Counted from the stretch's first letter, positions 1 through 64,000 are shown. The stretch: 64,000 nt of DNA from a virus (IMGVR_UViG_3300032218_003786:5717-69716), one strand, 5' to 3'. The notes: generated by a model from the sequence alone, not told the origin. Numbers and translations are program-made.

Positions 1-1
1 G

Positions 2-391
2 CACGACCTCGGCTTCGGCGCGAAGCAGCGTGAGCACTCAGGACACGGCGGCGGTTCGCTTGCCGACATCCTGTATGTGCTCTGTGCCTACAAGGTGGCA
101 CGCGGCGGCGGCGACTGGGCGAACGACGACTCGGACTTCGTTGAGTCCACGAACGGAACTTTCAAGGGTCGTTGGCACGGCGACCGCGTAGCAGTCATCG
201 GCGACTACTACGAGGAGAGCGACTTGCCAGCGGGTTGGGCTGAGGCGTTGAGCGACATCGGTGAGCCGACGAAGTTCAAGGACATCTCAGACGAGATTCG
301 CCCCTTCGTGGACAAGTTGTTCAACGAAGATGGCAAGTACGATTACCGCAACCTGAGCCAGCAACTCGCTGACCTCACAGCGGCGAAGTAA
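2..391 (+). CDS. Hypothetical phage protein, 5' truncated at the window edge
   Basis: Frame is open from base 2 (HDLGFGAKQREH...GGGD...GRWHGDRVAVIGDY) to TAA at 391; followed by a hairpin. Confidence 0.75.
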   Translation, partial: HDLGFGAKQREHSGHGGGSLADILYVLCAYKVARGGGDWANDDSDFVESTNGTFKGRWHGDRVAVIGDYYEESDLPAGWAEALSDIGEPTKFKDISDEIRPFVDKLFNEDGKYDYRNLSQQLADLTAAK

Positions 392-442
392 ACTACGAGG
401 GGGGCGGCACTCGCCGCTCCCCTCGCAAGAAAGGAGAACAAG

Positions 443-673
443 ATGTACGGAGAAGAAGCAAACACTTGGTATCAGATTCACACGAACGGAGCAGTCACAA
501 CCTTCGCTCGCTTCTACGAGGGACAGAGTGAGGCGGGTTCGCCAATCTTCGTCTTTGAGAAGATGCAAGCGGACAGCGTGAACAAGTTGATTGAGGTCTT
601 CGGCGAAGAGGAGTACGACGAACTCACAGCGGCAATCAACCGCGTGAAGATTGCACAAACTCTCGCCGAGTAG
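443..673 (+). CDS. Hypothetical protein, 76 aa
   Basis: AAGGAG RBS before ATG; terminator follows. Confidence 0.8.
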   Translation: MYGEEANTWYQIHTNGAVTTFARFYEGQSEAGSPIFVFEKMQADSVNKLIEVFGEEEYDELTAAINRVKIAQTLAE

Positions 674-690
674 TTATTAGTCGCACTCGT

Positions 691-729
691 AAGGGGGGTC
701 GGGGCTTATGCCTCGGCTCCCCTTTTTTA
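691..729 (+). terminator. Intrinsic terminator
   Basis: GC stem-loop followed by a T run. Confidence 0.8.
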
Positions 730-731
730 TT

Positions 732-808
732 GGTTATGGCTTATGTGTTATTGGTTATGACTTACGCGTTATGGGTTATGACTTATGCGTTATGCATAAC
801 GCCTTATG
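732..808. repeat. Heptamer tract A (NNTTATG units, 11 heptamers in register)
   Basis: ggttatg gcttatg tgttatt ggttatg acttacg cgttatg ggttatg acttatg cgttatg cataacg ccttatg. Confidence 0.95.
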
Positions 809-883
809 CGCTGCGCGCGACCCAACCCAAACCAACCAGAATCAACCTTGTGCCACGCAGTTGGCACGGCTGGCTGGCACGAT

Positions 884-920
884 TCTTATCGGTGGAACGA
901 GCGTGGGCGTGTGGCATTAT
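884..920 (+). promoter_or_regulatory. Conserved promoter-like motif, copy 1
   Basis: tCTTATCGGTGG...TGTGGCATTAT; 28 nt from motif start to TGGCAT in all 10 copies. Confidence 0.8.
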
Positions 921-961
921 CTAGGAGTCAGGGAGATTCCCTGCGTAGCAAGGAGGTTCAG

Positions 962-1414
962 ATGGAGCACGAACAAGTGGTCAAAGTGATGCGCTCGGCG
1001 AAGGGTCGCTTCGTCAAGATCATCACGGAAACCGCACCAGTCAGCCCTGCTGAGATGGCGCGGCGCATCGCTAAGGCTGCGGCAAGCGTCGCACCTGACG
1101 CGAAGGCGGCGATCCCGATGGTCAAGACGCTGAGCACTCGCACCGATGAGCGCGGGTGGACAATCAGCGTTGTTCAGATTGTCGGTCAGATGGACAAGCA
1201 CTACGGCGAGGATGGCTTCCACATCGGCAAGGATGGCGGGTTGTCGTTCAGCATCGTCGGTGGTGCGCCAGAGGAATACGGCTTCGCTACGGCGTGTCCG
1301 TACTCTGGCAAAGAGGGTGCGTCGTGCGAGATGCGCGGCAAGCGGCACGCGCATCGCTCGGTGAACGCAGGGCGCGTTCAGGAGATCATCATTGCGGGCG
1401 AGTCGTTCGCCTGA
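962..1414 (+). CDS. Hypothetical protein with CPYxGxEGxxCE...HxH motif; paralogue of 7071-7523
   Basis: AGGAGG at 951-956 places the start at 962 rather than the ORF-track 806. Confidence 0.85.
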   Translation: MEHEQVVKVMRSAKGRFVKIITETAPVSPAEMARRIAKAAASVAPDAKAAIPMVKTLSTRTDERGWTISVVQIVGQMDKHYGEDGFHIGKDGGLSFSIVGGAPEEYGFATACPYSGKEGASCEMRGKRHAHRSVNAGRVQEIIIAGESFA

Positions 1415-1443
1415 CGCAGCGGGGAGGCGGCGCAAGCCGCCTC

Positions 1444-1480
1444 CCTTAGCGGTGGAAGCGTTCGGTCGGTGTGGCATTAT
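1444..1480 (+). promoter_or_regulatory. Conserved promoter-like motif, copy 2 (no heptamer tract)
   Basis: CCTTAGCGGTGGAAGCG...TGTGGCATTAT, overlapping the end of a GCAA-loop hairpin at 1422-1445. Confidence 0.8.
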
Positions 1481-1525
1481 GTAGTAGTCAGGGAGATTCC
1501 CTGACGAGTAGCGAAGGAGGTTCGT

Positions 1526-1807
1526 ATGGGATACGCAACGGCACTCGGTATCGCGGATACGGAGTTGGACTTGGACACGAAACTTCATTGGCACTTCACG
1601 ACGAACTGCTACCCGCCAGTCCCGCTGATGATGATTGCCCCTGCGAAGGCGGCAATCGCACTTGCGGAGATCGGCGAGTCAGACGAGATGGTGGAGATGC
1701 CAGAGGGAGCGGAGCATCGCAAGTATGGATCGCAAGTCCCTGCTTGGGTGGTGATTCAGTCCCTCTACTTGGCGGCGTTCGTCGGCGGCGAGCCTGACGA
1801 AGACTAG
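1526..1807 (+). CDS. Hypothetical phage protein, 93 aa
   Basis: AAGGAGG RBS; NCYPPVP motif. Confidence 0.85.
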   Translation: MGYATALGIADTELDLDTKLHWHFTTNCYPPVPLMMIAPAKAAIALAEIGESDEMVEMPEGAEHRKYGSQVPAWVVIQSLYLAAFVGGEPDED

Positions 1808-1853
1808 TGCGGAGGGGAGAGGCGCAAGCCTCTCCCCGATGCGGAAGGAGGAG

Positions 1854-2069
1854 ATGATGGACTTCTGGCACTCACAGAACCGAAAGAACTGCGGCTGCGG
1901 TAAGCCAGCAGACTTCGTTGCGGATAACAACGAAGCAGGGGTCGCGTATGCGTACTGCGAATCGTGCGAGGAGAAGCGCGCTGAGAAGTTTGGTTGCGCG
2001 ATGATCCTTGCCGAAGGCGCGCAATGCGAAGATGGCATCTGCGGCTGCGGCGGAACGGGAGTCTACTAG
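1854..2069 (+). CDS. Cys-rich small protein, probable zinc binder
   Basis: AAGGAGG RBS; CGCG, CESC and CEDGICGCGG motifs. Confidence 0.75.
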   Translation: MMDFWHSQNRKNCGCGKPADFVADNNEAGVAYAYCESCEEKRAEKFGCAMILAEGAQCEDGICGCGGTGVY

Positions 2070-2117
2070 TTATCGGTTATGGGTTATGCGTTATGGGTAT
2101 ACGCATAACCCATAACC
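2068..2117. repeat. Heptamer tract B forming a 17-bp perfect inverted repeat
   Basis: ggttatgggttatgcgt (2075-2091) pairs with acgcataacccataacc (2101-2117). Confidence 0.95.
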
Positions 2118-2177
2118 CTATCCCCTACCCCATTGACCAATAGCAAACTAAGCGCAAGCGGCTCGGCTGGGGGTTCG

Positions 2178-2214
2178 CCTTAGCGGTGGGATCGGTCTTA
2201 GGTTGTGGCATTGT
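2178..2214 (+). promoter_or_regulatory. Conserved promoter-like motif, copy 3
   Basis: CCTTAGCGGTGGGATCGGT...TGTGGCATTGT. Confidence 0.8.
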
Positions 2215-2255
2215 GTAGAAGTAGCGGAGATGTTCCGCATAGCAAGGAGGTGCGT

Positions 2256-2402
2256 ATGTGCCGAATCTGTGGTTCTGACGATGTCGTGGTGAGCGGCGAG
2301 GATGTCGCTCTGGTGTGCGAGGCGTGTAAGGAGGAGGCTTGGACTGCGGCAGATGCCGCGCAAGCAGATTCGTGGCGAGTAGCCGAGGAGGTGGGTCTAT
2401 GA
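2256..2402 (+). CDS. Small CxxC...CxxC protein, 48 aa
   Basis: AAGGAGG at 2244-2250; MCRICG...CEAC; ATGA overlap with the next gene. Confidence 0.75.
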   Translation: MCRICGSDDVVVSGEDVALVCEACKEEAWTAADAAQADSWRVAEEVGL

Positions 2403-2806
2403 GCGGCAAGGGATTCTGGGCAAAGGTGAACGCAGCGATGAAGGAGATTGATTCATCTTCCATCGCGTTCGTTCTCGGTCATACGAAGGCGAGTCGGTGG
2501 TGCTGTACCACCTGCTCGGCAGCGCAGGGGCAGGAACTCTGGGAAGAGTACAAGGCGGATCAGAAGGCGATTGCTGACGAGTCGGGCAACGACTACGACG
2601 AGTCGTTCTACGACGATCCGATGTTCATCTTCTACCACGACCAAGATCACATTAGGGGTGCGACCGATGTCTATATCGGTTGGTCGGGTAAGGATATGCC
2701 AAGCATCGCGCAGCACTTCTTCCGCAAGCACGGACTAGAAGTAGTGTTGCCGCCAGACGAGCACACGAAGATTCTGGTGAAGGAGCCGACTCTTGTTGCT
2801 GTGTGA
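2399..2806 (+). CDS. Hypothetical protein, possibly DUF6891-like
   Basis: CCTTC and FYHDQD motifs resemble my recollection of that family; coupled start. Confidence 0.7.
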   Translation: MSGKGFWAKVNAAMKEIDSSSIAFVLGHTKASRWCCTTCSAAQGQELWEEYKADQKAIADESGNDYDESFYDDPMFIFYHDQDHIRGATDVYIGWSGKDMPSIAQHFFRKHGLEVVLPPDEHTKILVKEPTLVAV

Positions 2807-2969
2807 ACACGACGAGGTGAAGTGGCTTCACTCCAAGAAGGAGCAGGGCTGCGGCGAGTGTGGCAGGGACAATGACCCCTGCTCGCTCGTCGTATGTTCT
2901 GGGTGTGGCGCAGAGATGCTCGGTGAACTAACGGACGCGCAGCAGAGGTTCTTGGAACAGACTGCGTAA
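2796..2969 (+). CDS. Cys-rich small protein, 57 aa, TTG start (not in the ORF track)
   Basis: AAGGAG at 2780-2785; LLCEHDEVKWLHSKKEQGCGECGRDNDPCSLVVCSGCG... Confidence 0.65.
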   Translation: MLCEHDEVKWLHSKKEQGCGECGRDNDPCSLVVCSGCGAEMLGELTDAQQRFLEQTA

Positions 2970-2970
2970 T

Positions 2971-3008
2971 AAGGGGGCGGCAGGGCTTCGGCTCTGTCGC
3001 CCTTTTTT
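2971..3008 (+). terminator. Intrinsic terminator
   Basis: Stem with a CTTCGG loop followed by T6. Confidence 0.85.
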
Positions 3009-3011
3009 ATT

Positions 3012-3074
3012 ACTTATCGGTTATGGCTTATGTGTTATGGATTATGGGTTATGTGTTATCCCATACCCGTTATA
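3012..3074. repeat. Heptamer tract C
   Basis: acttatc ggttatg gcttatg tgttatg gattatg ggttatg tgttatc ccatacc cgttata. Confidence 0.95.
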
Positions 3075-3146
3075 CGGATACCCACCACCAACACAACACA
3101 CCCAACTCCATCCCGCCTCTCCCAACTCCGCCCCAACCGAACGAAT

Positions 3147-3183
3147 CCTTAGCGGTGGGATCGGTTCGGCAGTATGGCATTGT
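3147..3183 (+). promoter_or_regulatory. Conserved promoter-like motif, copy 4
   Basis: CCTTAGCGGTGGGATCGGT...TATGGCATTGT. Confidence 0.8.
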
Positions 3184-3229
3184 ATAGGTAGAGGAGGTGC
3201 TCTGCTCACTTCCCAAGTGAGGAGGTCTT

Positions 3230-3559
3230 ATGACCGACACACAGAAACTCACGGACATCCTAGCGGAGGCACGCCGCAGCGCGGAGCGCGCATCGTCATC
3301 GGCGCAGGACGCAGCGTCAGAGGCTTCTGATGCTCAGGACTACGCTAGTTCAGCAACGGATTCAGCGAACTCCGCTGAGTCGCACGCTGACGAAGTTCAG
3401 GAGGCTCTGGACTCAGTAGAGGAGATGGTCGCTGAGTTGGTTGCTGAGAACGAGCGACTGACCGCAATCATCGCCAAGATCCGCACCGCGTTGGAGGACA
3501 ACGCAGACCAGAGCGATGTTCTGGAACTCGCAGAGTCGGCGACAGAAGTCGTCGCCTAA
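3230..3559 (+). CDS. Ala/Ser/Glu-rich coiled-coil protein
   Basis: GAGGAGG RBS; heptad-like helical composition. Confidence 0.85.
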   Translation: MTDTQKLTDILAEARRSAERASSSAQDAASEASDAQDYASSATDSANSAESHADEVQEALDSVEEMVAELVAENERLTAIIAKIRTALEDNADQSDVLELAESATEVVA

Positions 3560-3622
3560 GCAATCGGCGAAGCGGCGGCGGGGCTTCGGCTCCGTCGCCG
3601 CCGAGCCACAAGAGGAGGCACT

Positions 3623-3796
3623 ATGAATCGTAGAGGTGTTGAGAAGATCGTCATCCCAGAGCACTCAGTCCGTTGGACTAAGCGACCTGCCGCTGATGGT
3701 GATTGTTGTGAGAAGCATCGTCGCGAGAAGCGCGGTGATGATCGCAAGCGGCTCATCTCTGAGGCTCGCGCCGCGAAGCGGTACGAGGTTGAGTGA
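3623..3796 (+). CDS. Small basic protein, 57 aa (not in the ORF track)
   Basis: GAGGAGG RBS; MNRRGVEKIVIPEHSVRWTKRPAADGDCCEKHRREK... Confidence 0.7.
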   Translation: MNRRGVEKIVIPEHSVRWTKRPAADGDCCEKHRREKRGDDRKRLISEARAAKRYEVE

Positions 3797-3851
3797 GTTG
3801 CTCGGTATCCTTGTTGCGCTCTATCTCGTGTGGTTGATCGGCAACAAGTAA
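3789..3851 (+). CDS. Possible 20-aa hydrophobic peptide
   Basis: TTG start overlapping the upstream stop; SELLGILVALYLVWLIGNK. Confidence 0.4.
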   Translation: MSELLGILVALYLVWLIGNK

Positions 3852-3854
3852 ATC

Positions 3855-3887
3855 AGGCGGGGTGGCTTCGGCTGCCTCGCCTTTTTT
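3855..3887 (+). terminator. Intrinsic terminator
   Basis: Stem with a CTTCGG loop followed by T6. Confidence 0.85.
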
Positions 3888-3928
3888 GTTATTGGTTATG
3901 GGTTATGGGTTATGTGTATACGGGTATG
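3887..3928. repeat. Heptamer tract D
   Basis: tgttatt ggttatg ggttatg ggttatg tgtatac gggtatg. Confidence 0.95.
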
Positions 3929-3992
3929 CGAACCCCGTTCCCCCATACCCAACCAACCAGAGAAGAAGCCGCACGCAGCGTTGAGGCTGAAT

Positions 3993-4029
3993 CCTTAGCG
4001 GTGGGATCGGTGTCTGGGTGTGGCATATT
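3993..4029 (+). promoter_or_regulatory. Conserved promoter-like motif, copy 5
   Basis: CCTTAGCGGTGGGATCGGT...TGTGGCATATT. Confidence 0.8.
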
Positions 4030-4070
4030 AGAGGTAGAGGGGAAGTCCCCCTCAGAAGTTTGGAGGTCTG

Positions 4071-4616
4071 ATGGATAGCGATAAAGTGGTCTGCGCCGCG
4101 CCGAACTGCGGCGAAGAGATTGAGGAAAACTACGCTGAGTATTCCAACATCTTAGAGGATCAGATTTGCTCGGCGTGTTGGCAGTCCGATACTGAGCACG
4201 CGTCGGCGATCACACTCTTTACGCCAATCGGCGAGGTGAGCAGAATCATCCTCGGCGATCTCGTGGCTCTTGATCCTGAGTACGGCGAGCCTGTTGACGC
4301 TTCCTCTTGGAAGCGTGAATACCGCCGCAGCGATGCTTGGCGCGGTCATTACGATACGGTTTTCGTAAAGGGCTGGACTGAGGTTGAAGAGGATCTACTG
4401 CTCTGGGGTCAGCGTACTGATGGGCAGACACTCGGCGAGCGTATCGCTGCTGAGTGTGAGGCTGGCACGCTCCCGTGTGAGGTGTCGGTCATCGCTGATC
4501 CGACCTCTAACCTCTTCGCGCAGGGCGTTAGTTTCTGGGTACGCGATGAGGATGCGATGACCTTCGCCGTGTGGGTGAAGGGCGATGCGGCATACGCGGG
4601 AGCGACCTCGCGCTAA
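4071..4616 (+). CDS. Hypothetical protein with N-terminal Cys cluster, 181 aa
   Basis: GGAGG RBS; CAAPNC...CSAC. Confidence 0.85.
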   Translation: MDSDKVVCAAPNCGEEIEENYAEYSNILEDQICSACWQSDTEHASAITLFTPIGEVSRIILGDLVALDPEYGEPVDASSWKREYRRSDAWRGHYDTVFVKGWTEVEEDLLLWGQRTDGQTLGERIAAECEAGTLPCEVSVIADPTSNLFAQGVSFWVRDEDAMTFAVWVKGDAAYAGATSR

Positions 4617-4622
4617 ACATAA

Positions 4623-4659
4623 AGGGGGGTGGGGGCTTCGGCTCCTGCTCCCCTTTTTT
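4623..4659 (+). terminator. Intrinsic terminator
   Basis: Stem with a CTTCGG loop followed by T6. Confidence 0.85.
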
Positions 4660-4714
4660 GTTATTGGTTATCTGTTATGTGTTATGGGTTATGTGTTATG
4701 CGTATACCCATACC
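4659..4714. repeat. Heptamer tract E
   Basis: tgttatt ggttatc tgttatg tgttatg ggttatg tgttatg cgtatac ccatacc. Confidence 0.95.
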
Positions 4715-4784
4715 CGCGCGACCATTACCAATAACCCACAACCAAACTCGCGCCGCTCCCACTCTTGCTCTGTCTGCGGCGAAT

Positions 4785-4821
4785 CCTTAGCGGTGGGATC
4801 GGTTGGAGTGTGTGGCATATT
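4785..4821 (+). promoter_or_regulatory. Conserved promoter-like motif, copy 6
   Basis: CCTTAGCGGTGGGATCGGT...TGTGGCATATT. Confidence 0.8.
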
Positions 4822-4867
4822 GTATTCATCGGGAGCGGCGATACCGCTCGCACATTGAGGAGGTCGT

Positions 4868-5104
4868 ATGCAGTACGGCAAGAATCACCCGTTGGAGCCT
4901 CACCAGATTGAGGCGGCGATTCTCGGAATCGCTAAGGCGATTGTGTACAACGATCCAGAAGGATCGTGCGACACCATCGCATCGTGCGATTCGCAGGGTT
5001 GCGTGGAGAAGCGGCTGCTCGCGGTTGAGCAGATTCGCCTCTACCTCGTAGATTCTCTAATCGCTATCGCGGCGGAAGAAGTTCGCCAACGCAACAACGC
5101 GTAG
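4868..5104 (+). CDS. Hypothetical protein, 78 aa
   Basis: GAGGAGG RBS. Confidence 0.8.
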   Translation: MQYGKNHPLEPHQIEAAILGIAKAIVYNDPEGSCDTIASCDSQGCVEKRLLAVEQIRLYLVDSLIAIAAEEVRQRNNA

Positions 5105-5165
5105 GCGGCGCATCCGCTACAACGGCGGCGGGGCTTTGGCTCCGCCGCCAACACTAGGAGGTTGT

Positions 5166-5324
5166 ATGGAGATTACGGCAACGAGGCTCTGGCACAACGG
5201 CGCGTGGCAAATCGCGGCAGTAGTAGACGGCGCGTATCAAGCGATTACCTACTACGGCTACAACAAGCGGGAAGCGATGCAACGCTTCCGTAGCGAGATC
5301 AAGCGAAGGCGATTCGCGAAGTAA
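5166..5324 (+). CDS. Hypothetical protein, 52 aa
   Basis: AGGAGG RBS places the start at 5166. Confidence 0.75.
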   Translation: MEITATRLWHNGAWQIAAVVDGAYQAITYYGYNKREAMQRFRSEIKRRRFAK

Positions 5325-5328
5325 GAAG

Positions 5329-5364
5329 AAGGGCGGCGGGGCTTCGGCTCCGTCGCCCTTATTT
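5329..5364 (+). terminator. Intrinsic terminator
   Basis: gggcggcggggCTTCGGctccgtcgccc followed by ttattt. Confidence 0.75.
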
Positions 5365-5398
5365 GTTATTGGTTATGTGTTATGCGTTATGCGTATAT
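5357..5398. repeat. Heptamer tract F
   Basis: ccttatt tgttatt ggttatg tgttatg cgttatg cgtatat. Confidence 0.95.
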
Positions 5399-5473
5399 GG
5401 ATACGCGGTACCCATACCCCCATACCCAACTACCAACAAATCGTAGGCGGCAGATTCGCTTCGGTGGTTGCTT

Positions 5474-5510
5474 CCTTAGCGGTGGGATCGCTTCGGCGGT
5501 ATGGCATAGT
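5474..5510 (+). promoter_or_regulatory. Conserved promoter-like motif, copy 7
   Basis: CCTTAGCGGTGGGATCGCT...TATGGCATAGT. Confidence 0.8.
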
Positions 5511-5551
5511 CTATTCATCGGGGGAAGTTCCCCCGAAACAAAGGAGGGCAA

Positions 5552-5938
5552 ATGGCAGGTCTAATGTTCGTAATCCGCGCGCTAGAAGACGGCACGCATC
5601 GCATCACGAAGACGGAACACGGCGAAGGGTTGCAGGATGTCTACAACGCAATCGGTTGCAATCTCGTTGAGGTTGCATCACGGGGCAAGATTGGCGGCGT
5701 GCCTGTCGTGCTCTTGTGCGATGAGGAAGGGCTCCTCGTGCAGAATCCGCGCCGCAATATGACGGCGGCGGATGTTCGCGCGGTTGCAGAATCGGCGGCT
5801 CCTTACTACACAATCGCGGGAGATTGTGCGCTCGTTCACGATGACGAGTTGCGCGGCTTCACGGATGCGGAAATCGCCAAGATTGAGCAGGTGCTCAACG
5901 ATGGCGGATTCCCGCTCTACGAAGGGCGCACGCTCTAA
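5552..5938 (+). CDS. DUF3846-like protein
   Basis: LQDVYNAIGCNLVEV...LLCDEEGLL...N...IAGD pattern. Confidence 0.75.
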   Translation: MAGLMFVIRALEDGTHRITKTEHGEGLQDVYNAIGCNLVEVASRGKIGGVPVVLLCDEEGLLVQNPRRNMTAADVRAVAESAAPYYTIAGDCALVHDDELRGFTDAEIAKIEQVLNDGGFPLYEGRTL

Positions 5939-5942
5939 CAAC

Positions 5943-5983
5943 AAGGGGGAGAGTCGCGGGGCGACTCTCCCCCTTCTTTGTTT
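5943..5983 (+). terminator. Intrinsic terminator
   Basis: aagggggagagtcgc / gcgactctccccctt stem followed by a T-rich tail. Confidence 0.8.
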
Positions 5984-6042
5984 ATGGCTTATGCGTTATG
6001 CCTTATGCGTTATGTGTTATGGATTACCCATTACCCATTACC
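5980..6042. repeat. Heptamer tract G
   Basis: gtttatg gcttatg cgttatg ccttatg cgttatg tgttatg gattacc cattacc cattacc. Confidence 0.95.
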
Positions 6043-6108
6043 CGCTATCTGCGGAATACCAGAACCAGAACCGCGCGGCGATTCGTCGCGCCCCTGACGC
6101 GTGCCGAT

Positions 6109-6145
6109 CCTTATCGGTGGGATCGGTCGGGGCGTGTGGCATAGT
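6109..6145 (+). promoter_or_regulatory. Conserved promoter-like motif, copy 8
   Basis: ccgatCCTTATCGGTGGGATCGG...TGTGGCATAGT. Confidence 0.8.
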
Positions 6146-6200
6146 CTACTCATCAGGACGGCGAGCGGTCGCTCTCCCCTGATGCAGCAAGGGGGTACAG

Positions 6201-6524
6201 GTGAAGAACCTCACCACTCTCACGGCGCTCATCGCTGAGCGCCTCGCGACTCTCGCCGATGATGATCGTGCGAGCCTCGCCGCAGCGATGACGCTCACCC
6301 CGATGGATGCGGTGGCGTATCTGAACCTGAACGCCGAGTCCTTCGCGATGGGGCGTATCAGTCTGGCAGATTCACAGCGCGTCTATTGGGCAATCACCCC
6401 GATGGGGTGGCGTGCCGATGAGGGCGCTCCGAGTCTAGCCGAGAAGGTCGCAATCACGACCTTTGTGGGCGCGATGCTAGACCGCAAGATTGCGGAGCAT
6501 CACCGCAACCGCTTCGGGCGGTAG
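6201..6524 (+). CDS. Hypothetical protein, 107 aa
   Basis: GTG start with AAGGGGG RBS. Confidence 0.8.
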   Translation: MKNLTTLTALIAERLATLADDDRASLAAAMTLTPMDAVAYLNLNAESFAMGRISLADSQRVYWAITPMGWRADEGAPSLAEKVAITTFVGAMLDRKIAEHHRNRFGR

Positions 6525-6581
6525 TCGTAGCGCGGCGGCGCGTCGCCCCTTCGGGGGCGGCGCGTCGTCGCAAGAAAGGGG

Positions 6582-6794
6582 ATGACGATGGAAACGCTTT
6601 TCAGAATCGTGCGAGTGTTCAGTTCAGGGCGGTATCCAAGCGAAACAATCGCGGACGGGCTCACCATCGCGCAGGTGCGCGCGTGGACTAACGACCCAGA
6701 AACGAGCAGCAGAACCGCAACGGGCGCGGAAGCGGTGGAACGCACGCGTCTATGCGGCGAGTGGATGGACACCTACGAGCCACAGGACAGGTAG
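6582..6794 (+). CDS. Hypothetical phage protein, 70 aa
   Basis: AAAGGGG RBS; GLT...DPETSS.TAT...G.W motif. Confidence 0.8.
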   Translation: MTMETLFRIVRVFSSGRYPSETIADGLTIAQVRAWTNDPETSSRTATGAEAVERTRLCGEWMDTYEPQDR

Positions 6795-6818
6795 CGCGCT
6801 CAGGGCGCGCAACGCAAG

Positions 6819-6853
6819 AGGGGGCGAGTCGCGGCGGCGGCTCGCCCCTTTTT
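6819..6853 (+). terminator. Intrinsic terminator
   Basis: GC stem followed by T5. Confidence 0.8.
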
Positions 6854-6854
6854 G

Positions 6855-6903
6855 TTTTATGGGCTACGCGTTATGTGTTATGGGTTATGGGTTATGGGTA
6901 TCC
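6855..6903. repeat. Heptamer tract H
   Basis: ttttatg ggctacg cgttatg tgttatg ggttatg ggttatg ggtatcc. Confidence 0.95.
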
Positions 6904-6988
6904 GTATCCGCGTGTACCCACACCCCTAGACCCCCAGACAGCGCGCAGGGGCGGGCGTGGCGGTCGCGGTGGTCGTGGGCGTGCCGAT

Positions 6989-7025
6989 CCTTATCGGTGG
7001 GATCGGTCGGGCGTTGTGGCATTGT
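6989..7025 (+). promoter_or_regulatory. Conserved promoter-like motif, copy 9
   Basis: ccgatCCTTATCGGTGGGATCGG...TGTGGCATTGT. Confidence 0.8.
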
Positions 7026-7070
7026 ATAGGAGTCGGGGAGATGCCCCGCAGTATGGAAGGAGAGCGCACT

Positions 7071-7523
7071 ATGGCAACGGCAGAGCAGATTCACGCCGCA
7101 ATCGCAGCGGCAAAGGGTCGCGTGTTCACCCTCGTGGCGAGCACGCTCCCAACGAGCGAGAAGACGCTCGCGAAGCGAGCCGCTATTGCGTGCCATCGCG
7201 CCGTGGATGGCGTGAAGTTTGACGCGCAGCAGACTCTCGCAACGCACGAGGTAGACGGCGGCACGATCTCGGTCGTGCGCGTCAGCGGTCGCCCCGATCC
7301 CGCGTGGGGCGGCGGCGATCCGATCCGCCTCTCCAAGAAGGGTACGCAGTCGCTTGGTTTCGTCGTCAGCGCGATGAACGAGTACGGCAACGCAACGGCT
7401 TGCCCTTACGCAGGGCGCGAGGGTAGCGCGTGCGAGGATCGCAAGGAGCGACACTCACACCGCGCCTACGGGCTAGACCGCATCACCTCGGTGGTGGTCG
7501 CGGGCGAGGAGTTTGTAAAGTAG
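7071..7523 (+). CDS. Hypothetical protein; paralogue of 962-1414
   Basis: AAGGAG RBS; TACPYAGREGSACEDRKERHSHR. Confidence 0.85.
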   Translation: MATAEQIHAAIAAAKGRVFTLVASTLPTSEKTLAKRAAIACHRAVDGVKFDAQQTLATHEVDGGTISVVRVSGRPDPAWGGGDPIRLSKKGTQSLGFVVSAMNEYGNATACPYAGREGSACEDRKERHSHRAYGLDRITSVVVAGEEFVK

Positions 7524-7581
7524 TCGGGAAGGGGGGCGGCGTTGCCGCCCCCCGATCCCGCGCAGAGAGAGGAGCACAATC

Positions 7582-7740
7582 GTGAAGCGTAAGAATCTCG
7601 TCAGTCTTCGCACATACGCGAGCATCGCAGCGGAGCAGCAGCGGCGCAGGGATCGCGAGGCGGTCGCGTTGTTCATCTTCGTGGCGGTAGTCGTCGCGTA
7701 CTTTGGCGCGCACATCGTATACGCGCTGGTTCGCTCATAG
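7582..7740 (+). CDS. Small membrane protein, 52 aa (not in the ORF track)
   Basis: GAGGAG RBS, GTG start; basic N-terminus then AVALFIFVAVVVAYFGAHIVYALV. Confidence 0.75.
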   Translation: MKRKNLVSLRTYASIAAEQQRRRDREAVALFIFVAVVVAYFGAHIVYALVRS

Positions 7741-7836
7741 AGGGCGCGGCGTTCATCATCATCGTGGTGGTGGTGCTTGTCTGGTTGATCTCATAGCGCA
7801 GGGGGCGGCGATCCTTCGGGGTCGTCGCCCCTTCGT

Positions 7837-7885
7837 GTTTATGGGCTATGCGTTATGGGTTATGGGTTATGCCTTACGCATAACC
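7837..7885. repeat. Heptamer tract I
   Basis: gtttatg ggctatg cgttatg ggttatg ggttatg ccttacg cataacc, after the hairpin at 7800-7833. Confidence 0.95.
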
Positions 7886-7928
7886 TACGCGAGCGGTACC
7901 CACACCCCTATCCCGATTCTTCCGCGAT

Positions 7929-7960
7929 TCTGGCGCGCTCTGGCGCGCTCTGGCGTGCTC
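7929..7960. repeat. 10-bp tandem repeat TCTGGCG(C/T)GC x3
   Basis: Read directly from the sequence. Confidence 0.85.
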
Positions 7961-7961
7961 C

Positions 7962-7998
7962 CCTTATCGGTGGGATCGGGCGCGCTCTCTGGCATTAT
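7962..7998 (+). promoter_or_regulatory. Conserved promoter-like motif, copy 10
   Basis: CCTTATCGGTGGGATCGG...TCTGGCATTAT. Confidence 0.75.
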
Positions 7999-8120
7999 CA
8001 CTACATCAGGAAGCGGCGTAGATCGCGCCGCCCTGCTAGGCGGGCAGCGCAGTGCTAGACCGATGACGCGAGCAGGGCTCGCTAGGGATCACCCGCCGCA
8101 ATAGTTTGGAGGTGCTCACG

Positions 8121-8351
8121 ATGAAGAAGACACCGCAGCGAATCTGGGCGAAGCAGCCCCGAGTAGACCTCTCGTTCGTACCGATGAAGAATCCCGAGCC
8201 GTACCGAACCTGCGCCGTGGGAAGCGTCAGCGAGCCGCGCTGCGATTACGACGCAACCTACACGCTGGCGGGTCGCCCGTGGCTCCCCGTCTGCTCCTCG
8301 CACGCCGTAGCGATTACGACGCGCTGGGAGTCCGAGCGAGGTCAGCGATGA
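8121..8351 (+). CDS. Hypothetical protein with Cys/His cluster
   Basis: GGAGG RBS; C...C...CSSH. Confidence 0.75.
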   Translation: MKKTPQRIWAKQPRVDLSFVPMKNPEPYRTCAVGSVSEPRCDYDATYTLAGRPWLPVCSSHAVAITTRWESERGQR

Positions 8352-8431
8352 GCGTCATCGCAGCCTTCTTCGGAGTCTGGCTCTGGGGGGTCGCGGTCGC
8401 GTGGCTCCTTGCGCGGATTATTAGCCGCTAG
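8348..8431 (+). CDS. 27-aa hydrophobic peptide
   Basis: ATGA overlap with the upstream gene; MSVIAAFFGVWLWGVAVAWLLARIISR. Confidence 0.6.
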   Translation: MSVIAAFFGVWLWGVAVAWLLARIISR

Positions 8432-8545
8432 GTTATGTGCGGGGGGCGTAAGGCTCCCCGCCAACCCCTCGCACGCGCCCTTCGGGGCGCGGCGCAGGTT
8501 ATAGGGCGCAGGAATATTTTTTATCCAATCCGTAGGGGTTGTGTG

Positions 8546-9163
8546 TCAACCCCTTCTTCCCGTTGCCTTCATCCACCCCACGTAATCCTCTGGGCTATCA
8601 AAATCTTCCGTCTCATCCCCTGTTTCAATCACCCACGCTGCTGTTTTTAGTCGATCGAGCAGCATCCAACCACCACGCTGTGGAATTCCATGCTGATATG
8701 CCGTGTTCACCATGGCTTTTTCAACAAATCCGTACATCTCTCTGCTAAACCCTATGGCAAAAATCTCACGGTGAGTCTTTCCGGTGAATGCTGGGTTATC
8801 AAACCGCAACAAAAACGTCAGTGGCTTTACTGATGCGGCAATATTTTTTATTGCAGTGTCGGTAAAGTAGACGTCTCCGTACAACAGGGTGGTTCGGGAG
8901 TCGCTCCACTCTCCTTTTGAGGAGAGGATTTTCTGACGTTCCGATTTTCTGTGCTCGTGTGGGACGACGATCTCTCCATCAACCCCTACAACATAGTTTG
9001 CGTGGGGTGAGACAACGACAACGCGGTCAAATAGTTGTCGCGCTTGCCGGATGGTGCGGTCAATCAGGCGTTCGCCATCAATTTCTACAAAATGCTTTGC
9101 TACCCCACCGTAATCTGCCCACCGAGTCGCTGCTCCGCCGGCCAGAATAAACGCCGTGTGCAT
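8546..9163 (-). CDS. Nucleotidyltransferase (MobA/NTP_transf-like)
   Basis: ILAGGAATRW..GGVAKHFVEIDGERLIDR and LLYGDVYF; start coupled to the thioredoxin stop. Confidence 0.85.
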   Translation of the reverse strand: MHTAFILAGGAATRWADYGGVAKHFVEIDGERLIDRTIRQARQLFDRVVVVSPHANYVVGVDGEIVVPHEHRKSERQKILSSKGEWSDSRTTLLYGDVYFTDTAIKNIAASVKPLTFLLRFDNPAFTGKTHREIFAIGFSREMYGFVEKAMVNTAYQHGIPQRGGWMLLDRLKTAAWVIETGDETEDFDSPEDYVGWMKATGRRG

Positions 9164-9465
9164 TAGTCGGCAAGTTTTCGGGCGATTTCCTCGGCGCGAG
9201 CGAATCCCATGATCTGGCGAGGGGCTCCGTCCACCGGAATGTAGATCATCATCGGAATGGTACGGACTTCCCACTGCTTGATGAGGTCTCGATCGACGTC
9301 CACGTTGATCTTGATGACCTCGACATGGGGGTTGAGGGCTGCAAAGCGGTCCACTTCCGGCATGGTGCGCTTGCACGGCTCGCACCAGGGCGCCCAGAAC
9401 TCCAAAAGAAGGGCCTTAGAGCCACGGAGAGCGTCGATACGTGCTTGAGGGCTGTCTTGGTGCAT
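9163..9465 (-). CDS. Thioredoxin
   Basis: EFWAPWCEPCK active site; VRTIP cis-Pro motif; AAGGAG RBS. Confidence 0.93.
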   Translation of the reverse strand: MHQDSPQARIDALRGSKALLLEFWAPWCEPCKRTMPEVDRFAALNPHVEVIKINVDVDRDLIKQWEVRTIPMMIYIPVDGAPRQIMGFARAEEIARKLAD

Positions 9466-9560
9466 TGGTGGCTCCTTCGGACTGCTGGAGGGGGCAAAAA
9501 GGGCCCCGGCTTGCGCCAAGGGCCCGTTTTGTGGACGTCTCCCTCCGAAATATGGATTGG

Positions 9561-9941
9561 TTAGAACGGGATGTCCAGATCCCCTACGGTATCAGTAGCA
9601 GTCGAGCCCTGATCAGCCTGCGAACTGCCATCTTTCTTCTGCTTTTCGACCTGCAAGAAGCGGCAAGAGATCGAAATCTCGCTGCGTGCGGTTCCCTGCT
9701 TGTCGGTCCATGAAGAGACGCTTGGAATGCCCTCAACATAGACCAAATCGCCCTTACGAACGATCTTTTCAGCGATCTCTGCCTTTGCATCCCAGCAAGA
9801 GACGCTATACCACGTCGTCTTCTGCTCTCCCGCCTCTTTCTGGTTGTCTGCAACGCTGAAGTTGGCAACGGTCTTGCCCGTCTTCGTGTTACGGAGTACT
9901 GGGTCGCTCCCGACGCGACCGAGAAGTGTCACCTTGATCAT
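9561..9941 (-). CDS. ssb: Single-stranded DNA-binding protein
   Basis: KVTLLGRVGSDP..., KGDLVYVEG, acidic DLDIPF C-terminus. Confidence 0.95.
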   Translation of the reverse strand: MIKVTLLGRVGSDPVLRNTKTGKTVANFSVADNQKEAGEQKTTWYSVSCWDAKAEIAEKIVRKGDLVYVEGIPSVSSWTDKQGTARSEISISCRFLQVEKQKKDGSSQADQGSTATDTVGDLDIPF

Positions 9942-10309
9942 CCTAGATCTCCTTCCTGCCAGATCGACAGGTCTACATATTCGGTGTCCTGCTGTGTCTG
10001 GAGAGACCAGACTCGCGGCAAAAACCACCGATCATTTATCCCCAAACCTGACGCAACTGCGTCAAGCGTGAGTTTGAGGATGTTATCGGCGTCCATTGGC
10101 CTCTTCAGGCTGATGGAGATGTCGACAATCGTCCTCTCTTCTTTGGCGGACCAGGCACTCTCTGTTGCCTGAGCCCGCACTAACGATTCTATCAGAGTCT
10201 TCCACTCTTTGGCGATCCGAGTCTTGTAGACAATGCTCCCATGAGCGCGGTATGCCGCATTCCATGACGGCGGTCTACCGAGCAGCCGTATCCTCAACGG
10301 CTCGCGCAC
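9938..10309 (-). CDS. rusA: RusA-family Holliday junction resolvase (start uncertain)
   Basis: PPSWN and PMDADNILKLTLDAVASGLGINDR motifs. Confidence 0.85.
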   Translation of the reverse strand: MREPLRIRLLGRPPSWNAAYRAHGSIVYKTRIAKEWKTLIESLVRAQATESAWSAKEERTIVDISISLKRPMDADNILKLTLDAVASGLGINDRWFLPRVWSLQTQQDTEYVDLSIWQEGDLG

Positions 10310-10961
10310 GAGGGCGATAGTCGGGGGCGTCCATACGGACGACTCTGCATGTTTGTTGGAGCCGAGAGATTGCTGGACCATAGCCAAGATCATCCAATTC
10401 ATCAAGCGTGCGATTACTGGTAGCAATCGTAGGCTTACAGGCACTATACCTGCTCTCGATCAGCACGTACAGTTTTTCAGACGCCCAATCAGTTGCTCGT
10501 TCCTTCCCCAAGTCATCGAGGACGACCACGGATGCCTTGTCTAGGCAGTATTCGAATAATTGCGATGCCTCTCCCTCAGAGTATTTCATCTGAGAACGCA
10601 ACCGCTCAAGGAAGAGTGGCACGTTAAGGAAGCGCATCTTCTGGAGTGGTGCGTTACTGGGGTCGTAGTAGATATTCTTATCCACCTCAAGCGTACGCTC
10701 GTGTAGCCAGTGTTCTGCCTTGCCACGCAGTGCTGCGACTGCTAGGTGTGTCTTTCCCGTGCCAGGCATACCGAGGAGCATGAAGCCCTGATCGGTTAGC
10801 GGTCGGGTTATCCACTCTTGTGCAGCATCAAAGCCCTTCTCAGTGCCTGCACGGACTATCCAGTTAGAAAGGGATGAGGCAGCGTGACGCTGCGGAATCC
10901 CTACTTTTTTTAAAAAATTTTCACTTAGTTCCGCCTGCGGCGGATTCGTCTCGGCAATCAT
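10275..10961 (-). CDS. DnaC/IstB-like ATPase, helicase loader
   Basis: Walker A GMPGTGKT, Walker B VVVLDDLG, LIESRY...TIATSN. Confidence 0.92.
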   Translation of the reverse strand: MIAETNPPQAELSENFLKKVGIPQRHAASSLSNWIVRAGTEKGFDAAQEWITRPLTDQGFMLLGMPGTGKTHLAVAALRGKAEHWLHERTLEVDKNIYYDPSNAPLQKMRFLNVPLFLERLRSQMKYSEGEASQLFEYCLDKASVVVLDDLGKERATDWASEKLYVLIESRYSACKPTIATSNRTLDELDDLGYGPAISRLQQTCRVVRMDAPDYRPRARAVEDTAAR

Positions 10962-11018
10962 GCCTCGCCTCCATTCTCAAATGTCCGTCCGCGACGGACA
11001 TTTGTGTGCATGTGTTTG

Positions 11019-11741
11019 TTATTCGACGAAAGTGTCCCGGCTTTCGGATCGAGTGGTGGTTGGCACCGCATTGCCACGACCACGATTCTGACCAAGTTTG
11101 GTGATGTACGCAATGTAGTCACCCTTCACATCACGTAGTGCAGCCTCGCATACCGCAGACATGAGCGCTGGAATGCCCCCCGGGAATGCCTTGATGAGTC
11201 GTGCCACGCGACCATAATCTGTCTTGTCTGGAATGATGCCGAACTGCGCCGCGATAAATTCGGTCATGCGCCCCTGCGTGTTTGGGCCCTGTACCACGTA
11301 CTCGAGCCACTCTTTCATTGTCCTGACTGGTACAGGAGAATCCTCGATATGGTTGAGTTCCAGCCGATCGTATCGACCCCGCGCAGCCGCTGCCTTCTTC
11401 ATGCGCTCATCGCGCGCGGCATCCTGTGGGGTCTCCTGCCACTCGTCCCAATCGTGAACAACGAGGCCATCAAGCAGTCCAACCCGTCGGAATACGGCAA
11501 GCCACTTAGCGTTCTGCGTTCCAATGACCGCTTCAATGTGTTGATCGGATTCAAACACGCCATGGGTCTCAGATGCCGCGCAAAGCAAGACGACCCACGC
11601 CCATCGCGCGTTGTTATCAGGCAGTCGCCACAACTTCTTATGCTTTGGAAGATCGCTGTAGCAGCGCCACCAGACACGCGCAACGGTTTCCTTCGCGATC
11701 AGATCCTCGGGGAAGAATGGAACATTTTCGTACTCATTCAT
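11019..11741 (-). CDS. Phage replication initiator / replisome organiser
   Basis: HDWDEWQ motif; lies directly upstream of the DnaC-like gene. Confidence 0.7.
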   Translation of the reverse strand: MNEYENVPFFPEDLIAKETVARVWWRCYSDLPKHKKLWRLPDNNARWAWVVLLCAASETHGVFESDQHIEAVIGTQNAKWLAVFRRVGLLDGLVVHDWDEWQETPQDAARDERMKKAAAARGRYDRLELNHIEDSPVPVRTMKEWLEYVVQGPNTQGRMTEFIAAQFGIIPDKTDYGRVARLIKAFPGGIPALMSAVCEAALRDVKGDYIAYITKLGQNRGRGNAVPTTTRSESRDTFVE

Positions 11742-11895
11742 TAGCGGTCACTCCTCCGTTCAGGCAAACTTCACAGCCGCAGACAGCATAGTTGCGGCAC
11801 TTCTCGCATCTCCATACTCCCATAACCATCATGGTTTCGCTAGACTCGTCGCCGCAATCTGAGCAGGGTGCGTACCCTTCTTCTTCAGGATTCAC
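11734..11895 (-). CDS. Cys-rich zinc-finger protein, 53 aa (not in the ORF track)
   Basis: GAGGAGG RBS, GTG start; CSDC...CEKC...CGCEVC. Confidence 0.7.
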   Translation of the reverse strand: MNPEEEGYAPCSDCGDESSETMMVMGVWRCEKCRNYAVCGCEVCLNGGVTANE

Positions 11896-12205
11896 TTGGA
11901 AAGCCTCCTCCTACCTTTGACATAAAAGCAATGAGCGCCAGTGGATTGCGAAGATTAAAGAGCGCAATGGCTGGCGTCAACCCCTCGGCAACAATTCGAA
12001 AGAATCCGTCTCTATCCGTCACGCACGCAACATACTTACCTTCGTGGTGCTCAACTGAAAGTTGCATATACACCGGAAGGTACATTTTCAAGATTGACAC
12101 AACACATGAAACGCAATCGCGCTCAAGTATTGGCTGGGTCGAGCCAGCAGCGTGTGAACATTCTGGTGGCTTAATGTCGTAGAACTCAGTCAACAACACT
12201 GCCAT
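11885..12205 (-). CDS. Hypothetical protein
   Basis: ORF packed within the operon. Confidence 0.7.
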   Translation of the reverse strand: MAVLLTEFYDIKPPECSHAAGSTQPILERDCVSCVVSILKMYLPVYMQLSVEHHEGKYVACVTDRDGFFRIVAEGLTPAIALFNLRNPLALIAFMSKVGGGFPSES

Positions 12206-12209
12206 AATG

Positions 12210-13121
12210 CTATCTCAGCCTTGGTAGGTCTTGCAAAGTTTTCTGTGCGTTTTCTGCAAGAGTCGGTACAAGCATCTTCAATTCGCGTCGGCTATCTGGA
12301 AGTTTCTGTGGATGACTCTCCCACTTATCGCACATCGCTCGGAACTCGCACTTCTCATGAATGAAGGCTGTTGGGTTTGGGTAGACCGCGCCCTTCTCTC
12401 GGGCATCAAGGAATGAGCGGACCTGGATGTACAGGCGGTCAATCTGATCCTGGTTGCGCCGAGTAATGCGTCGATCAACGTTTGGACCTTTGGCAGACTT
12501 GCTGATGATGTTAAACGTGATCTCGGGGTCATGCCCAAAGTTTTCACGGATTGCCATAGCGTATGCCGTCGCCTGGATGTCTCCATGCTCCCTGCCAAGT
12601 TCCCATTTCCTATCAGCAGTCTTGTGCTCAACAACATCCCTGTTGGTTGTCATCATGTCGAGCGTCGCCTTCAACTGAATCGGCAACGTGCCCAATTTGC
12701 TATGGCGAATGTCCGACATCAGCGTTGCCTCAATGCCATTTTCGGTGTGCGGCAACCAGTTGTCTCCAGCGGAGATTGCGGCACTGAGCATCTCATACCC
12801 AACCGCGCTATCAATCAGCGGGTCGTGCTTGTCCTCTTTAATCCAGTCAACTTTTTCTGCCTCTTGCTGATATGTCTCGCCGTAAGCGCGGAAGGCAAAC
12901 TCAGGCTTCTGCTTTTTGGTCGCGTAGTACATTGCGAGACCCGCGTGTACGGCCGTACCAAGAGCAAAAAATGGAGTCGTTCGCTCCGTCCAGAGGCCCA
13001 TCTTGTACTTGTACCACCAACGAAGCGGACACGAAAGGTATTCACGCAACTCGCTTACGCTGATGTATGTGGGATTCCTCTCCACATACCCGTGTCCGCC
13101 AATGTCTGGGAAGTCGCTCAT
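12210..13121 (-). CDS. PD-(D/E)XK (RecB-family) exonuclease
   Basis: SVSELREYLSCP, LDMM..VVEHKT, Q..AYA, C-terminal CEFRAMC. Confidence 0.9.
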   Translation of the reverse strand: MSDFPDIGGHGYVERNPTYISVSELREYLSCPLRWWYKYKMGLWTERTTPFFALGTAVHAGLAMYYATKKQKPEFAFRAYGETYQQEAEKVDWIKEDKHDPLIDSAVGYEMLSAAISAGDNWLPHTENGIEATLMSDIRHSKLGTLPIQLKATLDMMTTNRDVVEHKTADRKWELGREHGDIQATAYAMAIRENFGHDPEITFNIISKSAKGPNVDRRITRRNQDQIDRLYIQVRSFLDAREKGAVYPNPTAFIHEKCEFRAMCDKWESHPQKLPDSRRELKMLVPTLAENAQKTLQDLPRLR

Positions 13122-13744
13122 GCAACCTTCCCGACGATTGCTTCACGTCGTGCCTTGTATACGTCGGCAAGATACTTGCGCGAATCAACGCTCAAATTTG
13201 TCTTGCTGATATCGAGACCAATTTGCTGAAGTGACTCAAGCGTATTGCACTCAACAATCACAGACGACCACTCATCGCAGGCGACTTGCTCGTCTGCCAT
13301 TGGCGCAGGTGCCGACTTCTTTGTCTTCGTTTCCTTGATTACGCCATCTGAATCCGTAGCGCGAGGTGAATCTTCTCGCTTCGCCTTGATCTCGTCGTCA
13401 GATGCAATGCGCTTCGATGGCAGGCCGGCCATTACAAGCGCGCGACCAACGGCCGATGTCTCGCAGTTCTCAATCTCAGAGCCACGCGTATACGGCGTTG
13501 CGCCTGGGATCTGCATCGCGCTGTGACCAATGCCTGCTGGGCGGTCATCAATAAAACCAAGTTCGTCATTTGGCCCACTGTCACCCTTTGCTCCACGGTA
13601 TGCGCGAGCCTCAATAACTACGCGCTTTTCATTGTGCTCAACGATGCGCGTCTCGATGCGACCGTTGGGGTATGCGTCATACCAACCACGGATGCGCTCT
13701 GCAACATCGACGTAATCCTTAAGTGCGCTCTTATCAAACGGCAT
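13118..13744 (-). CDS. Single-strand annealing recombinase (Rad52/Sak-like)
   Basis: YVDVAERI...YPNGRIET...ENCETSAVGRAL; adjacent to the exonuclease. Confidence 0.75.
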   Translation of the reverse strand: MPFDKSALKDYVDVAERIRGWYDAYPNGRIETRIVEHNEKRVVIEARAYRGAKGDSGPNDELGFIDDRPAGIGHSAMQIPGATPYTRGSEIENCETSAVGRALVMAGLPSKRIASDDEIKAKREDSPRATDSDGVIKETKTKKSAPAPMADEQVACDEWSSVIVECNTLESLQQIGLDISKTNLSVDSRKYLADVYKARREAIVGKVA

Positions 13745-14008
13745 TTACTTTACCTCCCCTTCCTCAATATCAATGAACAATTCGGACTCGGGTTTGCCCA
13801 AGTACGTGCTCAATTTCTTCTTCAACGATTCAGTCATTGGGCTCTGCCCATACTGAACCTGATTAAGGTACCCATAAGAGATACCCAGGTGCTGCGCAAC
13901 CCATCGTCGCTTCACTCCAGATGCTTGGATGATGTCCCAAACTTTCTGGGTAGACTTCCGCTGCAGGCTTCGCTGCCCTGCGTTGTGTGGTCCGCTTTGC
14001 TTACTCAT
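13745..14008 (-). CDS. XRE-family HTH regulator
   Basis: KRRWVAQHLGISYGYLNQVQYG; GGGAGG RBS. Confidence 0.85.
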   Translation of the reverse strand: MSKQSGPHNAGQRSLQRKSTQKVWDIIQASGVKRRWVAQHLGISYGYLNQVQYGQSPMTESLKKKLSTYLGKPESELFIDIEEGEVK

Positions 14009-14315
14009 ACGCAACCTCCCCAGTATCGACAAATCCGCTTCGAGCCCAATCCATATAGGCGGCGAATGCTCCGTATACGCACCACTTGCGCAATTCTGGA
14101 TCAAGAGAATAGGCTGGGTTCTCCTCCATACACTTTTGGACGGCGGAGTCTACCATCTCTCTGCCGGCTTGGATCTGCCCCTCGTCGTAAATGCCTTTCG
14201 GCCTTTCCAAGTCAAACAAAAATGCTTGCATGTAACCTGCGCCAAGAAGTTCCATCTCTTGCTCCGTACGGATTTGCTGGACTCTTGCCAGCAAATCTTC
14301 AATCTCTTCAGGCAT
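14001..14315 (-). CDS. Hypothetical protein
   Basis: GAAGG RBS; overlaps the next start. Confidence 0.7.
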   Translation of the reverse strand: MPEEIEDLLARVQQIRTEQEMELLGAGYMQAFLFDLERPKGIYDEGQIQAGREMVDSAVQKCMEENPAYSLDPELRKWCVYGAFAAYMDWARSGFVDTGEVAYE

Positions 14316-14316
14316 T

Positions 14317-14571
14317 TCAGCCAACCTTCTTTCCCGCCCTATCAAGAACTTGATAGACGCGCTGCCTAGATACGCCAAGTTCAGCCGCAATCTCAGTCAT
14401 CTTCATACCCGATGCACGCTTGGCAAGAATTGCCTCTGCGCGAACAAGGTTTCCCTGCTGCCTAGATGATTTCTTTTGGACAAGAGAACAATCCCAGCAC
14501 CGGATAGTCTTCAGGGTAGACTTCTTTCCTCCGCAATCAGCACAGTTCATGGTTGTGTCCCTCATAGGCAA
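14317..14571 (-). CDS. Zinc ribbon plus sigma70 region-4-like HTH protein
   Basis: CADC...CWDC then MKMTEIAAELGVSRQRVYQVL. Confidence 0.85.
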   Translation of the reverse strand: MPMRDTTMNCADCGGKKSTLKTIRCWDCSLVQKKSSRQQGNLVRAEAILAKRASGMKMTEIAAELGVSRQRVYQVLDRAGKKVG

Positions 14572-14598
14572 TAAGTATGAGCCACTACGAACGTATCG

Positions 14599-14805
14599 TC
14601 AAGCCCGATCCTGCTTCTCTGTGGCAATCATGTTGCTATTGCGGAGTTCCGCACAGGATATATGCAGTTGGACTGCTCCTATCGTGAGCAGGGGTCCAAG
14701 GTTTTGTATGGCTGCCTGCTTATCCTGAAGCCGAACTCGGTTAGGGCAATGTGCCCACTGACAAATTGCATTAACTCGTGCTATTTGATCCTGAAACCGC
14801 ACCAT
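14599..14805 (-). CDS. Hypothetical protein
   Basis: AAGGAG RBS. Confidence 0.6.
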   Translation of the reverse strand: MVRFQDQIARVNAICQWAHCPNRVRLQDKQAAIQNLGPLLTIGAVQLHISCAELRNSNMIATEKQDRA

Positions 14806-15100
14806 TTACATTCTCCTTATGATCTAAATACTCATTAAGCAGCAGTCTCCACTTTTTGGAGGACTCAGTTTTCATCCTGTGATGCCAGCCGCAAAGCAAC
14901 ACGCAGTTGCCCATAGTGCTTGGTCCGCGCTTGCCGAATCCACCTGAGTTTACATGATCTACCTCAAGAATGATATGAGATCCAGATCCAAACTGGCTTC
15001 CACATGCCTCCGGCATCCCTATGCCCACACCAACGCAGCCCTTATCCCGGCTTTGTAGGGCTTGGCGAAGTTCGTTGGTAACGGGGTCTTTATGCCCCAC
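14771..15100 (-). CDS. HNH endonuclease
   Basis: RDKGC...EVDHV...GNCVLLCGWHHRMKT. Confidence 0.9.
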   Translation of the reverse strand: MGHKDPVTNELRQALQSRDKGCVGVGIGMPEACGSQFGSGSHIILEVDHVNSGGFGKRGPSTMGNCVLLCGWHHRMKTESSKKWRLLLNEYLDHKENVNGAVSGSNSTS

Positions 15101-15378
15101 TAGGACTCATCTTCTTCAATGCGGTTTTGTTCATTAAGCCGTGCGGTCACCTCAAATTGGCGAGCAAGTTTGGCAAGTTTTAAGGAAGCGCCCTGAAGGG
15201 AGATTGTGTCTTTTGATTCTTTTGCGGCCATGCTTGCAAGGGCGTAATACATACTTAGTTGGTGCAACTCAGAAGAGGTTTGGCGAAGTATTGCCGCAAC
15301 CCCCAATGGCGCTGGCGCAGCAGGAGCGGATGCCACCTCCAGTTCCTTTTTCCGTGAAAATAGTTTACTTAGCAGCAC
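15100..15378 (-). CDS. Hypothetical protein
   Basis: ORF in the operon, overlapping its neighbours. Confidence 0.65.
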   Translation of the reverse strand: MLLSKLFSRKKELEVASAPAAPAPLGVAAILRQTSSELHQLSMYYALASMAAKESKDTISLQGASLKLAKLARQFEVTARLNEQNRIEEDES

Positions 15379-15493
15379 GTTTCTTTGCCTTGGGCTTTTT
15401 CTCAGTTATTTTTGCCTTTGGCTCTTTGCCATCCTTCATGACACGACAAGGGATACAAAAGCACGGCTGCTGGTGATACATTTTTTCAGCCAT
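15365..15493 (-). CDS. Small basic protein with CFCIPC, 42 aa (not in the ORF track)
   Basis: MAEKMYHQQPCFCIPCRVMKDGKEPKAKITEKKPKAKKRAAK; overlapping start and stop. Confidence 0.6.
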   Translation of the reverse strand: MAEKMYHQQPCFCIPCRVMKDGKEPKAKITEKKPKAKKRAAK

Positions 15494-15761
15494 TCTGCTT
15501 GTCCCACTCAACAACATTGCCGTTGTTGTCTATTGGCAAAAGGTCTTCAGTGAATACCCCCGCCGCAATTGCCTCTGCAAAGCCTGCGCGCTGCTTATCG
15601 TTAATTGGAAACGGTCGCCGCCAAGTGAGGACTCCGTTAATCTCTTTGATTGCCCCAATGCGAATCATCCCAAGGAAAATGCTTTGGATGTGCTCTTTCG
15701 GGAAGGTATTGAGGTAGGAGGTGACAAGCGGGTCAACTACGTATTGTTTTGCAGGATACAT
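15486..15761 (-). CDS. Hypothetical protein
   Basis: Directly downstream of the portal gene. Confidence 0.75.
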   Translation of the reverse strand: MYPAKQYVVDPLVTSYLNTFPKEHIQSIFLGMIRIGAIKEINGVLTWRRPFPINDKQRAGFAEAIAAGVFTEDLLPIDNNGNVVEWDKQNG

Positions 15762-15764
15762 AAT

Positions 15765-17942
15765 TCAGTCCTTTTGGCTCTCTAGGATCTTGCCCGACCA
15801 GGACCTTCCTGCGTCGCCGCCCCAGAGTGCCCATGCAATCCTACCAGCAGAAGGATAACCGCTCTCTCCGGGCCCCCAACCCTCACCCTGCTTATCGACT
15901 TCATGCCGAGCAAAGTATGCATGCATTTTCACAATTCTTCCCATAGTCATTCGATTGCCAATAAGCATTCGTGCTGTTCGTTGACCGGGCCCAATGCCAC
16001 CGCGACCAAACTTCTTTCGCCAAATCAAGCCACGCGCTGCTTCTGCTCTTACCTTTGCCGGAACACTAAGGGATGCAGATTTCTCAATCTCTTTTTCCGT
16101 ATCGTCCGGGACCTCGGCTGGGGTCATTGTCTTCACGCCCAGTTTCCGGTATTCGGCTAAGACTGCCTCATCATTTTCAATTGCAAGCGCAACGTGGTCG
16201 CTAGAGATAAGGCCTTTCATAATGCGCTTCTTGTAGGATGGCTGCGATTCATCTGTGTCGCGCATGATTAGTTTGTCGTAGGGAACATCAAAGTTCCCAA
16301 GCATTTTGATGGTTTCCTCGCGCTTGCTTTCGGCTCGCGCGGTTAGGATGTAGATGCGAAAGTCACTGCTCTGATCGAGCAAGAAATCAATCGTTTTTTC
16401 GATTGGTCCCTCACGCGACAAAAGCGTCCCGTCTATGTCTACCGTAATGATCGGATTGTCAGAAGACTTTTCTGATGGCTGTTGGTTCGGTCCCATCTGA
16501 GGATTTTCTGGACGCATGGTTTCCGGGTCAGTCGCATCTTCTGGCGACTGCTCTCCATCTCCGCCGCCAGGCGTGGTGTCTGGGCCGCTCCCATCAGGCC
16601 CTTCGCCATCTGGTCCCTCGTCCTTACCTTCGCCAAGCACATCGTGCTCCAAATACTCAAGGTAGAGAGACATTGGCATGTAGCCCTTTGGCGACATTAC
16701 CCAAATCTCGTTGCCGTATTCGCCAACACCGTCTTGACCGCGCTCCTTCAGCGCGTCGTTCAGGCGCAGCCACGGAAGACCGCCGAGTGCTGCCTTGTAG
16801 TACTCGGACATCGCAGACTGGCTACTTCGACCGAGTTCCGTGTAAGAGAATCGCAACGTGTCATCAAAACGCCACACAATCTCCCTAGTCAAGTACTCAG
16901 CAATAAGGTCAAGAAGCGGGGCAATGCCGTTGTCTGCAGTGAATGCTGCCCCAACCTCCGCAGTGCTCTTGTTGATATCAAAGGAAATGCCGATGTCTTG
17001 TGGCTGAACTCCAAACACCGCACAAATTTTCCGCGCCAGATAGATCTGCCATTCCATAAATTGCATGTCGCGGTTCGAGGCGCCAAGCGGCGTCCACTTA
17101 ACACCCTTGCCGCCACCGACAATGGCAACCATGCTCTTGCCACCAATCTCCGCTTCCCAATACGTCTTGAACTGGTCTACCTGATCAGGGCGGATGCCTT
17201 CTCCAAGATCAATGATGCCCGGAGGCGCTGCCTGCATAACCGACTTTGAATTGTACGAAGCAGCAGCAAGATCCGCCTCAATTGTCTCTGCAAGCACTTC
17301 AAGCGGCGAGAGGCCCAGGGGAGAATACGTAACCGGGTTGTGAATCAGAACAATCATTTCGTCATTGCAGTACTCGGCAACAATTTTTCCAGCCTGGTCT
17401 AGTTCAAAGTACCGAGGCTTCTTCTGATCCGATCCGTCCCAGTCCTTGTCGAAGGCAATCCAACCAGCATCTTTAGGCCAAAGGTTTGCAATTTTCTTTG
17501 TCCCTGTGCCGGCGCGCGCACCGCGCGTCAACTCAACCTCAATAACGCCTTGGTCCAAAACAAGCAGGTCTTCAACAATTGGCTCAATAAATGAGCGGAA
17601 AGAATCGCCACGCGTATTTGGTCGACGGAATAGTTTTCTTAGTTCAGCAACAATTTTTGCATTTGGAACTGAATCTCCGTCGAGATCAACAATGTCCCAT
17701 TTTGCACGGCTTACTTGTGAGCGGCGAAGATTGATTGCCGCGCGAAGCCACGGGTTAGTTCGCGACCAACGGCGCAACTGTTGAACACTGCGCTTCATTA
17801 CGCCGCCCTGCCCCGCCGCCGCGCGAGCGTATGGAGCGGTATCCCAGTCAGGAATAATTGCTGGCTCAGCCTTTGGCGTAGTTACAACTTGGCCGCTTCT
17901 TCCCAAGATGCGGTCAAGGATGCTTGGTTGCTGATCAGCCAT
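15765..17942 (-). CDS. Portal protein fused to a HAD phosphatase domain and a C-terminal uncharacterised domain
   Basis: HK97-type portal pattern (GLSPLE, ICAVFGVQP, LRLNDA); DIDGT HAD motif; MHAYFARHEVDK...GRIAWALWGG domain. Confidence 0.88.
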   Translation of the reverse strand: MADQQPSILDRILGRSGQVVTTPKAEPAIIPDWDTAPYARAAAGQGGVMKRSVQQLRRWSRTNPWLRAAINLRRSQVSRAKWDIVDLDGDSVPNAKIVAELRKLFRRPNTRGDSFRSFIEPIVEDLLVLDQGVIEVELTRGARAGTGTKKIANLWPKDAGWIAFDKDWDGSDQKKPRYFELDQAGKIVAEYCNDEMIVLIHNPVTYSPLGLSPLEVLAETIEADLAAASYNSKSVMQAAPPGIIDLGEGIRPDQVDQFKTYWEAEIGGKSMVAIVGGGKGVKWTPLGASNRDMQFMEWQIYLARKICAVFGVQPQDIGISFDINKSTAEVGAAFTADNGIAPLLDLIAEYLTREIVWRFDDTLRFSYTELGRSSQSAMSEYYKAALGGLPWLRLNDALKERGQDGVGEYGNEIWVMSPKGYMPMSLYLEYLEHDVLGEGKDEGPDGEGPDGSGPDTTPGGGDGEQSPEDATDPETMRPENPQMGPNQQPSEKSSDNPIITVDIDGTLLSREGPIEKTIDFLLDQSSDFRIYILTARAESKREETIKMLGNFDVPYDKLIMRDTDESQPSYKKRIMKGLISSDHVALAIENDEAVLAEYRKLGVKTMTPAEVPDDTEKEIEKSASLSVPAKVRAEAARGLIWRKKFGRGGIGPGQRTARMLIGNRMTMGRIVKMHAYFARHEVDKQGEGWGPGESGYPSAGRIAWALWGGDAGRSWSGKILESQKD

Positions 17943-18166
17943 TATCTTGTTCCCCTTCGGTGTTGCCGCAATGCGGTCTGCCAAACGCCATTCAGCATGT
18001 CTGAATTAATCATGTCTCTAGTTTCGGCAAGGGTGCTCATTACAACCGGCTTGCCATCTTCGTATGTTACTGGACGCATGCAAGCGTACCTTGCCCACCA
18101 TTTTGGCACAACGAAGAGCCCATCTGTGAATTTGCACTCCATGGTTCCTTCAATGTCGAAACCCAC
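17942..18166 (-). CDS. Hypothetical protein
   Basis: GAGGAG RBS, GTG start; stop overlaps the portal start. Confidence 0.6.
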   Translation of the reverse strand: MGFDIEGTMECKFTDGLFVVPKWWARYACMRPVTYEDGKPVVMSTLAETRDMINSDMLNGVWQTALRQHRRGTR

Positions 18167-18168
18167 TG

Positions 18169-18582
18169 TTACTCCTCGTCTTCTAGGTCCTCGTGTAATT
18201 TGGGCTCTTCCCAATGCTCCGGGGCAAGTTCGGCGCCAGCGCTGTCCTCCCCCAGCATTTCCTCTACCTCAATGCTGTACTTCTGCCTTTGCGGCACACT
18301 CATCTTAGCCTTGTGGAGGTCAACGTAGCAAGTTTCGCAAACCATATAGCGCCTCTGCCCCTTTGCCCTAGGGACCATCGGCTCTGGGACAAGCGCATTC
18401 TCCAGATGGTTAGGTCCGGTCAAAATAGTGCAACTAGCGCACTTTGGATGTGCTGCCTTGTTTGCTATATATTCTTTAAATACTGGTTGCGCCTGCTTTT
18501 GAAGTCGGCGAAGCAAAAGGGTTAGTTCTTTCAGTTTTGCTTCGGTTTCATTAATTTGGTCGCAAAGTGGGCATATGGACAT
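18169..18582 (-). CDS. Hypothetical protein with three CxxC pairs
   Basis: CPLC, CASC, CETC; first gene of the leftward operon. Confidence 0.75.
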   Translation of the reverse strand: MSICPLCDQINETEAKLKELTLLLRRLQKQAQPVFKEYIANKAAHPKCASCTILTGPNHLENALVPEPMVPRAKGQRRYMVCETCYVDLHKAKMSVPQRQKYSIEVEEMLGEDSAGAELAPEHWEEPKLHEDLEDEE

Positions 18583-18796
18583 GGTGTAATATTAGCACAT
18601 TGAAGATATTACGGGATGTTTAGTGTGTTTCACGTGAAACGAAGCAAATAAAGGTTTGCATATGTTTCACCCCTTGTAATATGCTTTTACAAAGATGTAT
18701 GATCTTCAGGCAGACGGTTCTGCACTTGTGCAAATGTTAGATGATATAGAGATAGAAACGGCCCTTTGAGCCGTCACTCCAGCCCAAGGGGGAACC
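18583..18796. promoter_or_regulatory. AT-rich divergent promoter region
   Basis: Strand switch; TGcTAATAT extended -10 on the - strand near 18588-18596. Confidence 0.6.
18626..18641. promoter_or_regulatory. parS-like palindrome
   Basis: TGTTTCACGTGAAACG, 15/16 match to the bacterial parS consensus TGTTTCACGTGAAACA. Confidence 0.8.
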
Positions 18797-20566
18797 ATGG
18801 ACTTTAAACTCTTTACTGGAACACTTAAGGCTTATGAGACGGCAAGCGGAGATCGATACGTTTCCGGCACGACCTCTTCTACCATCCGCGACCTGCACGG
18901 CGACGAAATGTCAATGAACGCGCTAAAGAGCATGTGCGACACCGCCAAGCAGAACATGACTGTGTTCCTTAACCATAATTACAATGTGCCAGAGGATCTA
19001 TTCGGCTCTGCCACAGATGCCCGCATTGTCAAGCGCCGCGACGTTGAGACCGGCGAAGAGGTCTACGACCTCGATATTGACGTGAAGGTATGCCCAGAAG
19101 ACGAGAACCCACAGGCAATGCAGGCGTACCGTGCAATTAAGCGCGGCGTCAAATTGGGTCTTTCGATTGGCGCCCGGGTTGAGACTGCAGACAAGAAGCG
19201 CGACGACAAGTCGGGGCTTGACACCTACGTGATCGACAAGGTTCGCCTCCTCGAGGCAAGCGTTGTTGGCATTCCTGCAAATCAGCGCTCCTATCTTCAT
19301 AACGCGGTAAAGAGCCTTCGTGGCAACGCGACAGACGGCGAGCCAGAGCACACCGTAATCCGAGACCTTACCGATGCTACAAAGGCAGTAGAGATTGAGG
19401 GGCAGCAGGCTGCCGAAAGGGCGCCACTTGTTGGTGCCCTATATGTCCTGCTTTCCGAAGCAACATCGTTCTATCACAAAGCGCATGGCGCCCACTGGAA
19501 CGTTGTTGGGGAAAATTTTTCCGCGTATCACAAACTGTTTAAGAAGATTTATGAGGACGCACACGAGTCCCTAGATCCGATTGCAGAGAATCTTCGCAAG
19601 TTGAATTCACCGGCACCTGCCGAGTTGAAAGATCTTGCAGAGATGGCCAACGAGACCTCGCGCTCGGAAGGCTATGATGCGGAAGCCCTGGCGGCAGATC
19701 TTTATGCTGCTAACGAAAAGTTGATTGAGAACATTATGGTTGCCTTTAAGGCCGCCATCGATCTCAATGAGCAGGGTATTGCTAACTTCCTGGCAGAGCG
19801 TCAGGATCAGCACAAGAAGTGGTCTTGGCAGTTGCGCGCCTCTTTGGCGCCCGAGGCCGAGGACCAGAATGAAGCAGAAATGGAGAAAAGTATGACTGAA
19901 GAGATTGCCCCGCAGGCTGAAGAGGTAGCGCCAGCCGCTCCTGAAGCAGTCGAGCCGGCTGAGGCCATTGAGCCAGCAGCCGACGAGCCACAGGTTGAGG
20001 CCGTTGAGCCTGCAGCCGAAGAGTACCGAGAAGTCTCGGACGCTGATGTTGAGGAAGTGCGAGCCTCAGCAGATAGCAATCGCCGCGCCCTTGAGCGTGG
20101 CGAGCCCGTAGCGCAAGCAGTTGTGGCGCCTGTAGAGGCCCCTGCTGAGCCGGAGGCCGTTGAGCCTCCCGCAGATGCTGCGGTAATTGATGCGGTTGTC
20201 GAGGAGCCTGCCGTTGAGGCTGCTCCCGAAGGCCTGGGCGAAGAGCCCGTAATTGAGGGCGAGGAAGTTTCCGAGAAGTCTGCCGACGTGGACCTCCTGG
20301 AGATTGTTGCCCTTGCCAAGTCTGCACTTGATGCAGCCGTTGCTTCACAGCAGGAGGTGGATGCCCTGAAGATTCAGGTCACCGAACTGTCGGAAGCCAA
20401 GGCCAAGGTCGAAGGCGATTTGGAAAATGCGCACAACATCATTAACCGCTTGTCGGTTGAGGGTGTTGGCCGCAAGACTGTGTCCAAGCAAACGGATGAA
20501 GTGAAGGGCAGCGATGCCCGATGGCTTCACCCCTATATCCAGGGCGTCCTTGACGCCCAGGAGTAA
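18797..20566 (+). CDS. Prohead protease fused to a Dps/ferritin domain and an acidic scaffold region
   Basis: DLHGDEM, NHNY, GLSIG, LLEASVVGIPAN (protease); HWNVVGENF...H...DPIAE (Dps). Confidence 0.9.
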   Translation: MDFKLFTGTLKAYETASGDRYVSGTTSSTIRDLHGDEMSMNALKSMCDTAKQNMTVFLNHNYNVPEDLFGSATDARIVKRRDVETGEEVYDLDIDVKVCPEDENPQAMQAYRAIKRGVKLGLSIGARVETADKKRDDKSGLDTYVIDKVRLLEASVVGIPANQRSYLHNAVKSLRGNATDGEPEHTVIRDLTDATKAVEIEGQQAAERAPLVGALYVLLSEATSFYHKAHGAHWNVVGENFSAYHKLFKKIYEDAHESLDPIAENLRKLNSPAPAELKDLAEMANETSRSEGYDAEALAADLYAANEKLIENIMVAFKAAIDLNEQGIANFLAERQDQHKKWSWQLRASLAPEAEDQNEAEMEKSMTEEIAPQAEEVAPAAPEAVEPAEAIEPAADEPQVEAVEPAAEEYREVSDADVEEVRASADSNRRALERGEPVAQAVVAPVEAPAEPEAVEPPADAAVIDAVVEEPAVEAAPEGLGEEPVIEGEEVSEKSADVDLLEIVALAKSALDAAVASQQEVDALKIQVTELSEAKAKVEGDLENAHNIINRLSVEGVGRKTVSKQTDEVKGSDARWLHPYIQGVLDAQE

Positions 20567-20577
20567 CGGAGAAAATC

Positions 20578-21810
20578 ATGAGTGAGATTAACGAGAAGTT
20601 GCAGGAACTGGAGAAGGGGCTTGATGCCTTGAACTCCGGTTCCGTCGTGGGCAAGGATAACGCCCCGACAGAGCGTTCGTATAACGCTACCGATGCAGCC
20701 GTTCTTCAGCGCGAACTTCGCAAGAAGTTCTCAAAGATGAACAGCAGCGAAGTTACAGAGATGCTCGACATTCAGGCCCAGCGCGACGGTGGGAAGCAGG
20801 CTTCTTCGGACGTCCTGAATCAGTTGGCAACTGCCAACCCTAACATCGCAAAGTTGCTTGATGCCAGCGGTGGTGCTGCCCTTATTCGTCAGGACTTGGA
20901 GCCAATGCTCTACGCCCTGTTCGTTAAGAAGTTCCCTGCTTGGGAGCGAGTTCGCAAGGAGCCAGCAAACGGCCTGGTTCACGCTTACAATCGCCAGACC
21001 TCGTATGGTGATGCAGTATTCCAGACCGAGTTGGGAACCGTGACCGATGACGTTAACGTCTACAGTCGCCAGACCACCAACGTTGCAGTACTCGCCACCC
21101 GCCGTGGTATTTCGCTTAAGTCGCAGTTCGCTATCCAGGCGGGCGGCATGCCGTACAACGGCCTTGCTACCGAGTTGGCTGGCGGCGTGACCGCGATTGC
21201 GCACAAGTTGCAGAAGACCCTCTTCCAGGGAAACGCCTCGACTTCAACGTCGGCCGGCGCAACCACGGAAATTGGTGCTTTTGATGCAAACGGTTTTGAC
21301 GGGCTGCGCAAGCACCTCGGCTCTGCCGCTGCTGCTGGGAACGGAATCGTAGCCAAGGGTTCATCCTCGTATACGGCTGCTATCAACGAAGCCGTTGCTG
21401 GCATCCTGAACAACGGTGGTAACCCTTCGGCTGTGTATTTGAGCCCAACGGATCATGCTGCATACACGAACGAGTTGCTCAGCATCATTCGCTACCCAGG
21501 TGGTGGTGAAGTGGGCTCGGCAGGACTCGGCATTGGTGGCGTTGCCACCCCGGCCGGCGTTCTTCCATTGCTCGCAGTTGCCGGTGATTCGATTGGCGCG
21601 TACGCGATTTCTGGGACCGACTACCGAGACATTTACGTTGTTGACGAAGATGTCTGGTCGATGCCATTCCTTGGCAACGACTCGATCACCACGCTGGAGA
21701 TTCCAGTTGGTGTCGCTGGTGCGTTGACCCGCCTGTACATTCAGTTTGTAATGACGGGCCTTTCGAATAAGGCTCCTCAGTTCAACGCAAAGATCCGCGT
21801 TACGGTCTAA
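20578..21810 (+). CDS. Major capsid protein
   Basis: Position after the protease; 410 aa; RQDLE motif; strong terminator follows. Confidence 0.85.
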   Translation: MSEINEKLQELEKGLDALNSGSVVGKDNAPTERSYNATDAAVLQRELRKKFSKMNSSEVTEMLDIQAQRDGGKQASSDVLNQLATANPNIAKLLDASGGAALIRQDLEPMLYALFVKKFPAWERVRKEPANGLVHAYNRQTSYGDAVFQTELGTVTDDVNVYSRQTTNVAVLATRRGISLKSQFAIQAGGMPYNGLATELAGGVTAIAHKLQKTLFQGNASTSTSAGATTEIGAFDANGFDGLRKHLGSAAAAGNGIVAKGSSSYTAAINEAVAGILNNGGNPSAVYLSPTDHAAYTNELLSIIRYPGGGEVGSAGLGIGGVATPAGVLPLLAVAGDSIGAYAISGTDYRDIYVVDEDVWSMPFLGNDSITTLEIPVGVAGALTRLYIQFVMTGLSNKAPQFNAKIRVTV

Positions 21811-21831
21811 TCCGTAATTAGGTTCTATTCA

Positions 21832-21861
21832 AGAAGGGCCGGGCTTAGGCCCGGCCCTTCT
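21832..21861 (+). terminator. Hairpin terminator after the capsid gene
   Basis: agaagggccgggc-ttag-gcccggcccttct. Confidence 0.75.
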
Positions 21862-21880
21862 GGTTATTAAGGAGATTAAA

Positions 21881-22210
21881 ATGGCAGAGAAGAAGTACAT
21901 CGACGAGAATGGTAACTACCTGGACCCTATGGCAAAGGCAAGCGTCCAAGAGGCGGGGGCCGCCCTTGCGGGGCGCATCATCAAAAACACAACTGAAGAG
22001 CGCATTAGTCCGCAGTCCCTTATCCGTATGTGGATAGAGGGTGTTGGGGATGCAAGAGTCGGTATGAGCGACGGAACTTTTTATCAGTTTGTGAATGATG
22101 AATGCAACGTATGGGGCAAGCATCTTGACGAGATGCTTGGACTTGGCGCCAAGCGCATCAAGCAGGATCGTGGTCAATTTAACCGAGTTGTTGCCGAAGA
22201 TAACCGGTAA
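21881..22210 (+). CDS. Hypothetical protein in the head module
   Basis: AAGGAG RBS. Confidence 0.8.
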   Translation: MAEKKYIDENGNYLDPMAKASVQEAGAALAGRIIKNTTEERISPQSLIRMWIEGVGDARVGMSDGTFYQFVNDECNVWGKHLDEMLGLGAKRIKQDRGQFNRVVAEDNR

Positions 22211-22284
22211 CAAATAGCCAGACCGTGTCCAATGCAGGGTCAGCCCTCATGGACGCGGTCTGACGTTTCCCGTAGACTTGAGGC

Positions 22285-23199
22285 ATGATAAAACTATCAA
22301 TTCCCGTTCCAGACATTGCAGCAACCATAGGCACCTACACCCATATACAGATTGGCCGGGCCGCTAGTTCTGCCGAAGCAACAACGCGTACTGGTTCATT
22401 TGTAAATCTTGGGGCAGTTGTGCCGCTTACTGCAATAGTAAGCGCCTATGACTACTACGATGACACTGCTCCGGTAAATCAATGGCACACATACCGGTTT
22501 TCTAATAGCACCGGGACCTCTGGTGGATCCTGGTCTGCTGCTTTCAGGGGGCTGGAGATTGGCTACATTACCGTTGATGAATTCCGTTCGTATGAGATGG
22601 GCCTTCTTGATGGCCCTGACGGGGCAGACATAGGGAATAGGAAAATTGAACGTTTCATCAAGGTTGCAAGCAGCCTTATTGACAACTATACCCAGCAATC
22701 GTTCCAATATCGACAAGATACAGAAAAGCACAAATGGAACATGGCAACGCGAAGAATATATCCCTACCGACGGCCAATTTCCTCGCTTGTTGCACTAGAT
22801 GTTTTTGTAAGCAACCAGCAATCTGCAGCATTTAATGTATCTGATGTGTTTGTCAATAAAGACAGAAATTATTTTGAAATTACCAGCCTTGCAACTGTTA
22901 CCTACTCGCTATTTCCAGTAATGATTGGCCTTGGTCTGATAGAGCCAGTTGCAGTCGTTACGTATATCAGCGGATATGAAGTTGTTCCAAACGATGTCAA
23001 GGATGCAACTGCAATTATTACAGCACATCTCCTTGCCGAAGACGCCCTTGATAAGCAGGCAATGGGGGCAATGAGCGAATTGACCGTTGGGAGCATGAGT
23101 ATGAAGCGGCATAGGGCAGCGCCGGGAGTTAAGTACGATGGAATCCCTGGGCCGGCGGCAGCAATCCTTGACCAATATGTTGGGGCAAACATTCGATGA
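22285..23199 (+). CDS. Head-tail connector / head completion protein
   Basis: ASSLIDNYT, YISGYEVVPNDVKDAT, AILDQY pattern; synteny. Confidence 0.8.
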   Translation: MIKLSIPVPDIAATIGTYTHIQIGRAASSAEATTRTGSFVNLGAVVPLTAIVSAYDYYDDTAPVNQWHTYRFSNSTGTSGGSWSAAFRGLEIGYITVDEFRSYEMGLLDGPDGADIGNRKIERFIKVASSLIDNYTQQSFQYRQDTEKHKWNMATRRIYPYRRPISSLVALDVFVSNQQSAAFNVSDVFVNKDRNYFEITSLATVTYSLFPVMIGLGLIEPVAVVTYISGYEVVPNDVKDATAIITAHLLAEDALDKQAMGAMSELTVGSMSMKRHRAAPGVKYDGIPGPAAAILDQYVGANIR

Positions 23200-23534
23200 G
23201 TCTTCCTGGTTTTAATAGCGTTGTTACAATTAAACGAGTTTCTCAAACTGGGCATTCTGCCGCTGGCGATCCCGTTGTTGCCCTATCTACCGTCTGGGTT
23301 GGCAGGGGACATTATCAGCCTGAAAACAAGACTTCTGTTAATCAGTTGTACACCGATACCGGCCAAGCAGCAGAGGCAAGGTATTTGTTTTTTATCCCGT
23401 ACCTGACCGGAGAAAAGGAGCCAACAATGACCGATCTTGTTGAGGCAGACGGCTATCAGTATCAAATAGATGAGATCCGACGCGAAGGACTCAAACACCA
23501 TATTGTCCTGGGGGCAAAGAGGGTAGACCGGTAA
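23196..23534 (+). CDS. Head-closure / adaptor protein
   Basis: Size, synteny, DLVEADGYQYQI. Confidence 0.7.
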   Translation: MSLPGFNSVVTIKRVSQTGHSAAGDPVVALSTVWVGRGHYQPENKTSVNQLYTDTGQAAEARYLFFIPYLTGEKEPTMTDLVEADGYQYQIDEIRREGLKHHIVLGAKRVDR

Positions 23535-24214
23535 TGGGCAATCCGAATTTTCGCTATGGGGCAAGGGCAACATCGCTAGGTAGCCTTATTAAATTCAGGG
23601 GCGACACCACGGAGTTGCAGAAAACCTCTGAGGCGCTCAAGCGGACATCTGCGGCACTGCGAGAGATTGGCGGCAACCGGAAGGCCCTTATGCTTTATGT
23701 TGCCAGCAAGTCTAATTACATGGAAGAGTTGCGAAACGTCTGGATTGAGGCCCTGTATGGCCCGGGGGCAATGACATCCTGGTATCAAAAGACGCGCCCA
23801 GCCTTCCTTAAAGGTATTGCCGGCAAACCCGAGGCGGGCGTTCCAGTAGATACCGGGGCGCTTCAGGACTCCCTGACTACTCCAGATTCTGAGGGCGCTA
23901 TCCATGACGTCTTTATCTCACGGGATGGGAAATTAACTTTTAGATACGGCGCAGCACCTGAGAGGAAGTGGAACTTTGACGACTCCCCATCGTACGTTCG
24001 TGGGGAGCGCGGAGAAGAGGTTAGCGAAGACGACGGGGACACCACATACATCGACGAGATCAACTCGTGGTACTCCGAAGGGGGGGTTGGATTCTTCGAG
24101 GTTGGCCTTGAGGCAATGGGCAGGAGCGCAAGGCTAACTAAGGCTCGGGATCAAATAGGCGCGATACTCTCTCGTGCGGCGCGGGAGTTTATTGCAGAGA
24201 GAGTTCGACGCTAG
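23534..24214 (+). CDS. Tail completion protein (HK97 gp10-like)
   Basis: PVDTGALQDS motif; synteny. Confidence 0.7.
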   Translation: MGNPNFRYGARATSLGSLIKFRGDTTELQKTSEALKRTSAALREIGGNRKALMLYVASKSNYMEELRNVWIEALYGPGAMTSWYQKTRPAFLKGIAGKPEAGVPVDTGALQDSLTTPDSEGAIHDVFISRDGKLTFRYGAAPERKWNFDDSPSYVRGERGEEVSEDDGDTTYIDEINSWYSEGGVGFFEVGLEAMGRSARLTKARDQIGAILSRAAREFIAERVRR

Positions 24215-25332
24215 TCCTTAGGGACGTACAATTTTCCGCGCCATGCAAGGCCAGAGCCGGTCCATGAGGCAAAGTCAGGCTGCCATTCGCCAGCCGACTG
24301 CCCCCATCGCTCAATTACCGCAAACCCAGCAGCCCATCGGCTTACTTGATGCTGGGACAGGTATCCTAGTTCGGTTCTTCGACACATCATGCCCGTCGAG
24401 ATTGCCGCAAGGCGACGCTCGTCAACGCCCGCAAAGCCGCCAACGGTTTTAAAGGCAAGGCCCTGTGAGTGGTCGTGGCCACCAACGACAGAAACGCCTG
24501 CAGCATCGACAATGGGCATGATGCTTGCGCCGCCGCCAGTTGTCCTTGAGTACGTGCCGTGAGTTGCAATTAGGTCTGGGGCAATCTGGTAGTAGGAGCG
24601 CAAGTTTTCTGGGCCAGAAAATGCCGTTCCTTCGTATACGGCTGGCTCTATGCCAAGCGATTCAAGGCGAAGCAGCGCAGCGAGGGAAAGAAGTTCTACG
24701 CCAGCAGCGTCGGTCATTCCGACCAGTTCTGGAGCCTTGCGCGCAAGCCACTTGCTCATTCGTGCTTCGTGGTTGCCATAGATAAAGATAATCTTTGCAT
24801 TCTTTCCGGAAGCAGCCCTAATCTCCGCAAGGCGGTCGTAGCAATGCTGAAGTTCTGCTTGGATAGACATCCCAAGCCTTGGGTCTCTATCAAACGCGCT
24901 GGCAGCGGTCAGGTCAAGGATATCACCCGTCAGGACAATCTTGTCGGGCCGCTCTGCAGCAAGGAATGTTAGGAAGGCGGCAAAGACATTGCCATCCTCA
25001 AACGGAAACTGGAAGTCGCCAGCCGCAACAACTAACTCGCCACGGTTCTTTGTCGGCTCACCAATACGCTTAACGTAATCAATACGCTTAGTCTCAACCA
25101 TACCAATCTTCTCAAGGTCCTGAAGTTCATCTAGTGAACTTGCCTTGGGGATTCGGTTATGTCCACCGTTCAGTTTTCTCCCGTCAGTGATGTCTGTCTC
25201 GCCTCGGCGTAGCCGATCTCGCTTTACGCGATACGAGTCAAACCCGCGCCCGGGGTACTTTTTACTAAAGTCTTCCCAATCTAACTTAAGAGAGTCTTTT
25301 CGCTCAGCCTCGGTCCAATAGCGCGTAGGCAT
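24211..25332 (-). CDS. Calcineurin-like metallophosphoesterase
   Basis: GDFQFP, GDILD, GNHE, ATHG, GHDH motifs. Confidence 0.9.
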   Translation of the reverse strand: MPTRYWTEAERKDSLKLDWEDFSKKYPGRGFDSYRVKRDRLRRGETDITDGRKLNGGHNRIPKASSLDELQDLEKIGMVETKRIDYVKRIGEPTKNRGELVVAAGDFQFPFEDGNVFAAFLTFLAAERPDKIVLTGDILDLTAASAFDRDPRLGMSIQAELQHCYDRLAEIRAASGKNAKIIFIYGNHEARMSKWLARKAPELVGMTDAAGVELLSLAALLRLESLGIEPAVYEGTAFSGPENLRSYYQIAPDLIATHGTYSRTTGGGASIMPIVDAAGVSVVGGHDHSQGLAFKTVGGFAGVDERRLAAISTGMMCRRTELGYLSQHQVSRWAAGFAVIERWGQSAGEWQPDFASWTGSGLAWRGKLYVPKD

Positions 25333-25371
25333 AGATAATCCTCCGTGCGTTTTTTGACTTTGGGATTGGCG

Positions 25372-25515
25372 TTAAGCCTTCTTGACAGCCTTCTTAGGGG
25401 CGGGCTTTGCAGCCTTCTTTGCGACAGGCTTTACAGCCTTCTTCGCAACCTTGGGCGCAGCCTTCTTTGCCGCCTTCTTGTTCTTACCCGAAAAGATCCT
25501 GCTCAAAATTGACAT
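25372..25515 (-). CDS. Histone H1-like Lys/Ala-rich protein, 47 aa (not in the ORF track)
   Basis: MSILSRIFSGKNKKAAKKAAPKVAKKAVKPVAKKAAKPAPKKAVKKA; GGAG RBS. Confidence 0.8.
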   Translation of the reverse strand: MSILSRIFSGKNKKAAKKAAPKVAKKAVKPVAKKAAKPAPKKAVKKA

Positions 25516-25540
25516 TTTCACACTCCATGCTAGGTCTGGA

Positions 25541-25813
25541 CTATTTGCCCAGTACCTGCATGATAACAGCGATACCTGCCACTATCAAGGCAAGTACAGA
25601 GCCTCCCTCTGGAAAAGCCCAACGAAGTATGGATCGCTGCTGGGACTCCTTGGCCTCTCTTCGGATCTGGTCTTCCCGCATTTCCGAAAGCGTCAAATGT
25701 ATCTTGTCCATACTGTTTTCGAGGGCATCAATACGTCTAGATACGTCGCTTAGGCGAGTCGTCATTTCACCCCTCCAGTGGGCCCATTCGGTTAAATAGT
25801 CAACATCAGACAT
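25541..25813 (-). CDS. Coiled-coil protein with a C-terminal TM helix (start may be 25903)
   Basis: RLSDVSRRIDALE coil; VLALIVAGIAVIMQVL. Confidence 0.75.
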   Translation of the reverse strand: MSDVDYLTEWAHWRGEMTTRLSDVSRRIDALENSMDKIHLTLSEMREDQIRREAKESQQRSILRWAFPEGGSVLALIVAGIAVIMQVLGK

Positions 25814-25921
25814 TGCCGCAGTTTGCCTTGTTTTTACATTTATGTGAAGCGTTTTACTCCCTACGGACATGTAGGGTGTGCAGGTCTGGCATTCTATGGA
25901 CACATTGCGTAATATGTTTGC

Positions 25922-26323
25922 ATGAAGGGATTGTATGAGACGTTCTTCTCGGTTCTAAGTGCTGATGGCTCGCTGCAAAGCCTGCTCAGGGGCACGTCGG
26001 TCGATAAGAAAGTCTACCCAATTCATCATGTCGGAGCCAGTAAACCTCCGGCGGTCAGGATTGCTGTCCTAAGTGGTAGCAGTGAAATCGGACGGTCTGT
26101 CGAGAGAGTTGTAGTTGATGTGCTGATTGCGTCGGCGAGCGGCACTACTGAACTCAACAGTATCTCGTTCCGGGTCGATGAACTGCTTAACCGAAAACGG
26201 CTTACCGGACCATCAAACATTGCAACGGTGCATCTATGTATCAAGTTACTTGAACGAGATGCATACGATGCGAAATCGCTAGAGTATCGGCGAATTGTCC
26301 GGTACGGCGTAATAATGCAATAA
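25922..26323 (+). CDS. Tail terminator protein
   Basis: Size, position before the tail tube, DGSLQSLL...VYP pattern. Confidence 0.75.
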   Translation: MKGLYETFFSVLSADGSLQSLLRGTSVDKKVYPIHHVGASKPPAVRIAVLSGSSEIGRSVERVVVDVLIASASGTTELNSISFRVDELLNRKRLTGPSNIATVHLCIKLLERDAYDAKSLEYRRIVRYGVIMQ

Positions 26324-26338
26324 AGCAGGAGAAAGAAA

Positions 26339-26899
26339 ATGTTGACACTTGGATCTGGTCGCGTTTACGTGGCCAATTGGTACAGTGGCGCATCGACAAC
26401 GCCGAGCACGACCTACAAGGCCGTGACCAGCGCGTCGACCGAGTCACAGTTGTTTGAGATCGGCGAGATTGCTGGGGATGTTGAGTTTGACCTTAACTTC
26501 CAGGAGAAGGAGTTCTACGGTCAGTCGAACTTTGCTATCCAGAAGGCTTTCTACGGCGGAAAGTGCGAAATTCGTTGCAAGAAGGTTGAGTTGAACCTTG
26601 CGAACCTCCAGAACTTCTGGACGCGCGATAGCCTTCTTAGCCGCGATGCATTGAGTTCGTATGACCACGACGTGACGGCCAACGGCCTTCCACGCCCACT
26701 CTACGTTAAGTTCGTTCATACGCGCTCGGACGACCCGAGCAAGACGGTAACGGTACACCTTTACAAGGCGTTTAGCCCAAAGTTGACCTTCCCGTTCACG
26801 CGTGAAGACATCACCACCATGGACATTGATTTCATGGGCGTGACCGATCGCGACATTCTTGGCGCCTCGGACAAGATCCTTCTTGTCGAAGCCGCCTAA
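26339..26899 (+). CDS. Major tail tube protein
   Basis: MLTLGSGRVY..., position before chaperone and tape measure; terminator follows. Confidence 0.8.
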   Translation: MLTLGSGRVYVANWYSGASTTPSTTYKAVTSASTESQLFEIGEIAGDVEFDLNFQEKEFYGQSNFAIQKAFYGGKCEIRCKKVELNLANLQNFWTRDSLLSRDALSSYDHDVTANGLPRPLYVKFVHTRSDDPSKTVTVHLYKAFSPKLTFPFTREDITTMDIDFMGVTDRDILGASDKILLVEAA

Positions 26900-26927
26900 T
26901 TTGCCAACGGCTTAGGCCGTTGTCAAT

Positions 26928-26965
26928 GTTCCCCGGTGGCTTCGGCCACTGGGGAACGCACTTTC
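26928..26965 (+). terminator. Hairpin after the tail tube gene
   Basis: gttccccggtggc-ttcg-gccactggggaac. Confidence 0.65.
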
Positions 26966-27048
26966 TACCTGCCCCCACCCAAAATCGTTAGATTTTGCTG
27001 TACAATCATTATGCCAACTTTGGCAGGTAGTTGATAAAGGAGACACCA

Positions 27049-27369
27049 ATGGCAGACCTAAGCGTAGTCCGCAATAAGGGCGCGTTGACCCTTAACGATT
27101 TGGCGGACCTTGAGGAGAAGTTTAATACTCGCCTCGATTCACTAGACACAACGCGATTCACCGTGCTTCGATTCATCATGTGGCTTGTTATTCGCCGCGA
27201 AGAGCCAGGCGTAACAGAGCATGTTGTTGGCGAGCGCTACAACCTTGAGACGCTACAGAACGACGCACTCGCCGTGCTTCGACGATCCGGCTTGCTGCCG
27301 CAGGTTGAAGAGGGTGGCGCAGTAGAACCCGCTGAGGCACTCAAAGAGGGAAAAGCGCTCGGGGAGTAG
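27049..27369 (+). CDS. Tail assembly chaperone (gpG-like)
   Basis: AAAGGAG RBS; position in the tail operon. Confidence 0.8.
   Translation: MADLSVVRNKGALTLNDLADLEEKFNTRLDSLDTTRFTVLRFIMWLVIRREEPGVTEHVVGERYNLETLQNDALAVLRRSGLLPQVEEGGAVEPAEALKEGKALGE
27348..27354 (+). other. -1 ribosomal frameshift slippery site G GGA AAA
   Basis: X XXY YYZ in the correct phase; the -1 frame is open into 27399-27674. Confidence 0.85.
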
Positions 27370-27398
27370 CCTGGTCGGAGATTGACTGGGGTGGGATC

Positions 27399-27674
27399 AT
27401 GGCTTCATACGCGGATGCGTATGGCTACACCCCAGAACAATTTCTTTCACTGACGCTCCCAAACCTCACGCACTTTGGCGACTATGCGCATCGACAAGCA
27501 GAAGAAATGAAAAACCCTAAGAAGGGTAATGCAGGTCGAGAAATCAAGCGCCAAGGGCAGTGGAAGAGCGATACTTCAGTAGAATCACTTATTGCTCAGT
27601 TCGGCACAAAAGAAGCAAAAACGATGGTGCTGAATGAGGCAATGGGAAAGCCGCAAGATCCCCCCAAGCAGTAG
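27399..27674 (+). CDS. gpT-like frameshift extension of the tail chaperone
   Basis: In the -1 frame of the upstream gene; YGYTPEQFLSLTL. Confidence 0.75.
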   Translation: MASYADAYGYTPEQFLSLTLPNLTHFGDYAHRQAEEMKNPKKGNAGREIKRQGQWKSDTSVESLIAQFGTKEAKTMVLNEAMGKPQDPPKQ

Positions 27675-27687
27675 AAGGTTGTAATTT

Positions 27688-30600
27688 ATGGTTGACGAAA
27701 ACCAGATACCTGGCGGATCAGGAGAGGAAATATCACTAGATTTCTCTGCCGATACCGCACTTTCTGCCGCTGAGCAACTAGACCAACTTGCCAAGTCTCT
27801 TGACGCCGCCGTTGCGGCTTTCAGCAGGGCCACCTCAGAAGTTGCCGGCGGTTCTACGGATACGAGTGGACTTGATGCCCTTCTAAGCGCTGCTGAGCGC
27901 TTAGCAGATCCGGCGCTTGCGGCAAGAATCACAAATACTTATAAATCTATATCCCAGAACTCTGAGTTTGCGCGCTCCTCCATGATGACTGCATCAATTC
28001 CTGGCGGCCAAGAGGCAATTATCCAGAAGCAGGTGGAGGCAACAAAGAAAACAACAACTATCCTGGAAGGAGAACTCCTAAAACTTCGCGAGGCAAAGCA
28101 GGCAATTATTGATGCCGGCGGAGAAAATGTTAAAGCCTCAACAGATGCAATTGATAAAATAATTTCAGAGATTTCTTCAAATGTCCTAAAGGCAGTACAA
28201 ACAACTAATGCCAAAGGCGAGGCCACACAAGCGGCTATATCAACACCGGCAGCGTTTATCAGCACAATAATTGACAGCGCGGAACTAAGGGCTGCAATAA
28301 AAACACTTGTTGAAGATGCCTCTTCGAAGACAATTTCTGAGGCCAGGAAAATTGCCGCATCAGCAGCAAGCGCTTCAGTAAGGCGGACCGTTACGCTGGG
28401 TAGGGATACGGAGTATAAAGACTTCCAGGTAGAAGCGGTTAGGGAAGTTGTTGACCCGGCAACGGGGCGCGTGGAAACAACCGGCGCCAGAGCCAAAGAG
28501 AACAAGGCCTTCAGCAGGCGTCCGGCGCGGCTGTTTGCTGATACCTATCAAGTAAGGGCAGAAGCCCAAGCGGCAAGGGACAAAGCAGCCAGAGAGCACG
28601 ACGAAGAGATTCGCCGCCAGGAGGAGGAGTCTCGCGCGGCGGCCAGGGAAGAGGCAGCAGCCAGGGAAGCCGACCGAAAGAGGCAAATAGAGGAACAGAA
28701 TGCAATCGCCGCTAACTACAGCAAGGGAAAGCGCGTCGACCCCACCTCTGCAGTTGGCGGCAAGGAGAAGGTGGCAGAAATTGACAAGGCCTACAAAGAA
28801 AGGCTTGCCGCTAGATCTAAGAAAATAGAGGAAATAACTGCAAGGGTTGAGGAACTAGACGCTGCGGAAAAGTCAATACTTCAGTCTATAACCGAAGAAG
28901 AAAAAGAACTCGTCCAAACATCTTCATACACAAAAGCCTCTGATGTTGCAACTAAGCAGGAATATTTTGTCTCAGAATCTACTGACCCATTCACAGATAA
29001 ATCAGATCAAGAAAAGCAAAAAGAGGCGGCAAGAGAGTCGATTTCTGCAAAATTAAAGCAAGTTAGGGAACTCAGGGAGAAGCGCTTAGCGCTGATTAAT
29101 AAAAGCGCAAGCGTTGCGAGCGAATCAGTTATATCGGGAATGGACACTTCTGCAATTTCAAAAACTACAGAAGAAGTTCTTAGTAACATTGTTCAACGCA
29201 TTGCGGACAAGATGGTTGAAGAATTTGTTGCAGCCGCAGCAAATTCTGGCAAATCTGTAACTGAGGCGCAAGTACAAGCGTTTAGGGAAAGAATAACTTC
29301 TCCGGGCAGGGAGTTGATCAATCTACCGCCCCTAGCGCCCAATAAACCAGGGGAACCAAGAGTCAAAAGTGGCCCCAATAGAGACGAGACCGAAGGCGCA
29401 GCGCTAATTGCCGCTCGAGCCGAGTTGCTCCGCGCACAGGAGCAGTACCCCGTTCTTCGTGCCACTGTTGGCCCTGCAGATCCTGTAGTGAAGCCGCGTC
29501 GCAAGTCTTCTCGCGCTGCCGGCGGCGAAGAAGTGCAGGACGATATCCTCGCCCCAAGGTCAACCGCTCGTGGCGCAGCGTCTATTGATCGCGACTTAAA
29601 AGCGGTTGAGGCAGAACTGCAGGCAAAAGAAGATGTTGCAAAAGAAATTGATAATAGGAGAAGGGCATTTGCTGCCTATATTCGATCAATTGAGGCATCG
29701 GGGGTCGACGCGAGCACCCTATGGTCTGAGTTTGAGGCAAAGATTAAGAAGGAACAAGAAGATAAACTCAAGAGCGCAGAGTCTCAGTTTGATGTAAAGC
29801 AAAATGAAAGAAGCGGCCGTGATACATCAGCAGAGGTAAGCAGGCGCTCGAAGGCCGTATCAAGCGAGGTTGGCTTGGGCGGCATGAATCAAATGGACCT
29901 ATTGATCAAAGTGCAAGATTTGATTGCCAGCAAGGGCGGAAAGAAAGGCGAAACTGAAGGCAAAACCGTTGAGGAGATTCGAGCAACAATTGCCGCAATG
30001 GACGAAGAGGAAAAGAAAATCCTTGATAAGATCAGGGCTGAAGAAAAGATACTTAAAGAGCAGTTAAAGGCACTTAAAGCAGAGAGCAAGGATTCATCAT
30101 ATGGAAACGCGGTCCTCAGGGCGCTTGGCGTTACCAATAGACCACTTGGCAAGCGGGGAGAAGGCGACGGTCGAGTCCCAACCTCATTCAGGGGCATGCA
30201 GCCTGGTGCGTTGTTTGGCGTAACCGGCGACACGGGAGAAGGATCTCTAAAGTCGGATGCGGAGCCATTGTCGGGAGCAAGGAATGTTCCTTCTGAACTT
30301 CTATACGGGGAGCAAATAAAAATAGCCAAGCGGAAAAGCAGCACGTCAGAAGTTCTGCTACCGGAGACGCAACGAAGAATAGCAAGCCCAACGCAGATGA
30401 AGCCTGCTGCCGAGCAGATTAAGCAGAACCTTGATCTTGTTGCTGGTCTTATGGGGGAAATCGCTGGATCCTTAATTGACAAGAAAAACGCAGATCCTAA
30501 GACGCTTATGGACCTCAGAGAAAACATCCTGATACTTATTTCATGGATGAAGTCAATCAACGAATTAAACCTTGATGATGCCAACCTTACGACAGATCAA

Positions 30601-33600
30601 AAGAGTAAACTTCAAGGAATAAAGGAATCATTTGCTGCGCTGTCTACAGGCGAGGCAGCGGGTGCTCTTGGTCTTGCCGTCACTGCCACTGCACCATCTG
30701 GCGTCCTTTCGTCAACAATCCCAGAGGCCAATAGGCAGACCGCCGGGGCAGGCGTTGGTCAACTGTTGCTCGGGCCGCTGATTCCGCTCTTTGCAAAAAT
30801 CGAGCAAGCACTTTCTGCCTACACAGAGTTGCCAACCAGAGATCGGGCAGGAACAGGAAAGATGGAGTCTGTTGGCGACATCAAGATCACCCCAACCCTT
30901 GAAGCAAACGCCGGAGACATTGCAAGGTTGGCCTTTAGCGCACAGATGGGCGATGCGGCAGCCGCTGAGCAACTAGCGGTTCTTGTCGCTGAGCATATTG
31001 CCAAGGGGAATATTCTTGCGCCAGAGTTGGCAGGTCTGATTAAGGATGAGGCAACACGGGCAAAGGTGGTCGCGCCATTTGAGCAGACAGTTAAGACCGA
31101 CAAGGTTGAGAGCCCTGGAACCTATGCAGCGGCAGGCAGCCCGCCGCAGCGGGTTACTGGAGAGCGAAAGGTTTTGGACCTTACCACTGCGGAGTCAATT
31201 ACTGCATTTGTTGATGCAATTCTAAAAAATGAAGACGCACTAAAGCAACTAGCAACTCCCGGAAAGGGTCTTCCCGCTCTCGGGGTAGACCCGCAGATGA
31301 TCAAAGAGGCCCAACTCGAGACTATAGAAATAAGACAAAAGAGTCTTATGTGGGCAGCAGCGGCAGAGGAAACAATTGCTGAGTTCCAGGCCGCCGCAGA
31401 GCATATTGCAAAGATGTTGGAGCAGGCAAGCGTTGATGCAAAGGCGCTTCTCAGTTCAACTAAGGCCGCAAGGAAGTCGGAAGAGAATGCCCCTGGGGTA
31501 GTTGTCCGATCGCAGGCAGAGGGAGGCCTTGCTGACAACGCAGGAGAGAGCGGCAAGAGTTTTGCGCCGTCAAGTCCCGCGAGTGCCTATGCAGAAAGAA
31601 TAATGTTCCACCTGCAGAAGATGGACAACGACCCAGTTTCCGGAGAGGCTGCGGTCCTAAAGCACAGGCGGACCGAGGGAGGCGACCCTCTCCAGGGAAC
31701 GCGAATCACTGAGATTAAGCCGGGGGACGAACTTACCCAGCCGGTAAGACAACTTCTAAGCGCTGTCGCAAACCTACAGGTTGAGTTCGACGGAAGGCCG
31801 GGTCAAGGGATGGACCCAAAACTTGCAGAGATTCTCAGCAGCATACCTGGGTCGATGGAGTTTATTACCAAGGCTCTAGATACTAATCGAGACAAAAGAG
31901 GAGCGGTTTCTTCACAGGAGTCTGACTTAGTTCTTGAAATACTTTCAAAACTTGGCCGAACATTCTCAGTTGCAACAGTAAATAACTCCAATGCTGGCAA
32001 GCAAGCACCGCTCATAAGCGGAAAAGAGGCAGGAAGAATCCCCTTCCAGACGCTTGTTGGCGTCCAGCATGAGGCAGGAAAACCTCTCGCCGAAGACGAC
32101 ATTGCGCTGACAGTTGTCCAAGAGGTCGTTCGCGGTCTAAAACTTATACCTGCTGCGGTTTCCGGAATTACTATTGCCACCCCAGAATACGCATCTAGTA
32201 ACTATGCGGGATTCACAAGGGTGACTGGTGGTCTCGACGTAACTGGGACACGAGGCTATGACCCGAATACCACCGCTCGCGTGCAACCCTACACCACTCT
32301 TACGACGGCAAGAACACAAAATGCCCCACTTGGCCCAGAAGGGGGAGTTGATGTCCCTGTTCCACTAGATTACCTGGCTGGAATTACCGCTCACGAATAT
32401 GGGCACGTTGCATCAGTGCGGGCTACCGGTCGCGCCGTTGCGGCCGGGCAACTTGACGATAGTCTCTTTACTGGACCAAAGGGGAAGGCCGCGCTGGCAG
32501 CGATGGGGCCAGTTGGGGAGTATGGCGGGTCTCTCTCTGAGGCAATGACCGCTGCGCGCGGCGGCACGCGAGAAACCTGGAAACCCTTTACAAAACAAGG
32601 TGGTCACGCAAGAGTTTATGGAGAGGGTGAATCCCAGACGGGTCACGCCGATAAGCCTACCGAACAGATTGCCGATATTGTCGCAATGGCCCTTGGGCAC
32701 GGCGCAGACAACGACTACGTAGCAAGAGACAGGCCAGCCCAGCCAACCACCGGCCTTGCCGCTCTTCAGGATGAGGCCAGAGCAGAAGTGGAAAAAGTTC
32801 TTGCGCAAATTATATCCCCACAGAAAATTGCACAACTAACCGGCCGCGCGCGAGATCGTTCCTACATGCCGTCTGGCGATGCAGTTAAACCAGGAAGATT
32901 CTCAAAACTCCTTGAAACCGTTGCGGCAGAACAGGCAGCGCCAGAGGCCCCCGCGCCACCAGAGACCCCTGCGCCGCCAGCACTTCCGTATGCCGAGCCA
33001 ACCAGGGAAGAGTACGACGCGCAAAATGCGGCAGACCTAAAGGCAAGGAAGGAGCGCGCTGCTGCAGCACGAAAGGCGCGCGCTGATGCAAAGAAGGCTG
33101 CGGCTGCGGCACCTGCTGGCGCGGACTTACTTTCTGGCCTTGTTACCCCGCGAGAGGCCGAGGTTAAAGCGGCAGAAGAACTGGGCGTTAGCACCGAAGA
33201 ACTTGCAACACTCAGCATTGCCCAGACCGAGAACCTCATTAGGCAAAAGCAAGCACAGGATATGGCCGCACGCGCCAAGGCCGATGAAGAGAAGTTGAAG
33301 ACTGCTGGTAGCAGGGCAAAGGCTGCAGGGGCCGCTGGCAAGGCCGCCATGCCGGGCCTTGAGACCCCAATGGAGGCAATGGTTAAGGAAGCCGCTGCCG
33401 TTGGGCTAAGCCCAGACGAAGCGGTTCGCGTTGGGCCAGAAGTTATCGCAAAGAAGCAGAAGCAGGCAACCGAAGACAAGATTGCAGCACTCAACGCAGC
33501 AGACGCTGAGCGTGCCGCCAAAGTCGCCCGAGAGCAGCAGGCTCGCGTAGATGCTGCTCGCGCAAAAGAGGAAGCAGAACAGAAGATTAGGGATGAGCGA

Positions 33601-36600
33601 ACTGCCGCAGCCGCTGAGGCCGCTGCTAAGGCAAAAGAGGAACTTGCAAAAGCCGAGATTGCTGCCGCAGAAGCCGCAAAGCCAAAGGTTGAAGCAGGAG
33701 TTGTTGCTGCTCCGGGCGTAAGCACCAAGCCCGCTACCGCAGCCGCTACGAAGCCAGGAGAAAGTCTCAGCATCCCCGCCCCAGTTGGAGCAGATGTCGA
33801 TTGGGTAAAGTTGCTAGAGGAAGCAATTAAGGGTGGGTTCTCTCGGGTTATTTCTCTTGGAGCAGAGAATAGAGTCAAGGTTGTTGACCAAATGGGCCCG
33901 GACGGAAACTACGTTGGCGGTAGACAACTTGATCAAGGAATGGAGCCTAAGGGCAAAGGAAAAAACTGGAATCTTGATATTAACGATGCCAGTAAAGACG
34001 GGAAACTGGAAGAGGCCTGGATTGAATTTGTTCGCCAGAATGGCCAATGGCTCATTAAGGCGCTTCAGGCTGGTGAGGAACTTTACCTTGGCGCTTGGGC
34101 AACTGGCGAGGGTGCAAGCAGGGCAATCGCAATGGATATCACGACAAGGACTCCCCTTGAAGACCAGGCCGGTGCGCAGGCCGTGGGCCGACGAAGAAGT
34201 CAAGACAGTATCTATCGAGCCGGGGTACCAGCAGGCCAAGAGTACGAACCAATCAAGTACCCAGAAGGTCAAGCGCCAACCGCAATGTCCACAAGAATGG
34301 TTTTGGATGCCAAGGGAAAATGGGTAGAAGCGGTTGCGGAAGCCGCTGTTGATCAGGTTCAAGATAACGCACAAGATAATGTAGAAGAGGCAAAACTTTC
34401 CGAGGCTCGACAGTCATTAATCGATGCAATTACTGCCAAGAGGGATCGACTTGCGGCTGAGGCTGCGGGTGGTTCTGGCGCTGTTGGTGGCGGTGGTGGA
34501 GGGATGCCACCAGCGCCCCCAGTTCCTCCAGCGGGCGGCGGTGAAGATCCAAATCAAGTTGATGCGATTGTAAATCAAGCAATAGCAAAACTTGGAACTG
34601 GCACAAACATGCCAATGCTCAATGAACTTATGGCAAAACTGGTTGCGCAAATTGAACAGATTGTGCAGAGCAGAACTGAACACGCCGCAGCATCTGGCGT
34701 AGCCATTGACCCGACCGCATTGCGAAACACATTACTGTCATCAAATGTTGGCGGATTGAATGATCTATTTAAATTCCTTACTAATTTGCAAAACGTGGCA
34801 TCAAGCGTTAAGTCGCAGTCGCAACTTCCTACGGTTGATGTTGGCGATAAGAAAATGCAAACCGGCGCTGCTGCCGTAGCATTTGCTTCTGCAACGTGGC
34901 TTCCAGAGGGACTCACAAGAACGCAATTGGTGAAAATTGCAGAAGAGTTTGATCAACTTGGCACCGAAGTTTCACTTCTTATCCAAATGGCAAGGGACGG
35001 AAAACTAAAGATTCAGCAAGAGGTCCAATCTGCCGCAGCAACACCGCCTGGTGGAGCAAAGCCGCCAACGGGTGGAGGCTCAGGTGGCGGATCAGACGGA
35101 GCCAAGCCAGTTGGCCCATGGGGGGACAGCGGCCTATCGTCAGCCCCAGGGTTGGCAATCATTGAGCAATCAGCAGTTCGGCTCAGAAACCTATCAAACA
35201 TCTACCGTGAACTAAACCCACAAGTTGCGCATCTAAAGGGATACACCGACCAACTATCAACATCGCTCCAGTCGCAGCAAAAAGAAACTCAGATGCTGAC
35301 CCAGACCATGGGTCAGTACATGAACATGAATACGGGTATCGTCAATACTATCAAGAGCGCAGTTGGGCGTGCTGCCGGTTTCTTGGTGCTGCAGCAAATT
35401 GGCCGCGAGATCGGTGGCGTATTTGAGCACCTGCAGGGAGGTATCCTCAACTTCAACCAAGTCCTTGAGAACACGCAGGTAGGCTTTAACACGCTGTTTG
35501 CAAACTCAATGGTGGACCACGCCTCCTCAACGAACGCGCTTGTTGCACAACTTAATGCTGCTGGCACACAGATTGGGTTTATGCGGGAGCAGACGCTCTC
35601 TTACAAGGACGCAATTTCACTGACCGCTGGCGCTGCGGACAGGATGGTTGCGGAGATTAGAAATATTGCCAACATCACTCCATTCCGCTTCCAGCCACTT
35701 GTTGAGGCATCGCTGAAAATGAAGGCGTTCGGATTCGAAACTTCAAGAATCCCAGGAATGATCAACGCCATTTCCAACGCGGTTGCAGCGCTTGGTGGTA
35801 ACGACGAGAAGATTGACCGAATTGCTTATGCCCTTGGGCAAATGAACTCTGCTGGACGCGTATACCAGAACGACATGATGCAGTTGGCAAATGCCGGTAT
35901 TGCTGGTTATCGAATGCTTTCTGAGAAGTTGCTGATGGACCTAACGGCCATGAAGAAATATTCAATGGGCCAACTAAAGGATTTGCCAGAAGAAACTATT
36001 GCAGAGTTCAAGAGGATGCAAAAAGAGATTGGCAGCGCATCGTTCATTAAGTCGTTCGGAACATCCGATGCAATGATAGCAACGCTGCAAGATCCAAAAC
36101 GCGCAGAGGGCTTGATTCGAGCACTTGCAAAGCGTGGATTCCTCCTCGGCTCAACGGCAGCACAGGCAATTACCGAGGGAATGGATAGGCAGTACCAGGG
36201 ATCTGCGGACCGCCTCTCAAAGACAATGACGGGAGCGCTGTCGACAATCCAAGACTTGTCACAGAACTTCATGGCAACGGCATTTGAGCCATTGTACAAA
36301 TCTATCAGGGATACGATTGTGCAAATTGGCCAGTTCATGCTCACCTCAAACGAAATTACCGTATTTGTTGATCAGGTTCGCGACAAGATGCAAACGTTTA
36401 TTAATAGTCTAAAGGGCTTTGGTCCAAGCCTGCAACGGGCCGGAGAAGTATTCATCAATATCTTTGTGGGCGGATTTGGCGCAATCATGGACCAGGGAAC
36501 AGCCTTTGGTGGCGCAATGAGTGGCATTATTGAAAAACTTGGCGCAGGGTTTGCGCTTGTTGGCGACATTTTAACAAATAAAGTTGGACGAGGCCTAGCG

Positions 36601-39600
36601 ACCGCTGCAATCTTTGGGACCGCGCTTGCAAAGGCAATTCAGTCAAACCCAATGATTGCAACTCTCACGTTGCTGTTCACTGCAATCTCTGGAATTGCAT
36701 CAATTCTTAATGACAAGTCAAATATGCTTGGGCAAACCCTCAGGGGATGGCTGGGAATGTTTGCTGGAGCCATTGAGTCGCTTATTGGCGTGATTGGTGA
36801 AGCAATGACGACAATTACAAAGGCCATCGGCGACGGTGCTGTGACTGGCTTTATTTCCGGCTTATCTGCTGCCCTTGCAGTTGCCGCGCCACTGCTGACA
36901 ACACTACTTGTTATGTTCACGGGCCTTTTAAAGGTTATTACCCCAATCGCCGGACCACTTGGGGTAATAATTGGATTGTTTATTGCCTTTAAGACTGCTC
37001 AGATGGCGTTCAATCTTGTCACCGTGACTCTTGCAAAGCCAATAGCCGCAATAACCTCTGCGTGGAGCAGCGCAAGCGGGGCAATGGATAACTACGCAGC
37101 AAAACTCCAGCACACAGCCTTGATGCATAGGGAACTAGAAGGGCGAAAGATTGCGGCGCAAGATTATGTGATGGGATCTGATGGCAAGCCACTTATGCGA
37201 CCTGATGCAAGTGGCAAACAGGTACCGGTTCTCAACTACGACCGCAATACGGAAAGAATATCTTCCAAGGGATATCCAGTTGATCCAAATGGTCTTTCGT
37301 CACCAGCGGAACAGGCGGCAGCCGCAGAGAGAAATGCCGCTGCCGCGCAAAAAGCCGTAAGGGCCAAGAACGATGCCTCGGATCGTGCGTCTTCCTTGTT
37401 CCGCCCGGACTTTGGCAGCCAGGGCATGGTTCTTCAGCATCAGGATCACACAATGGAAGGCCACGTATCTCCAGTCTTTAACAATGCCGGCCTAGAGGGA
37501 CTGTTCCGCGAAATGGGCAAAGGTGGCCAGCATGAGGCAATGGGCAGGGAACTTTCCAAGCAGGGACTTATTAGAATTCCTGGAATAAACGAAAAGGGTG
37601 AGGACGAAGCGGGCGTCAATGCATTTGCTACGGCCTACGGCACAAACCTTGACACATTAATGAAAATTCAAAAAGAGATGGCATGGGCGCTAACAAAGGC
37701 ATTTGAAGACGTTCAAAAAATGAGCGCAGAATATCTTGCTGCAATTGAGAGTGGCGATACGGAGGCGGCAAATGCAGTGCTCTCCAGGATCAAAGCAAGC
37801 AAGGCTGGCCAAACCGTACTTCCAATGATTGCAAGGGCAAAGGGCGCCCCTGGTTCCGAGGCAGAAAATTTCTCTGCAGCAAATATGTCTACGGCAGATG
37901 TTGCCGCTATTGCCGGAGACTTTGAACGCCAGAGCGCCCTTACGGCAAATCAGAGAGCAAACGTTCGCGACCTTCCGCAAGAGTCCGTCAAGATGCTTGT
38001 TCGTCAGTCGGCTACCGCCGTAGCGAATGGGCAAGTCGACTGGACCCCAGACGAGCAAAAGCAGAAAGATGCCGCCATCGCCGCCGCCCAGGCGAGGAGG
38101 GGCCTTGTTGGGGGGAGCGTTGGCGTACTGAAGGAGATGGCATCAAGGCTGCAGCAGACCACTGATTCCATTAGCAAGAAGTGGACTGGTTTCCTTTCAA
38201 CCCTTAGGTCCGGCGACGGCCCAATCGGAAAGACCACCAGTTGGCTGGCAAAACTCTTTACGACCGTAAGGACTGGTGGCGGCAAGTCCAACCTGCAGGA
38301 AATTGTTCAAAATAAGCAGGGTGGATACAACTTTAAGAATCAGGACGGAAGCATTGGCGGAGAGGTTTCCCAGGATGAGATTTCAGCCAGAACAACAATG
38401 AAGTGGCTAAACCCTGATGGAAAAATTGGAAAAGTCATGGGCAAACTTAACAGTTTTGCTGGGGCAGCAACAACCATTGCCGCCCTTGGCGGCGCAGCAA
38501 ACCGAGCATCAGGCAATGCAAACCCATTCGCCAGCGTTGTTGGCGGATTCCTTGGTGCAGGTGTTGAGCAAACCCTTAGCCAGAAAGCCGGAACATTCCA
38601 AGCGATGGGTCACGCAATTGGTTCTGCAACAATTGGCATGGCCGTCAGTGCCCTTATTCCAATTCCTGGAGTTGGCGCATTTATTGGCGAACTTGTTGGC
38701 GGAACTATTGGCGAAATGATTGGAAATATTGCCGATACGGCAATTCGAGGATCTGAGGCCGCAGTTCAAAAAAAGAAACAACTTGTTGCTGGGTATCAAG
38801 GCCTTGGCCTTGATCAGAAAGCGGCAGAAGATGCCGCAAACTACGACCTCAAAGTTCAAACTGCGATGGGGGAACTTAAGGGTTCGTTTGATGGACTACC
38901 AATGCTTGTTAACGACTACTTGGGGAACCTCTCAATGTCCGTGAGCGGATCAATGGATCCACAAAAACTAAATGCATCAAAAGCATTTGATACATTTATG
39001 CAGCAAGATCAAAGAATGGCAAAATACGATGAAAATAGAAACAACAAAGTAGATGTTGGGGAACTTACAACGGCGCTTAACGATTTTAATACAAAGGCAA
39101 TGGAAAAGGCTGGAGTTGGCTCTGCAAATCAAGCAACGTTATTTAAGAGGCTTGCTGACGGATCATTCATGAACAAAGAACCTATTTCTGAAAAAGATAG
39201 AGCGAATTCTCTCGCGGCAGGATATGTAGATGTTGCCTCAAAAAGAAGCATTCTAGACATAAGCGATTCTGAATTTGCGGCAAAATCTCAATCCCAAAGA
39301 GTCATTGATATGATTAATACCGCAAGCGTTGACATGGGCTACTTCTTGAAGAATTTTGGTAACGCTGCCGGCGATGGCGCGGCACCAAACGCGGCAGCAA
39401 TACAGGATTTTAAGGGTACGCAGATTGAGGCGTTTGGAACAAATAGTAAGTATGAGCAAATGCTTAATGGTATTGGCATCTCTGCTGACGAGGCAAACAA
39501 AGATAAGGCCTATATGTCTTATGCGCAGAGCGGAAAGTCTATGGCAGATATCCTTATGACAATTGAAGAAAAAAACAAACAAGGGTCTGAACTTAGCCCC

Positions 39601-42600
39601 GTTGAGCGGAAGTTGTTGCAGCACTCTAAAGAACTTGCATCAGAGTCAATCATCTCCTTCTTTGACGAGATGGGCGTTGTCTCCGAGCAATTCCGTAGCG
39701 GTATGAGCCGCGCGATGATCGCCGACCTTGGCTCAACCGAGGGCAAGGTTATGACAGAGGTGAACGGCCAGCAAGTAGTTAGCAAGGATGCATCAGGTAA
39801 GGACAAATACAAGGAAGGCTACATGGCTACCAGTGATATCTTTGGTTTCCACAAGGGTAAGGGCATCGGTGGGGACTTTGGATTTGCTGATATATACGAA
39901 ACAGAACTTAAGAAAATGGGCCGCATTGACCCAATTGACGCAATGATTGAAGCCGGAGTAATCAAGAGCGAAATGGACTTGCAAGGCAAAACGGTTAAGG
40001 AAGTTCAAGACTTGTTTAAGGCTGCAGCCAGTGTCTTTGAAGCATTTAGAAAGCGCGCAGAGGAGTTAAACCCCAAGGTCGACCTCAAAGCAAGCCGACT
40101 TGACTTGATGAATGAGTTTGGCAGGGAACTTGGCTACAAACTATTTGATCAATTTGCCTCAGCCCGAGCAAAACTTGCAAAAGATGAAAAGTCGTATAAG
40201 AAAATGGGTGGCGAAGAGGAGCAATTTAGGCTGCAGGCACTTAAGGATGCAGGATTTACATCGCTTCCAACAGTTGGGAGGGTAACTAACCGAGATCAGG
40301 TTGGCGGTCGAGATGCGGGCACGATGGCCGGCGCTGGGGGCGTAGACACATTTAATTTCATGACACAAGACGAAATAGTAAAACTAGAAAAGATGACAAC
40401 GCTAGAAAAGCAGATAGCAGACGAGCGATACAAGAAGTTCAAGGTCACAATGACCACAAGCAAATTAGACTCCGCAGATGCCGCAACTCAGAACGAAGGG
40501 AAAAAGGCTGCCGGAGAATTTGCGAGGTTTGAACAGGACCGCCATGAAGAGTTGAAAAAGATCAATGCAACACTTGCAGCAGGCGGCCAACTCAGCAGGG
40601 CGCAGCGAACCACGCTCGAAGAAGAGAAGCGTTTGCGAGATAAAATATTTGAAACTTCAGACAAGGAAGTTGACCTTGGGCAATCTCTTGCAATTCTTGA
40701 AAAGGAAGGCATTAGCATTAGCAATAAAGACCTTTTGAACAATCAGGTCTTGTTGCAGATGATTGCCAAGAAGTCAGAACTGCAAAAGCAGGCAAATGCA
40801 CTTGGGCAGACGGCAGTTTTCTGGGCCCAGAAGGAAGCGCTTGCAAAAGAACTGGCAACGCGCCTTGCCGCAAAGCAAGCCAACATTATGTTGGACACAA
40901 TGGAAATCCAGACTAAGACTTCAGCGCTTCAGGCAAAGATGATTGCGGGAACGATAACCGACGCGGAAGAACAGCGACTAACAGACGTTATGGACGCTTT
41001 CAAGAAAGAGCATCCAGAGTATCAAATAAAATACACTACAACTGGGGTTCAAGTTGTTGACAAGGAACTTCTTAACATTCAAGCCGCCTACGATAAATTG
41101 CAATTGGAAATTGATAAAAATCCATTTAAATTCTCTGACGCGGAACTTAAGACAATCAAGGACCTTATGGCAAAGGCGAGCGGCGCACTTATTAGTGGTA
41201 CCGATTCTACTGCTGCAAATGCAGCCCTCCAGAGAAGCACCGCCCTACTGCAGAACATGGCGAACATGGCACAGAAGGCGTATCAGCGCGTTCGGGATGC
41301 GCAGCAAAAAACCCACGATGAATACATTAAGCAACTTGATGATCAAAAAAAGGCGATCGATGAACGATACAAGAAGCGCTCTGATGAGAATGCAGAGAAG
41401 AACCTTATTGAGCAGATGCAACTTGCCGGCCTGGCAATGCGCTCGGATTCAGCAGATCCAATTGAAGCAGCCAAGTCTTTCAGTGACGCAAAGGCTGCGC
41501 TTGCAGAGTTCTATATCCAGAAGCAAAAAGACGATGAAATCAAGGCAATTCAAGATGAGCAGGATCGCTATAACAAGCAGTTTGAGGAAAACACCAAGGC
41601 GCAAGAAGCGGTATATAACGCAGCACTTACAAGGCTTCAGACGCGATTTGATGCAGTTGGAAAGAGCATTGCAGACGAAAAACTATCCGGTGGAAACCTT
41701 GATGACTTGCTAAGACTAACAATGAGCGGGGCGGTTCCGCAAATGTCTGGATCTGTTGAATCAAACAGTTTCATTCAAGATTACATTAAGCAAGCAAAAG
41801 AATTCAATGGAACTGGAAACCAAACTCTTGCACTTGGTGATAAAGTCGGCAATCTTACGTATGGGCAATTCTCCGCTAAAGATGAAAATGGAGCAACTTA
41901 CACTCCAGAGAAATCCCTGACGGATGGCATGCGGGAACTTACTGGTGCAATCGGAAACTTCTCTGTGTTCAAGGGCGATACTGTAGAAAGTGGTCTTCTT
42001 GCAACATTCATGAATCAGAAAATGGCCGCAGACTTAAAACTTACTGACGATAAAAAGGTGCTAACTGGCGCCGCCTCAATCAAATCTTACCTTGAATCAA
42101 TTATGCCAAAGGCTGGCGATCAAAGCAGCCTTTACACCGTATATAAAAAAGGTACTGCAGATTATGAAAATGGCCGAGAGAAGGCAGCGCTATACGACTA
42201 TGTTGCCGCACTTATGGATACAACAAATACTTTTAGCGGCGCACAGAAATTGGCAATCTTGGCGCAGCGAACACTTGAGCAAGGTTTGGATGACTTCCAA
42301 AAGGCTACAAACGTAGACATTAATGCCGCCAACCTTCTTCAGACCAGCATCCCAGATCAGATGCTCGAAACGTTTATTAAGGGCCTAGGCTCTCCCGCTA
42401 CGCAGGAGAAAGTTGATGCCCTAAAGAAACTCCTTAAGGATACGTATAGCGAAGTTCTTACCGTTCAAGATTTGGCCGACTACGAAAAGTTTGCAAACAG
42501 CACAGACTCAAGAATCGGAAATCTTACAACCACAATGAATAGTCTTGACGATGTCCTGAACCACCTTAATAATATTGTTGGGGACACAACAAAATTCACC

Positions 42601-43026
42601 AGCCTGGACAAGATTCTCTTTGGTGATTCGTACAACCCAGCCTCACCACTGACTGGGTTTGATGCTGCCACCGAACAGATTGATACCGTCACAGCCAGCA
42701 TCACCTCGATGCAGCAAGCCTTTGAGGGGACAATGTCCAGCCTTGAGGACTTTGCTAATGCCCTTACCGGCCCACTTGGTTCATTCCACCAGTTGGCCCT
42801 TGACGTTGCTGACATCAGTAAACTTGCTGCTGGAATTTCCACGGGAAATGTCTCCCCAGTAACGAACACGTTGTCGTATAATGTCCCAGTCAGCATTACC
42901 ATCAACGGCGATGCCGCAACCGACACGGCAAAGATTGCCGCAGTCGTAGAAGAAGCGGTCACAAGGGCAGTAAGAAATGCTGGCGGGTCGTACATCACGG
43001 CACCAATTGGACCGTCGGCAAGTTAG
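27688..43026 (+). CDS. Giant tape measure protein, 5112 aa
   Basis: TMP motif IANITPF...IAYALGQM...DMMQLANAGI near aa 2650; follows the G/T chaperone. Confidence 0.9.
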   Translation: MVDENQIPGGSGEEISLDFSADTALSAAEQLDQLAKSLDAAVAAFSRATSEVAGGSTDTSGLDALLSAAERLADPALAARITNTYKSISQNSEFARSSMMTASIPGGQEAIIQKQVEATKKTTTILEGELLKLREAKQAIIDAGGENVKASTDAIDKIISEISSNVLKAVQTTNAKGEATQAAISTPAAFISTIIDSAELRAAIKTLVEDASSKTISEARKIAASAASASVRRTVTLGRDTEYKDFQVEAVREVVDPATGRVETTGARAKENKAFSRRPARLFADTYQVRAEAQAARDKAAREHDEEIRRQEEESRAAAREEAAAREADRKRQIEEQNAIAANYSKGKRVDPTSAVGGKEKVAEIDKAYKERLAARSKKIEEITARVEELDAAEKSILQSITEEEKELVQTSSYTKASDVATKQEYFVSESTDPFTDKSDQEKQKEAARESISAKLKQVRELREKRLALINKSASVASESVISGMDTSAISKTTEEVLSNIVQRIADKMVEEFVAAAANSGKSVTEAQVQAFRERITSPGRELINLPPLAPNKPGEPRVKSGPNRDETEGAALIAARAELLRAQEQYPVLRATVGPADPVVKPRRKSSRAAGGEEVQDDILAPRSTARGAASIDRDLKAVEAELQAKEDVAKEIDNRRRAFAAYIRSIEASGVDASTLWSEFEAKIKKEQEDKLKSAESQFDVKQNERSGRDTSAEVSRRSKAVSSEVGLGGMNQMDLLIKVQDLIASKGGKKGETEGKTVEEIRATIAAMDEEEKKILDKIRAEEKILKEQLKALKAESKDSSYGNAVLRALGVTNRPLGKRGEGDGRVPTSFRGMQPGALFGVTGDTGEGSLKSDAEPLSGARNVPSELLYGEQIKIAKRKSSTSEVLLPETQRRIASPTQMKPAAEQIKQNLDLVAGLMGEIAGSLIDKKNADPKTLMDLRENILILISWMKSINELNLDDANLTTDQKSKLQGIKESFAALSTGEAAGALGLAVTATAPSGVLSSTIPEANRQTAGAGVGQLLLGPLIPLFAKIEQALSAYTELPTRDRAGTGKMESVGDIKITPTLEANAGDIARLAFSAQMGDAAAAEQLAVLVAEHIAKGNILAPELAGLIKDEATRAKVVAPFEQTVKTDKVESPGTYAAAGSPPQRVTGERKVLDLTTAESITAFVDAILKNEDALKQLATPGKGLPALGVDPQMIKEAQLETIEIRQKSLMWAAAAEETIAEFQAAAEHIAKMLEQASVDAKALLSSTKAARKSEENAPGVVVRSQAEGGLADNAGESGKSFAPSSPASAYAERIMFHLQKMDNDPVSGEAAVLKHRRTEGGDPLQGTRITEIKPGDELTQPVRQLLSAVANLQVEFDGRPGQGMDPKLAEILSSIPGSMEFITKALDTNRDKRGAVSSQESDLVLEILSKLGRTFSVATVNNSNAGKQAPLISGKEAGRIPFQTLVGVQHEAGKPLAEDDIALTVVQEVVRGLKLIPAAVSGITIATPEYASSNYAGFTRVTGGLDVTGTRGYDPNTTARVQPYTTLTTARTQNAPLGPEGGVDVPVPLDYLAGITAHEYGHVASVRATGRAVAAGQLDDSLFTGPKGKAALAAMGPVGEYGGSLSEAMTAARGGTRETWKPFTKQGGHARVYGEGESQTGHADKPTEQIADIVAMALGHGADNDYVARDRPAQPTTGLAALQDEARAEVEKVLAQIISPQKIAQLTGRARDRSYMPSGDAVKPGRFSKLLETVAAEQAAPEAPAPPETPAPPALPYAEPTREEYDAQNAADLKARKERAAAARKARADAKKAAAAAPAGADLLSGLVTPREAEVKAAEELGVSTEELATLSIAQTENLIRQKQAQDMAARAKADEEKLKTAGSRAKAAGAAGKAAMPGLETPMEAMVKEAAAVGLSPDEAVRVGPEVIAKKQKQATEDKIAALNAADAERAAKVAREQQARVDAARAKEEAEQKIRDERTAAAAEAAAKAKEELAKAEIAAAEAAKPKVEAGVVAAPGVSTKPATAAATKPGESLSIPAPVGADVDWVKLLEEAIKGGFSRVISLGAENRVKVVDQMGPDGNYVGGRQLDQGMEPKGKGKNWNLDINDASKDGKLEEAWIEFVRQNGQWLIKALQAGEELYLGAWATGEGASRAIAMDITTRTPLEDQAGAQAVGRRRSQDSIYRAGVPAGQEYEPIKYPEGQAPTAMSTRMVLDAKGKWVEAVAEAAVDQVQDNAQDNVEEAKLSEARQSLIDAITAKRDRLAAEAAGGSGAVGGGGGGMPPAPPVPPAGGGEDPNQVDAIVNQAIAKLGTGTNMPMLNELMAKLVAQIEQIVQSRTEHAAASGVAIDPTALRNTLLSSNVGGLNDLFKFLTNLQNVASSVKSQSQLPTVDVGDKKMQTGAAAVAFASATWLPEGLTRTQLVKIAEEFDQLGTEVSLLIQMARDGKLKIQQEVQSAAATPPGGAKPPTGGGSGGGSDGAKPVGPWGDSGLSSAPGLAIIEQSAVRLRNLSNIYRELNPQVAHLKGYTDQLSTSLQSQQKETQMLTQTMGQYMNMNTGIVNTIKSAVGRAAGFLVLQQIGREIGGVFEHLQGGILNFNQVLENTQVGFNTLFANSMVDHASSTNALVAQLNAAGTQIGFMREQTLSYKDAISLTAGAADRMVAEIRNIANITPFRFQPLVEASLKMKAFGFETSRIPGMINAISNAVAALGGNDEKIDRIAYALGQMNSAGRVYQNDMMQLANAGIAGYRMLSEKLLMDLTAMKKYSMGQLKDLPEETIAEFKRMQKEIGSASFIKSFGTSDAMIATLQDPKRAEGLIRALAKRGFLLGSTAAQAITEGMDRQYQGSADRLSKTMTGALSTIQDLSQNFMATAFEPLYKSIRDTIVQIGQFMLTSNEITVFVDQVRDKMQTFINSLKGFGPSLQRAGEVFINIFVGGFGAIMDQGTAFGGAMSGIIEKLGAGFALVGDILTNKVGRGLATAAIFGTALAKAIQSNPMIATLTLLFTAISGIASILNDKSNMLGQTLRGWLGMFAGAIESLIGVIGEAMTTITKAIGDGAVTGFISGLSAALAVAAPLLTTLLVMFTGLLKVITPIAGPLGVIIGLFIAFKTAQMAFNLVTVTLAKPIAAITSAWSSASGAMDNYAAKLQHTALMHRELEGRKIAAQDYVMGSDGKPLMRPDASGKQVPVLNYDRNTERISSKGYPVDPNGLSSPAEQAAAAERNAAAAQKAVRAKNDASDRASSLFRPDFGSQGMVLQHQDHTMEGHVSPVFNNAGLEGLFREMGKGGQHEAMGRELSKQGLIRIPGINEKGEDEAGVNAFATAYGTNLDTLMKIQKEMAWALTKAFEDVQKMSAEYLAAIESGDTEAANAVLSRIKASKAGQTVLPMIARAKGAPGSEAENFSAANMSTADVAAIAGDFERQSALTANQRANVRDLPQESVKMLVRQSATAVANGQVDWTPDEQKQKDAAIAAAQARRGLVGGSVGVLKEMASRLQQTTDSISKKWTGFLSTLRSGDGPIGKTTSWLAKLFTTVRTGGGKSNLQEIVQNKQGGYNFKNQDGSIGGEVSQDEISARTTMKWLNPDGKIGKVMGKLNSFAGAATTIAALGGAANRASGNANPFASVVGGFLGAGVEQTLSQKAGTFQAMGHAIGSATIGMAVSALIPIPGVGAFIGELVGGTIGEMIGNIADTAIRGSEAAVQKKKQLVAGYQGLGLDQKAAEDAANYDLKVQTAMGELKGSFDGLPMLVNDYLGNLSMSVSGSMDPQKLNASKAFDTFMQQDQRMAKYDENRNNKVDVGELTTALNDFNTKAMEKAGVGSANQATLFKRLADGSFMNKEPISEKDRANSLAAGYVDVASKRSILDISDSEFAAKSQSQRVIDMINTASVDMGYFLKNFGNAAGDGAAPNAAAIQDFKGTQIEAFGTNSKYEQMLNGIGISADEANKDKAYMSYAQSGKSMADILMTIEEKNKQGSELSPVERKLLQHSKELASESIISFFDEMGVVSEQFRSGMSRAMIADLGSTEGKVMTEVNGQQVVSKDASGKDKYKEGYMATSDIFGFHKGKGIGGDFGFADIYETELKKMGRIDPIDAMIEAGVIKSEMDLQGKTVKEVQDLFKAAASVFEAFRKRAEELNPKVDLKASRLDLMNEFGRELGYKLFDQFASARAKLAKDEKSYKKMGGEEEQFRLQALKDAGFTSLPTVGRVTNRDQVGGRDAGTMAGAGGVDTFNFMTQDEIVKLEKMTTLEKQIADERYKKFKVTMTTSKLDSADAATQNEGKKAAGEFARFEQDRHEELKKINATLAAGGQLSRAQRTTLEEEKRLRDKIFETSDKEVDLGQSLAILEKEGISISNKDLLNNQVLLQMIAKKSELQKQANALGQTAVFWAQKEALAKELATRLAAKQANIMLDTMEIQTKTSALQAKMIAGTITDAEEQRLTDVMDAFKKEHPEYQIKYTTTGVQVVDKELLNIQAAYDKLQLEIDKNPFKFSDAELKTIKDLMAKASGALISGTDSTAANAALQRSTALLQNMANMAQKAYQRVRDAQQKTHDEYIKQLDDQKKAIDERYKKRSDENAEKNLIEQMQLAGLAMRSDSADPIEAAKSFSDAKAALAEFYIQKQKDDEIKAIQDEQDRYNKQFEENTKAQEAVYNAALTRLQTRFDAVGKSIADEKLSGGNLDDLLRLTMSGAVPQMSGSVESNSFIQDYIKQAKEFNGTGNQTLALGDKVGNLTYGQFSAKDENGATYTPEKSLTDGMRELTGAIGNFSVFKGDTVESGLLATFMNQKMAADLKLTDDKKVLTGAASIKSYLESIMPKAGDQSSLYTVYKKGTADYENGREKAALYDYVAALMDTTNTFSGAQKLAILAQRTLEQGLDDFQKATNVDINAANLLQTSIPDQMLETFIKGLGSPATQEKVDALKKLLKDTYSEVLTVQDLADYEKFANSTDSRIGNLTTTMNSLDDVLNHLNNIVGDTTKFTSLDKILFGDSYNPASPLTGFDAATEQIDTVTASITSMQQAFEGTMSSLEDFANALTGPLGSFHQLALDVADISKLAAGISTGNVSPVTNTLSYNVPVSITINGDAATDTAKIAAVVEEAVTRAVRNAGGSYITAPIGPSAS

Positions 43027-43035
43027 GGGTAAGGA

Positions 43036-46000
43036 ATGGCCGTAAAAGTTCTCATTCAATTTAGACCTGGATATCCGCAGACTTCTTCGGCTATCCCGCC
43101 CGACACTGTCTGGGTAGATATAACGGACCGAATTGACTTTACTTCTCTCCAGTGGGACCAGCAGGCCACGGACAAAAATACATCTTTGCGCTTTGACGTA
43201 TTCACCCTGCTACCCCTCTCTTCAACACGGTATGACCAGTACGCTTCCTATTCGGCCGGGTCTGCTCCTGGCGATCCCGCCGTCGATATTGATCATCGAG
43301 TAGATGAGGCAATACACGACACAACGTTCTTTATTGATATAACTAACAGGACCGAGATTAAGTTAATCGATGGGGAAAGTGTCCTATTTGGCGGTGTTGT
43401 AAGTAACGTTGACACCGAAAGGACTGGCGCTTCACACATTATCCAACGAGTTGAGGCTCTTGACTACACAGCGCTATTGGATGAAATTGTCATTCGAGAT
43501 TACAACGCACCCAACGCATCTGACGCCCTTGGCGAACTCGCAACGTCAACTGGACTTACCAGTCAGGTAATCACCGGTGGGTCTGCGCTTATTGCCGGAC
43601 CATACACATTCAGGGTGATAGGGGCAACTGAGGGTGGGGATATTGTCAAAATCTTTACACACATTACGCAATATATATCTCCAAGCGATGTTAGCCCAGC
43701 AGACATCACAGTCACACCGCTTCGAACGATTGAGTTGAATTGGGAGCCCGTCCCTGGGGCTGATGAATTTATCATCTATGCAAAGCAAGGGATTGGAACA
43801 GCAAACCTTTACCGCCAAGGATCTACTGCTTCGACTACCTATACCTATCAACTGTCTACTACCCCTGTTACAAATACCGCAACAAGCCCTGAAAATCTAA
43901 TTCAAAAAGGAAGCATTGACGTTGATATTATTTCAGGATCTGCCGACCCGGAAAATACAAACTATCTTGGTATCTTTTCCGCAATTGATCCCGACCTAAA
44001 TCCGGGAATCAATAACGTTGATTACGTTAAACCTTCAAAGGTTTTATACGACGGATCTCCGGACCCAGATAAATCATATCGGTTTAGCCCGACGCTCGAG
44101 ACGGGCCTGATTCTTCGAAGTGGCTTTGGCGGAAAGACTATCAAGCAAGCGCTTAAAACAATCACAGACAAGACCGGTGCAATCTTCTGGGTTGACGCCA
44201 ACAAAAACCTTCACTACGCCAATAAAAAAGCACAGGAACTTGTTCAAAACCCAAGGTTTGATTCTTCTTCGTCAAACTGGACGCTTGGGGTTAATCACAC
44301 TATTTATCCTAATGGCGGTCCTTTTGGCCACGGAAACATTCTTCTTGCTTCCGAGTCTTCCTCAACAAACGAAACACAATCAGAGCCAATTCCAATTACG
44401 TCTAACACCGTCTACATGGCAAGGGCAAGGGGTTGGGCAGATGGATCATTTGAAGACAACTGGGATTGCGAAATTCAATACTACAGCGATGAGCCTGCTG
44501 AAACGTTTGCGGGTTCTCCTTCTAAACTTTATCGAACCGTTGCTTTTGACGGAGACGACGGTGAACGATGGAGTAAGACATGGGCAATTGCCAAGTCTGG
44601 CGTTAGCGCGGTATCCGCACGTCTGATAGCCAAGCGAAAGGCTGGCGCTACGGCACAATGCGCCTGGACAGACTTCTCCCTTATCGAGGTAACGGGCGAA
44701 TTTGGGTTCTCCGATAGGCCGTCTGACGTGGCCTACGCCCTTCCGCTCAAGGGCTTTGAAACCCCAAAGGCACCACGAGAGGCTTCCGGAGTTGCCAACA
44801 GGCTTCTTGTATATGGTGTTTATAAGGACCCTACCAATACAAATGAACTAGAGGCCGTTGAGTACAACGCTGGGCTTTACCTTACAAAGGCACAGGGAGG
44901 CTCCCTGGCCGCGAATACGTACTGGGTGCGCGTAGTTGCAAATACTCCAGATGGAAAGGTGTTTGTTCGATACGCAATGGAAACGATAACCGATGCTGAT
45001 GTTGCTGCGCCAACGCCAGTAAGGACATTGAGCGCCAACTGGGCATCTGTCCCAAGCGCAACTTCTTATGACATCTACGTCGGCTCAGGACGAATGTCCA
45101 TGAGACTTAAGCAGGCGGCACACAACTCAACTTCTTACACCGTATCTTCCGTTCCTGGAAATGGCGCGCAAATCTCAGGTGAACCAGATGTGTATTACTA
45201 CAAGGTCTACGACTTTGCTCCAGGCCTGTGGGAGAGCGGCGGCAAGGTTATTGAGGCAACGTTGAACGATCAACTTGTTGACTCCGAGGAAAAGGCGCAG
45301 ACACGAGCCTTGTCGTTCTGGGAAGAGAAGGGCATTGCAATGCGTACGTGGGAGTTTGATCACCTTGAAGAGGCGCCACGCGTAGGAACAGTTATCCCAT
45401 TTATTTGGGAGGCAGACGATGTTGCTGAGCCACTCATTGTTAAGGGAGTTAAGGGCAAATTCCTTGGCGATAGAATTTATTGGACAACAACGCTTGGTAG
45501 CGACCCATCGCTAATTAAGAAGGGCGTAACGCAAATCTTTTCGGACCTTAAACAGGCAACTTTGCGACTTAATGACACGATTCCGCCACAGCGCCCGCAG
45601 TCACTTTCCGTTGCCGCGCCGTCAGGATCGCTTATCCAGACACCGGACGGAGTATCTAGGGCAACAGTAGTTGCAGACTGGACACCAAGCCCAGAAGATG
45701 ACTTCTCACATTACGTTGTGCAGTACGGATACGATTCAAACTTTGCTAATACTCAGTCAATCAATGTTAACCAAACGACAAACGTTCAATCTCGGTCAAC
45801 TGGGGAAAAGGCAAAGGTAACCCATTCATTCCAGGCCGAACCAGGAAAGCGCTTGTACTACCGAGTAGCGGCAAAGGATAGGACGGGTAACCAGTCGGAC
45901 TTTACTGACTCTGTCATCGATCTCCCTGCCGACACGACCGCTCCAGATGCCCCTACGAACGTCCAGGTGACCGCAAGCCTCAAGTCCATGGCAATTACCT

Positions 46001-49000
46001 GGGCATTTGGATTCTATGACCCGTCTCTGCCAACCGTCAATACAAACAACACGGACTTCAGCAGATTTAAGATTTACCGGAAAGAATACAACGCTGGGAC
46101 AAACCCAAATGAGCCCTGGGTAAAGATTGCCGAAACTTCAGCAAACGTTTATATCGATACTAACTTTACTAACTACACAAACCAGTACCAGTACAAAGTG
46201 TCCACGGTTGACAGAACCGGCAATGAAAGCACCGCAACCCAGGAGACAAGCCCATCGTGGCGATCGCCTAACAAGATTACTGGGACGGTTGACATTGAGG
46301 ACGCCACAATTACCAGCGCACAGATTGATTCGCTGACGGCAGACCTCATTACCGCAGGCACACTTAACATCTCGACCGGTATGTCTGTTGTATCCGACGG
46401 AACCGCAACACTACCGCAGTTTGAGGTAGATAAGGATGGCGTAACAATTCGAGACGACGAGGGTAATGTTGTTCTTCAAGTTAACGGTAATACATCAACG
46501 CTCGATGCTGACTTCATTGACGTAAGCAACCTTGCTGCTACGGAGATCACTGTTGGCTCAGGTGAGGGTGTTGTGCGGGTTGGCAATAACGTCAGTCCGG
46601 AGTTCCATGGCATTTGGGCTGGCTCATCAGATCCAACGACTGCCGAATTCACTGTGAATACTTCGGGGGTAATGACTGCAACAAGCGCATCTATCACAGG
46701 TACGGTAACGGCTAATAGCGGAGCAATTGGCGGCTGGGCTATTGACTCCAATAAGATCTACCAGGCCCTTGCTATATCCCCAAACATTTCCGGGATTTAT
46801 ACCGGCTCAAGTGCAAGCAATGGCCTTACATTCTTTGCTGGCGCGGCCACGAGCACTGGGACATCTGCTGCCTTTACAGTGACAAATGCTGGTGCGGTTA
46901 CAGCGACAAACGCAAACATCACCGGAACGGTTTCAACAAACAACATTACGGCAACAGGTGGAATTGTAGGTGGATGGACGCTCTCCTCAACGTCGCTTAC
47001 CTCAGGAACTGGAGCAAGTACTGTTGGCATTGCAACAAGTGGTGGGTACGCCTTTTATGCCGGCGACAGCACTCCGGCTTCTGCGGAATTCCGCGTAACC
47101 CCAGGTGGCGCACTTACTGCCACGGACGCCACAATCACCGGATCGGTAACGGCAACTTCTGGGGCTATTGGCGGATGGTCAATTGGCGCGACAACTATTT
47201 CCTCTAGCAGTGGCAACGTCGTACTAAACAATAACGGAGTCATTACTGCTGGAGCCGCAAGCCCGAATCAAGCACATATGAGCGGGAACGGTTTTTGGGC
47301 TGGTGCCGGCGCTGCAGACTACTCTACGGCCCCATTTAGAGTCTCTACCACGGGCGGAGTCACGGCTAAAAACATTAGTGTTATTGGCGGGACAGTCAGC
47401 GTTGGAGATGCTCCAGTTGCAATCTCCTACCTATCCAGAAACGCCTCTGGTGTCGTTACGATTAAAACCTCTGCTGCGGTTAACGCAACCGTTAATCAAA
47501 GCGTCACAATTGATGTAACCAGTTCTCCTTGGGCAACAAACGCAGATTTTAATGGAACATTTACCATTCTATCAATTACGGCATCTTCTCCTTATACATT
47601 GACCTATCAAGGCGCTACTTCCAGCGCTGTTACAGAAATAGCCGCAACTGGTTTTGTCTATACTGGCGCAAAAATCAGTGGAGAGTCTGCAAGCGGAACA
47701 TGGTTTACGGTTGATAGCGGTTTTGCACTTAAAAATCCTGCTAACGTTTCTCAAAACATTATTACTGCAACGGCATCTGACGTAACAATTAACGCTGATT
47801 TTATCAAGGCCGGAACAGTCACTCTTGGAAACCTTGGAAGCAATGCTATCTCTAGCACAAACTTTTCTGTTAGCAATACCGGAACGATTACCGCAAAAGA
47901 CGGAACCATCGGCGGATGGACACTTGGAACTTCTAGCATTACCAATCTTGGATCAAGCAAATATGTCGGCCTTCTTGATGCCGCCACAGACACTGATGTT
48001 GCAATTTTTGCTGGTGCTACAAACGCTGCCGGATCTGGCGCTGTATTTACGGTAAAGAATGACGGGACCGTCTCCGCCACAAGCGGAACTATTGGCGGAT
48101 GGACTCTTGGCTCATCAAGTCTTACTGCAGGAACTGGCTCCACATCGGTAGGTGTTTCAACTGGGACAACTGCGTTTTATGCAGGAAATGCAACTCCTGG
48201 ATCAGCACCGTTTAGGGTAACTAATGCTGGCGTCCTTACCGCAACTGGCGTAGACATTACGGGAACGATTACTGCCAACAGTGGTTCTTTTACCGGAACA
48301 ATCTCAACTTCAAACATTACTGCTACCGGTGGAACAGTTGGTGGATGGACGCTTGCATCTAGTGGTTCGACAAGGTTCTATGCTGGAACGAGCAGCGCAT
48401 ATACTGGGCTAGTTGCAAGTTCCACATCAACAAGCATTGCAATTTTTGCTGGAGCAGATGATTCATCTGGCTTAAATGCTGATTTCTTTGTCCGCAATGA
48501 CGGAAGTATTTCGGCAACCAGCGGCGCTGTTGGCGGCTGGACACTTTCATCTACTTCGCTTACCGCAGGATCTCTAGGGACAACTGTCGGGATAGATTCT
48601 GGTGGAACAAACCCGGCATTCTATGCAGGAAGCGCAACGCCCGGATCTGCGCCATTTAGGGTTACCAAGGATGGTGTTCTTAATGCAACTGGGGCGACAA
48701 TCAGCGGTGCAATTACCGCAACCTCTGGTTCATTTACTGGAGACATCACCACGAACAATATTTCAGCAACGGCGGGAACTGTTGGCGGATGGACGCTAAC
48801 CTCCAGCGGCTCTACTCGGCTGTACGCAGGAACTGGAACAGCCTTTACTGGCCTTATTGCCAATTCTGCGTCATCTAGCGCTGTTACTATTTTTGCTGGA
48901 GCAACAGATAACGCCGGAACAAGCCCACTGTTTTCTGTGACCAATGCCGGATACCTGACGGCATCGTCTGGTCTTATTGGTGGCTTTACGCTTAACTCAA

Positions 49001-50943
49001 CATCGCTGACCGCAGGATCCTCGACAACAGCAGTAGGGCTTGCCCCAGGAACATATCCGTTCTTTGCGGGAAATAGCACCGCGTCATCCGCACCATTCCG
49101 CGTCAGCAGCGCAGGCGCAGTTACCGCCTCCAACATTACCGCTACAGGCGGGTATATTGGCGGCTGGCTCCTTGGGGCAACGTCGCTTACCGCAGGTTCA
49201 TCCAGCACAACCGTCGGAATAGACTCTGGCGGCACAAACCCAGCATTCTATGCAGGCAGCGCAACGCCCGGATCGGCTCCATTTCGGGTAACGCAAGCGG
49301 GCGTTCTTAATGCGACGGGGGCAACAATAACTGGAGACATCACTACAAACAATATTTCAGCAACCGCAGGAACCATTGGCGGATGGACCCTAACGTCGAG
49401 CGGATCTACACGACTATATTCCGGAACTAGTAGCGCCTACACTGGCCTCATTGCAAGTTCATCATCTGGCGCCGTTACGATTTTTGCCGGAGCATCAGAT
49501 AACGCTGGAACTAGCCCATTATTTTCGGTAACCAACTCCGGATCTCTTAATGCCTCAGACGTGACCCTATCCAACAGTGGCATTTCGTCAGTTGGAGCCT
49601 CAACTGTTGGTGCAATTAATCTAAAACCCGTTGCCGTAAATGGAACAAATGTTGCCGGATCAGTAATTACATTGTGGTCCAACCCAAACGCATCCACTTC
49701 TGCAACGCTTCACTATACGGAATACACCATTTCTGCAATTTCTGGATCAACAAGCATAGGCGCAACTAAAACCGTTACTACAACAACAAATCATGATTTT
49801 GGCGTAGGGCAATATGTATCAATTACCGGGGTTTCATGTACGGCGCCAAACTATTGGGGGAAAATTGATTCGCAAACAGAGGCAGTTAGGGTGGTTACCG
49901 TTCCTAGCGCCACAACATTTACCTTTACTTCTCCGTATGCGCTTGGAACAGCAATATTGTCCTCACCAAAAGTACAAGGCTACAAAACTTTGACAATCGT
50001 CGCTCCTGGTGGGCTATTTGTTGCGGACCAAGTTGGCTCAACGCTAAGTCCAGGGATGATGGGTGTTGGATCTATTGCACTAGGTAAAACATTTGAAAAT
50101 GTTGGTGGAGACACCACTACTCTTGGAGTTGATGGTCTTCCAAAGCCTGCGGATGGAGAAATTGTCTGGGTCACCGGAACAAGCCCAACCTATACTGGCG
50201 GAGCGAATATTTATTCCTCAGATGGCGCCACAAATTTAAATACAAGCGGAGACTTTGTAATAGGCGGAAACCTTACTGTTAACGGATCTTATGGGCTTGT
50301 TGCAAACGACATCCCAACTTTGACTCTTGGTACGGATACCGCTGGCAACTACGTTGCTGGACTTACGGCTGGCACTGGTGTCACCATCAGCGGAACCGCT
50401 GGCGAGGGTTGGAGTCCAACGGTTGCAATTGGACAATCCGTTTCAACCGCTGCTACGCCAACCTTTGCGGGAATCACAACAACGGGGAACAGCAGCATCG
50501 GAAACGGAACGACGGATCAGATCAAGTTCGTCAACTTGCTGCAAACTTCCACGATCACCAACTCCTATTCCGCAATCCGCCTTTACAACTCAGTCGCAAC
50601 CGTACCGTGGCGTGCGTTCGTAGACTCATCATCGGAACGATTTAAGACCAACATCGTCTATGAGGACTCAAGCGATGCAATCCTTGACCTCAGGAGCGTT
50701 TCGTACCACGACAAATTAGAGTTTGAGGAAAAAGGCGATGAGGCTCCGCGCCAGCGCGGATTCCTTGCCGAGGAGGTTGCGGCAAACTCTGACGGTGAAA
50801 CGTTTGTGGTTTTCAACCTGGAGGGGCAGGCAGATGCTATCCAGTACGATAGGCTTGTCGTGCCGCTACATTCGGCAATGCGTAAGTTGCGGGACAGGAT
50901 TAACGAACTTGAGGCTCGTCTGGCGGCACTAGAAAACGCCTAG
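43036..50943 (+). CDS. Tail tip/hub and central fibre protein with Fn3 domains and a C-terminal S74 chaperone, 2635 aa
   Basis: PDAPTNVQV...YKVSTVDRTGNES (Fn3); 11 GG(W/F) repeats; SSERFKTNI...GFLAEEV...YDRLV. Confidence 0.88.
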   Translation: MAVKVLIQFRPGYPQTSSAIPPDTVWVDITDRIDFTSLQWDQQATDKNTSLRFDVFTLLPLSSTRYDQYASYSAGSAPGDPAVDIDHRVDEAIHDTTFFIDITNRTEIKLIDGESVLFGGVVSNVDTERTGASHIIQRVEALDYTALLDEIVIRDYNAPNASDALGELATSTGLTSQVITGGSALIAGPYTFRVIGATEGGDIVKIFTHITQYISPSDVSPADITVTPLRTIELNWEPVPGADEFIIYAKQGIGTANLYRQGSTASTTYTYQLSTTPVTNTATSPENLIQKGSIDVDIISGSADPENTNYLGIFSAIDPDLNPGINNVDYVKPSKVLYDGSPDPDKSYRFSPTLETGLILRSGFGGKTIKQALKTITDKTGAIFWVDANKNLHYANKKAQELVQNPRFDSSSSNWTLGVNHTIYPNGGPFGHGNILLASESSSTNETQSEPIPITSNTVYMARARGWADGSFEDNWDCEIQYYSDEPAETFAGSPSKLYRTVAFDGDDGERWSKTWAIAKSGVSAVSARLIAKRKAGATAQCAWTDFSLIEVTGEFGFSDRPSDVAYALPLKGFETPKAPREASGVANRLLVYGVYKDPTNTNELEAVEYNAGLYLTKAQGGSLAANTYWVRVVANTPDGKVFVRYAMETITDADVAAPTPVRTLSANWASVPSATSYDIYVGSGRMSMRLKQAAHNSTSYTVSSVPGNGAQISGEPDVYYYKVYDFAPGLWESGGKVIEATLNDQLVDSEEKAQTRALSFWEEKGIAMRTWEFDHLEEAPRVGTVIPFIWEADDVAEPLIVKGVKGKFLGDRIYWTTTLGSDPSLIKKGVTQIFSDLKQATLRLNDTIPPQRPQSLSVAAPSGSLIQTPDGVSRATVVADWTPSPEDDFSHYVVQYGYDSNFANTQSINVNQTTNVQSRSTGEKAKVTHSFQAEPGKRLYYRVAAKDRTGNQSDFTDSVIDLPADTTAPDAPTNVQVTASLKSMAITWAFGFYDPSLPTVNTNNTDFSRFKIYRKEYNAGTNPNEPWVKIAETSANVYIDTNFTNYTNQYQYKVSTVDRTGNESTATQETSPSWRSPNKITGTVDIEDATITSAQIDSLTADLITAGTLNISTGMSVVSDGTATLPQFEVDKDGVTIRDDEGNVVLQVNGNTSTLDADFIDVSNLAATEITVGSGEGVVRVGNNVSPEFHGIWAGSSDPTTAEFTVNTSGVMTATSASITGTVTANSGAIGGWAIDSNKIYQALAISPNISGIYTGSSASNGLTFFAGAATSTGTSAAFTVTNAGAVTATNANITGTVSTNNITATGGIVGGWTLSSTSLTSGTGASTVGIATSGGYAFYAGDSTPASAEFRVTPGGALTATDATITGSVTATSGAIGGWSIGATTISSSSGNVVLNNNGVITAGAASPNQAHMSGNGFWAGAGAADYSTAPFRVSTTGGVTAKNISVIGGTVSVGDAPVAISYLSRNASGVVTIKTSAAVNATVNQSVTIDVTSSPWATNADFNGTFTILSITASSPYTLTYQGATSSAVTEIAATGFVYTGAKISGESASGTWFTVDSGFALKNPANVSQNIITATASDVTINADFIKAGTVTLGNLGSNAISSTNFSVSNTGTITAKDGTIGGWTLGTSSITNLGSSKYVGLLDAATDTDVAIFAGATNAAGSGAVFTVKNDGTVSATSGTIGGWTLGSSSLTAGTGSTSVGVSTGTTAFYAGNATPGSAPFRVTNAGVLTATGVDITGTITANSGSFTGTISTSNITATGGTVGGWTLASSGSTRFYAGTSSAYTGLVASSTSTSIAIFAGADDSSGLNADFFVRNDGSISATSGAVGGWTLSSTSLTAGSLGTTVGIDSGGTNPAFYAGSATPGSAPFRVTKDGVLNATGATISGAITATSGSFTGDITTNNISATAGTVGGWTLTSSGSTRLYAGTGTAFTGLIANSASSSAVTIFAGATDNAGTSPLFSVTNAGYLTASSGLIGGFTLNSTSLTAGSSTTAVGLAPGTYPFFAGNSTASSAPFRVSSAGAVTASNITATGGYIGGWLLGATSLTAGSSSTTVGIDSGGTNPAFYAGSATPGSAPFRVTQAGVLNATGATITGDITTNNISATAGTIGGWTLTSSGSTRLYSGTSSAYTGLIASSSSGAVTIFAGASDNAGTSPLFSVTNSGSLNASDVTLSNSGISSVGASTVGAINLKPVAVNGTNVAGSVITLWSNPNASTSATLHYTEYTISAISGSTSIGATKTVTTTTNHDFGVGQYVSITGVSCTAPNYWGKIDSQTEAVRVVTVPSATTFTFTSPYALGTAILSSPKVQGYKTLTIVAPGGLFVADQVGSTLSPGMMGVGSIALGKTFENVGGDTTTLGVDGLPKPADGEIVWVTGTSPTYTGGANIYSSDGATNLNTSGDFVIGGNLTVNGSYGLVANDIPTLTLGTDTAGNYVAGLTAGTGVTISGTAGEGWSPTVAIGQSVSTAATPTFAGITTTGNSSIGNGTTDQIKFVNLLQTSTITNSYSAIRLYNSVATVPWRAFVDSSSERFKTNIVYEDSSDAILDLRSVSYHDKLEFEEKGDEAPRQRGFLAEEVAANSDGETFVVFNLEGQADAIQYDRLVVPLHSAMRKLRDRINELEARLAALENA

Positions 50944-51040
50944 CCTTCAAGTTTGGGCAACAGGGTAGGTCGGTAAAGCGTTGATTTCCACTCCTTTGCG
51001 GGCTATGCTTTGATCGGGCAAAGCCCAGAAAGGCAAAGGA

Positions 51041-52222
51041 ATGAAGTACCGTGTCAAGAGCCAGTTAGACCATATGGAAAAGGGCGGCATCCTAGACGAC
51101 TGCGGTCCATCATCCGTCGCTGCCATGGTTTCCTGGGCTTCTGGGTATGAGAAAGATTTCTCTGCTGGAGATGGAATTGAGTGGAAGAAGAAAGTCACGG
51201 GGCAGAAAGACATTGACGGCAAGTCCGACAATGGATCTTCGCTTGCGCAACTTATTCAAGTAGCAAATGCAATGGGCGCAAAGGCACGCTGGGCAAAGTC
51301 CTGGGACGATGTTGTTGCAAGCGCCAAGGAAGGCGCGGCAATCGGCGTATGGGTACAGCAGCCAATTGGATACCCAGAGGGCGTAGAGATTAGCGAGTGG
51401 CACCGCAAGTGGGCAAAGTGGTGGGGGAAGGGCGGCGGCGGCTATAAGCAGAGCCCAAAGCATATTGATGAGGGCTATGGCCATATGACTTCTGCCGGCT
51501 GGGACCCGGAAGAGGGCTGGCAGTGGGCTTGCCCAACGCGATCCGGCAAGGGCAAGGAGCAGTTTGCTGTCAAAGTCACCGAAGAGCAGTTGCTAAAGAT
51601 TGCCGACTCAAAACGCGTCAGCGGCTCAAACAAAGCACCAGCCTTTAAGCACACAATGATTGTGCATTGGCCGGGCCGAAAGGTTTCGCAGTCTGCTCCG
51701 GTTGCTCCGGTATCCGTACCGGCGCCAGTGGCGCAGCAGTCAGTCGTAGCAAAAAAGCCGGTGGTCGCTGCGGCGCCAGCGCCTAAAAGTGCGGATAAAA
51801 AGATGGCGCTTGGTGACTCCGCCAAGTCAAAGGGCAAGCCGCCAGAGGCTATTGATCCAGCAGTCCAGGCACAAATTGATGCACTTGGAAAAGTTGACTG
51901 GGGCAAGGTTGGCAAGGAAAGCCTTGCTCTTGCCGGAAAGGCCGCTGATGCGGCAGGAAAGGAGAAAACTGCGATGGGTAAGGTAGTTGCATTTGTAAAG
52001 TATGTTCTTGCAAACAGCCAGATTGACGAGATGGCGCTTGATGCGGTACGTACATTTATAACCGTCAGCCTCTCAGTTGCACTTGGTCTTGGTATTCCGA
52101 TTTTGGACATCAGCGGGGGAGACTTCCGCACCGTTCTTTCGGCTGGCCTTGCAAGCGCACTGCAGGTTGTTGTTAAGGCACTTGATCCAAATAACTCTTC
52201 GTACGGCGTACAGAAGAAGTAG
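51041..52222 (+). CDS. C39-like cysteine peptidase (endolysin) fused to a holin-like C-terminus
   Basis: SQL..DDCGPSSVAAM, GHMTSAGWD; hydrophobic C-terminus ending KALDPNNSSYGV. Confidence 0.75.
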   Translation: MKYRVKSQLDHMEKGGILDDCGPSSVAAMVSWASGYEKDFSAGDGIEWKKKVTGQKDIDGKSDNGSSLAQLIQVANAMGAKARWAKSWDDVVASAKEGAAIGVWVQQPIGYPEGVEISEWHRKWAKWWGKGGGGYKQSPKHIDEGYGHMTSAGWDPEEGWQWACPTRSGKGKEQFAVKVTEEQLLKIADSKRVSGSNKAPAFKHTMIVHWPGRKVSQSAPVAPVSVPAPVAQQSVVAKKPVVAAAPAPKSADKKMALGDSAKSKGKPPEAIDPAVQAQIDALGKVDWGKVGKESLALAGKAADAAGKEKTAMGKVVAFVKYVLANSQIDEMALDAVRTFITVSLSVALGLGIPILDISGGDFRTVLSAGLASALQVVVKALDPNNSSYGVQKK

Positions 52223-52234
52223 TATAATAATAGC

Positions 52235-52750
52235 GTGAAAAACGCTGATCGCCCCAACATAGAATTGGTCTGGGTCCCAACGGACTCGATCAAACTACAC
52301 CCGGAAAATCCCCGGGATGGAGATGTTGGGGCGATTATTACTTCAATAGGGCAAAATGGTTGGTATGGCGCACTTGTTGTGCAAAAGTCTTCTGGGCATG
52401 TGCTGGTTGGGAACCATCGGCTGAAGGCAATTAATCAACTTGGCTGGGCGCAAGTCCCAGTTATCTATCTTGATGTCGACGACAGGCGGGCAAGAAACAT
52501 CATGCTTGCGGACAACAAGGTCTCAGACGGAGCCTCCTACCACGAGGATATTCTTGCTGAACTCCTTGCAGCGGCGGCCGCTGACGGAGACTTACTTGCG
52601 ACTGGTTATGATGATGATGACCTTAGTAAACTAATGGCTCCCGAGTTTCCGGAAGATTTAATGGAGGATAAGCCTGAGAAGACATGCCCAAACTGCGGGC
52701 ATGTGCTTACTGCAAAGGCTCAACCTCGTCCTCGTAGAGCAGGCCGATAG
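52235..52750 (+). CDS. ParB N-terminal (ParBc) domain protein
   Basis: HPENPR...SIGQNGW...VGNHRLKA...LADNK; CPNCG tail. Confidence 0.88.
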   Translation: MKNADRPNIELVWVPTDSIKLHPENPRDGDVGAIITSIGQNGWYGALVVQKSSGHVLVGNHRLKAINQLGWAQVPVIYLDVDDRRARNIMLADNKVSDGASYHEDILAELLAAAAADGDLLATGYDDDDLSKLMAPEFPEDLMEDKPEKTCPNCGHVLTAKAQPRPRRAGR

Positions 52751-52979
52751 CGTCTGCGCTTGGCGGGATAAACCCGACCGGTACATCAACCCACCTGATG
52801 CGCATCTCAGAAGACTCCTGGCTCTTATCCATGGTGGAGATAATAAATTGAGCGGCAACTTTTAATGCCTCTTCAGGAGTCCCTGCCATATCTTGCAGTT
52901 GCCCGTCGCAAGAAACGTGCCACTCTGCGTGTGTGCTTTGAGGCTTAAACTTGATAACAACCTCCGTCATGCTCTTCAT
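52707..52979 (-). CDS. Hypothetical protein
   Basis: ORF in the terminase operon. Confidence 0.7.
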   Translation of the reverse strand: MKSMTEVVIKFKPQSTHAEWHVSCDGQLQDMAGTPEEALKVAAQFIISTMDKSQESSEMRIRWVDVPVGFIPPSADAIGLLYEDEVEPLQ

Positions 52980-52982
52980 GAG

Positions 52983-53423
52983 TTAAAAGCCGTCGTCTTC
53001 GCTGTCTAGTTCAGCCTTGGAGTAGTCGCGAAGTGAAAGCGGCGATACAGGACGCAATGGGCATGTTTTGTCCCAACACGTTGGGTTCTTATCATCGTTT
53101 GCGCACGCCCGGCACATCTTTTCTACAGACGCCCGATACACATCGATGGCGCGCATGTAGTCAATATTCTTCTTCTCGCCATTAAGTGCAGTGTTCAGCA
53201 TATCAATGTCGCGTTGCTGTATGACCGTTCTTCCATAATATCGGTCACGAAGAAAATTAAATGATGCCTTAACGCCAATGCTGGTTGCAATTCGGCAGAA
53301 TGCATCTATGCCTAACCCGTATTCTTTTGCGTTTTTCTCCAGCAGTTCTCGGTACTGTGCGTATACTTTGGGGTCTTTTGTCATTGGCTCGTTAGAGTTT
53401 CGTACCAATTGACGACTAGTCAT
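52983..53423 (-). CDS. Hypothetical protein with a Cys cluster
   Basis: CRAC...CWDKTCPL. Confidence 0.7.
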   Translation of the reverse strand: MTSRQLVRNSNEPMTKDPKVYAQYRELLEKNAKEYGLGIDAFCRIATSIGVKASFNFLRDRYYGRTVIQQRDIDMLNTALNGEKKNIDYMRAIDVYRASVEKMCRACANDDKNPTCWDKTCPLRPVSPLSLRDYSKAELDSEDDGF

Positions 53424-53605
53424 TATTCAGCCTTTTCCGAGTTTCCCTTTGCCTTTTTGGCACCTGCTGTTGATTCAATTGCATTGTTAACTGAGTTCTG
53501 CTCTAGGCTAGAAATAATTGCAGTCAGGCGATCAATTTCCTGCCTAAGCGCATCAATTTCCATTGTTTGGGCACCGATCTTTTTAAACAGATCTTCAACA
53601 GTCAT
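53423..53605 (-). CDS. Small coiled-coil protein
   Basis: Translationally coupled to terL. Confidence 0.7.
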   Translation of the reverse strand: MTVEDLFKKIGAQTMEIDALRQEIDRLTAIISSLEQNSVNNAIESTAGAKKAKGNSEKAE

Positions 53606-55026
53606 CCTGCAAACCTCGTCGCTGAAGTGAAGTAAAAGCCGACTCCACCAACATCTGCGGCATAGACCAGCGCGTCGACCATGTCGTCGTGCTCGCTATT
53701 AGGGAATCCTAGCATCTCTGCCTCTAAAGTGCTAATACCAGGCCCGCCTCGAAGGTGAAAAACTTTACCCGCTTCATACCGGGCGGCAAGGGCTCTCGCG
53801 CGGACCACCTTGTCTCGGTCTGGTCTGATTGGTCGTGCCGGTAGCCTTGTTTCCGATAGCATTTCCCTCACAAAGGTGCTCTGGTGCTGGACTGCCTCAA
53901 TGTTCACTGCCTCAAAGTTTCTTGGGCTTTCCATCTCAACATCCTGCTGCCCCTTTAGCCCAACAAACCGTGCCGGCCATAGCATTCTTGGCCCGGTTGA
54001 ACCGTCTACAATCATGCCCTCTTTGTCTACACCAGTGAGCCATTGCCGGTGTCCCTGAACTAAACGTTCGCGGTATGCTCCAACAACGTAAAGGTTGTGA
54101 TCGGAATCCTCAACCACCTCGACTGCGGATGTGTAGTCCGACCTTTCGCTTGCCGACGATGCAAGGTCAACGCCAATGCGCCTTGCCCCAGCAGGAATCT
54201 TGTCAACGTACTGCAAGAAGTCATACCGGAAAATGTTGCCACCCATTTGCGTAACGTCGTTTTGGTACTGGAGCGAGAAGATTGGGCCACCAAGTTCTTC
54301 TTTTTTTTGCAACAGTGCTTTTTCGGTGTACATCTCTGGCCATAGCGGACCGGCATCTTCAAGAGATTTACGCTGATATGTTGGAACGCCTTTTCTCGTC
54401 AACTCTGCATAAAAGTCATCTTCATGCCAACGTGTGCCAATGTACCAACGCTTAGAACCGGGAACAAGCATCGGGTCAACAACTTGCCAGTACGTTTCGC
54501 TAGACTTTTGCCGCTGCAAAGCAGTCGCGTTTTCCTTAATGCCAACCATGTCGTCCGCCAGAAGCACGTCAAGGCGGGCGCCCGGCTTAATGGAACCTAC
54601 ACCGTCTGCAAAACATGTTGCGTCTTTACCTAGGTTTGTTCCCTTAATAGTCCAGACCTCGTCTGTCCACTTTGTGCCGATAACGCCATTGGCGGCCCAG
54701 TCAAATATTTCGGCGAACCGAGGATGCTCAACAAGGGCCCGGACGGCACGAGAACGCGCAAGCGCGTCAGATAGAACGGCAGTAAGGATTCCTACGCGAA
54801 TTTGCCCCTTATGAACACCGATAAGCCTTGCCGCACGATGAAGCAACTGGGTTGTTTTAGCATGGCCACGGGGCATTAGCACAAGCCCTCTGTCGTTGTC
54901 GTTAAGGAAGTTTTCCATCTCCCTGAGGTGCTTTGGGAAGACAAGGTTGCTTACATACTCGGCAAATGCTGCGTCAGACGTTTGAGCCTTCCGCCTTAAC
55001 CAATCCCGGTACTCCTGATTGTCCAT
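53602..55026 (-). CDS. terL: Terminase large subunit
   Basis: MPRGHAKTT Walker A, LLADD Walker B, GTRWHEDD, GVDLA and HDDMVDAL nuclease motifs. Confidence 0.95.
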   Translation of the reverse strand: MDNQEYRDWLRRKAQTSDAAFAEYVSNLVFPKHLREMENFLNDNDRGLVLMPRGHAKTTQLLHRAARLIGVHKGQIRVGILTAVLSDALARSRAVRALVEHPRFAEIFDWAANGVIGTKWTDEVWTIKGTNLGKDATCFADGVGSIKPGARLDVLLADDMVGIKENATALQRQKSSETYWQVVDPMLVPGSKRWYIGTRWHEDDFYAELTRKGVPTYQRKSLEDAGPLWPEMYTEKALLQKKEELGGPIFSLQYQNDVTQMGGNIFRYDFLQYVDKIPAGARRIGVDLASSASERSDYTSAVEVVEDSDHNLYVVGAYRERLVQGHRQWLTGVDKEGMIVDGSTGPRMLWPARFVGLKGQQDVEMESPRNFEAVNIEAVQHQSTFVREMLSETRLPARPIRPDRDKVVRARALAARYEAGKVFHLRGGPGISTLEAEMLGFPNSEHDDMVDALVYAADVGGVGFYFTSATRFAG

Positions 55027-55519
55027 CCTCTTCCCCCTCTCCCTGCTTCTCTATTGTCTCAGCCCACGCACGCAGTCGCGCTGCAATCTCTCCGGATGGC
55101 AAATGATCAATCTCATGCTCAGTCTGCTCCACCTTGATGGCACCGCCGTTTGGACCGCTAATCTCCGCCTTCTCTGGCATGTAGGCGCCGGTAAGTTTGG
55201 CAATGCGGTCAACAACTTCAAGTTGCAACTTGAGCGCAGCAACAGCAGCAGATGTGCCCCTTGCCTTGGCAGCCTCTATGGCAGCCTGTTGGGATATGGA
55301 GTTGGCCTTGGCAATCAACTCAAGCCGAGTCCCACTTACATCAACGCCATTCTCTGCCCATTCTTGGCGAATAACGGTCAAGTGCCGACGAACTGTGTCT
55401 TCGGCAAGATCTACCTGCTTCGCAATCGCGCTGGGGTGCAAGCCGGCAAGGAGTAGGGATCGAATCCTATCTCGCACCGCCTGAGCCTGCCCTTGCGGCA
55501 ATCTACCTGGTCTACCCAT
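54974..55519 (-). CDS. terS: Terminase small subunit
   Basis: MGRP start, HTH, EISGPNGGAI; AAGGAG RBS; upstream of terL. Confidence 0.85.
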   Translation of the reverse strand: MGRPGRLPQGQAQAVRDRIRSLLLAGLHPSAIAKQVDLAEDTVRRHLTVIRQEWAENGVDVSGTRLELIAKANSISQQAAIEAAKARGTSAAVAALKLQLEVVDRIAKLTGAYMPEKAEISGPNGGAIKVEQTEHEIDHLPSGEIAARLRAWAETIEKQGEGEEDGQSGVPGLVKAEGSNV

Positions 55520-55612
55520 GATTCTCCTTAAATGACGTGTCGCCAGGATATTATACACGATGCAGGCAATCACAATGTTGTGCGATAAGTTAATGGGCCT
55601 TAGAATCAGCCT

Positions 55613-55960
55613 ATGGCCATAATTATTTACGACATCTCTACGGAGCAAGGCAGCACGCTCTCCCGTGTTGTCACATATACGAATGCCGAGGGAAACCCGG
55701 TAAATTTGACAGGCTACACTGCCCGGATGCAGGTGCGCCCGCGTGCGACTTCTGGCCTTGCCTACCTCTCGCTAACGAGCCCGACTGGCGGGCTAACCCT
55801 GGGCGCAAGCACTGGCACCATCACTATATTGGTTGACGGAGCCATTACTTCAGAAATTCCATCCGGGAACTACGTGTACGACCTTGAAGTTGTTAACGGG
55901 GAGTACGTTGACAAGGTCATGGGCGGAAATTTTTTCCTTAGCGCCGAGGTGACTCGATGA
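55613..55960 (+). CDS. Tail fibre adaptor (BppU-N-like beta sandwich)
   Basis: QGST...NLTGYTARMQVR...YDLEV...EVT. Confidence 0.75.
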   Translation: MAIIIYDISTEQGSTLSRVVTYTNAEGNPVNLTGYTARMQVRPRATSGLAYLSLTSPTGGLTLGASTGTITILVDGAITSEIPSGNYVYDLEVVNGEYVDKVMGGNFFLSAEVTR

Positions 55961-56280
55961 GCCCGTTGTCAATTGTTGATGAGGGCGGAACAATTTCCGT
56001 CGTTCGCTCAACAAATACCGCACAAGTCCGACCATTTAATACCGCCGCTACGCCAGCACCGGCTGTCGTTAACGTTGGATCATCGTTTCAGTACTACGTA
56101 TTCAATCAAAATAGCCCATCAACGACCTGGACAATCACCCACAACCTTGGCCGGAGGCCAAGTGTCACCGTTGTTGACTCTGCAGGTACAGTAGTGGTTG
56201 GCGAAGTGACATATACCAGCGATAATGTCCTAACAATCCAGTTTTCCGCTGGGTTTAGCGGCCAAGCATATTTGAATTAG
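55957..56280 (+). CDS. Virion structural protein
   Basis: WTITHNLGRRPSVTVVDS; the same module ends 56290-58116. Confidence 0.75.
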   Translation: MSPLSIVDEGGTISVVRSTNTAQVRPFNTAATPAPAVVNVGSSFQYYVFNQNSPSTTWTITHNLGRRPSVTVVDSAGTVVVGEVTYTSDNVLTIQFSAGFSGQAYLN

Positions 56281-56289
56281 GAGACCCCC

Positions 56290-58116
56290 ATGGCAGTCAA
56301 GTTCCTTGCTAATGTAGACCTTCAGAAAAATGAGTTGCTTAATGCCGCCATTCAGAACTTGGCGACAGACCCAGCAAGCCCGGTACAGGGCCAGATTTAC
56401 TACAATACGGTTGCTGATGCAATCAAGGTTTGGGACGGCGCGGCCTGGCAGACCCTTGCAACTGGCGGCGGAACGGTTACCTCGGTAACTGGCTCGGGCG
56501 CAATTTCTTCGTCCGGCGGCAACACTCCAAACATCACCATTGCGGATGCCACAACAAGCGTCAAGGGCGCCGTAATGCTAAGCGATTCCACCAGCACGAC
56601 TAGCAGCATCCTTGCTGCTACGCCTACTGCTGTAAAGGCCGCCTACGACCTAGCCGCTGGCAAGGCAAGCACTGCTAACAAGTTGAGCGACTTTGCGGCA
56701 ACGACCTCCCTTGAACTGAAGGGAACCATCTCTGACGAAACCGGCTCTGGCGCTTTGGTATTTGCCACCAGCCCAACGTTGGTTACGCCAGTTCTTGGCA
56801 CGCCGTCAAGCGCAACGCTCACCAATGCAACTGGCTTGCCAATTAGCACTGGTGTTTCTGGCCTTGGAACTGGCGTTGCCACGTTCCTTGCCACGCCGTC
56901 TTCGGCAAACCTTATCTCTGCCATTACCGACGAGACCGGAACTGGCGCACTGGTATTTGCTAATACCCCAACGCTTGTTACGCCAACAATTGGCGTTGCC
57001 ACTGCAACATCCGTCAACAAGGTAGCCATTACGGCTCCTGCAACAAGCGCAACTCTTACGCTTGCTGACGGCAGCACGCTTGCAACCTCCGGTGCATATG
57101 GCGTTACGCTTACCGCAACCGGCACAACTGCGCTTACGCTTCCAACTTCAGGAACACTTGCCACGCAGGCATATGTTGACGGCGTTGCCACCGGCCTTGA
57201 TGTTAAGGCTTCGGTCCGAGCGGCAACCACCGCAAACATTACCCTGAGCGGAACGCAAACAATTGACGGTGTTGCCGTCATTGCTGGTAACCGAGTCCTC
57301 GTAAAGAATCAGTCCACCGCTGCGCAGAACGGCATTTACGTTGCCGCTGCTGGTGCATGGAGCCGTGCAACAGATGCAGACACCGATGCAGAAGTAACTT
57401 CTGGTTTGTTCACCTTTGTTGAAGAGGGTACCGCAAACGCAGACAGCGGCTGGGTTGTGCAAACAGAGAATCCAATTACGGTTGGAACAACTTCCCTTGC
57501 CTTTGTGCAGTTCTCTGGCGCTGGCCAGATCACTGCGGGAGAAGCCCTTACAAAGACCGGCAACACGCTTGATGTTGCTGTTGATGGCTCAACAATTGAA
57601 GTTAGCGCCGATGCGTTGCGCGTCAAGGATTCCGGTATCACTGCCGCCAAACTTGCCACAAGCGCTGTTGACCTTGCTGGAACAAAGATCACTGGAACGT
57701 TGGGCCTTACCAACGGTGGTACTGGTGGAACTAGCGCATCAACCGCACGCACCTCGCTTGGCCTTGCGATTGGCTCAGACGTTCAGGCATACAACTCAAC
57801 CCTGGCCGCAGTGGCTGGCGGAACGTATGCCGGCGACAATGACATTGTCACTGTCGGCACAATCTCTGCTGGTACGTGGCAGGGTACGGCAATTGCCTCG
57901 ACCTACGGCGGAGCGCTTCGTTACAACACGAGCGCAACCTGGACCGCAGGCGAATCAAAGACCATTACCCACAGCCTTGGCACCAAGGCTGTACAGGTTG
58001 CCATTTATGACTCGTCAGATGTGCAGGTCTTTGCGGACGTCACAACCGCAACCACCAACACGTTGACTGTTGTTATCAGCCTTGCAGGAACTTACCGAGT
58101 CGTGGTTAACGGGTAA
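56290..58116 (+). CDS. Tail fibre protein, 608 aa
   Basis: Thr/Ala/Gly-rich; DVKASVRAATTANITLSG...RVLVKNQ...QNGIY module. Confidence 0.85.
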   Translation: MAVKFLANVDLQKNELLNAAIQNLATDPASPVQGQIYYNTVADAIKVWDGAAWQTLATGGGTVTSVTGSGAISSSGGNTPNITIADATTSVKGAVMLSDSTSTTSSILAATPTAVKAAYDLAAGKASTANKLSDFAATTSLELKGTISDETGSGALVFATSPTLVTPVLGTPSSATLTNATGLPISTGVSGLGTGVATFLATPSSANLISAITDETGTGALVFANTPTLVTPTIGVATATSVNKVAITAPATSATLTLADGSTLATSGAYGVTLTATGTTALTLPTSGTLATQAYVDGVATGLDVKASVRAATTANITLSGTQTIDGVAVIAGNRVLVKNQSTAAQNGIYVAAAGAWSRATDADTDAEVTSGLFTFVEEGTANADSGWVVQTENPITVGTTSLAFVQFSGAGQITAGEALTKTGNTLDVAVDGSTIEVSADALRVKDSGITAAKLATSAVDLAGTKITGTLGLTNGGTGGTSASTARTSLGLAIGSDVQAYNSTLAAVAGGTYAGDNDIVTVGTISAGTWQGTAIASTYGGALRYNTSATWTAGESKTITHSLGTKAVQVAIYDSSDVQVFADVTTATTNTLTVVISLAGTYRVVVNG

Positions 58117-58136
58117 GAAGCAATAGGGTACTTATG

Positions 58137-58169
58137 AAAGGGGTTGGGCTTGCGCCCAGCCCCTTTTTA
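58137..58169 (+). terminator. Intrinsic terminator
   Basis: aaaggggttgggc / gcccagcccc followed by ttttt. Confidence 0.85.
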
Positions 58170-58225
58170 TACCCATCGGGCCGCGCTGCTGTTGCGTTGG
58201 CTGAAGCAGAAGGTATAATCCTTTC

Positions 58226-59149
58226 ATGCCAAAGTTTGTTAGCACCTTAAGGAATGCAGAACTATCTTCTGACCCAACGGCGGCTGAGGGTACGTTTTAC
58301 TACAATAGTTACACCGATGAGTTAAAACTCAAGGGCGCCTCTGCGTGGGCTGCAATCGGCTCCTCAACAACGGTAGAGATGCCAACTGGATCAGTTTCCA
58401 CTTGGGTTGGATCTCCATCAACAGTGCCAAGCGGTTGGCTATTTTGCGATGGTTCTGCTGTTTCCAGAACAACCTACTCTGCGCTGTTTGCAATTGTCAG
58501 CACTTACTTTGGCGCGGGGGACGGAACAACAACGTTTAACCTTCCAGACTTTAGGGCGTTGTCCCTGGTTGGGGCCATTAGTTCAAATGCTGGTGTTGCT
58601 GTTGGGAATTCATCAAAGACGTGGACCGTTGGTACAAACGACCCATTTACTTCTTTATCCCACAGCACGGATACATGGGCGCATACACACACCTTCACCG
58701 ATGACTCACAGGGAGCCCATACGCATGCCCTAGATCACACCACAAGCACAACGTTTAGTAGCGCGACTACAATATCCGGCCACACGCATACATATACGGC
58801 AACATGTGCAACCAATGGGCATTCGCACACCATTGGCGATCTGGGGGCATCTAGCGGAACAATTAGCGTTAACGCAACTAATGATATTAACGCCGCCATC
58901 TCCCACACGCACACTGTTTCAAACATCACTGGGGGAAATTCACATTCGCACACCGTTACGGAGGGGTGCTCTACTACTGGTGGCCATACCCATACGTACA
59001 CTGGATCAACCCCATCGTATACTGGAACTTCCGGAAGCAGCGGAACCCACTCGCACGGAGGAACTATGGCAGCAGACGGCACGGCATCACATGTGCACGA
59101 TTCGCACTCGGCAAACCGCTCTCGTGTTTGGTATGTGGTGAAATCATGA
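58226..59149 (+). CDS. Tail collar domain fibre with HxH repeats, copy 1
   Basis: PSGWLFCDGSAVSRTTYSALF...TFNLPDFR; about 9 HxH. Confidence 0.9.
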   Translation: MPKFVSTLRNAELSSDPTAAEGTFYYNSYTDELKLKGASAWAAIGSSTTVEMPTGSVSTWVGSPSTVPSGWLFCDGSAVSRTTYSALFAIVSTYFGAGDGTTTFNLPDFRALSLVGAISSNAGVAVGNSSKTWTVGTNDPFTSLSHSTDTWAHTHTFTDDSQGAHTHALDHTTSTTFSSATTISGHTHTYTATCATNGHSHTIGDLGASSGTISVNATNDINAAISHTHTVSNITGGNSHSHTVTEGCSTTGGHTHTYTGSTPSYTGTSGSSGTHSHGGTMAADGTASHVHDSHSANRSRVWYVVKS

Positions 59150-60060
59150 CACAGGTATTGTCTAGCATTAAATTGCCAATTTCTACGCAAGCAGCAATTG
59201 AGATAGGAACTTGGCCAACTGGTTCAATTTACTACGACAGCGTTACAAGCAGCATGCGGTTTTATGATGGAACCTCTTGGTCCACCGTCGGCTCTTCTTC
59301 CACAATTGACATGCCTATTGGCTCCGTTCAGCCGTGGCTTGGTGCTTCTGCCCCATCGGGCTGGCTTCTCTGCACGGGTCAAGCGGTATCAAGGTCAACG
59401 TATTCATCTTTGTTTTCTATTGTTTCTACCCGATTTGGCACTGGTGATGGAACAACAACATTCAACCTTCCGGACCTCCAGGGATATCAGGTAGTTGGAG
59501 CGGCTGCTGGATCTGGAAATATTGATAGCACTGGAACTTTTAGGGCAGGGATAACTGACTCTTATTCAGTAGCGTCCCATAGTGGAACCGCTGCGGCTCA
59601 CTCGCACTCTTTTACTTACACTGCATTTACTGAAACACAGCACGATTATACCCATTCCCATACCGCAACAGTCCCCGAAACTACCGTAACGCTTACGGCT
59701 CACACATATACAGACACTTCAAATGGCGGACAGAGCCATACGCACACGCCGTCAAGCGCAACGGGCGCAAGCCAGACAGCCACTGCAACTGGCAGTATCA
59801 GGGCATCTTCTGGGCATACACATGCTGCCCCTACAGTTACTACAGATACTCATACTCACGGAGTCACAACGGCGTCTTGGTCGGCGCACACGGCACATCG
59901 GCATAGCCCAGTATTTAGCCTTGCAACTTCTGGCAATACCTCATCTGCATCACCAAGCACGCACAATCACACCGCAACCCCATCAAGCGACGGGTCCCAC
60001 GCGCACACAAGCCATGACTATAAAACATACATGGTTCACTATATTATTAAGGCGGCTTAG
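59146..60060 (+). CDS. Tail collar domain fibre with HxH repeats, copy 2
   Basis: PSGWLLCTGQAVSRSTYSSLF...TFNLPDLQG; ATGA overlap start. Confidence 0.9.
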   Translation: MTQVLSSIKLPISTQAAIEIGTWPTGSIYYDSVTSSMRFYDGTSWSTVGSSSTIDMPIGSVQPWLGASAPSGWLLCTGQAVSRSTYSSLFSIVSTRFGTGDGTTTFNLPDLQGYQVVGAAAGSGNIDSTGTFRAGITDSYSVASHSGTAAAHSHSFTYTAFTETQHDYTHSHTATVPETTVTLTAHTYTDTSNGGQSHTHTPSSATGASQTATATGSIRASSGHTHAAPTVTTDTHTHGVTTASWSAHTAHRHSPVFSLATSGNTSSASPSTHNHTATPSSDGSHAHTSHDYKTYMVHYIIKAA

Positions 60061-61017
60061 ATGTCAGTTACATTTGTTACGCCATTGACGCTACCAGTAG
60101 CCTCTTCCGATCAGGCAAACAACCTCGGCCAAATGTATTTCAACTCAACAACAAAAAAAATCCGAGTGTACAAAAACTCAGGCTGGTCAGACGTTGGCTC
60201 CTCTGCGTCTGGATCTTCCGGAAAATCTGGAATGGTTACCTCTTGGGCAGGATCTCATGGAAACGCTCCTTCGGGATGGCTACTCTGCGATGGTTCTGCC
60301 GTTTCTAGAACAACATACGCAGACCTTTTTACGGTGATTGGGACAAATTTTGGAACAGGCAATGGCACAACAACTTTTAACCTTCCTAATTATCATGATT
60401 ATTGGCTTGTTGGCGCACCTTCTTCATTAACAACTGCCCCAAACCCTTCTGGACTTCCGGCCAGTTGGTCAGTAGCAAGCGGAACAAGTTTCTACGAATC
60501 CTTTTCCCACTCAACCAACGGGGCTCACTCATCACACTCGACTAGCATGACTTCCGGCGGAGGTCATAGCCATACCGGAACGCATTCCCATAGCACGACA
60601 GCAAATACAAGTGGGTCTGACAATGACGGGAGCCACACAGTTGATGGGGTCTTTAACTCTGCTGGCGCGGCGCATACGCATTCGGTAACAAGCGGACAAC
60701 CATCCGCAAACAATGTTGTTTTGGGCGGCGGAGCAACAACAGTTTCGCAATCCACCCACACGCATGTTGTATCATTTGCCTCAGGGGGGGCCACTTCTAA
60801 CCACGTTGTTGCAACCACTTCGTATTCAGGAACAGCCTCACACGGCGGGGCGCACACGCATACGGGCGCTTCGGCAACATCGGATTCTCAAGGTGCAACC
60901 TCTGGTTCAAACTCCAGCCATACCCACACGATGTCTGCCCTGGCGAGCAGTGGCGGTCATGCCCACGCAACGCATGACCCAAAGTATCAAAAGTTGTATT
61001 ATATTATTAAGACATAA
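60061..61017 (+). CDS. Tail collar domain fibre with HxH repeats, copy 3
   Basis: PSGWLLCDGSAVSRTTYADLF...TFNLPNY. Confidence 0.9.
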   Translation: MSVTFVTPLTLPVASSDQANNLGQMYFNSTTKKIRVYKNSGWSDVGSSASGSSGKSGMVTSWAGSHGNAPSGWLLCDGSAVSRTTYADLFTVIGTNFGTGNGTTTFNLPNYHDYWLVGAPSSLTTAPNPSGLPASWSVASGTSFYESFSHSTNGAHSSHSTSMTSGGGHSHTGTHSHSTTANTSGSDNDGSHTVDGVFNSAGAAHTHSVTSGQPSANNVVLGGGATTVSQSTHTHVVSFASGGATSNHVVATTSYSGTASHGGAHTHTGASATSDSQGATSGSNSSHTHTMSALASSGGHAHATHDPKYQKLYYIIKT

Positions 61018-61026
61018 GGAGAAAGT

Positions 61027-61386
61027 ATGACTCAGCGACTTATCACCATTGCCATCAATTATGAAGAGGCCGACGAGCAGTCGGTTGCTTTGGCGCTTGC
61101 CGCCCTTCACGGTGGCTCTGCCACCGCCATTGAAGACGCAGTTACCATTATTGCCCAGAAATGGCAGTCAATAGAAACGGCAACGGTTCCCCATTGGTCG
61201 TGCTCAACGCAGCAAAACTGGATGACGCAACAGGAGGAAATTACGCGGCTGTACCGAGCAATGGAAGATCATGTGTGTAGTTGTTGTCACCAATCAACAG
61301 AACCCCCTCCCGGGTCAACCACATTCGTAAGGGGTACATGCCCCCCAGGACATAACTGCGCTGTCTGCGCAGACACAATTGCATAA
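61027..61386 (+). CDS. Hypothetical protein, possible fibre assembly factor
   Basis: AAGGAG RBS; Cys-rich C-terminus. Confidence 0.7.
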   Translation: MTQRLITIAINYEEADEQSVALALAALHGGSATAIEDAVTIIAQKWQSIETATVPHWSCSTQQNWMTQQEEITRLYRAMEDHVCSCCHQSTEPPPGSTTFVRGTCPPGHNCAVCADTIA

Positions 61387-61395
61387 GGAGCAATC

Positions 61396-61596
61396 ATGGC
61401 AGCAAAAGTAGCGACAAAAAATAACAAGATGAAGCACGATGCACACAAGCCAGTGCTTACCGAGCGTATATGCGTGCAGTGCAGAGAGCCAATAATGTCT
61501 AACGAAGTTACCTTAATGCGTGTAATTTCATTCAACGGAGCAAAGAGATCGAACTCTTGGAACGAATTTCATCGAAAGCATCTACCTAAAATCTAG
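61396..61596 (+). CDS. Small basic protein
   Basis: AAGGAG RBS; CVQC. Confidence 0.7.
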   Translation: MAAKVATKNNKMKHDAHKPVLTERICVQCREPIMSNEVTLMRVISFNGAKRSNSWNEFHRKHLPKI

Positions 61597-61681
61597 TAGA
61601 TTTCTTGCGTGAAAAACGGAGATTGCCTACTTGTTGAGTAAGTAATCTGCGTATTGTTTAATGCTTGTGGAAAGGGGACCC

Positions 61682-62965
61682 ATGAGCACCAAAACAATGA
61701 CCCTGCTTTGCACTATATGGCTAATTGTAATGACCCTTGCGGTCTATATGGCGCCGTCACTTGTGCGGGCGTCAGAACAATCTGTAATTGTTGACCAGAC
61801 AAGGGATTACTTTGTTGTAGTCAGCGAGCCTGGAATTTTTACCGCAGTCACATTCCTATGTGATACGCCAGAAATATTGTGGTGCCCGCGCCCAGAGCAA
61901 GGCGGCCATTTTGTTGACTCTGCTCTGTGGTTGTATGACGAAACGGGATTGATTATTGCCATTAGCGACGACAATGGCGTTTCTTACGCGTCCGCAATCA
62001 ACATCTACCTTGAGCCCGCCGTGTACCGGTTGCGCGCTGGCCGGTATGGACCATGCAACCCCTCAGGTTGCATGCACCCAGAGCAGCCATTTGTTGTGGG
62101 CGGATATTACGAACTTGTTGCTAGTTTGTCGCTGTTGCTTGACCCTAATCCGCCAGTAGCGTCACCGCCGCCAATCCCGTCCACTCTTCCAACGCCTGAT
62201 CCCACCCCAACGCCGGAACCAACACCAGAACCAACTATTGCTCCAACTCCGGAGCCGACACCAACCCCGACTCCGGAGCCTACCCCAACTCCAACAGAGG
62301 AGCCAACCAATGAACCAACTCCAACTCCTACTCTTGAGCCTACTCCTACCCCTACTCCCGAGCCGACTCCAACGCCTCCTCCTACGCCGACTTCCGAGCC
62401 ATCTCCTTCTCCAACTCCGACTAGAACGCCTCAGCCAACGCCTTCGCCAAGTCCAACACCGGAACCATCCGTGGAGCCTTCGCCAACTCCTAGCAGCGAA
62501 CCTAGTGACGATATTCCTCCTAGCCCTGAGCCTAGCCCTCAGCCCACAGAGCCCCCTTTCATCGATCCTGGGGCTGCAATAGATTCAGCGGTTGAAGCCA
62601 TTGGTGAGGCCGCAGCAACGGTTGGCGAGGCAATTGACAATGTTTCTACGGCTGCCGCCGAGGCCGTAGCCGCTGTTTTTGATGCAGCAGGCGCTGCTGT
62701 GGATACTGTGAGTAATCTAGGTAAAGATATATCTGAAGAAGAAAAAGCGCAGGATCGACCAGTTATTGTCGCCGCAGTTATCGTTTCACAAATTGCCGGA
62801 GCAGCAGCAAGAAGTGCGATGAGCGCACAGAGCAACTCCGGTGGTGGTTTTAGCGGCGGCGGTGACAAGCCAAGCGGATCAAAGCGCGGTCCACGCAACT
62901 CTAAGTCGGAAAGCACTGGCAATAGTGAGCCAAAGAAGACGGGCCGAAAAGGCCGAAAGGTATAA
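61682..62965 (+). CDS. Membrane/secreted protein with a PPC-like domain and a Pro/Thr/Glu linker
   Basis: Hydrophobic N-terminus; [20 protein letters not shown]...YRL; (PTP)n tract; C-terminal hydrophobic segment. Confidence 0.8.
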
Positions 62966-62967
62966 AG

Positions 62968-63165
62968 ATGGAAAGAGTTAAGTTCTACCTACAGCAGATT
63001 ATAAACGAGGGCGTCGGACAGTCGTGGACGGTCTTTGGCCTTATGGTTGGATGGATTGTCCTGCCAGAGGGTGAGACAAGAGACTTTGTGGGTATTACCC
63101 TTGTTGTCCTTACGCTTATCTGGGCAGCAACAATGCCGCTACGAATTGATCGCCACGGGGACTAA
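62968..63165 (+). CDS. Small two-TM membrane protein
   Basis: Two hydrophobic segments flanking LPEG. Confidence 0.75.
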   Translation: MERVKFYLQQIINEGVGQSWTVFGLMVGWIVLPEGETRDFVGITLVVLTLIWAATMPLRIDRHGD

Positions 63166-63488
63166 TACCCCTCGACAACCTCAACGCCAGTTGAGAATGA
63201 AGCAAAGACCGGCATTCCCGACTGGATAAAAGCACCCTCTACGTTAAAGGAGATGTATTCGTCCGCCTCTGACCAGAAGTTGTCCTCGTCGTTTTCTGGT
63301 TCCCCAGAATTAACGTGGTCTTCCCTCATCTCCTTGGCCATGCGTGCGACCATCTTGGTGCGGTCATAGATAGCGACAATCTTTGGTCCGTCGCTGCCAT
63401 GAAAAATGTTCCCGTGACCGACTAGGCAGTCTTCCCAGCCGTCCGCATAGAGAACGTCGTCAATCTTTTCCACTACCTGCTTTGTCAT
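63162..63488 (-). CDS. Hypothetical phage protein
   Basis: ADGWEDCLVG...IYD...EYISFNVEGAF pattern; GGAGG RBS. Confidence 0.8.
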   Translation of the reverse strand: MTKQVVEKIDDVLYADGWEDCLVGHGNIFHGSDGPKIVAIYDRTKMVARMAKEMREDHVNSGEPENDEDNFWSEADEYISFNVEGAFIQSGMPVFASFSTGVEVVEGY

Positions 63489-63864
63489 CTGTTTGCCTCC
63501 AAATTGTTTCTTTCCTACATCGCCTACAACCGATGAATTGGTATCTGGGGTCTAGGGTCTTTCGACCATTGACATGTCCAGCCCCCTCAGCATACACATC
63601 CCCACAGGAAGTGCAAGTCCACCCCTTTGCAGCCTCAGGAACATGCAACTTATAAAACACAGTGGGGGTAACCGAAACACCACCTGCAACCTCCTGTACG
63701 GCATCTCCACCCTTAGTCTGAATATCCCATCCATCGTGCTTAAGTTCGCGAATCTCTGTTTCTAATTTTGCGTAATCTTGAATAAACTCTAAAAGCAATC
63801 GCTGGTCAACCCAGTTGTTCTTCTTGACCCTGAGTACTTCCAGTATCTTCTCTTGACGTTTCAA
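63460..63864 (-). CDS. Winged-HTH plus zinc ribbon protein
   Basis: IRELKHDGWDI; CTSC...CRRC. Confidence 0.75.
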   Translation of the reverse strand: MKRQEKILEVLRVKKNNWVDQRLLLEFIQDYAKLETEIRELKHDGWDIQTKGGDAVQEVAGGVSVTPTVFYKLHVPEAAKGWTCTSCGDVYAEGAGHVNGRKTLDPRYQFIGCRRCRKETIWRQTDDKAGSGKD

Positions 63865-64000
63865 TTGCTGTTTCCCCCTGTGCTTTGAGCAAGGTCTTCA
63901 TTTCTTCCCTAAGAACCTTTACAGCATAAGATAAGCCCCTCAAATAGGCAATCTTTGCAACCGCTTCGTCGGCAGCCATTTGCTCGGGCGGTTGCCCAGA

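Follow-up and report, generated by a model that had tools for sequence, protein, structure and literature searches.

The window, a stretch of 64,000 nucleotides, is part of a 69.7-kb virus record from IMG/VR that is about 80% complete. Between positions 443 and 8431 it carries about 20 small genes, all on the + strand. The listed genes lie at 443-673, 962-1414, 1526-1807, 1857-2069, 2256-2402, 2399-2806, 2793-2969, 3230-3559, 3623-3796, 4071-4616, 4868-5104, 5166-5324, 5552-5938, 6201-6524, 6582-6794, 7071-7523, 7582-7740, 8121-8351 and 8348-8431. They are organized in units with a common order of parts: an extended -10 core (GTSTGGCATWGT), a hairpin in the 5' leader, a Shine-Dalgarno sequence, one to four small genes, an intrinsic terminator and an array of heptads. 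The genes, the units and the parts between units described in the earlier note were all recovered at their positions, and its single paralogous pair also holds (962-1414 and 7071-7523, 41% identical). The gene at 5552-5938 encodes a DUF3846 protein; the other families among the cassette genes are DUF932, RadC, DUF1281_C and DUF4241, together with many unknowns. From their sequences, a role in host interaction is plausible. The adjoining module on the - strand (9561-13744) encodes an SSB (9561-10028), an IstB/DnaC-like ATPase (10275-10961), a PD-(D/E)XK exonuclease (12210-13121) and a 208-aa protein not assigned to a family (13118-13744). This module could supply recombination activity, and we infer that the 208-aa protein might act as the annealing protein.

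Ten copies of the promoter motif CTTAKCGGTGGRAYCG (at most two mismatches) were found on the + strand of the window, against 0.16 in shuffled sequences, and TGGCAT follows every one of the ten at a fixed spacing. Numbered along the record, these are early promoters 5 (885-920), 6 (1445-1480), 7 (2179-2214), 8 (3148-3183), 9 (3994-4029), 10 (4786-4821), 11 (5475-5510), 12 (6110-6145), 13 (6990-7025) and 14 (7963-7998), the last of the array, all on the + strand. For example, promoter 5 consists of a box at 885-900 whose sequence depends on the phage type, 10 variable nucleotides and the extended -10 element TGGCATTAT at 912-920. Promoter 6 has the box with the same TGGCATTAT and stands immediately after a terminator hairpin (1422-1441), and promoter 7 has the box with TGGCATTGT. 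The -10 core GTS-TGGCATWGT is common to all relatives. Across about 100 sites, TG at -15/-14, A at -11 and T at -7 are invariant, and the first base of the -10 hexamer is C, not T. The TG, A and T positions are those of bacterial extended -10 promoters, from which transcription begins about 7 nt downstream. No TTGACA-like -35 hexamer was found at the sites, and a scan for consensus promoters recovers none of the ten in the window. The host RNA polymerase would use the -10 core without a -35 contact.

Downstream of the promoter motif there is a hairpin and a strong Shine-Dalgarno sequence. In the leader of promoter 5, for example, the hairpin (cagggagattccctg, 929-943, + strand) begins about 2 nt past the predicted transcription start. 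The hairpin is conserved: 61 of 71 distinct leaders, compared to 13 (maximum 23) in shuffles, have a GC stem of 5 bp or longer that starts 15-20 nt after the T of TGGCAT. Each unit has its own version of it, and in total 28 different stem sequences occur. The GC-rich hairpin is most likely an mRNA-stabilising 5' stem-loop, and a search of Rfam 15 gave no family match (the best score was 25.8 bits against a gathering score of 50). At the other end of the units, GC-hairpin terminators with a T-run lie upstream of 7-8 of the tracts in the window, all on the + strand. They close unit 4 (691-724, with a 15-bp stem), unit 7 (2971-3006; the orthologous unit of relative B is followed by the same hairpin), unit 8 (3855-3882), unit 9 (4621-4656), unit 10 (5329-5360), unit 11 (5943-5975), unit 12 (6819-6850, family D2) and unit 13 (7800-7833).

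The terminators are followed by tracts with a period of seven, described by the heptad matrix G-T-T-A-T-G-N. The window contains nine of them, all on the + strand, at 727-810 (about 10 units of GTTATGN, ending in the palindromic turn gttatgcataac), 2069-2133, 3014-3060, 3888-3914, 4659-4700, 5359-5399, 5982-6043 (heptads to 6021, then ATTACCC three times), 6857-6899 and 7839-7871. The record as a whole holds 65 heptads, all of them on the + strand, and among the approximately 190 heptads collected TTAT is nearly invariant. The arrays have 4-10 tandem heptads, with different unit numbers at orthologous sites, and end 99-122 nt upstream of the -10 element; a linker of about 100 nt joins one cassette to the next. 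Four tracts stand directly 3' of a stop codon, three of the four upstream of the window. The fourth, at 2069-2133, has no GC terminator and consists of heptads at 2069-2098 followed by inverted CATAACC units at 2104-2133. On the other hand, 3-4 promoters per genome have no heptads, and therefore the arrays are dispensable for promoter function.

We considered whether the heptads and their C/A-rich partner form a long hairpin in RNA or single-stranded DNA, serving as a second terminator, a 3' stabiliser, a Rho entry site or an attC-like substrate. Fold-back is indeed strong at those junctions, four in the record, that have no GC terminator (z = -2.7 to -5.3); in the array at 2069-2133 (z = -4.5), a perfect inverted repeat of 17 bp spans 2075-2117, and the arms of A- and C-type linkers, rich in C/A and poor in G, presumably resemble Rho entry sites. 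However, most arrays have no folding advantage over shuffled sequences (z between +0.5 and -2.7), and the fold-back energies of arrays with and without a terminator do not clearly differ (p = 0.26). The C/A-rich arm is weak or absent in B-type relatives, the heptad hairpins have no downstream U-run, and neither an Rfam match nor, among the scanned proteins, an integrase speaks for such a structure. We therefore give this explanation only a small probability. Gene cassettes of the integron attC kind were rejected: no more than 4-5 of the 13 arrays show significant fold-back, and the scanned proteins include no tyrosine recombinase.

Both counts in the earlier note, ten motifs and nine heptamer tracts in the window, were reproduced. 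Its limits for the array, 392-8431, were too narrow, since the array sets in 5.7 kb upstream of the window. This upstream part (record positions 370-5716) adds four promoters and four tracts, giving record totals of 14 promoters and 13 (GTTATGN)n tracts. All 14 box/-10 sites and 13 heptad arrays lie on the + strand within record positions 370-14,150 and are absent elsewhere in the 69.7 kb; in the four relatives examined, too, no heptads lie outside the array. The conserved order claimed for the element stands as far as its parts are concerned, but the C/A-rich arm is not universal and promoter 6 (1445) is the only listed promoter without an upstream heptad tract. As judged from this arrangement, the claim that each unit is a self-contained expression cassette is supported. 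In our best explanation, in which we place somewhat more belief than doubt, an uncultured freshwater tailed phage transcribes its early genes from this region, where at least 14 autonomous cassettes follow one another in tandem. The phage is probably a siphovirus; its portal is less than 25% identical to that of any cultured phage, and the lineage is unrelated to T4-type phages.

Contigs from RNA libraries of four studies cover the cassettes. Their 5' ends fall at 4836-4843 in all four runs (promoter 10) and, in one run, at 1489, near the predicted start of promoter 6. These ends, at or slightly downstream of the predicted starts, weakly support the start sites, as library contigs may contain DNA and some of them span a promoter.

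About 20 related lake contigs were found, and their comparison separates the cassette from the linker. Between phage types, identity is 84-98% from the -10 element through the last heptad, while the linker of about 100 nt, including the box, is replaced. Between A and B, cassettes are 84-94% identical over their full length and linkers are mostly unalignable. Between B and E, the corresponding values are 92-98% (one cassette 86%) within the region held by both contigs, and 55-79% for the linkers. When C3 and Cp, which have a common box family, are compared, the linkers are conserved at 73-94%. In base-by-base alignments, identity drops right after the heptads and returns exactly at TGGCAT; the homology blocks between types start at the -10 element, and often they stop at the heptad array or a little beyond it. 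The early array is also more alike between types than the backbone is (80-96% against 66-76% of nucleotides).

Whole units are rearranged among the relatives as well. Units 27 and 28-29 stand in this phage in the reverse of the order seen in all relatives; the DUF3846 unit, like units 34-18, 50 and 57, relocates or is gained or lost; and families 18, 19 and 20 are duplicated. The cassette-shuffling reading is supported because units are swapped, gained, lost and duplicated, and because linker and box are replaced beside near-identical cassettes; the fixed gene order and content that would have spoken against it do not exist. Mosaic breakpoints also occur within units, between genes, so the elements are preferred exchange points rather than exclusive ones. 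The proposal of a combined expression and recombination cassette system is thus borne out in the swaps of whole units and in the homology edges at the -10 element and the heptads, but not as a dedicated recombination system: no integrase, invertase or tyrosine recombinase was found among the scanned proteins, and no attC-like sites either. As far as sequence comparison goes, the pattern supports homologous recombination at shared ends, as in the PeSLs of T4-type phages. Cassettes would move between phage types and change order by this route, with the shared -10 element and leader as the left homology arm and the terminator and heptads as the right arm. The heptads would double as universal homology patches, and the type-specific linkers would stay put during the exchange.

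The 37-bp fixed-spacing motif of the earlier note keeps its fixed spacing, but it is not a single element. It combines the family-wide -10 core with a box that varies from type to type and does not travel with the cassette. The box of this phage, CCTTAKCGGTGGGATCGG, occupies the final 16-18 bases of the linker. It extends from about -44 to -26, which takes in the -35 position at 17-bp spacing, and shows no dyad symmetry. There are at least seven box types, and the type is uniform within a contig (14/14, 13/13, 16/16, 13/13, 12/12, 9/9 and 8/8). One mixed contig, L252, has two box types, and hence a mismatch is tolerated, at least at the array end. The 6-10 nt separating the box from TGGCAT vary inside one genome, while the box is constant.

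Box and heptads are probably protein-binding sites, a type-specific operator and an omega-like array, respectively. The box would be bound by a phage regulator specific to the type, most likely a repressor by which early transcription is shut off or excluded, and the heptads would form cooperative binding arrays acting as insulator, roadblock or silencer. No candidate for a protein binding either element emerged among the proteins examined. In the tandem-HTH early protein and the Zn-ribbon HTH protein, the recognition helix is unchanged across box types, and the sole gene seen to covary, an acidic ORF at 14001-14390, does not look DNA-binding. The box may also reflect the -35 preference of the host's sigma factor.

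A fairly improbable alternative is that the box acts positively and binds an activator or sigma-like factor of the given type, one that is virion-borne or already in the cell. Its extent over the -35 position and its asymmetry would suit a place where a class II activator or a PhoB-type regulator replaces the -35 element. It is present on all early promoters, including the first of the record, and the genome encodes giant, highly variable virion proteins (5112 and 2635 aa) with an N-terminal 2500 aa that has no known domain. Nevertheless, these proteins contain no RNA-polymerase or sigma motifs, no virion protein could be linked to the box, an extended -10 promoter normally needs no activator, and the mixed contig would have one silent unit.

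Still more doubtful is that the region holds ordinary strong promoters and terminators with neither a recombination role nor a type regulator, the heptads being slippage-prone microsatellites and the box being homogenised by gene conversion. Array length does vary from 4 to 10 units at orthologous sites, the phage has recombination genes, and (GTTATGN)n and (GAGTTAT)n microsatellites are also present in viral contigs that are unrelated, as well as in many genomes of Bacteroidota and Nostocales. Tract-wise conversion, however, is not expected to leave the box constant beside 6-10 variable nucleotides. The heptads are strictly strand-polarised and limited to early promoters in every relative, their TTAT is near-invariant, and a cluster of non-tandem GAGTTATG words upstream of the first promoter of C3 is something slippage cannot make.

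Returning to the regulator reading, we tentatively suggest a two-layer system, which we hold to be possible rather than probable. Universal ends would let early anti-host genes flow between phages, a private box would be read by a co-evolving type-specific protein, and an omega-like protein on the heptads would insulate the tandem promoters. The box protein would then exert type-specific control of early transcription, either shutting it off or excluding relatives that co-infect the cell; this would resemble heteroimmunity, here directed at the early promoters of a phage that is possibly lytic. The natural sequences mark the start and end of cassettes in a phage family, often to the base, and so provide an unusually clean view of modular evolution. 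The concerted replacement of a type-specific -35 box beside near-identical cassettes points to an unrecognised form of early-promoter control or of competition between phages. The cassette genes are good candidates for anti-defence or host-takeover functions, and the short promoter, leader and terminator parts could serve for expression once the host is identified.

Among known systems, we compared the array with the PeSL (promoter-early stem-loop) cassettes of T4-type phages (Arbiol et al. 2010, PMC2839356; Comeau et al. 2014, PMC4122927). PeSLs are about 50 nt long and have a sigma-70 consensus promoter with a -35 element, an AT-rich upstream part and a stem-loop within or beside the promoter; their promoter and terminator activity has been demonstrated, exchange between neighbouring motifs yields mini-circles, and recombination between their copies leads to indels, replacements and reordering between related phages (PMC2839356; PMC4122927). 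Both systems place composite repeats of promoter and stem-loop or terminator between small, mostly unknown early genes of a plastic region (here 14 promoters and at least nine GC terminators), both finish in a Shine-Dalgarno sequence and start codon, and in both the indels, replacements and shuffling between phages map to the motifs. The differences are that the promoter here is extended -10 only, without a canonical -35; that 150-250 nt separate the -10 element from the terminator upstream of it, with the heptad array and the type-specific linker and box between them; that the leader has a separate hairpin; and that the phage lineage is another one.

The heptad arrays recall the operator and centromere arrays of omega, the ParB of pSM19035 (PMC9499535, PMC2441792). 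In both cases at least four contiguous 7-bp repeats, direct and inverted, form several arrays per replicon near promoters. The resemblance is one of layout only: the heptad sequence is not the same, and omega arrays overlap the promoters they repress, whereas those here end about 100 nt upstream of the -10 element. Neither a ribbon-helix-helix protein nor a ParA partner was seen among the scanned proteins; for the ribbon-helix-helix family this refers to Pfam and PHROGs scans of about 70 proteins, with many small ORFs matching nothing and the record being about 80% complete.

A further parallel is the immunity-type diversification of operators, with the stoperators of Cluster A mycobacteriophages. 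Stoperators are asymmetric sequences of 13-18 bp; each genome has many of them, all oriented the same way with respect to transcription, and their sequence is specific to the phage subtype. They are spread over the genome and bound by the immunity repressor of these temperate phages. The box is likewise asymmetric, multi-copy, of one orientation and specific to the phage type. Unlike stoperators, it is found only at the -35 position of early promoters, and the scanned proteins include no integrase or matching repressor. Morons are single autonomous insertions of promoter, gene and terminator in the late regions of temperate phages. As in morons and in the SPO1 host-takeover module, each small group of genes here has its own promoter and terminator; in contrast to morons, the units follow one another in a regular tandem array and have their ends in common.

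The record analyzed is a linear IMG/VR virus record of 69,716 bp, estimated to be about 80% complete; the window covers its positions 5717-69716. The ten motifs and nine heptamer tracts which an earlier note described, together with their terminators, leader hairpins and ribosome-binding sites, were all found in place and far above chance. The array also extends upstream of the window, with 14 motif copies (record 473, 2456, 3465 and 5101, plus the ten within the window) and 13 heptad arrays in the record. All motifs and heptad arrays are on the + strand within record 370-14,150, and none exists elsewhere in the record. Each cassette, or unit, consists of an extended -10, a 5'-leader hairpin, a Shine-Dalgarno site, one to four small genes, a terminator and a heptad array. 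The linker is the stretch of about 100 nt from the end of a heptad array to the next -10, and its last 16-18 bases, over the -35 position, are called the box. The heptad is G-T-T-A-T-G-N, in which TTAT is almost invariant (65 units in the record), and the last one to three units of most arrays are inverted (CATAAC or a decayed version of it), giving a palindromic turn. The array genes include DUF932, a RadC-like JAB protein, DUF1281_C, DUF4241, a tandem-HTH protein, DUF3846 and many without a family; a single pair is paralogous, with 41% identity.

When aligned on TGGCAT, all sites consist of TG, one base and C-A-T-W-R-T. The core has TG at -15/-14, A-11 and T-7, as in an extended -10 promoter. 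Three copies upstream of the window carry TGTATGTT, TGTAAGTAT or TGCCATAGT with the spacing unchanged. Upstream by 17 bp, the hexamer reads GTGGGA and does not resemble TTGACA; a scan for the sigma-70 consensus recovers none of these promoters. A sigma-54 reading of TGGCAT was rejected by direct reading of the sequence, as the -12 position lacks a GC. A GC-rich leader hairpin begins 15-20 nt past the T of TGGCAT, a few bases from the expected start. Of 71 distinct leaders from this phage and the related contigs, 61 have it, built on 28 different stem sequences, compared with 13 for shuffled leaders (maximum 23); it has no Rfam match. That the fold persists through changes of sequence favours a functional stem-loop at the 5' end of the RNA. 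Since 5' stem-loops such as that of ompA are established to protect mRNA, protection is the likely role by analogy.

A search of IMG/VR for three heptads in phase gave four related contigs of 37-58 kb, and a metagenome scan with the paralogue alignment gave 20 more loci from lake-type samples. All relatives have in common the heptads, the core GTS-TGGCATWGT and the same leader hairpin at orthologous genes; the 16-18 bases over the -35 position are lineage-specific, and each form is assigned to a type. Type A (CCTTAKCGGTGGGATCGG) is this record. Type B (TGCTCCATAGTAGGTTT) is found in G001 (the same contig as L238) and L246, and type C (GTTCGGTGGATTCA, GGTCGGTGGATTCA or GGTCGGTGGAATCTT) in C3, C2, C4, Cp (L236), Cq (L242) and others. 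Type D (TATTGCCATAG..GGGCG) is represented by L234 and L235, type E (TATCGCCATAGAACGCCA) by L237 and L249, type F (TGCTCCATAGCGATC) by L244, L245 and L248, and type G, one further form, by L250. The box is uniform per contig (14/14, 13/13, 16/16, 13/13, 12/12, 9/9 and 8/8), and the 6-10 bases from the box to the -10 are variable. No boxes were found outside the array, and an exact box search of IMG/VR gave single matches only, at chance level. One genome, L252 (Ga0181356_1000092), is of mixed type, with a C-type box at L252:482 followed by a B-type box at L252:1424 in the next unit, which fits the import of a whole unit along with its linker.

The comparison between types locates the boundaries of homology. 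Between A and B, the sequence from the -10 to the next heptad array has 84-94% identity with full cover, whereas the linkers are mostly unalignable. Between B and E, the cassettes are 92-98% identical across the region common to both contigs (one is 86%), compared with 55-79% for the linkers. Two B/E junctions were inspected base by base: identity is near-perfect across the gene 3' end, terminator and heptads, is lost over about 100 nt including the box, and is back exactly at TGGCAT. Five of the nine A/B blastn blocks begin no more than 12 nt from the T of TGGCAT, and heptad arrays are the right-hand end of many exchanged blocks. In C3 and Cp, which have one common box family, the linkers are 73-94% identical and thus conserved like the cassettes. 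Nucleotide identity of A with B or C is 80-96% in the early array, compared with 66-76% in the replication and structural (capsid, tail) backbone (record against the related contigs G001-G004). Purifying selection would not keep synonymous and non-coding sites at 80-96%, and we therefore infer a recent exchange of the early array between types; from these sequences, the early genes appear to sweep across diverged backbones.

The earlier note also proposed that cassettes are shuffled, and the unit maps agree with this, since neither gene order nor gene content is fixed among the relatives. The units at 3230-3851 and 4071-4616 are in the opposite order in this phage to that in 7/7 relatives, with terminators accompanying the genes upstream of them and leaders those downstream. 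The DUF3846 gene forms a unit by itself in A, C3, Cp, Cq and F; its B and D counterparts have one other gene in the unit and are located after a unit absent from A. Whole units are gained or lost between relatives, and three gene families have two copies per genome. Identity is a mosaic gene by gene; the gene at record 7972, for instance, matches B and Cp at 94% identity and C3, D and E at 76-77%. Some of the switches fall within a unit, between two of its genes; exchange thus favours the elements but is not confined to them. In C3 the promoter of the DUF3846 unit (L107:15027) directly follows the preceding stop codon without terminator or heptads, while both are present at the orthologous junction in this phage (5325-5551); parts of the element are thus acquired or lost while the gene junction stays the same. 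The first unit of C3 (L107:1200-4064) has no informative Pfam match and no homologue in this record.

The box is conserved base by base within a genome while its immediate neighbours vary, and all of its copies change together between types whose cassettes are nearly identical. Such a pattern is the signature of a putative cis site paired with a trans factor specific to the type. An extended -10 promoter can do without a contact at -35, and we therefore favour the box as a putative operator of a phage repressor, serving early shut-off or keeping out related co-infecting phages; a site for an injected or pre-existing activator is our second choice. The trans factor was not found among the HTH and covariation candidates examined. 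The tandem-HTH early protein (L111:4698-4994, in the left part of this record) and the Zn-ribbon/sigma-region-4-like HTH protein at 14317-14571 (-) were both rejected as box readers, because their recognition helices are identical across box types; their B and C3 copies are 88% alike while the boxes differ. Between the latter gene and that of a conserved XRE-like HTH protein (13745-14104, -) is ORF 14001-14390 (-), which encodes a hypervariable, acidic product of about 105 aa with 24-31% identity between types and, from translations compared by eye, about 90% between two C-type phages. Its flanks are 94% identical DNA in B and C2, while the ORF itself is unalignable as DNA. In the three types sampled, it is the only gene seen to covary with box type, and we regard it as a lead.

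For the heptads, several roles were considered. Of the four junctions that lack a GC terminator, three have fold-back z values of -4.5 to -5.3 and one has -2.7, compared with +0.5 to -2.7 at the other arrays, and the overall relation to terminator absence is not significant. The fold-back hairpin is thus valid for some arrays only, and the heptad hairpin as a substitute terminator was rejected, the trend being weak and non-significant. The C/A arm as a universal Rho entry site was also rejected, as it is absent from B-type linkers. TTAT is almost invariant across about 190 heptads in three genomes. In the divergent intergenic region of C3 left of its first early promoter (L107:540-1070), the word GAGTTATG is repeated about 14 times, co-oriented but not in tandem; a tRNA-like sequence is located there too. 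The word cluster, together with the strict polarity, the near-invariance of TTAT and the restriction to the early array, suggests that the heptad word itself is a putative recognition site. A heptamer scan of 185,579 genomes found mainly Bacteroidota and Nostocales microsatellites, with no relatives and no host clue. Arrays of (GAGTTAT)n and (GTTATGN)n also exist in unrelated AT-rich viral contigs, Bacteroidota and Nostocales (L053, L049, L048, L036 and many of L112-L191); they resemble cyanobacterial heptanucleotide repeats, and no link between them and this phage family was found.

Cassette sequences were found in four metatranscriptome runs from four studies with 85-99% likeness. These data consist of assembled contigs only, and the evidence leaves out uncovered parts, joints with likeness below 95 and joints with short sides; the lake and river habitat labels come from small word shares, except for one probable source run. 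Contig ends at 4836, 4837, 4841 and 4843 are 8-15 nt past the predicted start of the promoter at 4786-4821, and one contig (1489-1808) covers the stretch between the start predicted for the promoter at 1445-1480 and the stop codon. Some contigs extend into unlike sequence upstream of promoters, as expected from other box types or DNA carry-over. Overall, the contigs give a weak hint of cassette transcription.

Outside the array, the minus strand encodes SSB, an IstB/DnaC-like ATPase, a replication-initiator-like protein and a PD-(D/E)XK exonuclease. A 208-aa protein (13118-13744, -) adjoins the exonuclease near SSB; it has no Pfam family and its PHROGs matches are only of unknown function, and its gene position suggests a candidate single-strand annealing protein. 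The structural genes are those for a portal, a capsid, a 5112-aa tape-measure-containing protein and a 2635-aa fibre-like protein, and there are also terminase and tail-collar fibre genes. Neither an integrase nor an RNA polymerase was found among about 70 proteins scanned from the record. A virion RNA polymerase was considered and rejected, as the 5112-aa and 2635-aa proteins have no Pfam match or catalytic motif for one; the first 2500 aa of the former (27688-35187, +) have no Pfam domain or polymerase motifs, and it has a single HExxH site near residue 1569. Near the terminase genes, a small protein (52235-52750, +) has a ParB N-terminal-like domain whose score narrowly misses the Pfam cut-off (E = 2e-5). 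At the left end of the record, an AT-rich non-coding stretch with dense ACTAGT/TACTAGT words (L111:100-330) lies just before the first heptad array and may be a genome end, origin or packaging region. No close cultured phage was found: the region had no nucleotide match in a megablast search of 50,697 phage records, and every match of the portal protein was below 25% identity.

Among known systems, the closest layout to the heptad arrays in the literature is that of the omega repressor/ParB of pSM19035, where omega needs at least four contiguous heptads, direct or inverted; no RHH protein was detected among the approximately 70 record proteins scanned. In function and evolution the array resembles PeSLs, in that repeated promoter/terminator composites bound shuffled early genes. 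However, it has no sigma-70 consensus -35, and so the sequence definition of a PeSL fails. PeSLs have no described counterpart of the tandem heptad arrays, or of the linker and box that are type-specific and left out of the exchange; we consider the box the most interesting part of the array.
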